Virus record (IMG/VR): IMGVR_UViG_3300037419_001387
DNA: 62,853 nucleotides
Strand: one strand, 5' to 3'
Source of the DNA: a virus
Both the position numbers and the translations under genes were made by a program. Under the pieces are notes generated by a model that did not search any database, was not told the DNA's origin, and worked only from the letters and a program-made list of their open reading frames with translations. Below are positions 1 through 62,853 of the stretch, in pieces. Position 1 is the stretch's first letter. Each line of letters starts with the position of its first letter.

Positions 1-7650: not shown

Positions 7651-7985
7651 GGCTCGTTGACCTAGAGCCGGAGTGGCTCACGTATGGCCAAGATGAGCGC
7701 CGCCGATACATGGGCCATCCAGCGACTCTCGGTGAAGCACAGGGCATCTGGTTCCTTTGCCCTGGCTGCTTCGCGAAGAACGGTGGCCCGGTTGGCACAC
7801 ACATGACGATGGTTTCGTTCGCGGGCCGCAGTGTGCCAGAGGATCAGGGCAGCAAGAACCGTGAGGGCCAGCCTTCTCGCTGGACCGCGAGTGGAACTGG
7901 CTACATGGACCTGACCTTGTCCCCTTCGATCGACACCGGTTGCTGGCATGGCTGGGTCAAGAACGGCGAGGTGACCAACGCATGA
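7647..7985 (+). CDS. Cys-containing small protein inside the lysis cassette (DUF6527-like impression)
   Basis: GTG 7647 overlaps the endolysin stop (GTGA). Contains WFLCPGCFAKNGGPVGTH ... PSIDTGCWHGWVKNGEV. Confidence 0.5.
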   Translation: MRLVDLEPEWLTYGQDERRRYMGHPATLGEAQGIWFLCPGCFAKNGGPVGTHMTMVSFAGRSVPEDQGSKNREGQPSRWTASGTGYMDLTLSPSIDTGCWHGWVKNGEVTNA

Positions 7986-8347
7986 AGCGTCAATCCGGCT
8001 CCATCGCACTCGCGTTCCTCATCGTGCTGGCCGCGTCCTTGCTGGCGAACGCCGTCCTCTACAAGGCATGGCGCGGCGCGCATGACGAGTTCGTGAAGGC
8101 GCAATCGCAGTTCGAAGACCAGCGCGAGCAGACGGCCACCTGCAACAAGTCGATCGACAAGCTCGAGGCCGACGCGCGCGACCGCGCCACCGAGAACACG
8201 AAGCTGCGGCAGGAAGCGCAAAACCGCCGCCGCGCGCAGGAATCGCTCGCCCAGCAGATCCTCGCCACGCCTGCCACCGTGCCGGGCGACGACTGCAAGA
8301 GCGCACGCGATCGCGTTGCGAACTGGCTGAAGGCGAGGAAGCCATGA
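7982..8347 (+). CDS. Rz: i-spanin (Rz-like)
   Basis: ATGA overlap. N-terminal TM segment SIALAFLIVLAASLLANAVLY, then charged coiled coil. It directly precedes a lipoprotein gene. Confidence 0.7.
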   Translation: MKRQSGSIALAFLIVLAASLLANAVLYKAWRGAHDEFVKAQSQFEDQREQTATCNKSIDKLEADARDRATENTKLRQEAQNRRRAQESLAQQILATPATVPGDDCKSARDRVANWLKARKP

Positions 8348-8652
8348 CGCGCGGCCGCTGGACGTGGGACGCCGTCCTGAATGTCGCGTTGCTCGCGATC
8401 GTCGCGCTGCTTTTAAGCGCCTGTGGCGGGACCATGCCGACCCTGCCGGCGCGCACTGCCATCCCCGTGGAGTGCAAGGAGCCGATCCCCGAGCGGCCCG
8501 CCATGCCCACCGAAAACCTCGGCGCGAGCAGCACTTTGGACGCGAGCGTGCAGGCCATGCAGGCCGAAATCGCGCTGCGCGACGGCTACGAGGACCAGCT
8601 CGTCACGGCCTTGAAGGCGTGCACAGCCCCCATCACCCGGAGCAATCCATGA
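8344..8652 (+). CDS. Rz1: o-spanin (Rz1-like outer-membrane lipoprotein), in separated/overlapped architecture
   Basis: ATGA overlap. Lipobox LLLSAC follows a hydrophobic leader. The mature part is Pro-rich. Confidence 0.7.
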   Translation: MTRGRWTWDAVLNVALLAIVALLLSACGGTMPTLPARTAIPVECKEPIPERPAMPTENLGASSTLDASVQAMQAEIALRDGYEDQLVTALKACTAPITRSNP

Positions 8653-9413
8653 ATCGTCACTACCGCTACAACTGGCTGCGCTCGCCCTTCGACGTGCGCG
8701 ACCACGCTCACGAGTACGTCAAGACAGGCGCACCCAAGCCGCGCAAGCTGCTTCCCCCGCCTTCCGTTGGCGACGCTTACGACCAGGGGCAGGAAGGATC
8801 GTGCACTGCGAACGCGATCGCTCGTGTTGCCCGCGCGATGGGCGTGCATCCCGATCCGGCTCGCCAGTTCATCTACGTCGGTGAGCGCCTGATCGAAGGC
8901 ACGCCGCTGACCGCCGACAGCGGTGCCTATGGCCGTGACGGCGCAAGGCTGCTGCTTCACACGGGTGTGTGCGGCGAGGGCACGTTCCCCTACACGCACC
9001 ACGACATGGTGACCAAGCCACCGCAGAAGGCCTACGACGAGGCCAAGAACCATCGCATCAGCGGCTACAAGCACATCTACTCGGTGGGCGGCCTGATCGA
9101 TGCGCTCGCCGCTGGCCACCTGGTGCCATTCGGGTTCCAAGTGCCCGAGTCCTTCGAATCGCAGGAAGTGGCGAACACCGGCGTGCTCAACATGCCCGCG
9201 GCCGGCGAGAAGTTCGTCGGCGGCCATGAAGTGTTTGCCGCAGGCTACGACCTCGACGCGAATGTCGCTATCTGCGGCAACTCGTGGGGCCCTGACTGGG
9301 GCATGAAGCTCAAGCTGTCCGATGGCATCGAGCGTGGTGGCTTTTTCACCATCCCGCTCGCCTTCCTCGCCAGCCGCAAGCTGTGCGACGACTTCGTCGT
9401 GTTGGTGAAGTGA
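8649..9413 (+). CDS. Papain-like (C1 family) cysteine peptidase
   Basis: ATGA overlap. DQGQEGSCTANA (catalytic Cys context), GGHEVFAAGYD (His) and NSWGPDWG (Asn-Ser-Trp) are present. No signal peptide is visible. Confidence 0.7.
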   Translation: MNRHYRYNWLRSPFDVRDHAHEYVKTGAPKPRKLLPPPSVGDAYDQGQEGSCTANAIARVARAMGVHPDPARQFIYVGERLIEGTPLTADSGAYGRDGARLLLHTGVCGEGTFPYTHHDMVTKPPQKAYDEAKNHRISGYKHIYSVGGLIDALAAGHLVPFGFQVPESFESQEVANTGVLNMPAAGEKFVGGHEVFAAGYDLDANVAICGNSWGPDWGMKLKLSDGIERGGFFTIPLAFLASRKLCDDFVVLVK

Positions 9414-9414
9414 C

Positions 9415-9618
9415 ATGGCACCGCACCAGCAACGCGTCGTCGACGAGCAGAAGGAACTCGCAGGCCGCATTGAGCGCCTGACGTCGTTCACCACCGGCCC
9501 GGTGTTCGCGGGATTGCCGGAAGCCGAGCGCTCGCGCCTTTCCCGCCAGCTCTATCACATGGAGCAGTACGACCGCGCACTGCTGGAGCGAATCGGCGCA
9601 TTCACCCCGAGCGTGTAG
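9415..9618 (+). CDS. Hypothetical small helical protein
   Basis: Starts 2 nt after the previous stop. 67 aa, lying just before terS. Confidence 0.5.
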   Translation: MAPHQQRVVDEQKELAGRIERLTSFTTGPVFAGLPEAERSRLSRQLYHMEQYDRALLERIGAFTPSV

Positions 9619-10326
9619 ATGGCCACAGCGAAGAAGGCGAACGCAGGTAAGAGCGCGAAGAAACTGACGAAACGCGCCATGCCTGCTCGCAAGTCGTCAC
9701 AAAAGCGCGCCGCTCCAGTGAAGGCCGCAGCCGCGAAAGTGGCGAAAACCGCCGAGGAAGTGCCGAAGCTCAAGCCGCTGTCGCCGCAACACGCGCTTTT
9801 CGTGTCCGAGTTCCTGAAAGACCGCAGCGCGACGAAAGCCGCGATTCGAGCCGGTTACAGCGAGAAGACGGCCGGGCAGATCGGCTACCAGCTTCTTCAA
9901 AATCCTTCAATCCGGGCGGCGATCGACGAGGGCCTCGACAAGCTGCTGACCGACAACGGCCTGACTGCCGCTCGCGTGCTGAAGGAAATGGCGCGCCTGG
10001 CGTTCTTCGACCCGGCCAAGCTGTACGACAAGGACGGCAAGCTGCTGCCCATCACGCAAGTCGACGAGGACACACGCGCGGCGATCGCGGCCATCGAAAT
10101 CGAGGGCACGCGCACCAGCAAGGCTGGCGAGACGGCAAAGGTCAAGCTCACCGACAAGGGCGCTGCGCTGCGCATGGCGGCCCAGCACTTCGGCCTGCTC
10201 AAGGAGCACGTGGAGCTCACCGGCAAGGATGGCGGCCCGATCGAGACGCGTGAGCTGTCCGATCCTGAGCGCGCCGTCAGGCTGGCCAAGATCCTGGCCG
10301 CAGCACGCGCGAGGGTGAAGAAGTGA
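9619..10326 (+). CDS. terS: Terminase small subunit
   Basis: LSPQHALFVSEFLKDRSATKAAIRAGYSEKTAGQIGYQLLQNPSIRAAI matches the Terminase_2-type HTH signature. The N-terminal tail is Lys/Ala-rich. Confidence 0.85.
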   Translation: MATAKKANAGKSAKKLTKRAMPARKSSQKRAAPVKAAAAKVAKTAEEVPKLKPLSPQHALFVSEFLKDRSATKAAIRAGYSEKTAGQIGYQLLQNPSIRAAIDEGLDKLLTDNGLTAARVLKEMARLAFFDPAKLYDKDGKLLPITQVDEDTRAAIAAIEIEGTRTSKAGETAKVKLTDKGAALRMAAQHFGLLKEHVELTGKDGGPIETRELSDPERAVRLAKILAAARARVKK

Positions 10327-11864
10327 CCGTCGCCGAAGAGATCCTCGAGGTGCTGCCGTTCCTCACGACCGAGGAAAAGCGCGAGCTCGACGAACTGCTG
10401 CTGTCCGGCACGCCGGTGTGGGTTCCGCAGGAAGGCCCGCAAACGACTGCGCTCCTGTCCGAAGCCGACATCGTGTTCTACGGCGGGCAAGCCGGCGGCG
10501 GAAAGACCGACCTGTTGATTGGCGCTGCGCTCACGCAACACAAGCGAAGCCAGATCTTCCGGCGCGAAGGCACGCAGCTTGTCGGCATCGAAGAACGCAT
10601 GCTCGACGAGATTCTCGGCAGCCGCGCCGGCTACAACGGGCAGGAAGGCATCCTGCGCTGGCAAGGCAAGGTCATCGAGCTTTGCGCGGTCAAGGACGAG
10701 AACAGCAAGAAGAAGTACCAGGGCCGCCCGGCCGACCTGAAGGCGTTCGACGAAATCACGCACTTCAGCGAGAGCCAGTTCCGCTTCCTGATCGGCTGGC
10801 TGCGCACGAACGACCCGTCGCAGCGCTGCCGCGTGATCTGCGCGGGCAACCCGCCGACCGACGCCGATGGCGAATGGGTGATCCGCTTTTTCGCGCCGTG
10901 GCTGGATCCCACGCACCCCAATCCGGCGAAGTCGGGCGAGCTGCGCTGGTACATCGTCGACGCCGACGGCCACGATGTCGAAGTGCCCGGGCCCGAGCCC
11001 GTGATGGTCAAGGGCAAGCCGGTCAAGCCCAAGAGCCGCACGTTCATCCGCTCGACGCTCGAAGACAACCTGTTCTATTCGATCGGCGACTACCGCGCCG
11101 TGCTGCAAAGCCTGCCCGAGCCGCTTCGCAGCCAGATGGCCGAGGGCAACTTCAACGCCGGCCGCACTGACCACGTCTGGCAAGTGATCCCCACGGAGTG
11201 GATCAAGGCCGCGATGGCGCGCTGGGTCGATCGCGAAGCGCAAGGTCTACCCAAAGGGCCGATGACTGCGCTGGGCGTCGATCCGTCGCGCGGCGGTATC
11301 GACAAGACCGCAGCGGCCCGCCGGCACGGCGCATGGTTCGACAAGGTGCTGTCGGTGCCTGGCGCGATGACCAAGGACGGCCCGACGGCCGCGGGCTTCG
11401 TTGTTCCGCTGCTGCGCAACAAGGCGCCGATCGTCGTGGACTCGATCGGTGTGGGCGGCTCGGTGCTCGACCACCTCAAGGGCTTGAACCTGCGTGTGGT
11501 CGCGATGGTGGCCAGCGAAGCGAGCACAGGGCGCGACGAAACCGGCAACCTGCGCTTCAAGAACCGGCGCTCCGAAGTCGCATGGCGCATGCGCGAAGCG
11601 CTGGACCCGACGGCAGAGGAGCCGCTTGCGCTGCCGCCCGATCAGGAGCTGCTCGGCGACCTGTGCGCCATGCGCTTCAAGATCGTCCCGATGGGCAAGG
11701 AAGCCGGGATCCTCGTGCGCGACAAGGACGAGATCCGCGAAGTGCTCGGGCGCTCGCCGGACAAGGGAGACGCTGTGCTGATGACGTTCATGGACGGCTT
11801 GCCGCTCGCGGCGGCAGGCGACGACGCCGTGGCGTGGCGCAAGAAACGGGGGCTTGAAGAATGA
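10323..11864 (+). CDS. terL: Terminase large subunit
   Basis: GTGA overlap with terS. Walker A is GGQAGGGKTD and Walker B-like is LKAFDEITHF. 513 aa. Confidence 0.85.
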   Translation: MTVAEEILEVLPFLTTEEKRELDELLLSGTPVWVPQEGPQTTALLSEADIVFYGGQAGGGKTDLLIGAALTQHKRSQIFRREGTQLVGIEERMLDEILGSRAGYNGQEGILRWQGKVIELCAVKDENSKKKYQGRPADLKAFDEITHFSESQFRFLIGWLRTNDPSQRCRVICAGNPPTDADGEWVIRFFAPWLDPTHPNPAKSGELRWYIVDADGHDVEVPGPEPVMVKGKPVKPKSRTFIRSTLEDNLFYSIGDYRAVLQSLPEPLRSQMAEGNFNAGRTDHVWQVIPTEWIKAAMARWVDREAQGLPKGPMTALGVDPSRGGIDKTAAARRHGAWFDKVLSVPGAMTKDGPTAAGFVVPLLRNKAPIVVDSIGVGGSVLDHLKGLNLRVVAMVASEASTGRDETGNLRFKNRRSEVAWRMREALDPTAEEPLALPPDQELLGDLCAMRFKIVPMGKEAGILVRDKDEIREVLGRSPDKGDAVLMTFMDGLPLAAAGDDAVAWRKKRGLEE

Positions 11865-13978
11865 CGATCACCAACGCCATCAAGCCGCTGAAGCCGCCGG
11901 TGGACGGTGTCGCGCCCGATCGCGACCACGCCAAGGGCGGTTTCTCGCTGTTCGCGCTCGAGCAGCTCGTGCGCGACTGCGATGGCCAGCCTGACTGGCG
12001 CCCGCGCGCGGACCTCGCGCACTGCTACTACGACTTCAAGCAGCTGTCACCGGAAAAGCAGCACCGCATCCGCATGGAAATGGGGATCGACCCGCGGCAG
12101 ACGAACCTCATTCATGGCGTGATCAACGGCGTGCTCGGCCAGGAAGCGGCGCGTCGCACCGACGTGAAGGTCGAGGCCGACGACGACACGCTTGCCGACC
12201 TGTGCGACGTGTTCTCCAAGTGCATGAAGGAGGCGCGGCGCGAGAGCTACGCAGACATGGCCATCAGCGATGCGTACGCCGGGCAGGTCAAGGGCGGTAT
12301 CGGCTGGGTCGAGGTGAGCCGCTGCAGCGACCCGCTCGACTATCCGTATCGCATCACCGACATCCACCGAAACGAAATCTGGTACGACTGGCGTGCCAAG
12401 GACAAGTCCCTGCGCGATGCGCGCTGGCTCGCGCGCAAGCGCTGGATGGACCTCGATGAGGCGGTGGCGATGCTGCCGCAGTTCAAGGAAATCCTGATGT
12501 CCGCCGTCAACGGCTGGAACGTCATGGCCATCCCCGACGACGTCGACCACGTGCTCTATCGCAGCTGGAACAACGAGCGCACCACAAGGATCTCGCGCGA
12601 CGAATGGCTCGACTCGACGCGCCGGCGCATCAAGTTCTTCGAAATCTGGTACCGCGTGCCCGCCGAAGTGGTGGTGATGCAGATCAGCCCCACGCGGCGC
12701 ATCGTGTTCGACCCGAACAACCCACTGCATCAAGCGGCCGTGACCAAGGGCCGCGTGCAACTGTTCAAGTCCGTGACGCGGCAGATCCGCATGGCGCTGT
12801 TCGCCGGGCCGCACCGCCTGCTCGACGTCGGCACGAAAAAGCGCAATTTCCCCTACATCCCGTTCTTCGCCTTCCGCGACGACGAAGACCGCAGCCCCTA
12901 CGGCCTGATCGAAGGGATGATCAGCCCGCAGGACGAGTACAACGAGCGCCGCCAGATGATCCACTGGATGCTCAAGGCGCGGCAGATTCAGGTCGAGTCG
13001 GATGCGCTCGACACGAGATACAACACGCTGGCGGATCTCGCTGACGAGGCCTCGCGCCCCGACTTCATGGCGGTCCTCGACCCGAACCGCAAGAACGAGA
13101 ACGCGCTGAAGATCGGCAATGACCTCAGTCTCCAGAAGGAGCAGGTCGATGTCATGCAGGACGCCAAACAGTTGATCCAGGAGGTGCCGCGCATCTACTC
13201 GACGCAGCTGGGCAACGCGCCTGCCGGTGTGACCTCGGGCATCGCCATCAACTCGCTGACCGAGCAGGGCATGGTCGCGATGGCCGAATTGAACGACAAC
13301 TACACGCTCGCCCGTCGTCTCGTACACGAGCAACTGCTCGACATGATCATGGAGGACCACCTCGCGGTGAACCTGCCGGTGACGCTGGGCCAAGGCATGA
13401 GCAAACGCGTCGTGGTGCTCAACACGTTCGATCCGCAGACGAACATGCCGGTCAACCAGGTCAAGGACGCCAACGTCAAGGTCGGCCTTGCCGATGTCCC
13501 GAACACGCCGGCCTACCGGATGCAGGAGCAGCAGCAACTCGGAACTATCATCCAGGCGCTGTCGAACAACCCGCAAGCCATCGCGGTGCTCACGCCGGCG
13601 TACATCGAAGGATCGAGCCTCGCCAACCGCGGAGAACTCGCCGACGACCTGCGGCGCATCGCCGGGCTTCCCACTTCGGGCGATCGCCAAGGGCAGCAGC
13701 AACTCGCGCAGCAGCGCGCGGCCCAGTCCGCGCAGCAGCAGGCCGCACAGCAGCAGGCCCAACAGGTCGCACTCGAAAAGGCTCAGGCCGACACGACGAA
13801 GACGCAGGCCGACGCCGAGCGGCAGGCAGCACTCGCGCGCAAGGATCACGCGCAGGCCGACTTGCTCACGGTGCAAGCGCACAAGGAAATGACCGCGCCG
13901 CCGCCCGCATGGGGCAAGGAGACGGTCGACGAGGAACGAGTCATCAAGGACGCGCTCGCTCGCGCGGCCGCAACCTGA
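11861..13978 (+). CDS. Portal protein
   Basis: ATGA overlap with terL. 705 aa, with a C-terminal Gln/Ala coiled coil (QQQLAQQRAAQSAQQQAAQQQAQQ) as in long-barrel podovirus portals. Confidence 0.8.
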   Translation: MTITNAIKPLKPPVDGVAPDRDHAKGGFSLFALEQLVRDCDGQPDWRPRADLAHCYYDFKQLSPEKQHRIRMEMGIDPRQTNLIHGVINGVLGQEAARRTDVKVEADDDTLADLCDVFSKCMKEARRESYADMAISDAYAGQVKGGIGWVEVSRCSDPLDYPYRITDIHRNEIWYDWRAKDKSLRDARWLARKRWMDLDEAVAMLPQFKEILMSAVNGWNVMAIPDDVDHVLYRSWNNERTTRISRDEWLDSTRRRIKFFEIWYRVPAEVVVMQISPTRRIVFDPNNPLHQAAVTKGRVQLFKSVTRQIRMALFAGPHRLLDVGTKKRNFPYIPFFAFRDDEDRSPYGLIEGMISPQDEYNERRQMIHWMLKARQIQVESDALDTRYNTLADLADEASRPDFMAVLDPNRKNENALKIGNDLSLQKEQVDVMQDAKQLIQEVPRIYSTQLGNAPAGVTSGIAINSLTEQGMVAMAELNDNYTLARRLVHEQLLDMIMEDHLAVNLPVTLGQGMSKRVVVLNTFDPQTNMPVNQVKDANVKVGLADVPNTPAYRMQEQQQLGTIIQALSNNPQAIAVLTPAYIEGSSLANRGELADDLRRIAGLPTSGDRQGQQQLAQQRAAQSAQQQAAQQQAQQVALEKAQADTTKTQADAERQAALARKDHAQADLLTVQAHKEMTAPPPAWGKETVDEERVIKDALARAAAT

Positions 13979-13991
13979 AAGGAAGACCACC

Positions 13992-14330
13992 ATGAAGACC
14001 GCAGCCGCAATTCCCGCCGCGATGGACGACTACCAGGCGCAGGACGACATGCGCACGCTCACGCGTGCCGAGGAAATCAAGGCCGATGCCAAGCGCCACC
14101 AGAAGGCGTTGTCACACGGGCAGCAGCAGATGGCCGCGCTGAAGAACGTCGTGCAGCCCGACGCCGACGACAAGGCTGGCGTGAAAGAGAAGGGCGAAGG
14201 CACGAAGGCCGAAGAGGCCCAGGACGCAAAGCTGCCCAAGCGCGGCCAGCGCACGGCCACGAATGCCGCGACGAAAGCGATGGGCGCGGCCAAGCGCCCG
14301 ATGAAGATCAATCGCGCGACGGTGATCTGA
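13992..14330 (+). CDS. Lys-rich small protein after the portal gene. Its C-terminal tail is paralogous to that of the next gene.
   Basis: Ends ...KAMGAAKRPMKINRATVI. Confidence 0.55.
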   Translation: MKTAAAIPAAMDDYQAQDDMRTLTRAEEIKADAKRHQKALSHGQQQMAALKNVVQPDADDKAGVKEKGEGTKAEEAQDAKLPKRGQRTATNAATKAMGAAKRPMKINRATVI

Positions 14331-14331
14331 C

Positions 14332-14580
14332 GTGGCCAAGCTGACGACGCAGCAACGCAAGGACATGGGCGCGGACGAATTCGCCCTGCCCGGCAAGCGC
14401 TTCCCGCTCAACGACAAGGGGCACGACGAGAAGGCGCTGCAGCTGGCCCCGCGATCCGAGAAGGCCGGCAACATCAGCAAGGCGCAGGAGCAGCACGTCG
14501 AAGCCGAGGCGCGCTCCAAGCTCAAGGCCATGGGCCCGGCCAAGCGTGGCAACCGCCCGAACAAGGCGACGGTGATTTGA
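14332..14580 (+). CDS. DUF6582-like small protein with a paralogous C-terminal tail
   Basis: GTG start. Contains FALPGKRFPLNDKGHDEKAL and ends ...KAMGPAKRGNRPNKATVI. Confidence 0.55.
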   Translation: MAKLTTQQRKDMGADEFALPGKRFPLNDKGHDEKALQLAPRSEKAGNISKAQEQHVEAEARSKLKAMGPAKRGNRPNKATVI

Positions 14581-14735
14581 TGACCGACGACACGTTCCCG
14601 GTGAACCTGCTACTTGCGAATCTGCGCATTCGCGAGCTCGAGCAATGGATGGCCGAGTACGTCGCCCGTGGTTGGGACATTCCGCACACGTTCGTGCGTG
14701 ACTGGCTCATGGCCAAGTTCGGCCAGAGCTGCTGA
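14580..14735 (+). CDS. Hand-called 51-aa ORF (below the track cutoff)
   Basis: ATGA overlap with the upstream stop. MTDDTFPVNLLLANLRIRELEQWMAEYVARGWDIPHTFVRDWLMAKFGQSC, with high GC3. Confidence 0.45.
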   Translation: MTDDTFPVNLLLANLRIRELEQWMAEYVARGWDIPHTFVRDWLMAKFGQSC

Positions 14736-14844
14736 TTCAATCGCCCCGGCGAGTCGCCGACGACGGGGTGTAGCAAGGCGAAGCTCCCGCTGCGGGTTTC
14801 ATCGCGCCTGCGGCAGTGGTATTCGATGCGATGCGACAGCAGCA

Positions 14845-14880
14845 AGCCCCGCGCTTTACGGCCCGGGGCTTTTTGTTTGT
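14845..14880 (+). terminator. Intrinsic terminator between the portal block and the scaffold gene
   Basis: AGCCCCG ... CGGGGCT stem followed by TTTTTGTTTGT. Confidence 0.6.
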
Positions 14881-14912
14881 CTCGGAGCCATCCGGTAACT
14901 GGCAGAGGAACT

Positions 14913-15965
14913 ATGGAACCCGACCAAAAAGGAACCACGACAGAACTCGACCTGGCAGACCTCAGCGACGCAGAGCTCGAACGCCTCCAGCAGGAGGAAG
15001 ACGGCGAACTGCAAGCTGACGAAACCACCACGGACGCCACGCAAGGCGCCGACGGTACCGATGCAGCCGCAGCCGCGGCGGCGAAGGATACCGACACGGC
15101 CGCCGACAAGGGCAAGCCCGAAGGTGAGCAAGCCAAGACCGAAACGGCCGCAGCGACCAGCGCAGGCGCCGAGACGGGAAAGGCAGGCAAGCCCGAAGGT
15201 GTTCAGTCCAAGGACGGTTCGCGCGTTCTTCCGTATGCGGCATTGCAGGCCGAGCGCAGAGCCGCTCGCGCAGCATCCGCACGGGCCGAACGCGCCGAGA
15301 AGGAGCTGGCCACCGCCAAGCAGCAGATCGAAGACCTGAAATCGGGCAAGGCCCCCATCGCTGACCTCACCGAAGAGGAAGTACAGCAGATGGAGGCGGA
15401 CTTCCCGGCTCAGGGCAAGAAGCTGCGCGCTCTGTGGGAGAAGGCGCAAGCCGCACCCACGGGCACGACGGACAAGGGCAGCGACACGCCAGACGACGAT
15501 GACCCCGCACTGCGCACGCAGGAACTGATCGACCAGGTGCCGATGCTGCTCGAGTGGCAGCACAACGACCCGGAGAAGTTCCAGCGCGCCATCGCGGTCG
15601 ACGCGGTTTACACCAAGTCGCCCAAGTGGGTCGGAAAGGATCCGCTCGATCGCTTCGAGGCCGTCGCGCGCTTTGTCGCCGACGAGTACGGCATCGAGTA
15701 CGAGCCGGGAAAGACCAAGACCTCTGACACCGCAGCAGCGACAACGCAGCCGGCCAAATCGCCCGCCGCGTCCGCTGCTCCCGCCGCCGCGCTGAAAGAG
15801 CCCGAGCGCCGACAGCCTGAAACGCTCTCCGACTTCAAGACGGGGGGCTCGACGCCTGACCACGGATCGATCGACATCCGCGGGAGTAATCCCCGCGCGC
15901 TGCTCGACAAGTTCATGGGCATGAGCGACCAGGACATCGACGCGCAGCTCGCTCGGCTCGGCTGA
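14913..15965 (+). CDS. Scaffolding protein
   Basis: GAGGAA RBS. The protein is acidic, Ala/Glu-rich and low-complexity helical. It lies immediately upstream of the capsid gene. Track ORF 14826.. is extended. Confidence 0.7.
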   Translation: MEPDQKGTTTELDLADLSDAELERLQQEEDGELQADETTTDATQGADGTDAAAAAAAKDTDTAADKGKPEGEQAKTETAAATSAGAETGKAGKPEGVQSKDGSRVLPYAALQAERRAARAASARAERAEKELATAKQQIEDLKSGKAPIADLTEEEVQQMEADFPAQGKKLRALWEKAQAAPTGTTDKGSDTPDDDDPALRTQELIDQVPMLLEWQHNDPEKFQRAIAVDAVYTKSPKWVGKDPLDRFEAVARFVADEYGIEYEPGKTKTSDTAAATTQPAKSPAASAAPAAALKEPERRQPETLSDFKTGGSTPDHGSIDIRGSNPRALLDKFMGMSDQDIDAQLARLG

Positions 15966-16006
15966 ACCGAAACCGCATCGCGCGCGAAAGCGCGTAGGAG
16001 TTCTCC

Positions 16007-17299
16007 ATGCAAACCTCCGTTCCGTCGGGCAGCAACCTCGCCCTGACGCAATACAGCGTTGCCGTGACCGCGCAAATCATCCGCGCCCCGGGCAACGTCA
16101 ACTCCCTCACGGGCCCCGCGCCCAAGCAGGCCAGCGCTGAAGCGAACCTGAAGCTCCAGACGGATCCCGGCATGCCGTTCGTGCGCGTCACGGACCTGTC
16201 GACCGATCCCAAGGGCGACACGGTGACCGTCGATGCGTTCGACGTGACCGGCGGCAAGCCGATCATGGGCGACCGCAACGCCGAAGGCCGTGGCGCGAAG
16301 CTGAGCTCGTCCACGTTCTCGGCCAAGATCGACCTCGCAACGTTCAACGTGGACGCCGGCGGCAAGATGAGCCGCCAGCGCACGCGCTACGACCTGCGTT
16401 CGATCGCCAAGGCGCAGATCGCTGCGTACTTCCCGCGCTTCGTGTGGCAGCGCTGCCTCGTGCACCTCGCGGGCGCACGCGGCGCGCAGGCTGGCCAAGC
16501 GTGGGACGTGCCGCTTTCGACCGATGCGGACTTCACCGACATCATGGTCAACCCCGTGCTCGCGCCGACGTACAACCGCCACTGGGTGGTGAACGCCGGC
16601 TCGCTCACGCAAGGCGGCCTGCAGCTGGGCTCGCTGGCAACGACCGACGTGTGGAAGCTGTCGGTCCTCGACGACCTCGCGTTCATGCTGGACTCGATGG
16701 AAACGAAGCTCGCGCCGCCGAAGTTCACCGGCGACCAGCAAGCCAGCGACTCGCCCCTGAAGGGCGTGCTGCTGCTGCCCCCGGGCTCGTACAACGCGCT
16801 GATCACCGACATCAGCTCGTCGACGTCGAACCTGCGTGCCTACCAGGCCGCGGCGCTCGAGCGCGCGAAGTTCGCCGGCAATCACCCGATCTTCATGGGT
16901 GAGGCTGGCATGTGGCGCAACATCCTCGTGAAGAAAATCGATTACTCGATCTTCTTCAACGGCGGCGACTCCTACCAGTACGTCACGTTGGCCAACAAGC
17001 TGACGGCGACGGAATCGGCAGGCACGGTCGCGGCGCTGGATGCGACCCACATCGCCGAGCGCGGGATCCTGCTGGGTGCCCAGGCGCTGGCACGTTGCGA
17101 AGGTGCATCGAACAGCGGCGTGCAAGCGGCGCTGATCGAGAACACCTACAACGCCGGCCGCAACTACGAGTACCTCGGCGAGTTCATGGGCGGTGAGACG
17201 AAGTTCCGTTTCAAGTTCAAGAACACGAACGGCGACCAGGAGCCCACCGACAACGGCGTGATCGTCATCGACGCGGCCGCTACCAAGCGCGTCCTGTGA
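16007..17299 (+). CDS. Major capsid protein (recalls the N4 gp56-type family; unverified)
   Basis: 430 aa, following the scaffold gene. Contains PFVRVTDLSTDPKGDTVTVDAFDVTGGKPIMGDRNAEG. A strong hairpin lies downstream. Confidence 0.8.
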   Translation: MQTSVPSGSNLALTQYSVAVTAQIIRAPGNVNSLTGPAPKQASAEANLKLQTDPGMPFVRVTDLSTDPKGDTVTVDAFDVTGGKPIMGDRNAEGRGAKLSSSTFSAKIDLATFNVDAGGKMSRQRTRYDLRSIAKAQIAAYFPRFVWQRCLVHLAGARGAQAGQAWDVPLSTDADFTDIMVNPVLAPTYNRHWVVNAGSLTQGGLQLGSLATTDVWKLSVLDDLAFMLDSMETKLAPPKFTGDQQASDSPLKGVLLLPPGSYNALITDISSSTSNLRAYQAAALERAKFAGNHPIFMGEAGMWRNILVKKIDYSIFFNGGDSYQYVTLANKLTATESAGTVAALDATHIAERGILLGAQALARCEGASNSGVQAALIENTYNAGRNYEYLGEFMGGETKFRFKFKNTNGDQEPTDNGVIVIDAAATKRVL

Positions 17300-17305
17300 T
17301 GAACG

Positions 17306-17347
17306 GGGGCGGCCTCGCGCCGCCCCGACCTGACAGCCTTTCGGCTG
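17306..17347 (+). promoter_or_regulatory. Two GC-rich hairpins after the capsid gene (attenuator or RNA-stability elements; no U tract)
   Basis: GGGGCGGC-CTCGC-GCCGCCCC (17306..17326) and CAGCC-TTTC-GGCTG (17334..17347). Confidence 0.35.
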
Positions 17348-17381
17348 CCTCAGAACCTCCCTTCAACTTCTGGAGCAATCC

Positions 17382-17963
17382 ATGAAAAAGTCTCTGCTCG
17401 CCTTGGCCGCTCTGGCCGCGATGGGCGAATCCTCTGCGGCCGGCTGGTCGCGCAAGGGCGCGGACGAGCCGCGTGGTCACCAGCTGCGCGCGCTCGACGC
17501 GGGCGGCCTGATGGCCAACGTCGACTCGAGCACGCTCAACGACAACAACTTCATGCAGGCGTTCGGCAATGCCGTCGTGGCCAGCGGCAAGCTCTCTCTT
17601 GCTGCGAACCCGACGGCCGCCGATGTGCTGCGCATCATGCGCATCCCTGCCGGCACGAAGGTCGAGGCGCTGATCGTCGCGGCCGATGACTGCGATTCGA
17701 ACGGCACCCCGACGTTCGTCGTCAGCATCGGCTACGCGCCGGTGAACAGCAACGACGGTCCCACGGCCAGCGCTGCGTACTTCGCGGCCGCCGGCCAGAC
17801 GTTCCTCGAGACGGGTACCAGCGGGCTTGTGTATCGCAAGTTCGACGCGATCACGTTCGAAAAGGACGTGTACCTGACGATGACCGTCGGCACCGCTGCT
17901 GCCACGTTCGCGGCGGGCGCGATCTACGCCACCGCGATCGGCAGCGCCCGCGGCGTCAAGTAA
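17382..17963 (+). CDS. Beta-rich protein with a signal-peptide-like N-terminus (decoration or secreted protein?)
   Basis: GGAG RBS. MKKSLLALAALAAMGESSAAG looks like a Sec leader. High GC3 starts at 17382. An alternative start is the ATG at 17511 (MANVD...). Confidence 0.55.
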   Translation: MKKSLLALAALAAMGESSAAGWSRKGADEPRGHQLRALDAGGLMANVDSSTLNDNNFMQAFGNAVVASGKLSLAANPTAADVLRIMRIPAGTKVEALIVAADDCDSNGTPTFVVSIGYAPVNSNDGPTASAAYFAAAGQTFLETGTSGLVYRKFDAITFEKDVYLTMTVGTAAATFAAGAIYATAIGSARGVK

Positions 17964-18046
17964 GCAGTCCGCCGCAGCGCGGATCGCTGCATCCCGAAGG
18001 GGCCGGTTCTTCTGCAAGGGCTGGCCCTTTCTTTTCGGAGACATCC

Positions 18047-18451
18047 ATGGTGAAGATCAAGTACGTCGGCCTGAAAACCGACGGCGAGCGCGCCTTCAAG
18101 GAACTCACCGGCATCGAGTGGTTCCCCGGCGACGTCAAGGAAGTCAGTGACGAGCACGCGAAGGTGATGCTGCGCCACGGCGACGTGTTCGCCCAGGCTG
18201 GCGGCGAGAGCGTCAAGCCCTCGAAGGCCGAGCCGAAGCTGCAGCGCATTGCTGCTGACGACATGACGGCCGACGATGAAGCCATCGACCGCGAAGAGGC
18301 CGCTCGCAAGGCCAAGCAGGACGCGCAGAAGCAGGCGAAGGTCGAAGGCGAAGGCGAAGGCAAGCCCGCTCAGGAAGCGGCGCCGCCTGCACCTGCCAAG
18401 AAGGCCTCCAAGCCAGCGGCCAAGAGCGCAGCCAAGAAGGCGAAGAAGTAA
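18047..18451 (+). CDS. Hypothetical virion-module protein with a histone-H1-like Lys/Ala/Pro tail
   Basis: The C-terminus is APPAPAKKASKPAAKSAAKKAKK. Confidence 0.55.
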   Translation: MVKIKYVGLKTDGERAFKELTGIEWFPGDVKEVSDEHAKVMLRHGDVFAQAGGESVKPSKAEPKLQRIAADDMTADDEAIDREEAARKAKQDAQKQAKVEGEGEGKPAQEAAPPAPAKKASKPAAKSAAKKAKK

Positions 18452-18454
18452 GCC

Positions 18455-18781
18455 ATGGCACGCACGGTGCAAGAGGCCATCACGCGAGCGCGCAAGGCGA
18501 TCGCCGACCCGAGCGGTAAGCGGGCCGACGACACGACTTGCTGCGGCTACGCCGTGGAGGCCGTGAACCTGATCAAGGGCGCGCGGCCTGACCTCTTCAT
18601 CGGCGTGTTCGCGGTGTCCTACGACACGCTGGCGACAACCGACCCGCTGCCCGTACCCGACCAGTTCTTCCTCACCGTCGCCACGCTGATCGGCACGATG
18701 ATCGAACTACAGGACGAAGAGACGTCGGATCACGCGCGCGGGACGCTGTTGTCGCAAATCGCGATGGGAGCGCTCAAGTGA
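18455..18781 (+). CDS. Head-tail connector/adaptor candidate
   Basis: 108 aa, positioned between the capsid and tail genes. Confidence 0.45.
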   Translation: MARTVQEAITRARKAIADPSGKRADDTTCCGYAVEAVNLIKGARPDLFIGVFAVSYDTLATTDPLPVPDQFFLTVATLIGTMIELQDEETSDHARGTLLSQIAMGALK

Positions 18782-19422
18782 AGCCGCTGTCCTACTTCTA
18801 CGACTTCGTGATGCCTGAGCTGCCGGGCGTGACGACCGCGCTGGTCGACCTGCACCTGGTGCACGTGGCGCGCGACTTCTGCACGCGATCGCGGGCATGG
18901 CGAGACGACTTCACCCCGATCGACGTGCTGGCGGGCGTGGCCACCTACGACCTGTCGCCTTCGCAGGGCAGCTCCGAGACTGTGACGATCAACAAGCTCA
19001 CGCTCAATGGCGACTTGCTGTTCGATGACCAGTGGGAGCGCAACCGGCACTGCGTCACTCCCACGCCGGATCTGCCGAAGTACACGCAGCGCACGCCGTT
19101 CTCGCTTGGCGATGACTCCAAGACGATCACGCTGATCGATGACGAGGTGCCCGACGCCGATGCGACCGCAGCGCTCCTTCTGACCGGCTCGATCCGGCCG
19201 GCGGTGACTGCGAAGAACCTGCCCGACCTGCTCACGACCACGTGGCTCGAGGCGATGCGCACCGGCTTGTTGTTCCGCCTGATGGTGATGCCAACCAAGC
19301 CGTGGACCCAGCTGGCCCAGGCGGGCATGTACCGCTCGGATTACGAGCGCCTCATCGGCGCTGCGGCGGCTTTCGCCCAGCGCGGCAACGTCAACCAGCG
19401 GCTGCGTTCGCGGCCTTACTAA
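18778..19422 (+). CDS. Head-tail connector/adaptor candidate
   Basis: GTGA overlap. 214 aa. MKPLSYFYDFVMPELPGVTTALVDLHL... Confidence 0.45.
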   Translation: MKPLSYFYDFVMPELPGVTTALVDLHLVHVARDFCTRSRAWRDDFTPIDVLAGVATYDLSPSQGSSETVTINKLTLNGDLLFDDQWERNRHCVTPTPDLPKYTQRTPFSLGDDSKTITLIDDEVPDADATAALLLTGSIRPAVTAKNLPDLLTTTWLEAMRTGLLFRLMVMPTKPWTQLAQAGMYRSDYERLIGAAAAFAQRGNVNQRLRSRPY

Positions 19423-19444
19423 GTTTTTTCAGGAGAGCACTGCC

Positions 19445-20365
19445 ATGGCAAACATGAGCGATTACGTAGAGAACCTGCTCGTCGACGGCATGCTGCGCGG
19501 CGGCTGCCTCACCTCGGCCGGCGCGGCAGGATCAAGCGCCGTCGTCAAGGGCATCTGGACCGCGAGCACGGCCTACAGCGTGGGCGACATCGTGGTACCG
19601 CACGCGAGCATGACGGGCGCCGGCGGAAAGCTGCTGCGCTGCACGACCGCGGGCACGTCGGGCACGACGAACACGCTGGCCGTTCCGAACCCGGGCTCGA
19701 CCCTCACGGACAACACGGTGACGTGGACGGCTGTGGCGACGATCCCAGTGCCGATCAAGCTGTACGCGTCCCTGTTCACGATCAACAAGGGCTTGCGCGC
19801 GAACAGCACGACGTACTCGTCGGGCGACTGCATTTCGCTCACGCCTACTGGTGGCGCCGGCGGCGACACGCGCCAGCACGTGTATCGCTGCACGACGGGG
19901 GGCACCACGGCGGCGGCGCAGCCTGCTACCTACCTCGGTGTTCCCGGCGAAGCGATCACCGATGGCACGGCGGTGTTCACCGAAATCGGGCCCGTGATGG
20001 AGTCCAACACCGGCTTTCCGGCGGGTCTGGCCGAAGTCACCGGAGGCAGCTACGCGCGCGTGGCGATGGCAGCCGGCGCCGTGCAGGCACTGTCGGACTT
20101 CGCGGGCACCCAGTCGTCGGGCAGCACCACAGCATCCAGCGGCAGCGGCGGCACGACGAGCAACAACAACGCCATCACGTTCCCGGCGCCGACAGCGAAC
20201 TGGACGGCGGCAGGCTCGGCCATCGGCATCGTCGCGATCTACGACGCGGCCACCGGCGGAAACCTGTGGTGGTGGGCAGCGCTGAATGTGCCCAAGAGCG
20301 TGAACAACGGCGACTCGGCGCCCAGCTTCACGGCCGCATCCCTGTCGATCCAGATCGACAACTGA
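19445..20365 (+). CDS. Tail fibre-like protein with an internal duplicated motif
   Basis: The motif Y..GD...RCTT.GT.G....P..G....D.TV.WT occurs twice (...YSVGDIV...LLRCTTAGTSG...DNTVTWTAV and ...YSSGDCI...VYRCTTGGTTA...DGTAVFTEI). Confidence 0.65.
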   Translation: MANMSDYVENLLVDGMLRGGCLTSAGAAGSSAVVKGIWTASTAYSVGDIVVPHASMTGAGGKLLRCTTAGTSGTTNTLAVPNPGSTLTDNTVTWTAVATIPVPIKLYASLFTINKGLRANSTTYSSGDCISLTPTGGAGGDTRQHVYRCTTGGTTAAAQPATYLGVPGEAITDGTAVFTEIGPVMESNTGFPAGLAEVTGGSYARVAMAAGAVQALSDFAGTQSSGSTTASSGSGGTTSNNNAITFPAPTANWTAAGSAIGIVAIYDAATGGNLWWWAALNVPKSVNNGDSAPSFTAASLSIQIDN

Positions 20366-20379
20366 TCGGGGAGTAGCCC

Positions 20380-21255
20380 ATGGCGTTCCGACGAGACGCG
20401 CGCGTCGCGGAGACGAGCTCGAGCACCGGCACCGGCACGATCGCGCTGGCCGGTGCCTACGACAACTCGTATCGCCGCTTCAGTGCGGTGTGCTCGGTCA
20501 ACGACACGTTCTCCTACACCATCGTGGGCAGCGATGGCTCGTGGGAGCGTGGCGTTGGCACCTACAGCGCCACGAACACGCTCACGCGCACGACGGTCAA
20601 GCAAAGCACGAACGGCAATGCGGCGGTGAGTTTCACGGCCACGTCGCTGACGGTGTTCATGGACCAGCCGGACGTGGAAGATGCCACGCACGGCATGGCG
20701 GTCAAGAACCCGCCCGACGACAACGACGAATTCACGGCGGCGGACAGCGCAGCGAGCTTCGTGCTGAAGAAGATCACCTGGACGGTGATCAAGAGCACGT
20801 TCCTGTCGTACTTCAATTCGGTCACCTCGACGCTGACGAACAAGACGCTCAACCTGGCCCGCGTCGTGGCGCCGATCGAGAAGTTCACCGTGCTGGGGGC
20901 TGCGACGGGCACGGTGAATTACGACTGCAACACGCCGGTCGCGGACTTCTACCACAGCACCAACGCGAGCGCGAACTGGACGATCAATCTGCGCGGTGAC
21001 GCCGGAACGACGCTGGCGAGCCTGCTCAACGCGAACGAGGAAATCACCGTCGTCATTCGCAACCAGAACGGCGCGAGCGCCTTTTATCCGACCGTGTTCC
21101 AGATCGACGGCAGCGCCGTGACGCCAAAGTGGGCAGGAGGCTCGGCTCCGGCAGCTGGCAATGCCAGCGCCACCGACATCTACACGCTCAACGTCATGAA
21201 GCTGTCCAACACGCCAACCTATGCCGTGTTCGCTTCTTCATCGAAGTTTGCCTAA
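20380..21255 (+). CDS. Tail fibre-like protein
   Basis: 291 aa, Ser/Thr/Asn/Ala-rich and beta-type in composition. It is one of a tandem fibre gene series. Confidence 0.55.
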   Translation: MAFRRDARVAETSSSTGTGTIALAGAYDNSYRRFSAVCSVNDTFSYTIVGSDGSWERGVGTYSATNTLTRTTVKQSTNGNAAVSFTATSLTVFMDQPDVEDATHGMAVKNPPDDNDEFTAADSAASFVLKKITWTVIKSTFLSYFNSVTSTLTNKTLNLARVVAPIEKFTVLGAATGTVNYDCNTPVADFYHSTNASANWTINLRGDAGTTLASLLNANEEITVVIRNQNGASAFYPTVFQIDGSAVTPKWAGGSAPAAGNASATDIYTLNVMKLSNTPTYAVFASSSKFA

Positions 21256-21897
21256 ATGCCACTGCTGACCACTTTCGCAGGAGCATCCGCGCAGTGGTTG
21301 ATGCGCACCAGGCCCATTGCCTTCGTCGACTCCGCACAAACGCAACTTACCTCGACAGGGTCGCTGACAATCTCGGTGACCAAGCCGACGCTTGCGCAGG
21401 TTGGCGACATTGCGCTTGGTTTTTCTCAGATCCCGGGCGGCAGCGATTCGTGGACGAATCCATCGGGCTGGACCGAGATCTTCGACGGGTCGCTCGGAAA
21501 CGGGACAGGCGAAATCTCCTATGGAACCGTCGGCAGTTCTGACACCAGCTATACGTTCACCAGCAACGCCAGCGGTCAGTTGAAGTGCGCCGTGGTGGCA
21601 GCGTTTCGCAACGCCACTTATGGCGTGATCGGAACGATGGCGACAGCCACTTCCACGGCAAGCAGTATCACGATGGCATCACCCGGAATCATCGTCGGGT
21701 TCTTCAGGTCGAACTCGTCGGGCGTGACCATCGGGCTGCCAGCGAGCATGACTCCGATCGCCTCGGATAGCGACGCTTCTGGTGCGTCGTGGGTACTTGG
21801 GTACGAAGTCGTGTCGGCTGGAGCGACAGGAACTCGGACAGCTACGAACAGCGGTTCAGGTAAAGCGGCAGTTCTCGTGGGGCTCTATCAGGCATGA
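21256..21897 (+). CDS. Tail fibre-associated protein
   Basis: Starts 1 nt after the previous stop. 213 aa, Ser/Thr/Gly-rich. Confidence 0.5.
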   Translation: MPLLTTFAGASAQWLMRTRPIAFVDSAQTQLTSTGSLTISVTKPTLAQVGDIALGFSQIPGGSDSWTNPSGWTEIFDGSLGNGTGEISYGTVGSSDTSYTFTSNASGQLKCAVVAAFRNATYGVIGTMATATSTASSITMASPGIIVGFFRSNSSGVTIGLPASMTPIASDSDASGASWVLGYEVVSAGATGTRTATNSGSGKAAVLVGLYQA

Positions 21898-22727
21898 TCA
21901 CGACTCCATTCTCATTCGGTATCGGCGCCCAGGCGATCGGCGCTGCGCCCATCGGTGGTGGGGACGACACAACGATCGCGGCCAGCGTTCCCGGCTGTTC
22001 AATCGCCACCGCATCGATCGAAGTCGCAGTCTTGCTGGCGGTCACGATGGCCGGCACAAGCAAGACAACCGCCGCGCTCACGACAAGCGAGTTGCTTGCA
22101 GCCACCTCATCGGGCGGCGCTTCAGTTTCAGCCGACCTCACAGCAGCCGGGGCGGTGGGCGCCACGATCACGGGCCGCACGAAGACAACCGCCGCGCTCA
22201 CAGCGAGCATCACGCCCGTGGCGATCGCGGGCGGGCGCAGCGGCTGTACTGCGGCACTGACGACGGCGATCAGGCCCAGCGTGTCCTCGGCCGGCGGTGC
22301 GAAGTTCACCGCGGACCTGCAAACATCCGGCGCGATGCTGGTGGCGACCGCGACCGGTGCTGCAAGGACGACCGCTGCGCTGCTCGCCTCGGTTCGTCTT
22401 GCGGCTTCTGCAACCGCGAGCTCGAGCGCATCGGCTGACCTGCGCGTCGGCGCTCGCATGAAAGCGAGTGCAGCGTCCGCCGCGGCGATCACCGCCAGCC
22501 TGCTCATCGCAATCAGGGAGGCCGCGTTCGGCGGCAAGAGCTCGATCAGCGCGGACCTGTCGGTGCGCACGCTGGCCGAGTTCCTCGACGACCCGGTTGC
22601 CACGGTGCCCGTGCAGACACTGAGCGCCGAAGTCACCGTGGTGAGCCTGATCGGTACCGTGCCCCTGACCGACAACACCGCTGCCGTGCCCATCGCGAAC
22701 GAAACCGCGCTGGTGCCCAACGACTAG
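21894..22727 (+). CDS. Ala/Thr/Ser-rich internally repetitive protein
   Basis: ATGA overlap. Good GC3 in this frame. The motif G.(S/T)KTTAALT...SADL recurs, and aagacaaccgccgcgctcac occurs twice 120 nt apart. Confidence 0.5.
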   Translation: MITTPFSFGIGAQAIGAAPIGGGDDTTIAASVPGCSIATASIEVAVLLAVTMAGTSKTTAALTTSELLAATSSGGASVSADLTAAGAVGATITGRTKTTAALTASITPVAIAGGRSGCTAALTTAIRPSVSSAGGAKFTADLQTSGAMLVATATGAARTTAALLASVRLAASATASSSASADLRVGARMKASAASAAAITASLLIAIREAAFGGKSSISADLSVRTLAEFLDDPVATVPVQTLSAEVTVVSLIGTVPLTDNTAAVPIANETALVPND

Positions 22728-22736
22728 GAGAAACCG

Positions 22737-23024
22737 ATGGCCGTAGACATCCTGCTCGACATCGAAAAGAAAGCCGACGAGACGAAGGCGGTGAAGTTCG
22801 ACTACCGCGCATTCCTCACCGATGCCGCAGACACGATTTCGGGCACGCCCGTCGTCACAGCCACGCCGGTCGACCTGACGGTGAGCGCACCGACAGTGCT
22901 GTCGAACATCGTGATGGTGCTCGTCTCCGGCGGCATCGCCGGCAAGAAGTACACCGTCCAATGCAAGCTGACCACCACGGGCGGCCGTGTCGAAGACGCA
23001 TTCGTAAACATTCAGGTGAAGTGA
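22737..23024 (+). CDS. Small beta-rich virion protein (fibre adaptor-like impression)
   Basis: 95 aa. Contains TPVVTATPVDLTVSAPTVL...KKYTVQCKLTTTGGRVEDAFVNIQV. Confidence 0.5.
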   Translation: MAVDILLDIEKKADETKAVKFDYRAFLTDAADTISGTPVVTATPVDLTVSAPTVLSNIVMVLVSGGIAGKKYTVQCKLTTTGGRVEDAFVNIQVK

Positions 23025-23236
23025 TGATCGTCATCCCCTACCAGTTCGATCCCCGCACCGTGGATCTCATCCTCGAAGGCCTGGGCAAGCTGCCCTATGA
23101 GCGCGTGCACGAGACGTACCAGAAGATCCACGAGCACGCCCTGAAGACCGTCGAGGATGCGCACAAGACGCAGGAAGATGCGCTGCGCGCCGAGCTGTCG
23201 GCTTCGAAGCGCAAGTCGCGCAAGGCGGCCGCGTGA
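23024..23236 (+). CDS. Hypothetical small protein
   Basis: The ATG shares its A with the upstream TGA. MIVIPYQFDPRTVDLILEGLGKLPYERV... Confidence 0.5.
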   Translation: MIVIPYQFDPRTVDLILEGLGKLPYERVHETYQKIHEHALKTVEDAHKTQEDALRAELSASKRKSRKAAA

Positions 23237-24447
23237 GCTACGTCATCAGGATCGAGCAGTTCGGCGGGCTGAAGCCGAGCTCCACCGCCAGGCGCCTGCC
23301 GGACAGCGCGGCGCAGGCGGCAAGCAACCTCGACCCGACTTCGAGCGAGTTCCGCCCGCTGGATGCCGACACGCAGGTGGTCGCGAACACCGGAGTCACA
23401 AACCCGAAGACGATCTACCGGCTTGACCGAAAGACCGATGGCTCGTTCAACATCGACATGACGACCGGCTGGATCGTGCGCGCCTCGGACATCAGCTACG
23501 TGCGCGGGCAGATCAACAACGACATCACCGAGCGCACCTACGCAACGTTCAATGACGCGAGCCAGGCGCCGCGGGTGTACGACGTGAACGACACCGTCAC
23601 CGGCCGCCAGCTCGGTGTGCCGGCGCCCACGACGAAGCCGACGATTACCGTGAACGTGGTCGACGAGTTCTCCACCGACGATCGCGCTTCGGCGATCACG
23701 GCCGCCTACGGCTCGGTGGCATCGGCCATTCGCGATGCGCTGTCGGACAACTGGCTTGGCGACACGAACCCGGGCACGACGACAACCGGCTACGTGAACC
23801 TTCAGGATGCGCCGTACACGCCGATCACGCAGGCGCAGGAAGCACGGGTCTACCGCCTTTCGAGCATCAACGGCGCGAACAATGGCGCGCTCGTGGACAC
23901 GTACAGCACCGCGGGACCGGACGCGTTCACGTGGGTGTGGGATGCGCAGGTGCATCCGTTCCTGGCCACCAGCAACGCCTCGTCGCCCAGCTGGCAGGGC
24001 GGCTCGGTCGGCCACTACTACGACCACCTGTGCATCGGGTTCTATGCGTATGGCCACGGCTACACGCTCAACCAGTCGCAACTCATCACCGCGCTGTCGG
24101 CAATTCCGCTTCCCGGCACCACCGACGGCTCCAAGCTGCTCACCTCGGACCAGATCAACGGCACCGACGGTATCGTCACGCGCCTGGTTACTTACATGGA
24201 CCCGGCGGGTGACGTGAAGCCGCTGGTGGACGCGCTCAAGCAGAAGGTCACCGAAATCAAGGTGCTGCTCGACGGCGGCGCGGTCGCTGCGGCCGGCGCG
24301 CAGATGGCCTCGTTCTACGCCAAGACCGACGTGCAGGCCGTCTTCGACGACGCGATCGCGAACATTGCGCAGACCATCTTCGCCACGGCCGACAACTGCT
24401 TCCACTCGTCGACGCCCGTGTACGACTATCCCGGAGGAGCACTCTGA
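23233..24447 (+). CDS. Virion structural protein (tail/nozzle candidate)
   Basis: GTG start overlapping the upstream stop. 404 aa. Confidence 0.55.
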   Translation: MSYVIRIEQFGGLKPSSTARRLPDSAAQAASNLDPTSSEFRPLDADTQVVANTGVTNPKTIYRLDRKTDGSFNIDMTTGWIVRASDISYVRGQINNDITERTYATFNDASQAPRVYDVNDTVTGRQLGVPAPTTKPTITVNVVDEFSTDDRASAITAAYGSVASAIRDALSDNWLGDTNPGTTTTGYVNLQDAPYTPITQAQEARVYRLSSINGANNGALVDTYSTAGPDAFTWVWDAQVHPFLATSNASSPSWQGGSVGHYYDHLCIGFYAYGHGYTLNQSQLITALSAIPLPGTTDGSKLLTSDQINGTDGIVTRLVTYMDPAGDVKPLVDALKQKVTEIKVLLDGGAVAAAGAQMASFYAKTDVQAVFDDAIANIAQTIFATADNCFHSSTPVYDYPGGAL

Positions 24448-26129
24448 TGAGCCGCATCTATGCGTCCGGCGTGCAGGCGACGGCGATCGCCAACATCAAG
24501 GCCGACCTCGCGGGCTTCATCGTCACCGGCACGGACGGCATCAAGCGTCTGGACACGCAGGCCATGAACGCCTACCTGCTTGCGCAGTTCGCGCAGCTGT
24601 CAACCACCGACGGCACGCCGCCATCACCGGCAACGAGCGATAGCGTCGCGTCAGCCGCGCAGACGGTGAACACGCAGACCATCGTCGACACGTTCAATAG
24701 CCAGATCCGCCCCGAAGTGTTCATGCAACGCTCGGACTGGCCACAAGCTGCCGACTTTTCCAGTGGGATCGGCGTCGCGTCCGCTGTCGCGCAGCTGCAA
24801 GCCGAATTGCAGCAGGCCTCGCAGGCCATCAACGACTACTACGGCTGGCTGGCCGACAGCTCGAGCCCCGCGCTCGAAGGTGCCGTGCAGCGCTTCATGG
24901 GCGAAAAGAACGTCGACTCGTCCGTGCCTCCCGGCGTCGTGCGCCTCATCGAGACGCGAAGCGTGATCTACACCTACGTCACCGACCGAGACGAAGAAAG
25001 CGCACCGAGCCCGCCCGCGGACCTCGTCGAGCTCGACCAGAACGACACGGCGACATACACCGGCGCCGCTGCTCCGACCGGGCGCAACGTGAACCGCCTG
25101 CGCTGGTACCGCAGCAACTCCAGCAACAAGGACAGCACGTTCCAGTTCGTCGACGAGGTGCCGATCACTTCCGGCTACACCTACCTCGACTCGAAGAAGG
25201 CCGAGGAGCTCGCCGAGCCGTGCCCCACCATCATGTGGACCGAGCCACGCGCGAACCTTGTGAGCCTGGCCGGCGGCCCGAATGGCACGATGGCCGGTGG
25301 CTTCGGCAACAGCTTCGCGCAGTGCGTTCCCTACACGCCCTATGCATGGCCGCGCGAGTACGAAATCAGCCTCGAATACCCGTTCGTGGGCTGCATCGCG
25401 TGCGATGCCGGCTGGTTCGTCGCCACGCAGGCCAAGCCGTATCTGGTCACCGGGCCCGACCCGGCCATCAGCGTGGGGCGAAAGATCGAGACGCAGCACG
25501 CCGTGGTCAGCCGCCGCGGCATGGTGGTGTGGAATGGGGGCGTGCTCTTTCCTTCGGCGGATGGCTACTGCTCATTCGATGGCGTGCGCGTGCGCAACAT
25601 CACGGGACAGGAAGGCTTCGACCTGTTCACGCGCGACCAGTGGCAGGCGCTGCAGCCCTCGACGATCTTCGCGAGCATCAACGAAGACTCGCTGTTCTTC
25701 TGGACCAATGGCGGTGCTGCCTGCTACGCGTTGAACCTCGTCGACGGCAAGCTCGTCACGGTCGATCGCACGGCGTCGGCGGTGTTTCGCAACGACCTCA
25801 ATGACCTGATGTACGTCACCGACGGCGTTGCGATTCAGGAAATGTTCACCGCCGCGACCAAGCGAAGCGCGCGCTGGAAGGGCAAGCTCGCCGTCTCCGA
25901 GACGTACGTCAACCTGGGCTGGGCACAGGCCGAAAGCGACTTCGAATCGGCGGTGACCGTGAACCTGTACCGGGAAGGAACCCTCACCGACACAGTGAGC
26001 CTCGCGAGCAACAGTGCGCAGCGCCTGTCGAGCGGCCGCGTCAAGGAGCACGAAGTCGAAGTCATTGCCTCGGTGGGCGTGCAGCAGGTGGTGGTGGCCG
26101 ACAGCGCGGAAGGGCTGCGTCAGGTATGA
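24447..26129 (+). CDS. Virion structural protein (tail/nozzle candidate)
   Basis: TGATG junction. 560 aa. Confidence 0.55.
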   Translation: MSRIYASGVQATAIANIKADLAGFIVTGTDGIKRLDTQAMNAYLLAQFAQLSTTDGTPPSPATSDSVASAAQTVNTQTIVDTFNSQIRPEVFMQRSDWPQAADFSSGIGVASAVAQLQAELQQASQAINDYYGWLADSSSPALEGAVQRFMGEKNVDSSVPPGVVRLIETRSVIYTYVTDRDEESAPSPPADLVELDQNDTATYTGAAAPTGRNVNRLRWYRSNSSNKDSTFQFVDEVPITSGYTYLDSKKAEELAEPCPTIMWTEPRANLVSLAGGPNGTMAGGFGNSFAQCVPYTPYAWPREYEISLEYPFVGCIACDAGWFVATQAKPYLVTGPDPAISVGRKIETQHAVVSRRGMVVWNGGVLFPSADGYCSFDGVRVRNITGQEGFDLFTRDQWQALQPSTIFASINEDSLFFWTNGGAACYALNLVDGKLVTVDRTASAVFRNDLNDLMYVTDGVAIQEMFTAATKRSARWKGKLAVSETYVNLGWAQAESDFESAVTVNLYREGTLTDTVSLASNSAQRLSSGRVKEHEVEVIASVGVQQVVVADSAEGLRQV

Positions 26130-28957
26130 ACGAACTGGGCCGCTCCTCGCTCACGAATAACCGCAACGCGGCGCCGCCGGCGAGGGTGTCGAGTCTGGTC
26201 GCGCCCATAGCTGGCGACTGGGGATCCGTGTCGAGGTTCGCCAACTCGGTCATCGAACGGCTGGACCTGCGCGAAGGAGCTCGCGGCGCGCCGCTGGAAA
26301 AGACGGTGCTCAAGCGCGACCTCGAGGACCGCCTGAAGGAATTGAACCTCATCCCGCCGGCGGCGAAGGCGGCAAGCGGCGGCTCGGCGATGGTCCTGGG
26401 CGCCAACGGCCAGATCACCTACCGGCCGTTCGAGGACTTCGCGCGAGACATCTTCAGCACGAGCCTGTGGAGCAGCTTGTCGGCAAGCCTTTCCGATCCG
26501 CATCGCTTCGACGACCTGCCCGCGGAAGTGCGCAAGATCGTCAGCGTCGACATCGCCGCAGTGGCCAAGTCGCGCGGCGCTGACATCCAGCGACTGGACC
26601 AGAAGATCCAGAGCCTCGAGGAAAGCCTTGCGCTAAGTGTCACGGAGCTGACCGCCTCGGTGCAGGGGTCGGCCGCTGGCATTCGAGAAACCACGTGGGC
26701 GTGGGCGTCGGCACAGCGCGCGTCCGCCGGGCAGATCACGCAGATTCAGGCGCGGCTCGACAACTTCAGCGGCGGCGCACCGGGCACGGCAACGGTCGAA
26801 TCGAAGATGACGGCCATCGCCGATCGGGCGACGGGGCTGGAAGCGCAAATCGTCTTCAAGGTCGCCACGAACGGCGCGGCCGCCGGGCTGGGCATTGCCG
26901 CAACCACCGACACCTCGGGTAACTCGACCAGCGCGATCATCATGCAGGCCGACAAGGTCGCATTCGTCTCGCCGAGCGACACGATTTCCAATCCGCTCAG
27001 CCCGTCCGTCAACCGCATCCCCTTCGGTGTGGACCTGACCAACGACACGATCTACATCAACGGCGCGGTGCGCATCAACAGCGGCGGAACGCGGCTGGAC
27101 CAGCTCGGAAAAGCGGTGGTCCTGTCCTCCTCGACGCAGGTGTTCAAGCAAAGCACCACGGGCACGTGGGACGCCACCTCGATCACCGTCACCGCGTCGA
27201 AGTCGGGCGGCTTGTCGGGCAGCGTGGTGTGGAGCGTGGTCAGCGGCACCTACACCGGCTCTCTCACCGGCACCGGCGGCACGGGTACGGCTTCGGGATC
27301 TCTGTCGGTTGCGCGCGCGAGCATGACGACGCAGCAGGTTACTTTCCGTGCGAGCGTGACCGACAGCGGCCAGACGTTCACCGACGACATCACCATCGTG
27401 CAGCTCGTCGACGGATCCTCGACGATCACCGGGTTCCTCACCAACGAAGCGACGGCCGTTCCCGCATCGCCCGGTGGCGTGGTGACCGACTTCTCCTCGG
27501 CGAGCGGATCGTTCAAGGTGTTCCAGGGCGCCACCGACGTCACCGCCTCGGCGACGTTCTCGATCACGAGCAACCCGAACACGCTCACGGCCTCGATCAA
27601 CGCGTCCGGCAACTACTCGGTGACGGCGGCCGGATCTTGGTCCTCGTCTTCGAGCACCACCTCGATCACGTTCCGCGCTGCGTATAGCGGTGTGAACGTC
27701 GACAAGGTATTCGTCCTGAGCAAGGCGCTGCAAGGGCTTGCCGGAAATAATGGCGGCCGCGGCACGCAAAACGGTTACGGCTCGCTTTTCAGCATCTACC
27801 TGCAAGGCACGAACGACAGCGCCGACCCGTGGCCGCTGACTGGCACTTCGGCGCAAACGGCCAACGCGTTCAAGGCCAATGCGGTCATTTCGAACATGCT
27901 CACCGGCGGCTCGCTCACCAGCTTGTCGAGCACCGCCGGCCTGATCATCGGCGACCAGGTCACGCTCACAGACAGCGCCACGCCGACGAAGGCCGAGACG
28001 CGTGTGTGGAATGGCTTCAACTGGGTCAAGCCGGGCACGGTGATCAACGGCAGCCTGATCGTCACGGGCACCGTCAGCGCGTCGGCCCTGACCGCTGGCG
28101 TTGCAACTGGCGCGCGCGGCAGCGTTGAGCTCCTGAGCTTCTCGACACTGCTGAAGGTGACGCGCACTGGTTCCACGACCATTCCTGCTGTCTACATCAG
28201 CGAGAACGATGGCATCGACTACGGCACGGAGCTGGCGTACTTCAAAGGCGGCAACTCCAACAGCGCGATTGCCACCGTGCACATGGAGTCGCATCAGGCC
28301 AGCGCCCTCGGCTTGCTGTGCGATTCGTTCGGAACGACGAGCGGCTCGGCCAAGTTCCGCAACTACGCCGGCAGCACGACGACGACCAGCAAGGAATTTT
28401 GGGCGGCGCCGGGTGCCTACGCGGCCTATTCGCCCGCGGGCAAAGGCAAGTATTACTTTCCCGACGGCGCCGGCCCGTTCACCGCGTTCCACCAGGGCTT
28501 CATCGCACGAGGCGAGTATGAGCTCGGCGACATCCTCGTCGACGACACGCTCATCGACCGGCAGGACATCAGCAACGCGATCTTCTCACTGGCCGTTTCG
28601 AGCAGCGCGAAGCAGGATGGCGTCACCGGGATCGTCAGCGAAGTGCGCGACCTGTCGGTGTATTCGCCGGACCTGTGCCGGCGCGACCTGTGGATCCTGT
28701 ACCACGAGACGCACGACCTTGTGGATGCGAACGCGCTCGGCGAGGGCCTGATCAACGTTTGCGGCGAGGCGGGCGACATCGCCCGCGGCGACTTGATCGT
28801 CACGAGCTCCACGCCCGGCAAGGGCATGCGGCAACTGACCGACGACGGCGCGCCGGACAACACCGTGCGCAGCTACACGGTGGCCGAAGCGCGCGAAGCG
28901 GTGACGTTCGATGATCCCTCGCAGGTCAAGCAGATTGCCTGCCGGTACCGGAGGTAA
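26126..28957 (+). CDS. Large tail fibre / host-specificity protein
   Basis: ATGA overlap. 943 aa. The central segment IQARLDNFSGG...AQIVFKVATNGAAAGLGIAA...IIMQADKVAFVSP resembles the lambda J / DUF1983-type host specificity region. Confidence 0.65.
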   Translation: MNELGRSSLTNNRNAAPPARVSSLVAPIAGDWGSVSRFANSVIERLDLREGARGAPLEKTVLKRDLEDRLKELNLIPPAAKAASGGSAMVLGANGQITYRPFEDFARDIFSTSLWSSLSASLSDPHRFDDLPAEVRKIVSVDIAAVAKSRGADIQRLDQKIQSLEESLALSVTELTASVQGSAAGIRETTWAWASAQRASAGQITQIQARLDNFSGGAPGTATVESKMTAIADRATGLEAQIVFKVATNGAAAGLGIAATTDTSGNSTSAIIMQADKVAFVSPSDTISNPLSPSVNRIPFGVDLTNDTIYINGAVRINSGGTRLDQLGKAVVLSSSTQVFKQSTTGTWDATSITVTASKSGGLSGSVVWSVVSGTYTGSLTGTGGTGTASGSLSVARASMTTQQVTFRASVTDSGQTFTDDITIVQLVDGSSTITGFLTNEATAVPASPGGVVTDFSSASGSFKVFQGATDVTASATFSITSNPNTLTASINASGNYSVTAAGSWSSSSSTTSITFRAAYSGVNVDKVFVLSKALQGLAGNNGGRGTQNGYGSLFSIYLQGTNDSADPWPLTGTSAQTANAFKANAVISNMLTGGSLTSLSSTAGLIIGDQVTLTDSATPTKAETRVWNGFNWVKPGTVINGSLIVTGTVSASALTAGVATGARGSVELLSFSTLLKVTRTGSTTIPAVYISENDGIDYGTELAYFKGGNSNSAIATVHMESHQASALGLLCDSFGTTSGSAKFRNYAGSTTTTSKEFWAAPGAYAAYSPAGKGKYYFPDGAGPFTAFHQGFIARGEYELGDILVDDTLIDRQDISNAIFSLAVSSSAKQDGVTGIVSEVRDLSVYSPDLCRRDLWILYHETHDLVDANALGEGLINVCGEAGDIARGDLIVTSSTPGKGMRQLTDDGAPDNTVRSYTVAEAREAVTFDDPSQVKQIACRYRR

Positions 28958-28961
28958 CGCC

Positions 28962-29555
28962 ATGGATCAACGGATGCGATTACGGCATGCGATGGCCAAG
29001 CACCTCGGCAAGGTGATGACGCCGGAGATAGCGTCGGCGATCGAGACGGAGGCCTTCGCGGGCGATGAGCTGGCCATCATCGCGCCCGAGGTGGGCGCCC
29101 TCATGGGGCGGTCAGTCTCGCGCGAGCAGGTGGAACACCTCGAAGCCGCGCTGCAGAACCTGCCGCAAGCGGACTGCCCAGTGCGCCATCTTTTCGCGCC
29201 CGGAATCTATGCGCGGGAAATGACCATCCCTGCCGGCGTCGCGCTTACCGGAGCGGTCCACAAGACAGAGCACCTGAGCATCGTCTCGAAAGGTCGAATC
29301 GCGGTCACCACCGACGATGGCGTCAAGGTGCTTTGTGCGGGTGAGGCGTTCGTCTCGAAGCCGGGCGCCAAGCGAGCAGGCTTCGCGCTGGAAGAAACGG
29401 TGTGGACGACCATTCACCCGACGGACGAAACCGACATCGACAAACTGGTCGAGCTCCTCACGGAGTCGACCAACGCCGAGTTGCTCGGCGGCAGTGACAA
29501 CAGGCAATTGAGCGTCAGCAGCGCGCCCGCGCAAATTCAAGGAGATCCACTATGA
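28962..29555 (+). CDS. Hypothetical protein, cupin-like beta-barrel impression
   Basis: GGAGG RBS. Contains VRHLFAPGIYAREMTIPAGVALTGAVHKTEHLSIVSKGRIAV. Confidence 0.5.
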   Translation: MDQRMRLRHAMAKHLGKVMTPEIASAIETEAFAGDELAIIAPEVGALMGRSVSREQVEHLEAALQNLPQADCPVRHLFAPGIYAREMTIPAGVALTGAVHKTEHLSIVSKGRIAVTTDDGVKVLCAGEAFVSKPGAKRAGFALEETVWTTIHPTDETDIDKLVELLTESTNAELLGGSDNRQLSVSSAPAQIQGDPL

Positions 29556-30676
29556 GCTTCGGAGTAGCAGCAGCTGTCGGCGGCGGTCTGATCCTTGGCA
29601 GCATGATGAACAGCAAGACGCCCGACACGTCGGGTATGAATCAGGCTGCCGTGGACAATGCCAAGCTCGGGCAGGAACAGCTAGACTGGTACAAGCAGAT
29701 CTACGCTGAGCAAGCACCGATCCGGCAGCAGGCGATCGACGCGGCGCAGAAGGTCAGCGATGCGCAGCTCGCGGCGATGAAGACCGCGACCGATCAGGCG
29801 CAGAAAGACCAGGAATACCGCGAGACGGTGTTCCAGCCGCTCGAAAAGGGCATCGTCAACGACGCCGAGGCCTACGACACCGAGGGCAACCGGGAGCGCC
29901 TTGCCGGCCTCGCGCTGGGCGACGTGCGACAGAACTTCGCCACCTCCGGCGACATCGCGACCCGCAACATGGAACGCATCGGCGTGAACCCCAACGATGG
30001 TTCATTCGGCGCGACGAACAACGAGCGCGCGATCGCCGAGGCGGCCGCCGGTGCGGGTGCGGCGACGAAGGCGAGGCAGGATGCTCTCACGCTGGGCCAC
30101 GCGATGAAGATGGACGCCGCCAGCCTCGGCCGCGGGCTGCCCAGTTCACAGGCGACGCAAGCCGGACTGGCCATCAACTCCGGCAACAGCGCCGTCGGCA
30201 ATTCGCAGGTGCCGCTCAACGTCACGACGCAGGGGGCGAACATGGTGGGCGCGGGCTACACCGGCGCGGTCAACGCGAACAACAGCGCGGCCAACATCTA
30301 CGGGCAGATCGGCAACATCCAGAACAACTCGGGCCAGCAGAACAACGCGCTTTACGGCGCCGCCGGGCAGGCGTTCGGCGCGTACATGGCGTCCGACAAG
30401 AACATCAAGGAAAAGAAACGCCCCATGAAGGGCGAAATCGCGCTAGCGATCGTCAACAAGATGCCCGTGCAGAAGTGGCGCTACAAGCCGGACAGCTACG
30501 CGGCAGATGGCGGCAAGGACCACATCGGCCCCATGGCGCAGGACGTGCGCAAGGCCGCCGGCGAAAGTGCGGCGCCCGGCGGCAAGGTGGTGAACCTCGG
30601 AGACATCGCCGGGGTCACGCTCGCGGCGGTCCAGCAGCTCGACAAGAAGGTCGAGCGCCTCGCAAAGAGCCGGTGA
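29552..30676 (+). CDS. Virion protein with a hydrophobic Gly-rich N-terminus and a C-terminal S74-type intramolecular-chaperone-like segment
   Basis: Begins MSFGVAAAVGGGLILGSMM. Near the C-terminus, ASDKNIKEKKRPMKG...HIGPMAQDV...LDKKVERL resembles the SD..K.N motif of self-cleaving fibre chaperone domains. Confidence 0.55.
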   Translation: MSFGVAAAVGGGLILGSMMNSKTPDTSGMNQAAVDNAKLGQEQLDWYKQIYAEQAPIRQQAIDAAQKVSDAQLAAMKTATDQAQKDQEYRETVFQPLEKGIVNDAEAYDTEGNRERLAGLALGDVRQNFATSGDIATRNMERIGVNPNDGSFGATNNERAIAEAAAGAGAATKARQDALTLGHAMKMDAASLGRGLPSSQATQAGLAINSGNSAVGNSQVPLNVTTQGANMVGAGYTGAVNANNSAANIYGQIGNIQNNSGQQNNALYGAAGQAFGAYMASDKNIKEKKRPMKGEIALAIVNKMPVQKWRYKPDSYAADGGKDHIGPMAQDVRKAAGESAAPGGKVVNLGDIAGVTLAAVQQLDKKVERLAKSR

Positions 30677-30892
30677 TCAGGGAACGCAGTCGTAGACCCA
30701 CTGACCCATTGGCGCGAGCATCGACAGGCGAGCATGCAGGTGATGCTTCGCGCACTCAGCCTCGGCCAGGTCTTGCGCCTGCCGCGCTTCCTGCATGCGC
30801 GCTCGAACGATGACACTTCGCTCGCTCGAGCTGACGACTTGGGCCGCGCAGCCTGAAATCACGAGCGCGACGACGACCAGAAGCAGTTTCAT
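30677..30892 (-). CDS. Reverse-strand 71-aa lipoprotein (moron) inside the virion operon
   Basis: GGGAGG RBS. MKLLLVVVALVISGC carries a lipobox. Its stop abuts the convergent upstream stop (TGATCA). Only the last 71 codons of track ORF 30677..31786 are credible. Confidence 0.6.
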   Translation of the reverse strand: MKLLLVVVALVISGCAAQVVSSSERSVIVRARMQEARQAQDLAEAECAKHHLHARLSMLAPMGQWVYDCVP

Positions 30893-30970
30893 AGGTACCT
30901 CCCGGTGCGGAGTGTATTGCACGAATTCAGAAACATCAGAGGGCGTAATGCCCTGCACAAGGAGAGCTCC

Positions 30971-32257
30971 ATGGGCCAAGCAGCACTCGCATTTCTTGCC
31001 GGCATGGGCGGCGGCTATATGTCGCAGCAGCAGCGCAACATCGAAAACAAACGTGCAGCCGATGCCGATCAGCGCGCGCAGGACTTCCACGACATCCAGA
31101 TGCGCAACGCTCAGCGCGACGCTGACCTGCAAGCCTCGCTCGCGCAGGCAGCTCGTCCCGCGCAGGTGGACGTCGGCGCCGGCGGCGTGACCAAGCCCGA
31201 CACGGCCGACAACATCGACGTTGGGCAGCCCGGCGAGCCCGGCAGCGATAACGGCCCGGCGCTGTCGCAAGGCACACTCGTCAATGGCACGGCGTACAAC
31301 AACAGCGGCGATGCGGCCACGGCAGCGGCCAGCTACAACGACCCGAACGCCGTGACACTGCGCCAGGTGCAGGCTTACCAGCAGGCCGGAAAACCCGTGG
31401 ACGCGATGAACCTGCAAAAGAACGCGCTCACGTTGAACAAGGAGCAGACCGAATTCGCGAGGACGCTCAAGGACGAGGGGGCGTTCGATGCCGCCAAGGC
31501 ACTTCGCGCCGGAGACGCCCAGGGCATGGTGGATGCCTTCAACCGCGGCGGCCAGTACAAGATCGTCGGCACGCCGGTGCTTACGCCGCGCGAGCGCGAC
31601 CTGCCGGGCTTCGGTAAGGTGATGACCTATGACGCGCAATACGACATCCAGAATCCCGATGGTTCGATCACCCACCGGCAGCAGAACTCGCACGACCTGT
31701 CGATGCAACTGATGCCGTACGAGAAGGCGCTCGACCTGCAGCGCAAGGGCCAGAGCGAATCCGATCGCGCCGAGTACCAGTCGCAATTGATCGACGTGAA
31801 AGGCAAGGTTGCCGATGCGCAGGCGCAGGCAGCGCAGGCCAAAGCCGAAGCCACGGCCGCGAGGAGTGCGCAGGGGCCGTCGCGCGAAGAACGGCTGCGC
31901 TGGACTTCACTGTTCCAGGACGCCGGGCGCCAGATGATCGAGACGCAAAAGACGATCAACCAGTTGCAGCGCGACCCCTTGTTCATGCGCAACGCGCGCA
32001 AGGATCCGAACGGCCCCGAGGCGAAGCAACTGTCGGACCTGCAAGCCACGTACGCCGACCACAAGCAAAGCCGCGATACCTTTCGCGGCCTGCTCGCCGG
32101 CGCGGCAACGGGCCCGACGCTTGGCAACGCTCCGAACGCGAAGCCCAGCACCTCGCCGCTTCCGATGCCGCAGAACAAGTCGGACCTGAAGGCCGGCACT
32201 GTGTACCAGACCAGCCGCGGCCCGGCCACGTGGAACGGTACCGCCTTCGAGCAGTAA
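30971..32257 (+). CDS. Internal virion / ejection protein candidate
   Basis: AAGGAGAG RBS. 428 aa, Gln/Ala-rich coiled coil. It directly precedes the giant gene. Confidence 0.55.
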   Translation: MGQAALAFLAGMGGGYMSQQQRNIENKRAADADQRAQDFHDIQMRNAQRDADLQASLAQAARPAQVDVGAGGVTKPDTADNIDVGQPGEPGSDNGPALSQGTLVNGTAYNNSGDAATAAASYNDPNAVTLRQVQAYQQAGKPVDAMNLQKNALTLNKEQTEFARTLKDEGAFDAAKALRAGDAQGMVDAFNRGGQYKIVGTPVLTPRERDLPGFGKVMTYDAQYDIQNPDGSITHRQQNSHDLSMQLMPYEKALDLQRKGQSESDRAEYQSQLIDVKGKVADAQAQAAQAKAEATAARSAQGPSREERLRWTSLFQDAGRQMIETQKTINQLQRDPLFMRNARKDPNGPEAKQLSDLQATYADHKQSRDTFRGLLAGAATGPTLGNAPNAKPSTSPLPMPQNKSDLKAGTVYQTSRGPATWNGTAFEQ

Positions 32258-32266
32258 AGGAGAGCC

Positions 32267-35200
32267 ATGCCCAAAACCTTCAGCTTCGAAGAAGCGCTGG
32301 CACCTGCTGCGAAGGCGAGCGAGGTCGACACGATCCGCGCCGGTGTGGCTGGCCCCTTGGGCGCCACCAACGAGCAGATCGACCGCGAAGCCGCTGCCAC
32401 GCGCGAGAACCTGCAAACCGTGACGGATCCCGAGGATCGCCAGAACTTGCAGGAGCACCTCGACGATCTTGCGAGGCACCGCGCGCTGCCGCAGCCCGGT
32501 GAAGCACGCGAGACGTTTTCGTTCGAAGAAGCGACCCGCCCGCCTGCCAAGCAGCCGCTTCCTGCCGACGTGACTCCTTCGAGCGCTGGTGCAGGGCGCG
32601 GCAGCGTGAACCCGCCTCTGGCCAGCCAGCCGCAGCCGCAACCCGAAGCGCCGCCGCCGCAGCCCGACTTCTCGAACGCATCCGGCGCCGGTGATGCAGC
32701 TGCGATCACGGCGCAACCGACGACCGACAAGGTCGGCTCGGTGCTCGAGCGCGTCCCGCCTGAATCGGTGGGCGCCTCGTACATGGACCCGCAGCCGATG
32801 GGCCAGCTCGACCCGAACGCTCCGGTGCACATTCCGGGCGCGCAAGTCTCGCCAGATCTGGCCACCGCGATGACGCAGGCACGCGCGAACCGCCTGCGCG
32901 CCGAAGCGCCTGCACCCACGGTCGGCAACGTGGCCAGCGGGATCCGCGACTCCGTGGCGCTGTCGGCATTGCGCACGGTGCAGGGCCTGCGCATGGAGTA
33001 CGCCGATGCCACCGGCGACAAGCAGACCGCCGACGAAGCCAAGCGCTTCATCGACCTGTCGAACAAGTGGGAGCAGCAAGGAACGCCCGCGTTCGACAGC
33101 AAGGCCGCAGAGCTCGCGTATGGCGGAACGACCGGGCTGGCCAAGAGCGCGCCAGGCATCGCCCTCGGTGTGTTGAACCCCGCAATCGGCGCCGCGTTCT
33201 TCGGTGGCCAGACGCAGGCCGAGGCATACGGCAAGTACCGTGCACGCGGCGGCACGCCGCTCGAAGCGAGCGCCGGTGGAGTCCTCGAAGGCGCAATCAC
33301 GGCCGGCACGGGTTACCTGCCGCTGTCCTTCATGGCCGACAAGCTGGGCAAGGCTGGCATGGGCCAGTTCATTGCCGGATTGGTGGCGCGTGACGTTCCA
33401 GCGATGACGGCGCAGGGCATCGCCACCGACCTCGTCGACACGGCGATCGCGAACCCGAAAAAGACGTGGGGCGACTTCCTCGCCGAGCAGCCCGAGCACA
33501 TCGCCCAGTCGCTGGCATCCGCTGCGGTGTTTTCGATCGCTGGTGCCGCAGGCCATGGAGCCGTGCGCGCGGGCAGCGCGATTGCAGACCGCACCGGATC
33601 GCCTTCGCGCCAGTTCGGCCGAGCGCTCGACCAGGACGTACAGGGCGCGCAATTTGCGCCTGCCGAAGGCGTTGCCGCTGGCGAGGCAGGGTTCACGCCG
33701 AATCCGAACCTTGCCGCCGCGCAACCGGACGCTGCAGCGCCAGCCGCACCAGCAGCCGCGCCGCCCCCGGGGCCGAACGACACCAGCATGGCGGCCGCGC
33801 AAAACGACATCGCCTCGCAGCTCGCGGCGATTCGCCCATTGCAGGATCGCGCGAAGGCGCTGCGCGACGCCGGCGAGCAAGCTGTGGCCGATGAGCTCGA
33901 CCGGCGAGCCGCCACGCAGTCGGCCGACATCGAATTGCAGGCGCACCCGGATGCCGGGCCCGACTTCGAAGCCGCGTACCGCTCGCTGCGCGCCAACGGC
34001 GCCAAGCCTGCCGAGGCCAGTGCCCGGGCTGGGATGCTCGGCGCCTTCGCTCAGCACGCCCAACAGGCGGGCATCACACCCCGCGCGATCGAGGCGGCCA
34101 CCGAGCAGGCCGGCAAGCTGCCGCTGGCGCGCGTGCCGCAGTTCCTCGACACGTATGTGTCAGCGCTCAATTCGGCGGGGATGGGCAAGCCGATCGAACC
34201 GCAGCAGATCGAGAACGCTTCGCGCGACGCCGGCGAGCAGGCCATGGGCCGTGCGATCGACGCGCTTTATCCGCAGGCTCGCGTCGAAGAACCGGCTGGC
34301 GAAGCAAGCATCCAGAAGAGGCCGGCCGCCGAGCAAGCAGCCTCACCGCAGGAAGCGGGCACCGCCTCACGCCCGGGCCTCGAGCGCTTCCCGCCGGAGT
34401 CTGGCAGCCTGGGCATCCCGCGCGAGCAGCTGCCGCAGATTCGCAGCGAGGACCACGGCGCGCTGGTGAACTTCCTCAATGCCCGCGAGATTCCGCATGA
34501 GATCCACATGCTGCCGCCCGAGGACTTGAAGCCCACACAGGCCGAGTTCTCCCCGCAGAAGGTGCGCGACATGGCCGGGGTCGAAAGTGATCGCAGCGTG
34601 ATCGCCTCGTCCGACGGCTACATCCTCGACGGCCACCATCAGTGGATGGCCGCCAAGGAAGGTGGCCAGCCCGTCAAGACCATCGTTCTGGACGCGCCGA
34701 TCCGCACCCTCATCGAGCACGCGAAGGAGTTCCCGAGTGCGCGCAAAGAAACCGACCAGACCCAAGCGGCGCAAGCCATTGCGCCTGACCAAGGAGCAGC
34801 GCGAGGTGGCGAAGCGGCTGGGGCTGACGCGCGAGCAACTGGTGCTGGCGCTGATGGAGGTGAAGGCGCCGCTTCAGTAGAACTGCTCGGCCGCGACTAT
34901 GGCTCGCTCGATGGAGGCGCCAAGCCCTTCTCCTCATCGAAGGAAGCGCAGGACGCGCGCAAGCTGACGCCGCACCTTCGCGTGGTGCGTGTCGAAGGCG
35001 GCTTCGCTCTGGCGCCAAAGAGCGCTGCGCAGCTGGCCGCCGAAGAGCGCTCGGCTCAGCGCCTGTCGCTGCCCAAAACCAGCGAGAAGGGCACGCCGAT
35101 CCCGGCGCACGCGTTCATCGCGGCCGAAGGCGGACTGCGCCGCGGCGAAATGGCCGACACCGGTTTCGATCGCAACGTGCGGGTCGGCAACCGCACGCTG

Positions 35201-38200
35201 TTCGCAGCACAGGGCAAGGGCATGACGATCGAGCAGGCTACCGAGCGCCTGATCGAGGCGGGCTACCTGCACCCCGGCGCGCTGCACAACGACGCGTACG
35301 AGCTGATCCGCAAGAGCGTGAAGGTGCCGCAGTACAACGCCGAAGGCCTGCACCGCATCGCCCAGGCCGAGCACGCGGCCCGATTCGAAGACTACCTACG
35401 CGCCGAACGTGAGCACGAGGACAGCCTTGTGCCGCTCGATGAGCGCGACGCCGAAGGCATCGTCGACAAGCTCACCCCTGAGCAGGAAGACGAAATGCGC
35501 GCGCTGGTCGCAGCGGCCGACGCTGCCGGCGTGGACACCGAGGCGATCCTTGAAGACGCGGCCAGAAAGACCGAGAATGGCACTGCACATGACTACTTCC
35601 AAGAAGCCCGCGGTACCCTCGAAGCAGCTGCTCGCCCTGTCGGCGAAGGAACTGCTCGAGGAGAAGGTGCTCGGGCAGGGCGGAACGCGGCCGAGCCCGG
35701 AAGCGCTGAACGCAGCGGCTCAGTACCTGGCGAACAAGGCGCGCCGCGAAGCGACCGAACGGGCGAAAAAGACGGCCTGAGCTGGCAGGTTCGCGACACC
35801 GGCACGCTGGCCGTGCACGGTGATCCCGCGAAGATCAAGGAAGTCCTCAAGGGCATTCCCGAGCGCTCGTTCATGGTGATGGACGGCGGCTTCATGATCG
35901 GCCGCACGCAGGCCGACAAAGCGCTCAAGATCCTGGAAGGCCAGCCCGAAGAATCGAAGGCCAAACCGCTGTCGGTGGGCACGACGCCCGGCGATGTCGA
36001 ACCCGTGTCCGTGAAGAACGGCATCGTTCACATCGGCAAGCACGAGGCGATCGACTTCGACAGCGGCGAGCCGGTGAAGGTCAAGGACGGCGCGAGCGAC
36101 GCCGAGATTCGCAAGGCCTTGAAGGACGCCGGCGCGCTGAGCAAGCGCCAGAAGTTCTTCTACGGTGGGCAGAATCGCGAAATGAGCGAAGGCCTTACGG
36201 TGTCGTTCGACGGGAAGACTTACCCCGTCGCGTCGATCGAAGATGCACAAGCGAAGTGGAACCAGTTTCGCGCCGCTGCATCCCGGGAAGGTGGCGGCGT
36301 GCGCGATGTCGGGAACGGAGTAGTCGTCAAGAATGCATCCGGGAAAGAGCTGGGCCGTATCAGCTACAACGGCCGCTTCCACCCCGCACAGCCGAGCGCC
36401 GACCTTCTCGGCGAAACGCCCAATGCAAGCCAGCAGGCCGCCGCGAATATCAGGGGCGAGAAAGCCGAGCAGGAGCAACGCCAGCAGCAGCAAGCGCCGA
36501 CGCCGGGCGAATTCCGCCTCACAGGCAGCAACCGTCCCGCAGACGAGGCAGCAACTCGCGGACAGCGCGACCTTCTGAGCGGCGACGACTTCGATGCGTC
36601 GATGCATTCGCGCGCCTTCTATTCGGACCTTGAGCGCAACCTCGGCTCGATCGACGCACGCGCGATGCCGGCCGACGGATGGGCTAACCGCATCAAGGGA
36701 CTCGTGAACGCGGGCAAGGTGAAGGCCGACGAAGTCGAATGGTCGGGCCTGAGTGACTGGCTCAAGTTGCAGGACGGCAAGGTCACCAAAGACCAGGTGA
36801 TGCAGTTCCTGAATGACAACGGTGTGCAGATCCACGAGGTTGTGAAGGATGACCAGCAGCATCCCGACGAAACCGGTGAAGACCAGCGCCGGCGCGAGCT
36901 CGAGGACATGAGCGACGAGCAGTTCGCCGACGAGGTGTACGACGAGCTCGGGATCGAATGGGAACACGGCACCGATCGCGACGACTACATCGACGACATC
37001 ATCCGCGAGCAGGAGCAGGCCTTCGACGCGCACGATGGCGCCGGCGAGCAGAGCAAGACGAAGTACGGCAAGTACACGCTGCCCGGCGGCGGAAACTACC
37101 GCGAGGTGCTGCTCACGCTTCCGGTGAAGCGCAGCACGGACGGCAGCGCGCCGCCCCGATACAGGAGTAGTCATTGGGACGAGGACAACGTCCTCGCGCA
37201 CATCCGCCTGAACGATCGCACCGATGCCGAAGGCAAGAAGGTGTTGTTCGTCGAAGAGTTGCAAAGCGACTGGGCGCAAGCGGCGCGCAAGCACGGTTTC
37301 GCCGAAGAGTCTCCAAACATGGAAGGCTGGAGCGCGAAGCTGTGGGACAACGGGGCGGTGTACGAAGTCAGCGATGCCAATGGCCGTTTCGTCACCAACG
37401 TGACGCGCTCGGACATGCCGATGACCGGAGGCTTCACGCCAGAGAACGCGATTGGAGTCGCCCAGCAACGCCTCGTACATGATCCGATGGCAACCGCACG
37501 CCAGGGCAAAGTCCCCGCAGCTCCGTTCGTCGGCAAGACCGACGCATGGCTTTCCCTCGCCCTGAAGCGCATCGTGAAGATGGCGGCCGATGAGGGCTAC
37601 GACCGCGTCGCCTTCGTGAACGGCGAACAGAGCGCCGACAGGTACGACCTTTCTAAGCAAATCAGTCGCGTGCGCTTCGAGGACAACCACGCACTCGGCG
37701 TCGGGCGCGCTGACCTCGAAGGCCCGCACACCAGCGGCAACCTGTTCGCGTACGACCTCGATGGCAAACAGGTGATCGACAAGCGCGTCAACGACGCAGC
37801 GAAGGAATTGCCGGACCTGATTGGGAAAGAAGCTGCCGCGAAGTTGTTGGAACAGCCTGGGCGCAGCGAGCGCACGGGCGGGGGCAACGAATCGCGCGTG
37901 AAGGAACTGAAGGGCCTAGACCTCAAGGTCGGCGGCGAAGGCATGAAGTCCTTCTACGACAAGATCGTGCCGGCCGTGGCCAAGGACGTCCTGAAGAAAT
38001 TGGGCGGCGGCTCATTGCACGACATCGACCTTTCGCAGCCTCGATTCGTCGTGACGCGTGATAGAAACGGCCGAACATGGGGCTACGAAGACGAAGCTGG
38101 CGCTGGGGAATCCGGCTTCGCAACAAAGGAAGAGGCGACCGCAGCAGCGACTCGCGACAACGCAGCCAATAACGGCGACGCGGGCAAACAGATCGGCTTC

Positions 38201-41200
38201 GACATCACGCCGGCGATGCGCGAGAAGGCGGCCGAAGGCATGCCGATGTTCCGCCGCGGCGGCTTCGGCGCTGGCAATGCCGACGTCGCGCGCGTGCAGG
38301 CGATCACCGACCGCATCGCTGCGAAGTGGACGAACGGCCCGAAGATCGAAGTCGTTCCGACTCACCACGATCTTCCCGGCGAGCATCCGCGCAACACCTC
38401 GGGCCTCTACATGAACGGCAAGGCCTACCTTGTCGCCGATCGCCTGGGCAGCAAGGCGGCAGTGGAGAACGCCGTCGGCCGCGTCGTCGCGCACGAGGTC
38501 ATCGCGCATCACGGGCTGCGCGAATTGCTCGGTCGCGAGGACTGGTACAAGCTGATGGGCAACATCAACCGAGCGATCGAGCAGGGCAACGTCCCCTTGT
38601 CGAAGATTCGCGACGAGGTGCGGCGCCTGTACGTCGATCGCAACGGCCGCTACATGCTGACCGATGCACGCGAGGCCGACGAGATTGCGGCGCGCGCCGT
38701 CGAACAGGCCGTCGATGAGAACGGCAACTTCCGCCCCGGCTTCGGATTCTTCAAGGCGGTGTTCGCCAAGATTGCGCAGTTCCTGCGCGACCACGGCATC
38801 AACATCACGTTCACCAACTCCGAGCTGCAAGGCATGCTGGTGCTCGCGCAGCGCCACCTCGAAGCAGGTGAGCGCACCGCCGGCCGCGGCCAGATGGCGA
38901 TCGCCGCAGCAGACCGCGGCGTGGAGTCGCGAGACATCCGCGAGGAAGGCCTGCCGCGCGACATCCCGCACCTTGCGTCAACGCACATCCTCGACAAGCT
39001 CAAGGAGCACCCCGACTACAAGGCAGCGAAGGCCGGCGACATCGGTGCGGCCGTGAACGTGGTACGCGACGTCGTGACGCCAGAGAACCTGCAAGTGGCC
39101 CGCGAGAAGTTCGGCAAGGACTCGATCTTCGTCGCGCCGATGGCCGAAGAGGCGAGCGGCAAGAACGCGCTGCCGCAGGCACTCGCAGCCCTGTACGCCA
39201 GCGAAACCGGCGGCAGCGTCGACCGCGACATCGTGCAGACCAACAAGGCCTTCCACACCGGAGCGAACGCGATGCAGCGAATGATCGCGCGGCCGCTGTT
39301 CGATGGCCCGGTGAAGCCCGGCGGCAAGTACGTGATCGTCGACGACGTCACCACCATGGGCGGCACGCTGGCCGAGCTTGCCGACCACATCCGCGCCGCA
39401 GGCGGCGACGTTGTAGGCACGGCTGTCATTGCAAATGTGGGCCGTGAAAGTACAATGGACGCACGCCCCCAGGACGTACGCAAGATCAAGGACCGCTACG
39501 GTGACCAAGTCCGCCAACTCTTCCACGCAGAGCCTGCAGCCCTCACGGCCGCAGAGGCGCGGTACGTCCTCGGCCACCGAAACGCTGACGAGCTCGCAAA
39601 TCGCGCAGCTTCGGCAAGCGAAGAGCGCGCAGCTCGACTTCGCTCTAAAGGCCTTCAGCAAGAAGGCGTAGGCGACGACTTCAGCGCGCCCGGCGGCGCG
39701 CAATCCCGAACCGCAGAAGCCACGCCCGAAGAAGGCGACAAGTCATCGTCGCTGCCGGGACACTCCCTCATCGTTCGCGCTGCGGACCTGACGCACGGGC
39801 TGCTGCGCGAAGGCAAGATGTTCGCCACGCCGATGAACGCCGGATCGCCAAAGGCGCGAGCCGTTGCCCAGGAGTTCGCCAACAGCATGCGCGTCGCACG
39901 CGACCAGTGGCAGCGCATGGATCGCGTGCTCACGAAGGAATTCAGCGACGAGGACCGCAAGCGAATGTGGGAAGCCGCGGACGCCGAGAACGTCGAGCGC
40001 ATGCGTGCATCGGAGGATCCCGAGTACAAACGGCCCGCGAACGTCGGCCTCGACTCGCTCAGCCCGAAGGAGCGCGCGGCGGTCGAGCGGCTGCACGAGT
40101 ACGGAGAGGAGCTGCTGCAGCGCGCGCGCGACGTCGGCATGTTCAAGGGCGAAGGCCTGCCTTATTGGGCGCCACGCATGGCCGTGATGATTGGCGAGGA
40201 TGGCGAGCTCGGAAGGATCCCGAGCGACTTCCAGCATGCCACCAGCGAGAAAAGCGGCCGCAACGTCACGACGACGTCGTCGAACCTGAAGCAGCGCAAG
40301 TACCTCACTGCGGCCGAGACGGAAGCGGCCGCCTCGGAACTGGCCAAGTCCAAGGGCGGCGCCGGCGCACAGCTGGTGCGCGACATCCGCACGATGCCGC
40401 TGGCCATGGCACGGCTCGAACGCGCGATCGCCGGCCGCGAACTAATCAACCAGATCAAGGAAATCGGGCTGGCCACCGGCGAGGCGACCACCTCCTCGAA
40501 GGAAGGCCCGGGCTTCTTCACGCTGGACCATCCCGCCTTCAAGGAATACCGCTTCCGGCCCGACATCAAGATGACCGAGGCGCGCGACAAGCACTTGTGG
40601 GAAGGCTTGCAGAAATTCGCCGAGCAGATCGGTGTCACGCACGAACGCATCGAGAAGCTGCGCGGCCGCACCTGGGGCTACGCCACCAACGACGGCCACG
40701 TCGTCACGCGCTTCGGCGGTCCGGAGACGGTGCTCACGCACGAGCTCGGCCATCAGCTCGACTTCAAGTACGGCCTGGCCGACATGCTCACGCGCAAGGG
40801 CGCCACTGCAAAGGAGCTGCGCGCGCTGGCGGACCTGCGTTACGAAGGCATCGAGACGAGCGACTACTTCAAGAAGTACGTGCGCCGCGGCACCGAGAAG
40901 ATCGCGAACATGGTGCACGCCTACGTGCACATGCCAGAACGCTTCAAGGAGGTGGCGCCGCAGACGTACAAGGCCTTCGAGCAGTTCCTCGACGCGCATC
41001 CCGAGCTCGCCGGCCTGCGCAAGATCAAGCCGTCGCTGGTTCTCAACTCCGACGCGATCAAAAAGCGCCCGCCCGGCGAAGACTTCGACGTGCTGCCGCT
41101 TTACATCAGCAAGGACTTCGAAGGCCCGTTGAAGGCGGTGCTGTCGAACCAGGATGGCGAGTGGTACAAGGCCTACATGCTCCTGAAGAGCAAGGCGATG

Positions 41201-42766
41201 AGCTCGATCATGTTCTCGCCGCTGATCCACAACATGGTGATTTGGGGCCGCGCGCTGGCCTACTCACCGTCGAAGGTCGGATCCACCTACCTTTACTGGA
41301 AGGGCTCGTCGCTCGAGCACGATCCGCAGTTCGTGCGCGGCGCGATCAAGGACGGCGTCGTTCCGATCGGCTACAACCGCACGACGGCCATGGATGCCGT
41401 CGACCTCGCGGGCAAGGTCGAGAAGATGGGCGCGTGGGGCGACCCGAACGAAAGCTGGGTAAACCTGTCGCTGCAAAAGGCCGGCAACTGGATCAAGGCG
41501 GGCCTCGGTGACAAGACGAAGGCGGGCATGGACGCCGCCGGCGACTTCTGGCACCACACGCTGCTGTGGAAGCAGATCCAGAACCTGCAATGGGGCATCT
41601 ACGCCGACGCGAAGCAGCACTACATGGCCAAGGGCATGAGCGAACCGGCCGCTGGCGCGCTGGCTGCGCACTTTGCCAACCGCTACGCCGGCGTGGTGGC
41701 GCAGGAGAACCAAGGCGAGCTCGCGCGCAAGGCGATGAATATCCTGCTGTTCTCGCGCAGCTTCAACATCACGAACGTCGGTGTGTGGCACGACATGCTC
41801 TTCGGCTTGCCCGCGGGCCTGAAGGCGCAGTTGTATGAGAAGGCGCCGAAGGATGAGGCCGATCGCGCCGTGTGGGCCGCGCGCCGCAAGGCGGCATCGG
41901 CACTCGTGCTCGATGCGGCATTCGCGATCATGGCCACCTCGCTCGTCCAGGATCTGGTCGACAAGCTGCGCGGCACCGACGACGAGGAAGCCAAGAAGGG
42001 CTACATCGATCGGCTGCGCGACATGGCCGAGGGCATCCACGATCGGCCGCTCGACCTCGACAGCTACAACCCCTATCGGTTGTCCTCGACGTGGCGCAAC
42101 GAGCCGGGCAAGAAGGACCGCGTCGACTTCGGCGCCGACGTGGGCGGGCGCCACCAGTACATGCGCCTGCCCACCGGCAAGGCGATCGAGGACATCATGA
42201 ACTGGGCGCTGCACCCGGGCGAAACCTTCAGCGCCAAGATGGCGCCGATGCCCAAGGCCGCATGGCAGGTGCTCCAGAACGACAAGGGCTTCGGCGTGCC
42301 GGTGCGAGATCCCAACGGCAGCTTCTACAAGGCGGTGTGGGAGTCGACAGCGCACGTGCTCAAGGCGCAGATGCCTTCGGACGCGATCAAGCAGGCATGG
42401 GACGTCACGCACGGCTTTGGCGAGGACATCGACAAGAAGAAGCTCGCGGGCAACGTCACCGGCTTTACCTTCAGCCAGGGCCATCCGGGCGGCCCCGAGG
42501 CCGAGGTGGCGGCGAAGGCCAACGAGCGCTTCGAGGCATCGAAGAAATACACAATGCAACTCGTCAAGGACGACCTGAAGCACGGCGACGAAGACATGGC
42601 GATCCAGCGAATGCAGGACATCGGGATGTCGAACAGCGAGATCCGCATGGCACTGCGCCGCGCCGAGACGCCCAGCTCAGGCCTGTCGGCGAAGGCGCGC
42701 AAGAACTTCGAACAGCGCGCCAACGACGCCGAGCGCCGCGAAATGGAGCTCCAGCAGAACCGGTAG
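32267..42766 (+). CDS. Giant 3499-aa multidomain (polyvalent) virion-module protein: ParB-like nuclease domain, two HExxH segments, a phosphoribosyltransferase-like domain and hydrophobic segments
   Basis: A single uninterrupted ORF. Motifs seen: LKPTQAEF...GYILDGHHQWMAAKEGG (about 34520-34670), SSHWDEDNVLAHIRL...LFVEELQSDWAQ (about 37170-37280), VVAHEVIAHHG (about 38490), KYVIVDDVTTMGGTLAEL (about 39330) and LTHELGHQLD (about 40740). The N-terminal segment is Gly-rich and hydrophobic. Confidence 0.85.
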   Translation: MPKTFSFEEALAPAAKASEVDTIRAGVAGPLGATNEQIDREAAATRENLQTVTDPEDRQNLQEHLDDLARHRALPQPGEARETFSFEEATRPPAKQPLPADVTPSSAGAGRGSVNPPLASQPQPQPEAPPPQPDFSNASGAGDAAAITAQPTTDKVGSVLERVPPESVGASYMDPQPMGQLDPNAPVHIPGAQVSPDLATAMTQARANRLRAEAPAPTVGNVASGIRDSVALSALRTVQGLRMEYADATGDKQTADEAKRFIDLSNKWEQQGTPAFDSKAAELAYGGTTGLAKSAPGIALGVLNPAIGAAFFGGQTQAEAYGKYRARGGTPLEASAGGVLEGAITAGTGYLPLSFMADKLGKAGMGQFIAGLVARDVPAMTAQGIATDLVDTAIANPKKTWGDFLAEQPEHIAQSLASAAVFSIAGAAGHGAVRAGSAIADRTGSPSRQFGRALDQDVQGAQFAPAEGVAAGEAGFTPNPNLAAAQPDAAAPAAPAAAPPPGPNDTSMAAAQNDIASQLAAIRPLQDRAKALRDAGEQAVADELDRRAATQSADIELQAHPDAGPDFEAAYRSLRANGAKPAEASARAGMLGAFAQHAQQAGITPRAIEAATEQAGKLPLARVPQFLDTYVSALNSAGMGKPIEPQQIENASRDAGEQAMGRAIDALYPQARVEEPAGEASIQKRPAAEQAASPQEAGTASRPGLERFPPESGSLGIPREQLPQIRSEDHGALVNFLNAREIPHEIHMLPPEDLKPTQAEFSPQKVRDMAGVESDRSVIASSDGYILDGHHQWMAAKEGGQPVKTIVLDAPIRTLIEHAKEFPSARKETDQTQAAQAIAPDQGAARGGEAAGADARATGAGADGGEGAASVELLGRDYGSLDGGAKPFSSSKEAQDARKLTPHLRVVRVEGGFALAPKSAAQLAAEERSAQRLSLPKTSEKGTPIPAHAFIAAEGGLRRGEMADTGFDRNVRVGNRTLFAAQGKGMTIEQATERLIEAGYLHPGALHNDAYELIRKSVKVPQYNAEGLHRIAQAEHAARFEDYLRAEREHEDSLVPLDERDAEGIVDKLTPEQEDEMRALVAAADAAGVDTEAILEDAARKTENGTAHDYFQEARGTLEAAARPVGEGTARGEGARAGRNAAEPGSAERSGSVPGEQGAPRSDRTGEKDGLSWQVRDTGTLAVHGDPAKIKEVLKGIPERSFMVMDGGFMIGRTQADKALKILEGQPEESKAKPLSVGTTPGDVEPVSVKNGIVHIGKHEAIDFDSGEPVKVKDGASDAEIRKALKDAGALSKRQKFFYGGQNREMSEGLTVSFDGKTYPVASIEDAQAKWNQFRAAASREGGGVRDVGNGVVVKNASGKELGRISYNGRFHPAQPSADLLGETPNASQQAAANIRGEKAEQEQRQQQQAPTPGEFRLTGSNRPADEAATRGQRDLLSGDDFDASMHSRAFYSDLERNLGSIDARAMPADGWANRIKGLVNAGKVKADEVEWSGLSDWLKLQDGKVTKDQVMQFLNDNGVQIHEVVKDDQQHPDETGEDQRRRELEDMSDEQFADEVYDELGIEWEHGTDRDDYIDDIIREQEQAFDAHDGAGEQSKTKYGKYTLPGGGNYREVLLTLPVKRSTDGSAPPRYRSSHWDEDNVLAHIRLNDRTDAEGKKVLFVEELQSDWAQAARKHGFAEESPNMEGWSAKLWDNGAVYEVSDANGRFVTNVTRSDMPMTGGFTPENAIGVAQQRLVHDPMATARQGKVPAAPFVGKTDAWLSLALKRIVKMAADEGYDRVAFVNGEQSADRYDLSKQISRVRFEDNHALGVGRADLEGPHTSGNLFAYDLDGKQVIDKRVNDAAKELPDLIGKEAAAKLLEQPGRSERTGGGNESRVKELKGLDLKVGGEGMKSFYDKIVPAVAKDVLKKLGGGSLHDIDLSQPRFVVTRDRNGRTWGYEDEAGAGESGFATKEEATAAATRDNAANNGDAGKQIGFDITPAMREKAAEGMPMFRRGGFGAGNADVARVQAITDRIAAKWTNGPKIEVVPTHHDLPGEHPRNTSGLYMNGKAYLVADRLGSKAAVENAVGRVVAHEVIAHHGLRELLGREDWYKLMGNINRAIEQGNVPLSKIRDEVRRLYVDRNGRYMLTDAREADEIAARAVEQAVDENGNFRPGFGFFKAVFAKIAQFLRDHGINITFTNSELQGMLVLAQRHLEAGERTAGRGQMAIAAADRGVESRDIREEGLPRDIPHLASTHILDKLKEHPDYKAAKAGDIGAAVNVVRDVVTPENLQVAREKFGKDSIFVAPMAEEASGKNALPQALAALYASETGGSVDRDIVQTNKAFHTGANAMQRMIARPLFDGPVKPGGKYVIVDDVTTMGGTLAELADHIRAAGGDVVGTAVIANVGRESTMDARPQDVRKIKDRYGDQVRQLFHAEPAALTAAEARYVLGHRNADELANRAASASEERAARLRSKGLQQEGVGDDFSAPGGAQSRTAEATPEEGDKSSSLPGHSLIVRAADLTHGLLREGKMFATPMNAGSPKARAVAQEFANSMRVARDQWQRMDRVLTKEFSDEDRKRMWEAADAENVERMRASEDPEYKRPANVGLDSLSPKERAAVERLHEYGEELLQRARDVGMFKGEGLPYWAPRMAVMIGEDGELGRIPSDFQHATSEKSGRNVTTTSSNLKQRKYLTAAETEAAASELAKSKGGAGAQLVRDIRTMPLAMARLERAIAGRELINQIKEIGLATGEATTSSKEGPGFFTLDHPAFKEYRFRPDIKMTEARDKHLWEGLQKFAEQIGVTHERIEKLRGRTWGYATNDGHVVTRFGGPETVLTHELGHQLDFKYGLADMLTRKGATAKELRALADLRYEGIETSDYFKKYVRRGTEKIANMVHAYVHMPERFKEVAPQTYKAFEQFLDAHPELAGLRKIKPSLVLNSDAIKKRPPGEDFDVLPLYISKDFEGPLKAVLSNQDGEWYKAYMLLKSKAMSSIMFSPLIHNMVIWGRALAYSPSKVGSTYLYWKGSSLEHDPQFVRGAIKDGVVPIGYNRTTAMDAVDLAGKVEKMGAWGDPNESWVNLSLQKAGNWIKAGLGDKTKAGMDAAGDFWHHTLLWKQIQNLQWGIYADAKQHYMAKGMSEPAAGALAAHFANRYAGVVAQENQGELARKAMNILLFSRSFNITNVGVWHDMLFGLPAGLKAQLYEKAPKDEADRAVWAARRKAASALVLDAAFAIMATSLVQDLVDKLRGTDDEEAKKGYIDRLRDMAEGIHDRPLDLDSYNPYRLSSTWRNEPGKKDRVDFGADVGGRHQYMRLPTGKAIEDIMNWALHPGETFSAKMAPMPKAAWQVLQNDKGFGVPVRDPNGSFYKAVWESTAHVLKAQMPSDAIKQAWDVTHGFGEDIDKKKLAGNVTGFTFSQGHPGGPEAEVAAKANERFEASKKYTMQLVKDDLKHGDEDMAIQRMQDIGMSNSEIRMALRRAETPSSGLSAKARKNFEQRANDAERREMELQQNR

Positions 42767-42790
42767 AAAAGAGAAATGGCTGGCCCGCGG

Positions 42791-43099
42791 CTACTCGCTG
42801 CGGCCCGGTCCAGTCTCGAACTCGGAGGGGCACGTCATCGACGCGCTGCGCAACTCCGTGTCGCGCCAGACATAGCAGTGCTGCGTGTCCGTCAGCCCAT
42901 GGGGCAGCGCGATGGGCACCTCGATCACGATCAACTCGCCGGCGCTGGTCGCGTGGTGCGTCACCTTCGGCGACTGCGCAGCGAACTCTTGCGAGCGCTG
43001 CACGCGATCGGCCATGCGTTCTTTCGGTGCGAGCGCGTCGGCACGTTCACAGCCGGCAAGCAGCGCGAGCATCACGATGATCAGGATCCGGAGCAGCAC
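42791..43099 (-). CDS. Lipoprotein, att-proximal cargo gene
   Basis: MLLRILIIVMLALLAGC carries a lipobox. It is convergent with the giant gene. Confidence 0.6.
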   Translation of the reverse strand: MLLRILIIVMLALLAGCERADALAPKERMADRVQRSQEFAAQSPKVTHHATSAGELIVIEVPIALPHGLTDTQHCYVWRDTELRSASMTCPSEFETGPGRSE

Positions 43100-43108
43100 G
43101 GGCGCACC

Positions 43109-43318
43109 TTAACTCTCGCCATCGGCGCAGGGAAGGGGCTCGAATGCCCGGCAACCTTCGTCGGGATCGATGAACAAGAACCTGCCTCGTTCGGCGCAAG
43201 TGACCGTGTTGTTCATCACCGCGGACGTGACAGGTTGAGTGCCCAGGCCGAGGAAATGCTTGCAGCTCCAACAAGGCGTCGGTTCGTCGCCGGGGTAGAA
43301 GACAGTCGGGTTGCCCAT
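43109..43318 (-). CDS. Small Cys-rich protein, att-proximal cargo gene
   Basis: 69 aa. Contains CWSCKHF...TCAERG...GCRAFEPLPC, with AGGGAA upstream. Confidence 0.5.
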   Translation of the reverse strand: MGNPTVFYPGDEPTPCWSCKHFLGLGTQPVTSAVMNNTVTCAERGRFLFIDPDEGCRAFEPLPCADGES

Positions 43319-43374
43319 TTCCCTGCGCTTTCCCCGAGTTTCACGTGGAACCTCGATTTCCCCTCTGTAGGCTC

Positions 43375-43399
43375 TGGCCTGCCCGGAGGGAATCGAACC
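43375..43399 (-). other. tRNA 3'-end-like segment: candidate attP core
   Basis: The minus strand reads GGTTCGATTCCCTCCGGGCAGGCCA (T-loop, T-stem 3' strand, acceptor 3' strand, discriminator, CCA). It lies 43 nt beyond the integrase stop. No matching 5' acceptor strand is nearby. Confidence 0.5.
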
Positions 43400-43441
43400 G
43401 TCGGTAGGGCATTGCTCGGTGTTGCTACGTCTGTCGAGCGT

Positions 43442-44629
43442 CTAACCGCCTGTCTTGGCCTTGCTGGGGATGGCGTTCGTTTCCCCGAAATTCTCCCCGG
43501 CAAGGAAGGCCTCCAGCTTCGCCATTTCCACCGCATTCTGTCCGCCGTCGATCCAGCGCGAATAGGTGCGCAGGAACTGCTCGACGCTGTGGCCCATCTG
43601 CTTCGCGGCCCAGGCTGGCGTCGCGCCGGCCATGAGCATCATCGTCGCGTAGGTGTGCCGCGTCTCGTAAGGGCTGCGGTAGCGGATTCCGAGTCGCTTG
43701 AGGCATGGCCGCCAATACAGTTCGCGCGGCGGCTCGTCGTCGGTCCAGCGCTCGCCGGTGCGCGGGTCAGGAAATATCCAGCCTTCGGGCCTCATGAACG
43801 TCGAAGGCTTCTGCGCCTTCAGAAGATCGAGCGCCCGAGGGTTGAGCTGCACGTGCCGGGCGCGGTTAGTCTTGGTGCTCGCCTTGTGCTCGCCGAGCAC
43901 GATTCCCTCGCCGATCGCGATGGTGTGTCGTCGCCAGTCGACCATCGGCCAGCGCAGCGCGAGCGATTCCGACGTGCGCGCGCCGGTGTAGAACTTCACG
44001 CCGAAATATCGCGCGATCTGCTCGTTGTAGTGCTTGGCCAAGCCCGCGATGATTGCCTCGGCCTCATCGCGATCGAACGGGTCCGGCTCGGGCTGCTGGT
44101 GCGCGAACGAATCGATGCCAGCAGTCGGGTCGATCAGCATTACGCCATCAGCGATGGCCAGTTCGATTGCGCTGCGCAGCACACTCATCTTGTTGTTGCG
44201 CGTCTTGCCAGTCCAGTCCTTCTCGCCGGCCAGCGCGGTGAGGATGTCGCTGCGCACCAGCGCGCGAGCCGGGCGCGAGCCGATCTTGTCCTTCCACCAA
44301 TCGCGCGCGACACGGTAGCCCTTCAGTGTCGACGGGGCCTTGCCGACGAGCGAGTCGTACCAGACGTCCAGCCGATCGCCCATCGATACGCCGGCAGCCG
44401 TCGTCGCATTCTTCGAAGCGGGGAAATAGTCGGCGTAGACGAAAGTGCCGAACCGGATCTTGTCGCGAATCTCGGCAGCGATACGCGCCGCATACCGAAG
44501 GTTCGCCGGAGTTGGCCCCATCGGCTTGCCGTCGGTCTTGAGCGTTTCCTTGCGGTGCTCGCCCTCGAAGGTGAAGTGAATGCGGATCGAGTTCGCCCGC
44601 GCCTCTACGCCACCCCGGTCTTCGCCCAT
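43442..44629 (-). CDS. int: Tyrosine integrase (lambda-type with an arm-binding N-domain)
   Basis: GVEARANSIRIHFTFEGEHRKETL is arm-type. Catalytic motifs include ARTSESLALRW, YETRHTYATMML and GHSVEQFLRTYSRW. The start was trimmed to MGEDRGG. Confidence 0.85.
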   Translation of the reverse strand: MGEDRGGVEARANSIRIHFTFEGEHRKETLKTDGKPMGPTPANLRYAARIAAEIRDKIRFGTFVYADYFPASKNATTAAGVSMGDRLDVWYDSLVGKAPSTLKGYRVARDWWKDKIGSRPARALVRSDILTALAGEKDWTGKTRNNKMSVLRSAIELAIADGVMLIDPTAGIDSFAHQQPEPDPFDRDEAEAIIAGLAKHYNEQIARYFGVKFYTGARTSESLALRWPMVDWRRHTIAIGEGIVLGEHKASTKTNRARHVQLNPRALDLLKAQKPSTFMRPEGWIFPDPRTGERWTDDEPPRELYWRPCLKRLGIRYRSPYETRHTYATMMLMAGATPAWAAKQMGHSVEQFLRTYSRWIDGGQNAVEMAKLEAFLAGENFGETNAIPSKAKTGG

Positions 44630-44847
44630 GTCTCGTAACCCTCCAGGTCCATCAATATCTCGCCGCCACGACGGACGTATTGCCGGCCTTCCAGCCACAC
44701 GCCCCGGCTCATCTTCGTTCGCACGGCATTATCGGTGTAGCCGGTCAGGGCGCAGAAAAGCTCAATGCGGACGTACCGGGACGGCTGCACTTGCATGACA
44801 GCGCGGCCGTCGTTTGCGGCGTCCGTGGGTCGTTGAAGGGCGCTCAT
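44605..44847 (-). CDS. xis: Excisionase-like protein
   Basis: 80 aa, immediately upstream of int and overlapping it. Contains RIELFCALTGYTDNAVRTKMSRGVWLEGRQY...LEGYETW. Confidence 0.6.
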   Translation of the reverse strand: MSALQRPTDAANDGRAVMQVQPSRYVRIELFCALTGYTDNAVRTKMSRGVWLEGRQYVRRGGEILMDLEGYETWAKTGVA

Positions 44848-45056
44848 GGTGATACTGCTTCGCGCTCGAACGGCGCGACTTCATGGGGTCGAGGGTGCGG
44901 ATGGAATGCGACTTCGCGCCACTGGGGCTTTCCGCTGCCAGGCTGCTCCAGCCAGTCGCGATTCGGGCAGGCCTCGTCGCCGAAGCGATGCATGCCGCGG
45001 CGGATCCCGCAGCAGCACAGCGCCGTTAGGTCGACGTGACGCGCCGGCGTGCTCAT
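44844..45056 (-). CDS. Small Cys-containing protein
   Basis: ATGA overlap with xis. 70 aa. Confidence 0.45.
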   Translation of the reverse strand: MSTPARHVDLTALCCCGIRRGMHRFGDEACPNRDWLEQPGSGKPQWREVAFHPHPRPHEVAPFEREAVSP

Positions 45057-45142
45057 GGCCGTTCGGCTCCATCCATCTGGGGCTCACCGCCAAACGTCTC
45101 ACCGTCACGGCCCACCACGCCACGAGTACCTTGCTGAGTCAT
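45053..45142 (-). CDS. Hand-called 29-aa micro-ORF bridging two genes
   Basis: MTQQGTRGVVGRDGETFGGEPQMDGAERP, with ATGA overlaps at both ends. Confidence 0.25.
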   Translation of the reverse strand: MTQQGTRGVVGRDGETFGGEPQMDGAERP

Positions 45143-45360
45143 GCCATGTCCTCATCGAAGGTGCAGCGGTGTTCCTGCTGGAACCCGCATTTGCTGCACT
45201 CGGAAACGTCGCGCTCCTCAGCTTGATTGCAGCAATCCACGACGCGCATGAAACCGCACGGCCCATTCACAGCCGGGTTCTCGCGGTGACACTTGCGCGG
45301 ATCGTAGTAGGCGTGCAGCGAGCGGCCGCCCACGATGCGCGGGGTGTGGCTGATCTTCAT
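45139..45360 (-). CDS. Small Cys-rich protein
   Basis: 73 aa. Contains CHRENPAVNGPCGF...DCCNQ...CSKCGF...HRC. Confidence 0.5.
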   Translation of the reverse strand: MKISHTPRIVGGRSLHAYYDPRKCHRENPAVNGPCGFMRVVDCCNQAEERDVSECSKCGFQQEHRCTFDEDMA

Positions 45361-45363
45361 TTG

Positions 45364-45645
45364 CTATGCTGCCTCCAAGGTCGGTGCGGGTTTCCGCAGC
45401 AGCGTTTCGTCTACAGCGTCATCGCCGGGGTCGCACTCGGCATACGCGAGTCCTAAACGCACACGGCGCAGCATGTCGCGCAGCATGGCCTCGTCGGCTT
45501 CGTGAAGCTCGGCGCAGGGTTGCTCGATCAGGTTGAGAAGGTCTGTTTCGACCCCCTTGAGCACTCCGATGGGATCGGCGGCGGTGCCGAGCGCAACGCG
45601 CACAGCCGGGGTTTCGCGAACGACGATAGGCAGGGCATTCGGCAT
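45364..45645 (-). CDS. Hypothetical protein
   Basis: AGGAGA RBS. MPNALPIVVRETPAV... The track ORF is extended upstream. Confidence 0.5.
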   Translation of the reverse strand: MPNALPIVVRETPAVRVALGTAADPIGVLKGVETDLLNLIEQPCAELHEADEAMLRDMLRRVRLGLAYAECDPGDDAVDETLLRKPAPTLEAA

Positions 45646-45646
45646 G

Positions 45647-45841
45647 TCATTTCTCCTGGTTGTTACGTTGCACGCCAGCAGCGTTCCACAGGTGGTCGAG
45701 CAACATGCACAACTCGCCCTCGAGGTTGTCCTTGGCGTTGTTTGCAGGGCTTGCACAGAACCAGCGGTCGGGCATCGTGACCGCATAGCTGCCATCGCTA
45801 TCGCGACGCAGGATGACCCCATGAATCGAGCGAACGTCCAT
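45647..45841 (-). CDS. Hypothetical small protein (weak HicB/UPF0150-like impression)
   Basis: Contains MDVRSIHGVILRRDSDGSYAVTMPDRWF. Confidence 0.4.
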   Translation of the reverse strand: MDVRSIHGVILRRDSDGSYAVTMPDRWFCASPANNAKDNLEGELCMLLDHLWNAAGVQRNNQEK

Positions 45842-45843
45842 AG

Positions 45844-46170
45844 TCACCCCTTCGCTTCGACCGTCATCAAGTGGTCGCACAGCGCGCCCTTCACTTCTTG
45901 TCGCAGCGCGATGCGCTGTCGTTCCTCTTCCATCAGAATTTCGAGCAACGCGCTGCGTGCGGCAGTCGTCTTTTCGCTATCCGGCTGCTCGCGATATGCG
46001 ACGGCATAGGCATCGGCGGCGACCAGGGCGTGCACCGCAAGCGATCCCGAGCTTCTCGTGGCGCTGGTTGATCGCGAAGGCTCTGGCGCCACGTAGCTCC
46101 AGCAATCGGTACGCTTGCAGCATTCGATGTGGTTGAAATCGCCGAAGCGACTGCATCTAGGGGCGCTCAT
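45844..46170 (-). CDS. Hypothetical protein
   Basis: AAGGAGA RBS. MSAPRCSRFGDFNHIECCKRTDCW... Confidence 0.5.
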   Translation of the reverse strand: MSAPRCSRFGDFNHIECCKRTDCWSYVAPEPSRSTSATRSSGSLAVHALVAADAYAVAYREQPDSEKTTAARSALLEILMEEERQRIALRQEVKGALCDHLMTVEAKG

Positions 46171-46327
46171 CGATATCTCCTTGTTGGTTAGTCCGGGGTT
46201 GCCACGGCCAGCGAATGTGAGCGCGATCAACCCAAAGTCCGATACACACGTAAGCTGCGCACAGCGCGAAAAGGACTGCGACGACCCAGAAAACAGTCGC
46301 GCCTGTGACCGTGTAGATGGTGCTCAT
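46157..46327 (-). CDS. Hand-called 56-aa single-TM membrane protein
   Basis: GGAGG RBS. MSTIYTVTGATVFWVVAVLFALCAAYVCIGLWVDRAHIRWPW... Confidence 0.5.
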   Translation of the reverse strand: MSTIYTVTGATVFWVVAVLFALCAAYVCIGLWVDRAHIRWPWQPRTNQQGDIDERP

Positions 46328-46476
46328 GCTTTGCCTCCGTTACGTTGGGGATCAGCAGTCGGTGAGACGGATGGCACGCCAGATACGTCTTTCTTCGGCT
46401 GTGGTTTTGGCGGCAGTTGCGCACCGGGGAAATTGCGGCCGTGCGGCTTGAATGGATTGCGCGGAGCCTTAGCCAT
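46324..46476 (-). CDS. Hand-called 50-aa Pro/Lys-rich ORF
   Basis: MAKAPRNPFKPHGRNFPGAQLPPKPQPKKD... It overlaps both neighbours: an ATGA junction downstream and 8 nt upstream. Confidence 0.35.
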   Translation of the reverse strand: MAKAPRNPFKPHGRNFPGAQLPPKPQPKKDVSGVPSVSPTADPQRNGGKA

Positions 46477-46849
46477 TGCCGTTCTCCTGCACGCCAAGGG
46501 TGCTTTCGATGAACTGCCGAATCAGCGGCGCAGCGAAGTGGTTGAACGGTTCGTCGCCGCGTGCAGATGCTTCCAGCTCGTCCAGCGCCTCAAGCGCCTG
46601 CATTGCCGTGATGCTCGACGCTTCAACCGAAGCCACGCCAGAAGCGACTTTCGCAAGCTCGTGCCAATCCGCTGCTGACAGGCGCTCGTGCGGGATGCGT
46701 CCGTTCGTCGTGCGGACCAGTTCGGCAAATGGTTTAATTGCCTTCTCAAGCTCGGCAACGCGGGCTTGCAATCGAACCTCTTTGGCCGTCGTCGCTCGCG
46801 TGAACTGCGACAGCTCAAGGAACAGCCGGTCAATCGTTTCTGTTTCCAT
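46469..46849 (-). CDS. Hypothetical protein
   Basis: 126 aa, helical. Confidence 0.55.
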   Translation of the reverse strand: METETIDRLFLELSQFTRATTAKEVRLQARVAELEKAIKPFAELVRTTNGRIPHERLSAADWHELAKVASGVASVEASSITAMQALEALDELEASARGDEPFNHFAAPLIRQFIESTLGVQENGNG

Positions 46850-47236
46850 TTACATCCCTCCGTCAACCGTTTTGCCCGCACCCGGCACGCCAGCAGCGTG
46901 TTGCGCCTCGTCCCAGCCGATCCTGTGCGCCTCATCCGGTAGCGATTCGCGGGGCAGTCCCATGCTGAAGGCGTTGCGGCCGATCTGAATGCCTTCGCTG
47001 ACTTCGGCTGCGGCTTGGCTCGCGGCCGCGACGCGCTCGGCGCAGCGCATGCCGAGCGCGAAGCCGATCCACGTCGCTTGCGTTTCTGCATTCGCGTATT
47101 CGGTGAGTCCGTCGCGTGTGATGCTGTCTAGCGGTAGCTGCGCCTTGAGCACCTCGGTTTCGTTGATGCCGCGCTCGAAATAGACGCGCATTACCTTGGA
47201 AGAAATCACGCCGGGACGGTCTTTGATGTCAAACAT
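46850..47236 (-). CDS. Hypothetical protein
   Basis: 128 aa. GGAGAAAGCA lies upstream of the ATG. Confidence 0.55.
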   Translation of the reverse strand: MFDIKDRPGVISSKVMRVYFERGINETEVLKAQLPLDSITRDGLTEYANAETQATWIGFALGMRCAERVAAASQAAAEVSEGIQIGRNAFSMGLPRESLPDEAHRIGWDEAQHAAGVPGAGKTVDGGM

Positions 47237-47295
47237 TGCTTTCTCCGCTCATGTCGTAGCACCCTCTACCTTTAATTTCGGATCAACAGAGGCTT

Positions 47296-47769
47296 TCATC
47301 GATTAACCTTCTGAGCGGTTTCCGTCACGCCATTGGGGACTGCTGCACGCGCTCGCTCGATCAGCCCTTCGGGGCAAGGGTTGCCTTCCTGCCATTCGAG
47401 GAAGGCGTTGACGATCCAGCGAAGCTCGGCCACTTCGCGTGCGGTGCGCAGCGCGCCCTCGGCCGCCTGCTTGCCGCGCCTGGCTGCGTCTTCCGGGTCG
47501 ATGCCGAGGCGGCGCAGTTCGGCGTCCACCTCGGCCTCTGATGCGTTCGTGAGCTTCGCAACGTCATCGCGGTAGAGCCACTCGCACAGGTCGCATTGCA
47601 GCGACTCCAGCGTTTCCGGCGAGACTTCGATGCAGCCTTGGTCGCGGCCGCCGTTGCCACGGCTTCGCACGGTCAGCAAACACTTGCCGGCGTCGGTCCG
47701 CTTGAGGTTGATGTAGGCCGGGTAATCGTTCACGGATTCCGTGTAGGCAAAGATCGTCGTGTCAGGCAT
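47296..47769 (-). CDS. Hypothetical protein
   Basis: 157 aa. Confidence 0.55.
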   Translation of the reverse strand: MPDTTIFAYTESVNDYPAYINLKRTDAGKCLLTVRSRGNGGRDQGCIEVSPETLESLQCDLCEWLYRDDVAKLTNASEAEVDAELRRLGIDPEDAARRGKQAAEGALRTAREVAELRWIVNAFLEWQEGNPCPEGLIERARAAVPNGVTETAQKVNR

Positions 47770-47772
47770 CAG

Positions 47773-48138
47773 TTACTCCTTCGCTTGAGGTTCGGAAGAC
47801 GTTTCGACATGCGAGGGCACGCCAGCAAGGTGTTGCCGCAGTGCTTCGCGCTTCATGTCGGGGTTGATGCCCTCGCCGTCCGTATAGCAGGCCCGCACGC
47901 GCTCATCGCCCCACTGAGCGGCAAGCTCTATCGCCCTGTCCACCCAGCTCTGCGCTTCAGCCGGACGCACGCCCACCGGCTCTATCCCTCCTCTTTTCTT
48001 GAGGGAGGATTCGACTTCGTTGGCCCAGCGGCGAAACTTCTCGATGGCGGTATCGTTAAAGACGCCGTTCCAAGTCGAAAACGTGCGAAGCGCGTCAGCC
48101 AATCCCTCTAGGGGCTCTGTGCTCTTTGGTTCGTTCAT
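47773..48138 (-). CDS. Hypothetical protein
   Basis: 121 aa. Its 5' end carries one copy of a 17-nt repeat (48117..48133). Confidence 0.55.
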   Translation of the reverse strand: MNEPKSTEPLEGLADALRTFSTWNGVFNDTAIEKFRRWANEVESSLKKRGGIEPVGVRPAEAQSWVDRAIELAAQWGDERVRACYTDGEGINPDMKREALRQHLAGVPSHVETSSEPQAKE

Positions 48139-48611
48139 TACCAGCCTCCGTAGATCGGTGGATGTTGCTCTGCCTCGCGATCATTCATGCATGACCAGAA
48201 GGCTTTCAGTTCTTCGCTGTAGTCGAAGCCGTTCACGAGCGGTAGCGGAATACCCTTCTGACGGAACGCAGCGAAGATGCAGGTCGGGCAGTTCTCCGTC
48301 AGCTCGCGAAGCGCAGGAAGGGCGGTTCCAAGCGCGGCGTCGATCTTGGCGGGGTCGAAGTCTTCGCGATCCGGTTCGCGCTCGAACCCGTATTCCTCGC
48401 CGGGGAAGATGCTCATGAGCGTCTTCGGATCGGGCAGCAGCGCCAGCATGTCGGCCATCGGCGTCGTTGCGTTATCGCGCTTCGTGCAGTGACCGCATTC
48501 GCGCTTCGGATTCAACGTGCATGCCTTCTCGTGCTTCGCAAGGTGAAAGCGCGAATTGCCCGCCTTTTTGCAGAAGTCGCAGTAGTAGCGCCAGCGTTTG
48601 ACGGCCTTCAT
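48138..48611 (-). CDS. Zinc-finger-like protein
   Basis: Contains YYCDFCKKAGNSRFHLAKHEKAC and CGHC ... CPTC. Confidence 0.55.
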   Translation of the reverse strand: MKAVKRWRYYCDFCKKAGNSRFHLAKHEKACTLNPKRECGHCTKRDNATTPMADMLALLPDPKTLMSIFPGEEYGFEREPDREDFDPAKIDAALGTALPALRELTENCPTCIFAAFRQKGIPLPLVNGFDYSEELKAFWSCMNDREAEQHPPIYGGW

Positions 48612-48668
48612 TCCGCAATTCCTTCCGCCCGGGCTGTGCTCTTTGGTTCGGGGGTGTTCATTTAGAGC

Positions 48669-49406
48669 CTACTGCCCGATTTGCCGCATCGCCGCGGCGG
48701 CTTGATCCGGCCCGAAAACGTGACCGATCGGCCACGTGTAAATCGTGTGATCGGCGCTGTGGATGATCAGCGCCCCGGCTTGCGTTACGTCGTCGACCGT
48801 GTCGAGCGCGCCGACATTGATGTCCAGGTGGTCCGGGATCATCCCCATCTGGCGGCTGGGCGATCGGGCAAGGTAGTCGGGGTCGCGCGTGCCTACAGGT
48901 GCGTGACCGATCAGCGTGCGAATGTCAGCCTGCCAGGCCTGCGAGCTCGTGCCCTCGTAGAGGAATTGCAGGTCGAACACCGGGAACCACAAGCTGGCCG
49001 TTCGCACCTTGCCGTGGTGCTGGTCCATGTACGTCGATGCCGGAGCCGTGCCCGCGTCGACGGCGATCAGGCGTATGTCGCTCGAGCCTGCCATCTGCGA
49101 GGCGTAGTCGATGGCCGCGTCGATCTTGGCGATGGCCGCCGGCGTGCCGTAAATGGATCCGGCCGTGAAGTCGCCGAAGTCGGGCGAGACGACGCATGCA
49201 TCGCTCGCGTCGGCGATCGCGGGGAAATTCAGCATCTCCTCCTTCGTCGCGCCCCACGAGTGCAGGTACACGATGACCTTCGACGGCGTGCCATTGCATC
49301 GCAACGTGAAGTCTTGCGGCTTCGACGCTGCTTCTCCCGAGCCGCATGCAGTGATGACAACAGCAGCTGCGATCGCGGCCGCCACGATGATGATGAACTT
49401 ACGCAT
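48669..49406 (-). CDS. Lipoprotein with a possible alpha/beta-hydrolase-like layout
   Basis: AAGGAGGG RBS. MRKFIIIVAAAIAAAVVITAC carries a lipobox. Contains VIVYLHSWG, RLIAVDAGT and WPIGHVFG. The track ORF is extended upstream. Confidence 0.6.
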   Translation of the reverse strand: MRKFIIIVAAAIAAAVVITACGSGEAASKPQDFTLRCNGTPSKVIVYLHSWGATKEEMLNFPAIADASDACVVSPDFGDFTAGSIYGTPAAIAKIDAAIDYASQMAGSSDIRLIAVDAGTAPASTYMDQHHGKVRTASLWFPVFDLQFLYEGTSSQAWQADIRTLIGHAPVGTRDPDYLARSPSRQMGMIPDHLDINVGALDTVDDVTQAGALIIHSADHTIYTWPIGHVFGPDQAAAAMRQIGQ

Positions 49407-50145
49407 GATTCCCTCCTTGGGGTGTGATTTGCTTGAACTCGACGACCCACACCCACGGGTTCGAATCCCATGAGCCTTCGCCGTTGATGGATTCCCAAAG
49501 TGCCCGGTACGCGTCGACCGCCTCTTCGTAGCCTTCGTCATGGCCGCCGTCGAAGAAGTAGCGATCGCCATGGACCTCGGTGTGAACGCCGCCGGCGCAG
49601 TGCGTATCGACGATCACGTTCTCGCACGTAATTCCTTCGGCAATCGCGTCCGCTTCGCTGATGTCCTGCAGCCGCTCGACGCGCACATCGGTGACTTCGA
49701 GCGTGATGCGCGACGCCCAGCGCGGCATGAACATGCCCTGACGGAACCTGCCGAAGCCGGGCTGGTGCGGTGCGTTGGCCTCGTACCAAACCCGGCAGCC
49801 GGGGTCGAGCTCGCGCGGCGCGCAGTCGTCAACGAGGTCTACAGCGCGCCATGCCTCGCGCACCCACAACCGATCGCCGGGCTGGCCGTACGGGCTATTG
49901 ACGCTGAAGGAACCAGCCAATGCCTTCGGCGGTCGGCTCTCGAACAGCGGGCCTCCCCACGCCTCCCAATGGTGATGCAGCGGCGCACGCTTCTCGGGTG
50001 GGAGCCATGACTCGTTGCCAAGCATGTAATGAATGCTGCATTCCGGAGGCGGCTGCGGCTTCACCGCGCGCCGCGTCTGCGTCTTCGTGCCGGCGAGCAG
50101 CGCGCGCACCATCGGCGCGGAAAAAGGAATAGGGCGTTCACGCAT
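49399..50145 (-). CDS. ASCH-domain-like protein
   Basis: N-terminus is PIPFSAPMVRALLAGTKTQTRR. Also contains MPRWASRITLEVTDVRVERLQDISEADAIAEG. Confidence 0.6.
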   Translation of the reverse strand: MRERPIPFSAPMVRALLAGTKTQTRRAVKPQPPPECSIHYMLGNESWLPPEKRAPLHHHWEAWGGPLFESRPPKALAGSFSVNSPYGQPGDRLWVREAWRAVDLVDDCAPRELDPGCRVWYEANAPHQPGFGRFRQGMFMPRWASRITLEVTDVRVERLQDISEADAIAEGITCENVIVDTHCAGGVHTEVHGDRYFFDGGHDEGYEEAVDAYRALWESINGEGSWDSNPWVWVVEFKQITPQGGNHA

Positions 50146-50818
50146 CGCCCAGCTCCTGCAGCGCTTCGTCGCGCGCGGCGTTCAGTTCGGCCATCGCAGC
50201 ATCGCTTCCGCCCTTGTCGGGATGCCGTTCCATTGCCAAGCGGCGATACGCGCGCTCGATGTCATCGCGTTTGGGCTGGAGCAATTCGCGCAGTTCGAGC
50301 ACGGCCTGCCAATCGCGCTTCATGCCCGCGACGATCGGCGGCGGCAGCGCCGTGAACCCCGTGAACGCTCTGTCCAGAATGGCAGCGCCGCCGTGCCGCT
50401 CGATCGCGCGCATCGCGTCGATGGTCGCGGCCAGCGCTGCGATGTTCTGCTCGACCTTCGTGTAGATGTCGATCGCCATGCAGCGATCGCGGCCCTTGTC
50501 GCGCCAATACACCGCCGCGCCGGGATCCGCGGGCTGCGCCTGGCCGCTGCGCGGCAGTCCGTCGAGGCGAAGCTGTAGGTTCGTGGAGATAACGACGTCG
50601 TACTCGCGAATGCCCATGCGATCGAGCTCGGTGAGCAGGCGCTGCGTCGCTTCGCCGATGGTGATGTCCTCCGTCGATTGCCAGCTGTGGCTCGAGCCGT
50701 CACCGTAGCTGCGGTGGTTCGTCTTCTTCTTCGAGAAACGACCGTAGGCGCGCGATCCGGCGGGCGTGCGCTTCCAGCCGATGGGCCATTGAAGCGGGTA
50801 GCGTGTTGGTGCGTTCAC
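50138..50818 (-). CDS. J-domain (DnaJ-like co-chaperone) protein with a phage-specific N-domain
   Basis: The C-terminus AYRRLAMERHPDKGGSD carries the HPD motif. The proposed GTG start overlaps the upstream stop (GTGA); the track start at 50926 is an alternative. Confidence 0.65.
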   Translation of the reverse strand: MNAPTRYPLQWPIGWKRTPAGSRAYGRFSKKKTNHRSYGDGSSHSWQSTEDITIGEATQRLLTELDRMGIREYDVVISTNLQLRLDGLPRSGQAQPADPGAAVYWRDKGRDRCMAIDIYTKVEQNIAALAATIDAMRAIERHGGAAILDRAFTGFTALPPPIVAGMKRDWQAVLELRELLQPKRDDIERAYRRLAMERHPDKGGSDAAMAELNAARDEALQELGDA

Positions 50819-51003
50819 GTCACGCGCTCCCAAATGCGATCGAGCGTTTCGCGCTGCTTTTCGGACAGCGAGCTCCCCGGCTGGGAGAGCTGGCGCTCGA
50901 TGCTGTCGATGAAGCTCCGCTCCCAATCGGTCAGCTTCTCCTCGCGGTTTTGACAGTCTTCGATCATCGAAGGCCAGTCGATAGGGGCGCTCGCGTCGCT
51001 CAT
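50815..51003 (-). CDS. Hypothetical small protein
   Basis: MSDASAPIDWPSMIEDCQNREEKLTDWERSFIDSIERQL... The rest of the track ORF is an Arg/Ser-rich extension with poor coding character. Confidence 0.5.
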   Translation of the reverse strand: MSDASAPIDWPSMIEDCQNREEKLTDWERSFIDSIERQLSQPGSSLSEKQRETLDRIWERVT

Positions 51004-51004
51004 G

Positions 51005-51721
51005 TCAGTGCGCCTTCGCCTTGCGCGAGCTGCGCGCGACCTTCTTGGCCAGCGGCGTGCGCTTCGATGCCTTCTTCGCTGCAGCCTGCTGCTTCGCAGC
51101 GCGACCTTCGGCGGCCGTGCCGCCTTCGACGAACGCCTGTTGCAGCCGCTCGCCCGGCGTGAGCTGAGCATCGTCTTCCTCGCCGGCGATGATGTCGCCT
51201 TGCTGCTGCGGTACCTCTGGCGCGAGCAGTTCACCGGGCACGGTGTGCTTGACGAGCACGCTGAGCTCGCCCATCGTGTCGACGTCGATGTCGGCGCAGT
51301 AGTAGTCGAAGTCGACATCGACCGTGCCGCCTTCGTGCAGCGAGAACTTGAACTTCTCGACGTCGCCTTTGGGCGGAAAGATGTTCATATCCCCGGTGAT
51401 GCCCTGGTACAGCCTCAGCGCCGTGCCGCCTTGCTTGTATTCCCAGTTGAGCGACTCGCCGATGGCCTTGGCGAACTTCGTCAACTGCGGCCGGTCGGAG
51501 ACGACTGGAATGCCTTCGAGCGCGCCTTGAGTCTGCGCCGCTGTGTTCGCCTCGAACATCACGTCGCGCAGCACGGTGTCGAACTGGTTGAGGATCGTGT
51601 TGTCGCCCGTGACGCGAACACGCAGGCGCACGGCCGGGCGCATGTCCTTCTGTCCGAGCTTTTGCTGCTGCGGATCGACGTTGAGGATGGTGAGCTGGTG
51701 TTTTCCGCAAAGTTCAAACAT
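51005..51721 (-). CDS. Hypothetical protein with a basic H1-like C-terminal tail (DNA-binding?)
   Basis: GGAGAA RBS. 238 aa. The C-terminus is AAKQQAAAKKASKRTPLAKKVARSSRKAKAH. Confidence 0.55.
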   Translation of the reverse strand: MFELCGKHQLTILNVDPQQQKLGQKDMRPAVRLRVRVTGDNTILNQFDTVLRDVMFEANTAAQTQGALEGIPVVSDRPQLTKFAKAIGESLNWEYKQGGTALRLYQGITGDMNIFPPKGDVEKFKFSLHEGGTVDVDFDYYCADIDVDTMGELSVLVKHTVPGELLAPEVPQQQGDIIAGEEDDAQLTPGERLQQAFVEGGTAAEGRAAKQQAAAKKASKRTPLAKKVARSSRKAKAH

Positions 51722-52235
51722 TGCTTTTTTCTCCGGGGTTGTGGGCGTAGAGGTACCCGTTCTTGATGCCGCTGACGGTGGACACGGGGATGACCAGGCG
51801 GGCGGCAATTGCTCGAACCTTCTCGCCGGCGGCGAGCGACGAACGGACCAGAGCTAGCTTCTCTGGCGGCATCGCATTGGCGGGCCGTTTGTTACCAGCC
51901 CGATAGGAGTGAGTGATGTTCTCGGCCCGAGTGCACCACTCCAAGTTTTCGACGTGCGCGTTCGAGCGATCGCTGTCCTTGTGATTTACTTCGGGAAGCC
52001 CGAGCGGGTTAGGCAACCAAACCAGCGCGACGAGCCTGTGCACGTAGTGCATCGATCGCGTCCCATCGCTCGTTGCAAGACAAACGACCGGATAACCTAC
52101 TTTGTAGCCTGGCACCAACCAGAGACCACGTTGTGCTCGGCCGCCAGATCGTTTCGGGTGCGACCAGACGCGACCATCCGCAGTTACGGCATAACGGTCC
52201 TCATATCCGGGGATGTCGCGCAGTTCCATATTCAA
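51714..52235 (-). CDS. HNH homing endonuclease with a NUMOD4-like N-terminus
   Basis: LRDIPGYEDRYAVTADGRVWS is NUMOD4-like. VHRLVALVWLPNP...VNHKDSDRSNAHVENLEWCTRAEN is the HNH motif. The gene looks less GC-rich than its neighbours. Confidence 0.8.
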   Translation of the reverse strand: MNMELRDIPGYEDRYAVTADGRVWSHPKRSGGRAQRGLWLVPGYKVGYPVVCLATSDGTRSMHYVHRLVALVWLPNPLGLPEVNHKDSDRSNAHVENLEWCTRAENITHSYRAGNKRPANAMPPEKLALVRSSLAAGEKVRAIAARLVIPVSTVSGIKNGYLYAHNPGEKSNV

Positions 52236-52477
52236 TGAGACTTTCCGGACTCGCCCAGCTTGACGCTGTCGAATCTGCCGCGCACACGTTGGTGGAAGAA
52301 CGAACCCTTCGAGTCCGACTGCAAGAACTCGGTGAAAAGATGCGGCGGAACATCGGCGAACCGATGCTTCGCGCCGCTGTTGAAATGCACTTCGAGCGTC
52401 TTGCTCACAGCGTCGTAACCCAGGCCGGCGATGTTCGATGACTTCACCGACTGGATCGCGATCTTCGGCTCCTTCAT
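52232..52477 (-). CDS. KTSC-domain protein
   Basis: SSNIAGLGYDAVSKTLEVHFNSGAKHRFADVPPHLFTEFLQSDSKGSFF fits the KTSC pattern. Confidence 0.65.
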   Translation of the reverse strand: MKEPKIAIQSVKSSNIAGLGYDAVSKTLEVHFNSGAKHRFADVPPHLFTEFLQSDSKGSFFHQRVRGRFDSVKLGESGKSH

Positions 52478-52779
52478 GGCGTGGGCTCGCTCATGCGGTC
52501 GGCGTGGTCACGCGCGAACGCCTTGAAGTCGTCGAGGCGGCAGCGCACCGCGGCGCGCTGGTCTTCGTTCGCGCACAAGTTCATGTAGAACTCGATCGCG
52601 TTCACCGCCCGCAGATCCTTTGCGCGCAAGACCAGCACCGGCTCGTCGTCCGGGATGGGGGCGCCAGTGACCCGGTTGAACAGTCGCCCGGACGTGTTGG
52701 TGCCGTACTTGGGCTCCTGTCCGCTACGGATCCCGAAGCCGACGGGCACACCGCCCAGCAGGTCTTCGTTCTCGTCCAT
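52474..52779 (-). CDS. Hypothetical protein
   Basis: AAGGAGGT RBS. MDENEDLLGGVPVGFGIRSGQEPKYG... Confidence 0.55.
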   Translation of the reverse strand: MDENEDLLGGVPVGFGIRSGQEPKYGTNTSGRLFNRVTGAPIPDDEPVLVLRAKDLRAVNAIEFYMNLCANEDQRAAVRCRLDDFKAFARDHADRMSEPTP

Positions 52780-52952
52780 TACGCGGCACCTCCTTTCTTC
52801 TTGGACGATTTGTGCTTGCCCTTCGCGACCTGCGTGGGCTGCTTGTCCTTCGCTTCGGCGGACGTCGACGGCGCCGACGCGTAGGCCGGGATCGCCAGAC
52901 ATGCGGCCACGGTGGCGGCCAGCAGCGGGTTCATGTGTGTGTGCTTCTTCAT
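52779..52952 (-). CDS. Hand-called 57-aa secreted Lys-rich peptide
   Basis: GGAG RBS. MKKHTHMNPLLAATVAACLAIPAYA-SAPSTSAEAKDKQPTQVAKGKHKSSKKKGGAA. TAATG junction with the next gene. Confidence 0.45.
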   Translation of the reverse strand: MKKHTHMNPLLAATVAACLAIPAYASAPSTSAEAKDKQPTQVAKGKHKSSKKKGGAA

Positions 52953-53028
52953 GGTGTGCTCCTCAAAAATGGAACGGGATGCGGCGCACTTGATCGGTCG
53001 CGCGGCGCCGCGTTGAGCGCGATTCGGT

Positions 53029-54834
53029 TCACGCAGCGAGCCGGTGCTGCTGTCGTGCGGATTCGACGTAGACGACGAGCTGCGTGCAGATGCGGTCCCA
53101 GTCGGTGTCCAGGAAGAACACCGCCGACTTTTCGCGCTTCGCCGGCTTGATGCCCAGCGTGTTCTCGATGAACACGGCCGTGATCGGCAGGCTGATGCGC
53201 TCGTGGATCTCTTTCATCGTGAGCGTCGGATTGCCGGCGCGTAGCGGTGTAACCTTGCTGGTGTTCGCTGCCCTTGCGATGGTCAGATCGGCCGTGAGGT
53301 CCGCAGTAACGCCTTCGAGCGCAGTCTGGAGTTCGGGCGGTAGCGACTCGGACTTCCGCGATTCGGCAAGCGCCGCAGATGCCTTCGATGCAGCGTCGTT
53401 TTCCTCTTGGCGGCGCTTCGCTTCGGCGGCTTCGCGCTGCTCGCGCTCAACCTTCTCACGCGTTTCGCGCTCCAGCCGCTCGCGGGTTTCGCGTTCCTTG
53501 CGCTCCTGTTCGGCGCGGTGATTCGCGATGCGCGCGTCGATGACCGTTGCGACGTCATCGCACGGCTTGAGCACGAGCTCGCGCGTATCGGCGAACAGGA
53601 ACTTGTGGTCGCTGGCCTTGTCGCGCAGCGCGTTGAGGTTCGTCTGGATCCGGCGGAACACCTCGTCGGCGCCAATCTTGCATTCCGCGAGCTCGTTGGA
53701 GCATGCCTCGCGCAGGCTCGCGACGGTCCTCTTGTTCTTCATCACCTCGGCCCAGTTGCCTTCAGTGCGCGGCATGTACGGCTGCCCGAGCGCCACGTTC
53801 AGTTGCGCAACGTGATCAGCGAGGGCTTTCGTGAACTCCTGATGGATCTCCAGCCGGATTTCACGCTTGCGCGCGTCGACCATCTTCTCGCGCGCCAGGC
53901 GCGTCGACTTCGCGAGCTCGCGCAGTTCGGACACGAGGTTGCGCATGGTCTGCACGTCGGCGATCGACGCCAGCGCGCGCGACTCTTCGGACTCGAGCGC
54001 TTCCTCGGCCTTCTTCAAGGCCTTGCACGCGGCCTCGGTATCAGCGAACTCCTGATCGGTCGACGGCCTCGTCGGGATCTTGTCGATGAACGATCGCAGT
54101 GTCTGGCCGAACACATCAAGGTTCGACTTCACCGCGAGCGTGCCGGTGACGTTTACGAGCACCGCCGGCAGACTTTCCATCGGCTGGGCGACGACGCGTG
54201 GCGCGTCCGCAGGCGGAGGCTCGAAGGTGGGCAGTTCCTTGTCGCCCTGCTTCCACGCCTTGACGATGCGATCGCGCAATTCGAGGTTGGGGAAGTACCA
54301 GCAGTGACGCGCGTCGGTGACGTTGCCATCGTCGTCGATGTCGCCGGCGGAGAACAGGAACTTCTCGGCGCCGCTGATGGCCAAGTCCTGCTCCATCTGA
54401 ATCTGGTGATAGATCGGCAGTGCACGGCCGCAGCTGCCGTCGTCCTGGGCGAGGTCGAACTGCGCGAACACGGCGCGCAATTCATCGTTGAGCGACTTGC
54501 ACTCCCAGCCGATGTCTTCGGCCATCGTCAGCCCGTCGTACGATCCCGAGAGGTAGCCTTCGTCATCGGTGGCCACGAGCGGATACAGCGCTTCGCCGAT
54601 GATCTTCTCGGCAATCGGCCGCAGCGCGGCCTCGATCGCGTGGCCCTTGTCGAACCGCTGCTGCTCCTGCGGCGTCGGCTCGGGCCGGATCCCCGTCTTG
54701 AGGATCGTGAGCAGTTCGGTGCGCGTCATGTATGGCGACACGCCGAGCATGGCGGCCGCTTCGCTCGCGTTGCGGGCGGTGCGGCGATGGGCATGCCACT
54801 CGGGCGTGCCTTGCTTGAGGTTCAGGACTTTCAT
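53029..54834 (-). CDS. YqaJ/lambda-exonuclease-type recombination exonuclease with a C-terminal extension of about 400 aa
   Basis: LKQGTPEWHAHRRTARNASEAAAMLGVSPYMTRTELL and YDGLTMAEDIGWECKS are exonuclease motifs. The extension contains ERKERETRERLERETREKVEREQREAAEAKRRQEE. Confidence 0.75.
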   Translation of the reverse strand: MKVLNLKQGTPEWHAHRRTARNASEAAAMLGVSPYMTRTELLTILKTGIRPEPTPQEQQRFDKGHAIEAALRPIAEKIIGEALYPLVATDDEGYLSGSYDGLTMAEDIGWECKSLNDELRAVFAQFDLAQDDGSCGRALPIYHQIQMEQDLAISGAEKFLFSAGDIDDDGNVTDARHCWYFPNLELRDRIVKAWKQGDKELPTFEPPPADAPRVVAQPMESLPAVLVNVTGTLAVKSNLDVFGQTLRSFIDKIPTRPSTDQEFADTEAACKALKKAEEALESEESRALASIADVQTMRNLVSELRELAKSTRLAREKMVDARKREIRLEIHQEFTKALADHVAQLNVALGQPYMPRTEGNWAEVMKNKRTVASLREACSNELAECKIGADEVFRRIQTNLNALRDKASDHKFLFADTRELVLKPCDDVATVIDARIANHRAEQERKERETRERLERETREKVEREQREAAEAKRRQEENDAASKASAALAESRKSESLPPELQTALEGVTADLTADLTIARAANTSKVTPLRAGNPTLTMKEIHERISLPITAVFIENTLGIKPAKREKSAVFFLDTDWDRICTQLVVYVESARQQHRLAA

Positions 54835-55850
54835 CAGTTGGCTCCTCGGATTTCGGAAAGGCGCTTGTCGTACGCGGCATTGAGGCGCTTGCGCGCGTCG
54901 GCATCGGTGACGAGCTCGATCTGCGAGGCGGCGGTGTTCAGCGCGTCCTCGTCGTTGGCGGCGTCGATGGCCGACTGCACCGACTTCTCGCCGAGGCCGT
55001 CGGCCTTCGATTCGGCCTTCGGCTGCGCGTCGGTCACGTTGTCGATGACCTGCTTTTTCAGCGACAGGATCTGCGCCTTCTGCTGCTCGGTGAGGTGCAA
55101 CTCGGGATTGCGCAGGGCGACCGCATCGAGGATTTCCTGCGGTGTCTTGCCCTTGTTGATCGCGCGTTGCCAAGATGGCATCGCTTCCTTGAAGTCGCGA
55201 TCCGCCCACGGTGTCGTCTTCTTCTCGGGCGCAGGTGCAGGGGCAGGCGCGCCGACGACTTCGGCCGCACCCATGTTTCGTTCGGTGACCGGAATGGCTT
55301 CGAGCTCGTCGGTCGTATAGACGCCCAGGATCGCGCCGGGCTTGAATGCGCGCGCCCAGTTCTTCACCTGCAGGTACCCCATTTGCTGCTTGGGGTTCGT
55401 CTTCCAAAGCGGTGAGTTCTTCGTGGTCACCGAGGAAATCGACAGCCACTCACCCCACGTGATTTCTCTGTCGCCGGCGCAAACGGCGCCCACGCGGCAT
55501 TCGAGGCTGTTGCCTTCGCCGCGGTACTCGTACTTGAACGTCCCATCGGTCGCGCCCGTGGCCTGAAGCACGGCGTTCACCAGCTGCGCCTCGTAGCCGA
55601 GATTGCCGTTCACGATGTGGGTCTTCTGCGCCACCGCGAACGGGTTCATGTTCCATTGCGTCGCCTGCATGACGACGGCCAGGCAGTCGCCGGGCTTGCC
55701 GCGGAAATGCTGCGGCACGGTGATGGTGGCTTCGCTCATCGCGCGCGCGACGGCCATCATCTGGTCCATCATCGGCGCGCTGAGCATGAGACTCGACGAC
55801 TGCTGGGCAGTGACGAGCGCTGTGGTTTCTTGTGGTGTGGAAGCTGTCAT
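54834..55850 (-). CDS. recT: RecT/Red-beta-type single-strand annealing protein
   Basis: GAGGAGAAAC RBS. 338 aa. Contains QWNMNPFAVAQKTHIVNGNLGYEAQLVNAVL. It is adjacent to the exonuclease through a TGATG junction. Confidence 0.7.
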   Translation of the reverse strand: MTASTPQETTALVTAQQSSSLMLSAPMMDQMMAVARAMSEATITVPQHFRGKPGDCLAVVMQATQWNMNPFAVAQKTHIVNGNLGYEAQLVNAVLQATGATDGTFKYEYRGEGNSLECRVGAVCAGDREITWGEWLSISSVTTKNSPLWKTNPKQQMGYLQVKNWARAFKPGAILGVYTTDELEAIPVTERNMGAAEVVGAPAPAPAPEKKTTPWADRDFKEAMPSWQRAINKGKTPQEILDAVALRNPELHLTEQQKAQILSLKKQVIDNVTDAQPKAESKADGLGEKSVQSAIDAANDEDALNTAASQIELVTDADARKRLNAAYDKRLSEIRGAN

Positions 55851-55872
55851 GTTTCTCCTCGCTGGAGTGGGG

Positions 55873-56043
55873 TTAGAAGAAGCCGTAGCGCCGGCCGATG
55901 AAGCCCAGGGCGAATGCGGCGATCGCGATGAGCACGCCGCGGCGCGACCAGCGCAAAGCGAAGTCACCGATAGACCAAGGGCCGCCGTCATAGGGGCCGT
56001 CGATTCCGTAGTCGGGTTCGAAGGTGCGATCGCGATCACGCAT
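55873..56043 (-). CDS. Small C-terminally anchored membrane protein
   Basis: MRDRDRTFEPDYGIDGPYDGGPW...GVLIAIAAFALGFIG. Its start overlaps the upstream stop by 8 nt. Confidence 0.45.
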   Translation of the reverse strand: MRDRDRTFEPDYGIDGPYDGGPWSIGDFALRWSRRGVLIAIAAFALGFIGRRYGFF

Positions 56044-56458
56044 GCGGCACCTCGACATTGACGGTGTTCGAGTCGGGTGCCTTGCAGGCGTCGAGCAGCA
56101 TCAACGCAAGGCGCACACGCGTGTCGCCCTGCATGTACCACGGCAAGAGCTCGTCGAACTCGCCCGCGCGACTTCCGTGCTCGTGCGCGAAGACGCGCAA
56201 GGCCTCCAGCGTCATCGGGCCGAGCTCGCGGCTGATGGGTGACACCCAGTTGCGCCGGCCGCGCTCACGTCGGTCCTGCCACTCCTCGGGCGTCTTCATT
56301 CCGAAAAGGCCATTCAGAAGCGAGTGGCGCTCGAACGGCAGCGTGAGCGATGCAATCTGGCCGAGCATTTCGTCCCACGACAACGGCCCGCTATGGCGCT
56401 CGCCTTCGTGCACGCACCAGCCATTGCCGGCGCCGTAGATCGTGATGGTCCGAGTCAT
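56036..56458 (-). CDS. Hypothetical protein
   Basis: TGATG junction. MTRTITIYGAGNGWCVHEGERHSGPLSWDEM... Confidence 0.55.
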   Translation of the reverse strand: MTRTITIYGAGNGWCVHEGERHSGPLSWDEMLGQIASLTLPFERHSLLNGLFGMKTPEEWQDRRERGRRNWVSPISRELGPMTLEALRVFAHEHGSRAGEFDELLPWYMQGDTRVRLALMLLDACKAPDSNTVNVEVPHA

Positions 56459-56721
56459 CACAGCCCCCGGCCGTGCTTGAGGCGCAGCTCGTCCCACTCG
56501 CCGCCGCGCTTCATCGCGTTGATGCGCAGGTCTGCCTCGATGCGGCGCACCTCGGCGTCGACGTCCTCGGGTGTGAGGTCTTCGTTGCTGGGCTCGCGCC
56601 AGTTCGGGTCGAGCCGGATCGTGCTGGAGTCGCTGGGGTCGATGACGTGCGGAACGCGCGCCTTCGGCTGTGCTTCGATGCCGACGAGCTCGTCGCCGGT
56701 CTTTGGTGTGCTTGAGTCCAC
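56458..56721 (-). CDS. First gene of the leftward early operon, function unknown
   Basis: GTG start with an AGGAG RBS. 87 aa, acidic. Confidence 0.55.
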   Translation of the reverse strand: MDSSTPKTGDELVGIEAQPKARVPHVIDPSDSSTIRLDPNWREPSNEDLTPEDVDAEVRRIEADLRINAMKRGGEWDELRLKHGRGL

Positions 56722-56762
56722 TTGTCAGCTCCTGAGCCCGAGTTGCCGGGCTTGTGGGACTG

Positions 56763-56802
56763 ACTTTAGCCGGGTTAAGTTATAGAGTCAAGCAGACTTA
56801 AG
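56763..56802 (-). promoter_or_regulatory. PL-like early promoter with flanking CTTAAG-type operator half-sites
   Basis: The minus strand reads CTTAAG tctgc TTGACT, a 17-nt spacer containing CTTAAC, then TAAAGT. Confidence 0.5.
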
Positions 56803-56809
56803 AAGGCGG

Positions 56810-57004
56810 TCATTGAACCGGATCCACGGGAATCGATCCGCGACCGGTGAGGTAGCGAACTTCACCTGTCCATCGATTCACGAGAAAGATGGCAGGAACG
56901 TCGCTCGATCCTGCGGCCGGATGAGTTTCGATGGCCTGCCAGCGGGTGCACCACGCGAGCGCGACGATCGTGGCCAAGAACAGGCTGGGCCAGACCCACT
57001 TCAC
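56810..57004 (-). CDS. Small membrane protein translationally coupled to cI (rex/sie-like position)
   Basis: The GTG overlaps the cI stop (GTGA). MKWVWPSLFLATIVALAWCTRW is a TM segment. 64 aa. Confidence 0.55.
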   Translation of the reverse strand: MKWVWPSLFLATIVALAWCTRWQAIETHPAAGSSDVPAIFLVNRWTGEVRYLTGRGSIPVDPVQ

Positions 57005-57744
57005 AGCTGCTCGCTCTTCCAGACCGTGAGGATTCGCCCGAACACTTCGAAACCGTCGGATGCCGCAATTTTTGCGGTGATGTCAAAAGGCTCGTAGTCT
57101 GGATTCTTCGATTTCGCGCGAAGGATCACGCCGGCGTCGGTGGGGATGCGCTGCAGGATCTTGATGAAGCCGTGGTTGTCGACGCGGAAGAAGTACACGC
57201 CATCGATGTCGACCTGCTTCACGCCGCAGTCGCAAAGCAGCGGGTCACCCGGGTTGAACATGCCTCGCATCGACGATCCGAAGCCGGTGACGATCGCGAG
57301 ATTTTCGACGGCCGTGTAGTGGCCGACGTTCAGGCGTAGCCATTCATGATTTACCTTCCACTCTCGGATCACGCCCGGCGGCCGGGCTTCAAGTACAAGT
57401 CCATGTCCCATGGCGCCGGCGGCGTCGTATTGAGGAATCGTATGGTCCGCGCTCTCCGCAGATTGTGTCGTAACGGGATATGACGCGTGTGGCTCAGCGG
57501 CGATGACCGCGCCCTTGTGTGACTCTTCCAGGCCGCTCGGTCCCTTGCCGGATGCAAGCCACTGTGGGCTGATGTCCAAGAAGGCTGACGCGGCGATGAG
57601 GTTGCCGCCGCGCATCGATTTGATTTCTCCGCTCAGCCATTGAGACACGGTCGATTCCGTCGTCGGCACGGCTTTCGCCAGGTCCGCCGCAGTCTTTTTG
57701 CGCACTGCCAGCGCGTGTTTAAGTCGATCGCCTAATGTCTTCAT
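57001..57744 (-). CDS. cI: CI-type repressor (HTH plus S24 LexA-like autopeptidase domain)
   Basis: DRLKHALAVRKKTAADLAKAVPTTESTVSQWLSGE is the HTH. GSSMRGMFNPGD carries the Ser and GFIKILQRIP the Lys. The start was trimmed to MKTLG; the track extension covers the operator region. Confidence 0.85.
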   Translation of the reverse strand: MKTLGDRLKHALAVRKKTAADLAKAVPTTESTVSQWLSGEIKSMRGGNLIAASAFLDISPQWLASGKGPSGLEESHKGAVIAAEPHASYPVTTQSAESADHTIPQYDAAGAMGHGLVLEARPPGVIREWKVNHEWLRLNVGHYTAVENLAIVTGFGSSMRGMFNPGDPLLCDCGVKQVDIDGVYFFRVDNHGFIKILQRIPTDAGVILRAKSKNPDYEPFDITAKIAASDGFEVFGRILTVWKSEQL

Positions 57745-57841
57745 CTGGTCAAGCCAGCTTAAGCCCGGATCGCTTAAGTGTTCCGACGATGAGCTTAAGT
57801 CTTCTTGACTCGATGCCTTAAGGCGACTTAAGATCGCGGTC
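57745..57841. promoter_or_regulatory. OR-like divergent control region with five CTTAAG palindromes and a PR-like promoter
   Basis: CTTAAG occurs at 57758, 57773, 57794, 57817 and 57827. TTGACT (57805..57810), an 18-nt spacer, then TAAGAT (57829..57834). No Shine-Dalgarno precedes the cro ATG. Confidence 0.6.
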
Positions 57842-58087
57842 ATGGCTACTCAACCTGACCGCAAAACCCCGACCCACAACCTGCTGCTGGCCATTGGCGG
57901 CCAAGCGGCGATCGCCCTGGAATGCGAGGTGAGCGAGTCGGCCGTCTCGCAATGGGCAACGGAAGACCGCCTGCCCAGCGCACGCGAGAAGTACCTGCGG
58001 CTGGCCCATCCGGGCAAGCACTGGGCCGACTGGGACGCGACGCGCGCTGCGGCCAACGACGAGAACAAACAGCAGGTGGGCACCTGA
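57842..58087 (+). CDS. cro: Cro-like / YdaS-type HTH regulator
   Basis: Divergent from cI. Contains LLLAIGGQAAIALECEVSESAVSQWATEDRLP. Confidence 0.7.
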   Translation: MATQPDRKTPTHNLLLAIGGQAAIALECEVSESAVSQWATEDRLPSAREKYLRLAHPGKHWADWDATRAAANDENKQQVGT

Positions 58088-58186
58088 TGTTCACCGCCAT
58101 CGCCGCCGCTTCAAGCGGCAACACCGAACCCCGCGCAGCGGCGCGTGTGCGCCGATCGACACCTCCTCCAGACGACGCGCGGGCTT

Positions 58187-58230
58187 GGCCGCCCGGATAG
58201 CCACAACTGTCCGGGCGGCCACTTTCTCAC
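58187..58230 (+). terminator. Hairpin after cro (tR1-like terminator or antitermination site candidate; weak U tract)
   Basis: GGCCGCCCGG, a 14-nt loop, CCGGGCGGCC, then ACTTTCTC. Confidence 0.35.
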
Positions 58231-58255
58231 CGAACAACAGCGAGGGACTCAAACG

Positions 58256-58576
58256 ATGGACAAGCAACAAGGCGACGACTTCAGAGCAGCGTGCGAGCAC
58301 CGCACCGCTGGGCGCGACATCTTCGGCCCGCTCGATGACCACCTGCCCGAGGTGCGCATCCCAGCGGAAGTGAAGGTCGACGCCATGCGCGCGGCCAGCA
58401 AGCTCGGGCTGGACCTCACGGCGTGGATCCGCGAGCTGGTCTACGAATCGATTTACGGGGCTGATCACATCGGGATGCTCTACCAACAGCGCGCCGAGCG
58501 CGTCCGCGGTAATGCCCGGCAACGCGACACGATCCCGCTTCGTGTCGTCGACCAGAAGGAGGCGCCCCGTGGCTGA
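58256..58576 (+). CDS. Hypothetical protein in cII-like position (possible ribbon-helix-helix)
   Basis: GAGGGA RBS. Contains VRIPAEVKVDAMRAASKLGLDLTAWIRELVYESI. Confidence 0.5.
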   Translation: MDKQQGDDFRAACEHRTAGRDIFGPLDDHLPEVRIPAEVKVDAMRAASKLGLDLTAWIRELVYESIYGADHIGMLYQQRAERVRGNARQRDTIPLRVVDQKEAPRG

Positions 58577-58760
58577 CCAGATCCTTCCGGCAACGATCGC
58601 TCAGCTGGCAGACGCCGCCGCGCGCTTGGCAGTCGAGACGCATGAGACGCAGCCGAACCCCTTTGACGAAGGCTCGCCCGACGCCATCGAGTTCCAGCGC
58701 CGCTACGAAATCGCGCTGCTGCGTCACTCGCAGCACGAGGAAGGCGAGGCGAGCGCATGA
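58569..58760 (+). CDS. Hypothetical small protein
   Basis: The GTG start overlaps the upstream end by 8 nt. 63 aa. Confidence 0.45.
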   Translation: MADQILPATIAQLADAAARLAVETHETQPNPFDEGSPDAIEFQRRYEIALLRHSQHEEGEASA

Positions 58761-59053
58761 CATCCAGGTATTGGCCCGGAACGCGCATCCCGCGCAGTAG
58801 CGGCAACGCGTTCGACGTCGAATCACGCAACGAGCCGTCGATCTTCATGGCGCACCGCACGTTCGTCGCGAATGCGAATGGCGAAAGCCAAAGCCAGACC
58901 GCGACTCGCGCAGTGCAGAAGTTCGAGAGGCAGACTGGCAAGAGCCGCGGCACCGTCTACGGGATCTCGAAGAAGAGCGACGCCGCCGCCGAGGAATTCC
59001 AGCACCGCATCGCCGAGCGCAAGACCCGCGCCCCCGGGCATTACAGGGGGTAG
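58757..59053 (+). CDS. Hypothetical protein
   Basis: ATGA overlap. 98 aa. Confidence 0.5.
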   Translation: MTSRYWPGTRIPRSSGNAFDVESRNEPSIFMAHRTFVANANGESQSQTATRAVQKFERQTGKSRGTVYGISKKSDAAAEEFQHRIAERKTRAPGHYRG

Positions 59054-59057
59054 GGCG

Positions 59058-60209
59058 GTGCACTACGAGTTGGTTCACGGCGACAACCGCGACGTTATGC
59101 GTGCGCTCGCGCCTGCGAGCTTCGACGCGATCGTGTGCGACCCGCCGTACGAGCTCGGCTTCATGGATAAGGGCTGGGACAAGAGTGGCATCGCGTACGA
59201 CGAGCGCGTCTGGAAAGGCGCCCTACGTTGCGCAAAGCCCGGCGCGTACCTGCTGGCATTCGGTGGCACGCGCACCTTCCACCGCGTCATGTGCGCGATC
59301 GAGGACGCCGGCTGGGAACTGCGCGACACCATCATGTGGGTCTACGGCGAGGGCATGCCCAAGGGCACCGACAAAGCCAAGATCCCGGAGCCGTGGCGCG
59401 GCGAGTGGAACACGGCCCTGAAACCCGCGTGGGAGCCCATCATCGTGGCGCGTGCACCCATGATCGGCACGCTCGCGCGCAACCTGCAGGTGCTCGGCAC
59501 GGGTGCCATGAACATCGAGGCGTGCCGCGTCCCGGTTGACGATGCAGCATACGCGCGCAACTGCTCCGGCGATCGCGGGCACGACGGCACCCGGTCGATC
59601 GACAACACCGACGCGACAAGCATGCGTACCGGCGGCGGAAGTGCTGCATCCGGTCGCTGGCCCGCGAACCTCGTGCACGACGGCAGTAATGAAGTCGTCG
59701 CGCTGTTTCCGAGCGAAGCCGGCGCGCAAGCACCAGTGCATCGCAGGAACGGCGACAAGTTCCGCACGACCTATGGCGCGTTCAAGGGCGACATCGACGA
59801 GCAGGGCAGCACGTTCCAAGGCGACAGCGGCAGCGCCGCTCGATTCTTCTACTGCGCCAAGACGACACGCACTGACCGCAACGAAGGCTGCGAGCACCTG
59901 CCGCGCCGCGCGATGAACTGGAGTAGTGGCGATCAGAACCCCGGCAGCTTCCAAGCTGAAGGCACGGATCGCTCGAGTCCGAACCATCACCCCACGGTCA
60001 AGCCAACGGCGCTCATGCGCTGGCTGTGCCGCCTGGTAACGCCACGGGGGGGGGTAATCCTCGATCACTTTGCTGGAAGCGGCAGCACAGGGAAGGCCGC
60101 AATGCTTGAGGGCTTTCGCTTCGTCGGTATCGACAACACCGCCGATTACATAGAAATCGCGCGAGCACGCATCGAGTTCGCTCGAGGCAAGGCGGAGCAA
60201 CCCTCATGA
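59058..60209 (+). CDS. Beta-class N6-adenine/N4-cytosine DNA methyltransferase with a long central insertion
   Basis: The GTG start follows a G-rich RBS. IVCDPPY (motif IV) lies near the N-terminus. HHPTVKPTALMRWL and ILDHFAGSGSTGKAA (motif I) lie near the C-terminus. Confidence 0.8.
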   Translation: MHYELVHGDNRDVMRALAPASFDAIVCDPPYELGFMDKGWDKSGIAYDERVWKGALRCAKPGAYLLAFGGTRTFHRVMCAIEDAGWELRDTIMWVYGEGMPKGTDKAKIPEPWRGEWNTALKPAWEPIIVARAPMIGTLARNLQVLGTGAMNIEACRVPVDDAAYARNCSGDRGHDGTRSIDNTDATSMRTGGGSAASGRWPANLVHDGSNEVVALFPSEAGAQAPVHRRNGDKFRTTYGAFKGDIDEQGSTFQGDSGSAARFFYCAKTTRTDRNEGCEHLPRRAMNWSSGDQNPGSFQAEGTDRSSPNHHPTVKPTALMRWLCRLVTPRGGVILDHFAGSGSTGKAAMLEGFRFVGIDNTADYIEIARARIEFARGKAEQPS

Positions 60210-60370
60210 AGCGCGACGTGATGCCCGCACCACTGCTCAATCCAGAGCAGCAATACCTCGCCGACCTTGAGCTGGTGAAGCGCGAGGAAGAGCGGATCGT
60301 GGAGCAGGGCGGCGAACCCGATGACTTCTTCATCGCGATGGGACAGATCGCAAGGGAGCGTCTCGGGTGA
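60206..60370 (+). CDS. Hand-called 54-aa ORF
   Basis: ATGA overlap upstream and GTGA overlap downstream. MKRDVMPAPLLNPEQQYLADLELVKREEERIVEQGG... Confidence 0.45.
   Translation: MKRDVMPAPLLNPEQQYLADLELVKREEERIVEQGGEPDDFFIAMGQIARERLG

Positions 60371-62853: not shown

Follow-up and report, generated by a model that had tools for sequence, protein, structure and literature searches.

The window (the whole stretch of DNA that was analyzed, 62,853 bp) encodes a giant protein of 3499 amino acids that is probably an ejection protein of the phage polyvalent class, packaged in the head; its packaging and delivery are suggested by relatives that were detected in virions and by the cysteine-free signature of proven ejection proteins. 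The polyvalent class and its domain vocabulary are already known, and phosphoribosyltransferase (PRTase), ParB-type and zincin domains have already been described in phage polyvalent proteins (Iyer et al. 2017, PMC5512222); the ~550-aa module of the giant and its C-terminal module, here termed the carrier, are without a curated family model.

The giant gene and its genomic setting

The giant gene occupies positions 32267-42766 on the plus strand as one uninterrupted ORF without a cysteine codon (ORF list and translation) and accounts for 16.7% of the window, in agreement with the initial annotation, which had described a single ORF of about one sixth of the genome; all motifs quoted there were located in the translation. 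An AAGGAG Shine-Dalgarno sequence lies 6 nt 5' of the ATG. [quoted passage not shown] The following neighboring features are relevant here:

29552-30676 (+): 374-aa virion protein, candidate ejection partner; phrog_8003 "virion structural protein"
30905-32257 (+): 450-aa protein just 5' of the giant, candidate ejection partner; 0 Cys
43442-44698 (-): integrase, end marker of the virion operon; phrog_1, E 1.5e-51

The giant is the final gene of the virion operon because the 620-aa plus-strand ORF that comes after it (42776-44638) was rejected as a downstream gene; its GC3 of 0.62, against 0.81 for the integrase gene, identifies it as a shadow of the latter. No terminator-like site was found 3' of the giant gene, and no tRNA in the 62,853-bp window. 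The phage carrying this gene is temperate and short-tailed. The 374-aa protein is 35% identical to the "virion associated protein" BcepMigl gp66 and starts with a hydrophobic segment (Kyte-Doolittle 1.62 at residue 1); the 450-aa protein had no match in PHROG or Pfam, and has a 51% identical homologue at the same position in the relative L009.

It is scarcely credible that the giant is a chance open frame or an assembly fusion in GC-rich DNA, and that the true genes are shorter. GC3 ranges from 0.76 to 0.90 per 300-codon block in every one of the eleven blocks examined, a coding periodicity that argues against one of the spurious long ORFs that GC-rich DNA yields, although this region overlaps 104 ORFs of 80 aa or more; every segment of the giant has in-frame homologues, and other members of the giant family are also 2000-4700 aa long. 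A close relative (L001) shows a frame change and the gene call in L009 is split; yet the L009 split coincides with an assembly gap (a run of N), and its two parts share one frame. Homologues were searched in a collection of 5.8 billion sequences by means of three segments of the giant; megablast of the gene against 50,697 phage records gave no match.

Modules of the giant protein

The translation resolves into the following segments, all on the plus strand:

32276-32533 (+): TFSFEEA in two copies (aa 4-10 and 83-89) at the extreme N-terminus; motif search
32558-32617 (+): LPADVTPSSAGAGRGSVNPP, conserved N-terminal signature of the giant family; motif shared with many giants
33074-33616 (+): Gly/Ala-rich, moderately hydrophobic region, aa 270-450; 21% Ala, 15% Gly
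34376-34756 (+): ParB/Srx-like domain, aa 704-830; 58% identity to a BcepMigl gp69 segment
34886-36196 (+): small conserved domains of the giant family, aa 874-1310; 280 representative clusters at E<=1e-3
36617-38257 (+): putatively enzyme-like module of ~550 aa, aa 1451-1997; 1065 homologues, sharp common borders
38267-38911 (+): HExxxH domain, aa 2001-2215; H, E and H invariant in 13 aligned homologues
38939-39655 (+): type I phosphoribosyltransferase-like domain, aa 2225-2463; PF00156 above gathering score (GA)
39806-40552 (+): first part of the carrier, aa 2514-2762; 230+ metagenomic homologues
40553-41095 (+): 180-aa HELGH insert, aa 2763-2943; present in 6 carrier-family members
41096-42748 (+): second part of the carrier, aa 2944-3494; 48% identical to P0010 over 552 aa

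The motif TFSFEEA, reported earlier as occurring twice near the N-terminus, was found at aa 4 and 83; it is conserved in two relatives, with two copies in P0240 and three in P0255, and other giants carry two copies of different short aromatic-acidic motifs instead. The N-terminal signature has the consensus LPxGVxPSxAGxGRGxVNP and is found near the N-terminus in many giants. What had been described as a Gly-rich hydrophobic N-terminal region corresponds to the stretch at aa 270-450, where four segments reach Kyte-Doolittle values of 1.07-1.43; it lies inside conserved stretches of the giant-family consensus. Homologues of aa 874-1310 are mostly 2000-4700 aa long and are matched at similar relative positions; at the level of sequence comparison, the N-terminal scaffold of the giant is shown to be common to a large family of phage proteins in this size range.

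The ParB/sulfiredoxin motif of the initial annotation stands as far as its elements are concerned, with LKPTQ at aa 754 and DGHHQW at aa 788; membership is linked to the superfamily through homologues only, five of 14 of which matched ParBc_2 (PF08857) at E 0.0014-0.043, below the GA of 23.6 bits. These sub-threshold matches cover the LxPTQ...DGHH half of the profile; the giant's own sequence was not matched by ParBc_2, and a profile search of the domain against PDB sequences gave no match. The domain is 58% identical to aa 1070-1190 of BcepMigl gp69 and also matches many giants of Ralstonia, Pseudomonas and Klebsiella phages; altogether 482 phage records match, including solo proteins of ~130-195 aa, some of them annotated as structural. 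In the alignment built from the phage-record matches, the invariant positions are R, PQ, TQ, SxD and DGxH; a query with aa 440-860 had recovered only 10 proteins, perhaps because its Ala/Pro-rich part exhausted the word candidates. The ParB/Srx superfamily has a conserved phosphate-binding Arg after a Gly-x-x motif (DGHHR type). Most solo phage versions read DG(H/S)HR, and the giant and its giant-borne relatives read DGHHQ; the phosphate-binding Arg of the DGHHR type is therefore absent in the giant, which has Gln in its place. Another Arg, in GIPR, is invariant in the alignment.

The proposed type I PRTase signature (VIVDDVTTMGGTL at aa 2356) was substantiated by a PF00156 match at 35.1 bits (GA 26.3) over aa 2314-2395, a span that includes VIVDDVTTMGGT. 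The domain also matched phrog_22413 (7e-58) and, in the PDB, adenine PRTases (E 0.006); it is 63% identical to the PRTase of P0021, a separate protein of 1483 aa that joins HExxxH, PRTase and carrier. The acid pair of the PRPP loop is strictly conserved. NCBIfam and PADLOC searches of the giant returned only generic PRTase matches.

The ~550-aa module carries the motifs SSHWDxxN, EExQSDW, NGxQSAxRYDL and KVGGEGMxxFYDxIVP; SSHWDEDNVLAHIRL at aa 1634 and EELQSDW at aa 1663 both lie inside it. Across 56 sequences about 50 positions are invariant or nearly so, many of them polar or charged, a conservation pattern that resembles that of enzymes rather than that expected from a purely structural role and that suggests an enzyme-like module. 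Its homologues co-occur with ART-PolyVal, LPD3/23/37/38 and MuF_C. The module had no match in Pfam, NCBIfam or PDB sequences, and its AlphaFold model (pLDDT 80) retrieved nothing below E 0.1 from the PDB with Foldseek. Weak resemblances to GNAT and ASKHA-kinase folds were discarded as noise (local, probability <=0.7, ~58 columns); for SSHWDxxN and EExQSDW, a PD-(D/E)xK reading was rejected on wrong spacing or lack of a supporting match, as were 2OG-Fe(II) dioxygenase and 2H phosphoesterase readings. With more than 1000 homologues and neither a family model nor a structural relative, this module is a clear target for biochemistry.

The claim of two HExxH modules required revision: HEVIAH at aa 2076 is H-E-x-x-x-H, HELGH at aa 2825 is the sole true HExxH of the giant, and a zincin fold was confirmed for neither domain by fold or profile search. 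The HExxxH-domain family shows HExx(G/A)H.GL in 29 sequences and HExxH.GL in 11; the nearly invariant E2139, 58 residues past the motif, is a candidate third ligand, and AlphaFold predicts a helix and three strands followed by a long helix with the motif. No PDB match was found for this domain by profile (alone or together with the 550-aa module) or by Foldseek. The HELGH insert is missing from most carrier-family members; in all 6 bearers HExGH, D, E(K), H and H are invariant, and the motif lies inside a predicted helix (AlphaFold). Pfam returned a weak Peptidase_M90 match for the insert (E 0.05), and profile and fold searches found no match in the PDB.

The carrier comprises ~1000 aa split by the HELGH insert, with borders defined by a two-block alignment to P0010. 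Of the hydrophobic helices ascribed to this region in the initial annotation, the helices are borne out by a predominantly alpha-helical AlphaFold model (pLDDT 82, pTM 0.75), and a marked hydrophobicity is not, since a single 19-residue window in the C-terminal 1000 aa, at aa 3207-3232, exceeds Kyte-Doolittle 1.5. In BFVD, Foldseek paired the second part of the carrier with 49 entries at E<=1e-3, which represent later chunks (suffix _2 to _4) of polyvalent proteins from phages; the best reached 8.9e-11. No match came from Foldseek against the PDB or, for the last 999 aa, from tblastn against 50,697 phage records. When the carrier family was compared by hhalign with the C-termini of 24 giants (23 plus BcepMigl gp69), the result was non-significant (probability 1.2%); the link to other polyvalent C-termini therefore consists of the BFVD fold matches only. 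A PLxRFG "tail-700" identity was dropped as the NCBIfam model gave no match. The domains that precede the carrier in family members are ART-PolyVal, RadC/JAB, PRTase, GGDEF, GNAT or PF18823. With a confident model and more than 200 natural variants that bear different cargo, the carrier amounts to a natural experiment on deliverable cargo. Cultured Azospirillum have members of this family (strain Sp59b, and plasmid pTA1.3 of strain B2RO_4), and experiments are therefore feasible.

In the T7-like contig L008, the carrier homologue P0010 (1217 aa) is preceded by an internal virion protein of 190 aa and an SLT protein of 740 aa and followed by the tail fibre; in this one contig it thus occupies the third slot of the internal-virion-protein block, the place of gp16 in T7. 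A carrier-family member in contig L010 is located near the capsid gene instead. Since BLASTP found no significant homology to T7 gp15 or gp16 and the carrier fold had no PDB match at E<0.3, the equivalence of carrier and gp16 is positional only.

Relatives among polyvalent and ejected proteins

The earlier view of a multidomain virion-operon protein of polyvalent type is supported by the late-gene position, the PRTase match above GA and the ParB-like, HE..H and 550-aa units, each of which is separately conserved with homologues of its own; at least two unrelated activities appear to be combined, the PRTase plus the ParB-like, the two HE..H and the 550-aa units. Like the polyvalent proteins (Iyer et al. 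2017, PMC5512222), the giant brings together many unrelated enzymatic domains and is encoded among late virion genes. Unlike that set, the LPD1-40, MPTase-PolyVal, DdrB-ParB and ART-PolyVal models of Pfam are all silent on the giant (no hub domain at E<=5), and its tie to the hub domains runs via homologues that bear them and via the fold similarity of the carrier. The exact domain combination was absent from 26 other giant-family proteins, of which 23 exceed 2000 aa. The stretch aa 1998-2496 is missing in relative L009, and aa 1427-1993 in relative L001.

Synteny connects the window to the Lessievirus group: the 560-aa internal virion protein of the window resembles BcepMigl gp63, the 374-aa protein resembles gp66, and the giant takes the place of BcepMigl gp69 at the end of the virion operon. 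Bcep22 gp75 and JC1 gp69 belong to the same group, and JC1 gp69 was detected in virions by mass spectrometry with 51 unique peptides (PMC9144972). The proposed likeness to Bcep22-like giants is thus sound for position and for the ParB-like segment, and does not extend to a strictly DarB-like protein, as no methyltransferase or helicase was found. A DarB-type antirestriction function, in which methylation and helicase activity would shield the incoming DNA against type I restriction, is very improbable. The 58% identical ParB-like segment does occur in proteins annotated "DarB-like antirestriction," and the giant and BcepMigl gp69 also have a cysteine-free chain in common; however, their significant alignment is limited to aa 704-824, and the DarB label of gp69 rests on its Eco57I-type methylase and SNF2/helicase domains. 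BcepMigl gp69 contains SLT, methylase, SNF2 helicase, PBECR1 and LPD38, none of which occurs in the giant; with neither an N6-adenine methyltransferase nor an SF2 helicase detected there, the function is refuted at the domain level.

The giant contains no cysteine in 3499 residues, where ~27 are expected (P ~1e-12) from the 0.78% frequency in 22 other proteins of the window. The two proteins that precede it (374 and 450 aa) are cysteine-free as well, and so are 20 of the 23 other giants, BcepMigl gp69, the L009 giant and the carrier family. The proven ejection proteins gp15 and gp16 of T7 and gp50, gp51 and gp52 of N4 are cysteine-free, whereas their non-ejected neighbors contain cysteine; N4 gp50-52 thereby parallel the giant and its two neighbors. 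The N4 virion RNA polymerase (vRNAP), a chain of ~3500 residues in loosely linked domains, leaves through a ~35 Å channel and is ejected with two smaller, adjacently encoded ejection proteins (PMC13434306). Unlike N4 gp50, the giant has no RNA polymerase module, and the two share no detectable sequence similarity. Other causes of cysteine avoidance are conceivable, for example an oxidizing interior of the capsid or the need to unfold reversibly. Cysteine absence is common to the T7 and N4 ejection proteins and these giants, and could serve as a cheap marker of ejected proteins across phage genomes.

Ejected cargo or structural component

The portal protein of the window is 33.5% identical to the portal of Stx2-converting phages, the group of phi24B. 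In phi24B, gp47 is a virion protein by mass spectrometry, abundant by proteomics, invisible in cryo-EM and a proposed encapsidated ejection protein (bioRxiv 10.64898/2026.04.10.717836); it has 2811 aa and a domain set (LPD5, LPD1, LPD38, MuF-C) other than that of the giant. The authors of that study propose for gp47 a structural ejectosome, and the giant could likewise be mainly a structural ejectosome or channel protein, its entire length forming the conduit across the envelope, whose "enzyme" modules are degenerate or serve only wall breach or self-processing and leave host defences and metabolism untouched. This reading is unlikely. The deviation of HEVIAH from HExxH and the replacement of Arg in the solo DGHHR by Gln in DGHHQW would suit degenerate modules, but the acid pair of the PRPP loop and the HE..H residues are strictly conserved, and the ~50 invariant or nearly invariant positions of the 550-aa module hold across 56 sequences. 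The carrier homologue in the gp16 slot of L008 also favors a structural component; against it, a lysozyme or SLT domain was not found in the giant, and whole cassettes are swapped between close relatives, a pattern more in keeping with cargo than with a fixed structural function.

As a head-packaged ejection protein, the giant would be packed in the capsid along with the two cysteine-free proteins encoded directly upstream. At infection it would exit, before or with the DNA, via the portal-tail channel, its loosely linked domains forming a string, and N4 vRNAP (PMC13434306) would be the precedent for such beads-on-a-string ejection. The helical carrier, perhaps together with the Gly/Ala-rich N-terminal part, may serve packaging and envelope crossing, a role that would be equivalent to that of T7 gp16 or of the non-catalytic parts of N4 vRNAP, and the middle modules may be exchangeable cargo, active inside the cell once it has been infected. 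The ParB/Srx-like domain could be an NTP-binding or DNA-nicking unit; the PRTase-like domain may make, consume or sense a PRPP-derived nucleotide; the 550-aa module may be an enzyme of unspecified chemistry; and cleavage of the chain into working units is probably the task of one or both zincin-like domains. The giant would likely serve early take-over or counter-defence.

A wider scheme is offered tentatively and is, on balance, doubtful. The carrier may be a divergent branch of one very widespread "ejection vehicle" that includes LPD38-type C-termini and takes the gp16 role in some T7-like phages; cysteine-free cargo placed in front of it would be carried into the cell, the 550-aa module and the PRTase would be injected enzymes with nucleotide-based host immunity as their target, and cysteine absence would serve as a predictor. 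The locus bears on the transport of megadalton protein through a ~35 Å channel by podoviruses and on the roles of injected enzymes; if the scheme is true, ejected phage proteins could be predicted simply, and from sequence alone, by their lack of cysteine.

Gene integrity and domain anatomy

The single uninterrupted reading frame that the initial annotation had placed at 32267-42766 (+) was borne out by the ORF list and translation, which gave 3499 codons and one stop. The GC3 of 0.76-0.90 in each 300-codon block (vs. about 0.45 at second positions), an AAGGAG located 6 nt before the ATG, and in-frame homologs elsewhere for all parts of the protein indicate that this giant ORF is a true gene. 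The motifs quoted in that annotation were all recovered by motif search, in the order stated. The protein is organized as follows:

aa 1-700: N-terminal scaffold with two TFSFEEA motifs, the family signature LPxGVxPSxAGxGRGxVNP and a Gly/Ala-rich stretch
aa 704-830: candidate ParB/Srx-like domain
aa 874-1310: run of small domains common to 280 representative clusters, mostly 2000-4700-aa proteins
aa 1451-1997: unnamed module
aa 2001-2215: HExxxH domain
aa 2225-2463: PRTase
aa 2514-2762 and 2944-3494: C-terminal carrier
aa 2763-2943: insert with HELGH

Large phage proteins sharing the N-terminal half (the giant family) carry at their extreme N-termini two to three copies of short aromatic-acidic motifs (window 32276-32617; homologs P0251-P0385) that vary by lineage (TFSFEEA, DWGDE, GLFDD, EFWK.D, PFTG.LD, NPFS.P.FG); in many members the LPxGVxPSxAGxGRGxVNP signature comes after them. 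These motifs may act as a signal for docking or packaging.

The PRTase assignment was supported by PF00156 (35.1 bits vs. a cutoff of 26.3), by phrog_22413 (7e-58), and by matches to adenine PRTases in the PDB (E 0.006); the sole published idea for its role is that it makes or senses a nucleotide as the DNA enters. The predicted ParB-like domain held up in part. It shares 58% identity with its counterpart in the giants of Bcep22-like, Ralstonia, Pseudomonas, and Klebsiella phages, and Pfam ParBc_2 matched 5 of 14 homologs across the LxPTQ...DGHH half of the model, yet below threshold (E 0.0014-0.04); the window's own sequence was matched neither by ParBc_2 nor by PDB sequences. On balance, the sequence comparisons lean toward a ParB-like domain. 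Solo versions of about 130-195 aa occur in large myoviruses, some annotated as structural proteins; most of them read DG(H/S)HR, vs. DGHHQ in the giant-borne clade. Two metagenomic proteins (P0246, P0248) combine the domain with a Mu-type portal (PF06074) in one fused chain, which places it physically at the portal in some phages.

Two HExxH zincins had also been proposed. The first motif, HEVIAH, is HExxxH, so that HELGH is the sole literal HExxH in the giant; the HE..H residues are conserved in both domains, but neither sequence profiles nor Foldseek found a PDB relative of either. The hexapeptide HExxGH forms the zinc site of M49 dipeptidyl-peptidase III, and the longer spacing therefore does not disqualify a zincin. 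In the HEVIAH family, H, E, and H are invariant (HExx(G/A)H.GL in 29 sequences, HExxH.GL in 11) and a nearly invariant Glu lies 58 residues downstream of the motif; the AlphaFold model predicts a helix, three strands, and a long helix carrying the motif. The HELGH insert retains HExGH and D, E, H, and H across the six carrier-family members that have it, and matches Peptidase_M90 weakly (E 0.05). It is plausible, though not proven, that both domains are zincins.

The module at aa 1451-1997 has 1065 homologs at E<=1e-3, with sharp borders that are alike in nearly all of them, next to ART-PolyVal, LPD3, LPD23, LPD37, LPD38, MuF_C, RadC, and other domains; among cultured phages, it was seen in only two or three. 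Searches of Pfam, NCBIfam, PADLOC, and PDB sequences gave no match to it, and its AlphaFold model (pLDDT 80) found no PDB fold. Many of its approximately 50 invariant or nearly invariant positions are polar or charged (PGGxNYRE, SxH, N, H, R, ExQSDW, K, GYD, QxAxRY), alongside conserved Gly, Pro, and hydrophobic positions (e.g., GGxGMxxFY); we interpret the module as a putative enzyme.

Genomic setting and modular exchange

The gene is flanked by the following features:

upstream, +: large terminase, portal, major head protein, two internal virion proteins, tail proteins, "virion structural protein"
43442-44698, -: integrase (phrog_1, E 1.5e-51; GC3 0.81)

A 620-aa ORF at 42776-44638 (+) was rejected as a gene; with a GC3 of 0.62, it is the antisense shadow of the integrase. 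This makes the giant gene the final one in the virion operon, and the integrase indicates that the phage is temperate. A 102-aa gene (42791-43099, -) converges on the giant's end; their stop codons lie only 24 bp apart, and no terminator-like site was found. This small gene is the only downstream one kept (35% identity) in L001, the closest relative's contig. The early/lysogeny region of L001 also encodes a reverse transcriptase (RVT_1; 12909-13985, -) beside a DUF87 ATPase and a DNA methylase; no counterpart was found in the window (E<=1e-5).

Identities of 33-39% link the portal to its counterparts in Achromobacter phage CF418P1, Vibrio phage douglas, and Stx2 phages, and its matches include Ralstonia and Burkholderia phages. 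BcepMigl gp63 and gp66 have homologs in the window (the 560-aa and 374-aa proteins, respectively), and the giant occupies the position of BcepMigl gp69 (4658 aa); giants at this operon position are already known as virion proteins. The "DarB-like" name of gp69 derives from its methylase and helicase; neither was found in the giant, and a DarB-like identity is not supported. The adjacent genes 23233-24447 (404 aa) and 24447-26129 (560 aa) align with successive stretches of phrog_511 "internal virion protein" (321-470 and 459-861 of its 862 positions), and look like a split, or two-gene, form of what other phages make as one protein.

Relatives differ by whole cassettes. A 63.5-kb contig with the same neighbor genes (L009; NCBI JAWVHA010001118.1) encodes a giant of 52% identity that lacks aa 1998-2496, the HExxxH domain and PRTase; an apparent split of this gene is an assembly gap. 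In L001 the carrier is 77% identical and aa 1427-1993 are missing, and P0021 is a separate 1483-aa protein combining HExxxH domain and PRTase (63% identical) with the carrier. Among 26 other giant-family proteins none has the carrier, and only two have the ParB signature. Based on these cassette differences and the carrier's absence from other giants, the gene resembles a giant-family N-terminal half joined to a carrier-family protein, with cassettes gained and lost.

The C-terminal carrier

The C-terminal third had been described as hydrophobic; the AlphaFold model and hydropathy show it to be alpha-helical instead, with one strongly hydrophobic 19-mer (aa 3207-3232). Searches of PHROGs, Pfam, NCBIfam, and 50,697 phage records with the last approximately 1000 aa gave no match; more than 230 metagenomic homologs (700-1800 aa) were found, whose contigs reach about 116 kb and often measure 40-70 kb. 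The homologs share two common blocks behind variable domains (ART-PolyVal, RadC/JAB, PRTase, GGDEF, GNAT, PF18823), and most lack the HELGH insert. The confident carrier model (pLDDT 82, pTM 0.75) found no PDB fold; it matched 49 BFVD entries (E<=1e-3, best 8.9e-11), mostly long phage proteins represented by one of their later chunks (suffix _2 to _4) and named in UniProt after LPD, ART-PolyVal, zeta-toxin, helicase, or RelA/SpoT domains. When the carrier family was compared profile to profile with the C-terminal parts of 24 other giants, the result was not significant, and the link to these is therefore structural only.

On contig L008, carrier homolog P0010 follows a tail-tube pair, a 190-aa internal virion protein, and a 740-aa SLT protein, with a tail fiber next; by position this third slot of the internal-virion-protein block is the place of T7 gp16. 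Another member sits in the head module of contig L010. Members also occur in alpha-, beta-, and gammaproteobacterial genomes, including cultured Azospirillum; the complete plasmid pTA1.3 of Azospirillum sp. B2RO_4 (L026, 36,097 bp), which may be a phage-plasmid, encodes one with 36% identity across query aa 7-991.

Absence of cysteine and a proposed route of entry

The giant contains no cysteine (0/3499), nor do the two proteins encoded just before it (0/374 and 0/450); these three consecutive genes (window 29552-42766) hold 4323 residues without one. Twenty-two other window proteins have 63 in 8096 residues (0.78%); at that rate the giant should have about 27, and the chance of none is roughly 1e-12. 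Cysteine is likewise absent from 20 of 23 other giants, from BcepMigl gp69 (0/4658), and from the L009 giant, and the carrier family has 9 in 71,519 residues. The proven ejection proteins of T7 (gp15, 0/747; gp16, 0/1318) and N4 (gp50, 0/3500; gp51; gp52) share this trait, whereas their non-ejected neighbors do contain cysteine. By word count, "cysteine" is absent from the polyvalent-protein paper (PMC5512222) and from three papers on ejection proteins. We infer that this composition supports un- or loosely folded passage through a channel and the oxidizing periplasm.

The giant would be packed in the head together with the two upstream proteins, and may exit as beads on a string, by analogy with the N4 vRNAP (PMC13434306). 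Carrier and N-terminal scaffold would serve packaging and envelope crossing, the middle modules would be cargo active in the cell, and the zincin-like domains might cut the giant's chain, as proposed for the polyvalent class by Iyer et al. (PMC5512222). This class is known, PRTase, ParB-type, and zincin domains included (PMC5512222); new are the carrier module, which has neither a curated family nor a member among cultured phages, its attachment to the N-terminal half of a giant-family protein, its candidate zincin insert, the recognition of the very common but nameless module at aa 1451-1997, and the cysteine-free signature common to the giant and the T7/N4 ejection proteins. The absence of cysteine may provide a sequence-only marker of ejected proteins, and pTA1.3, from a cultured Azospirillum, is a possible experimental handle.
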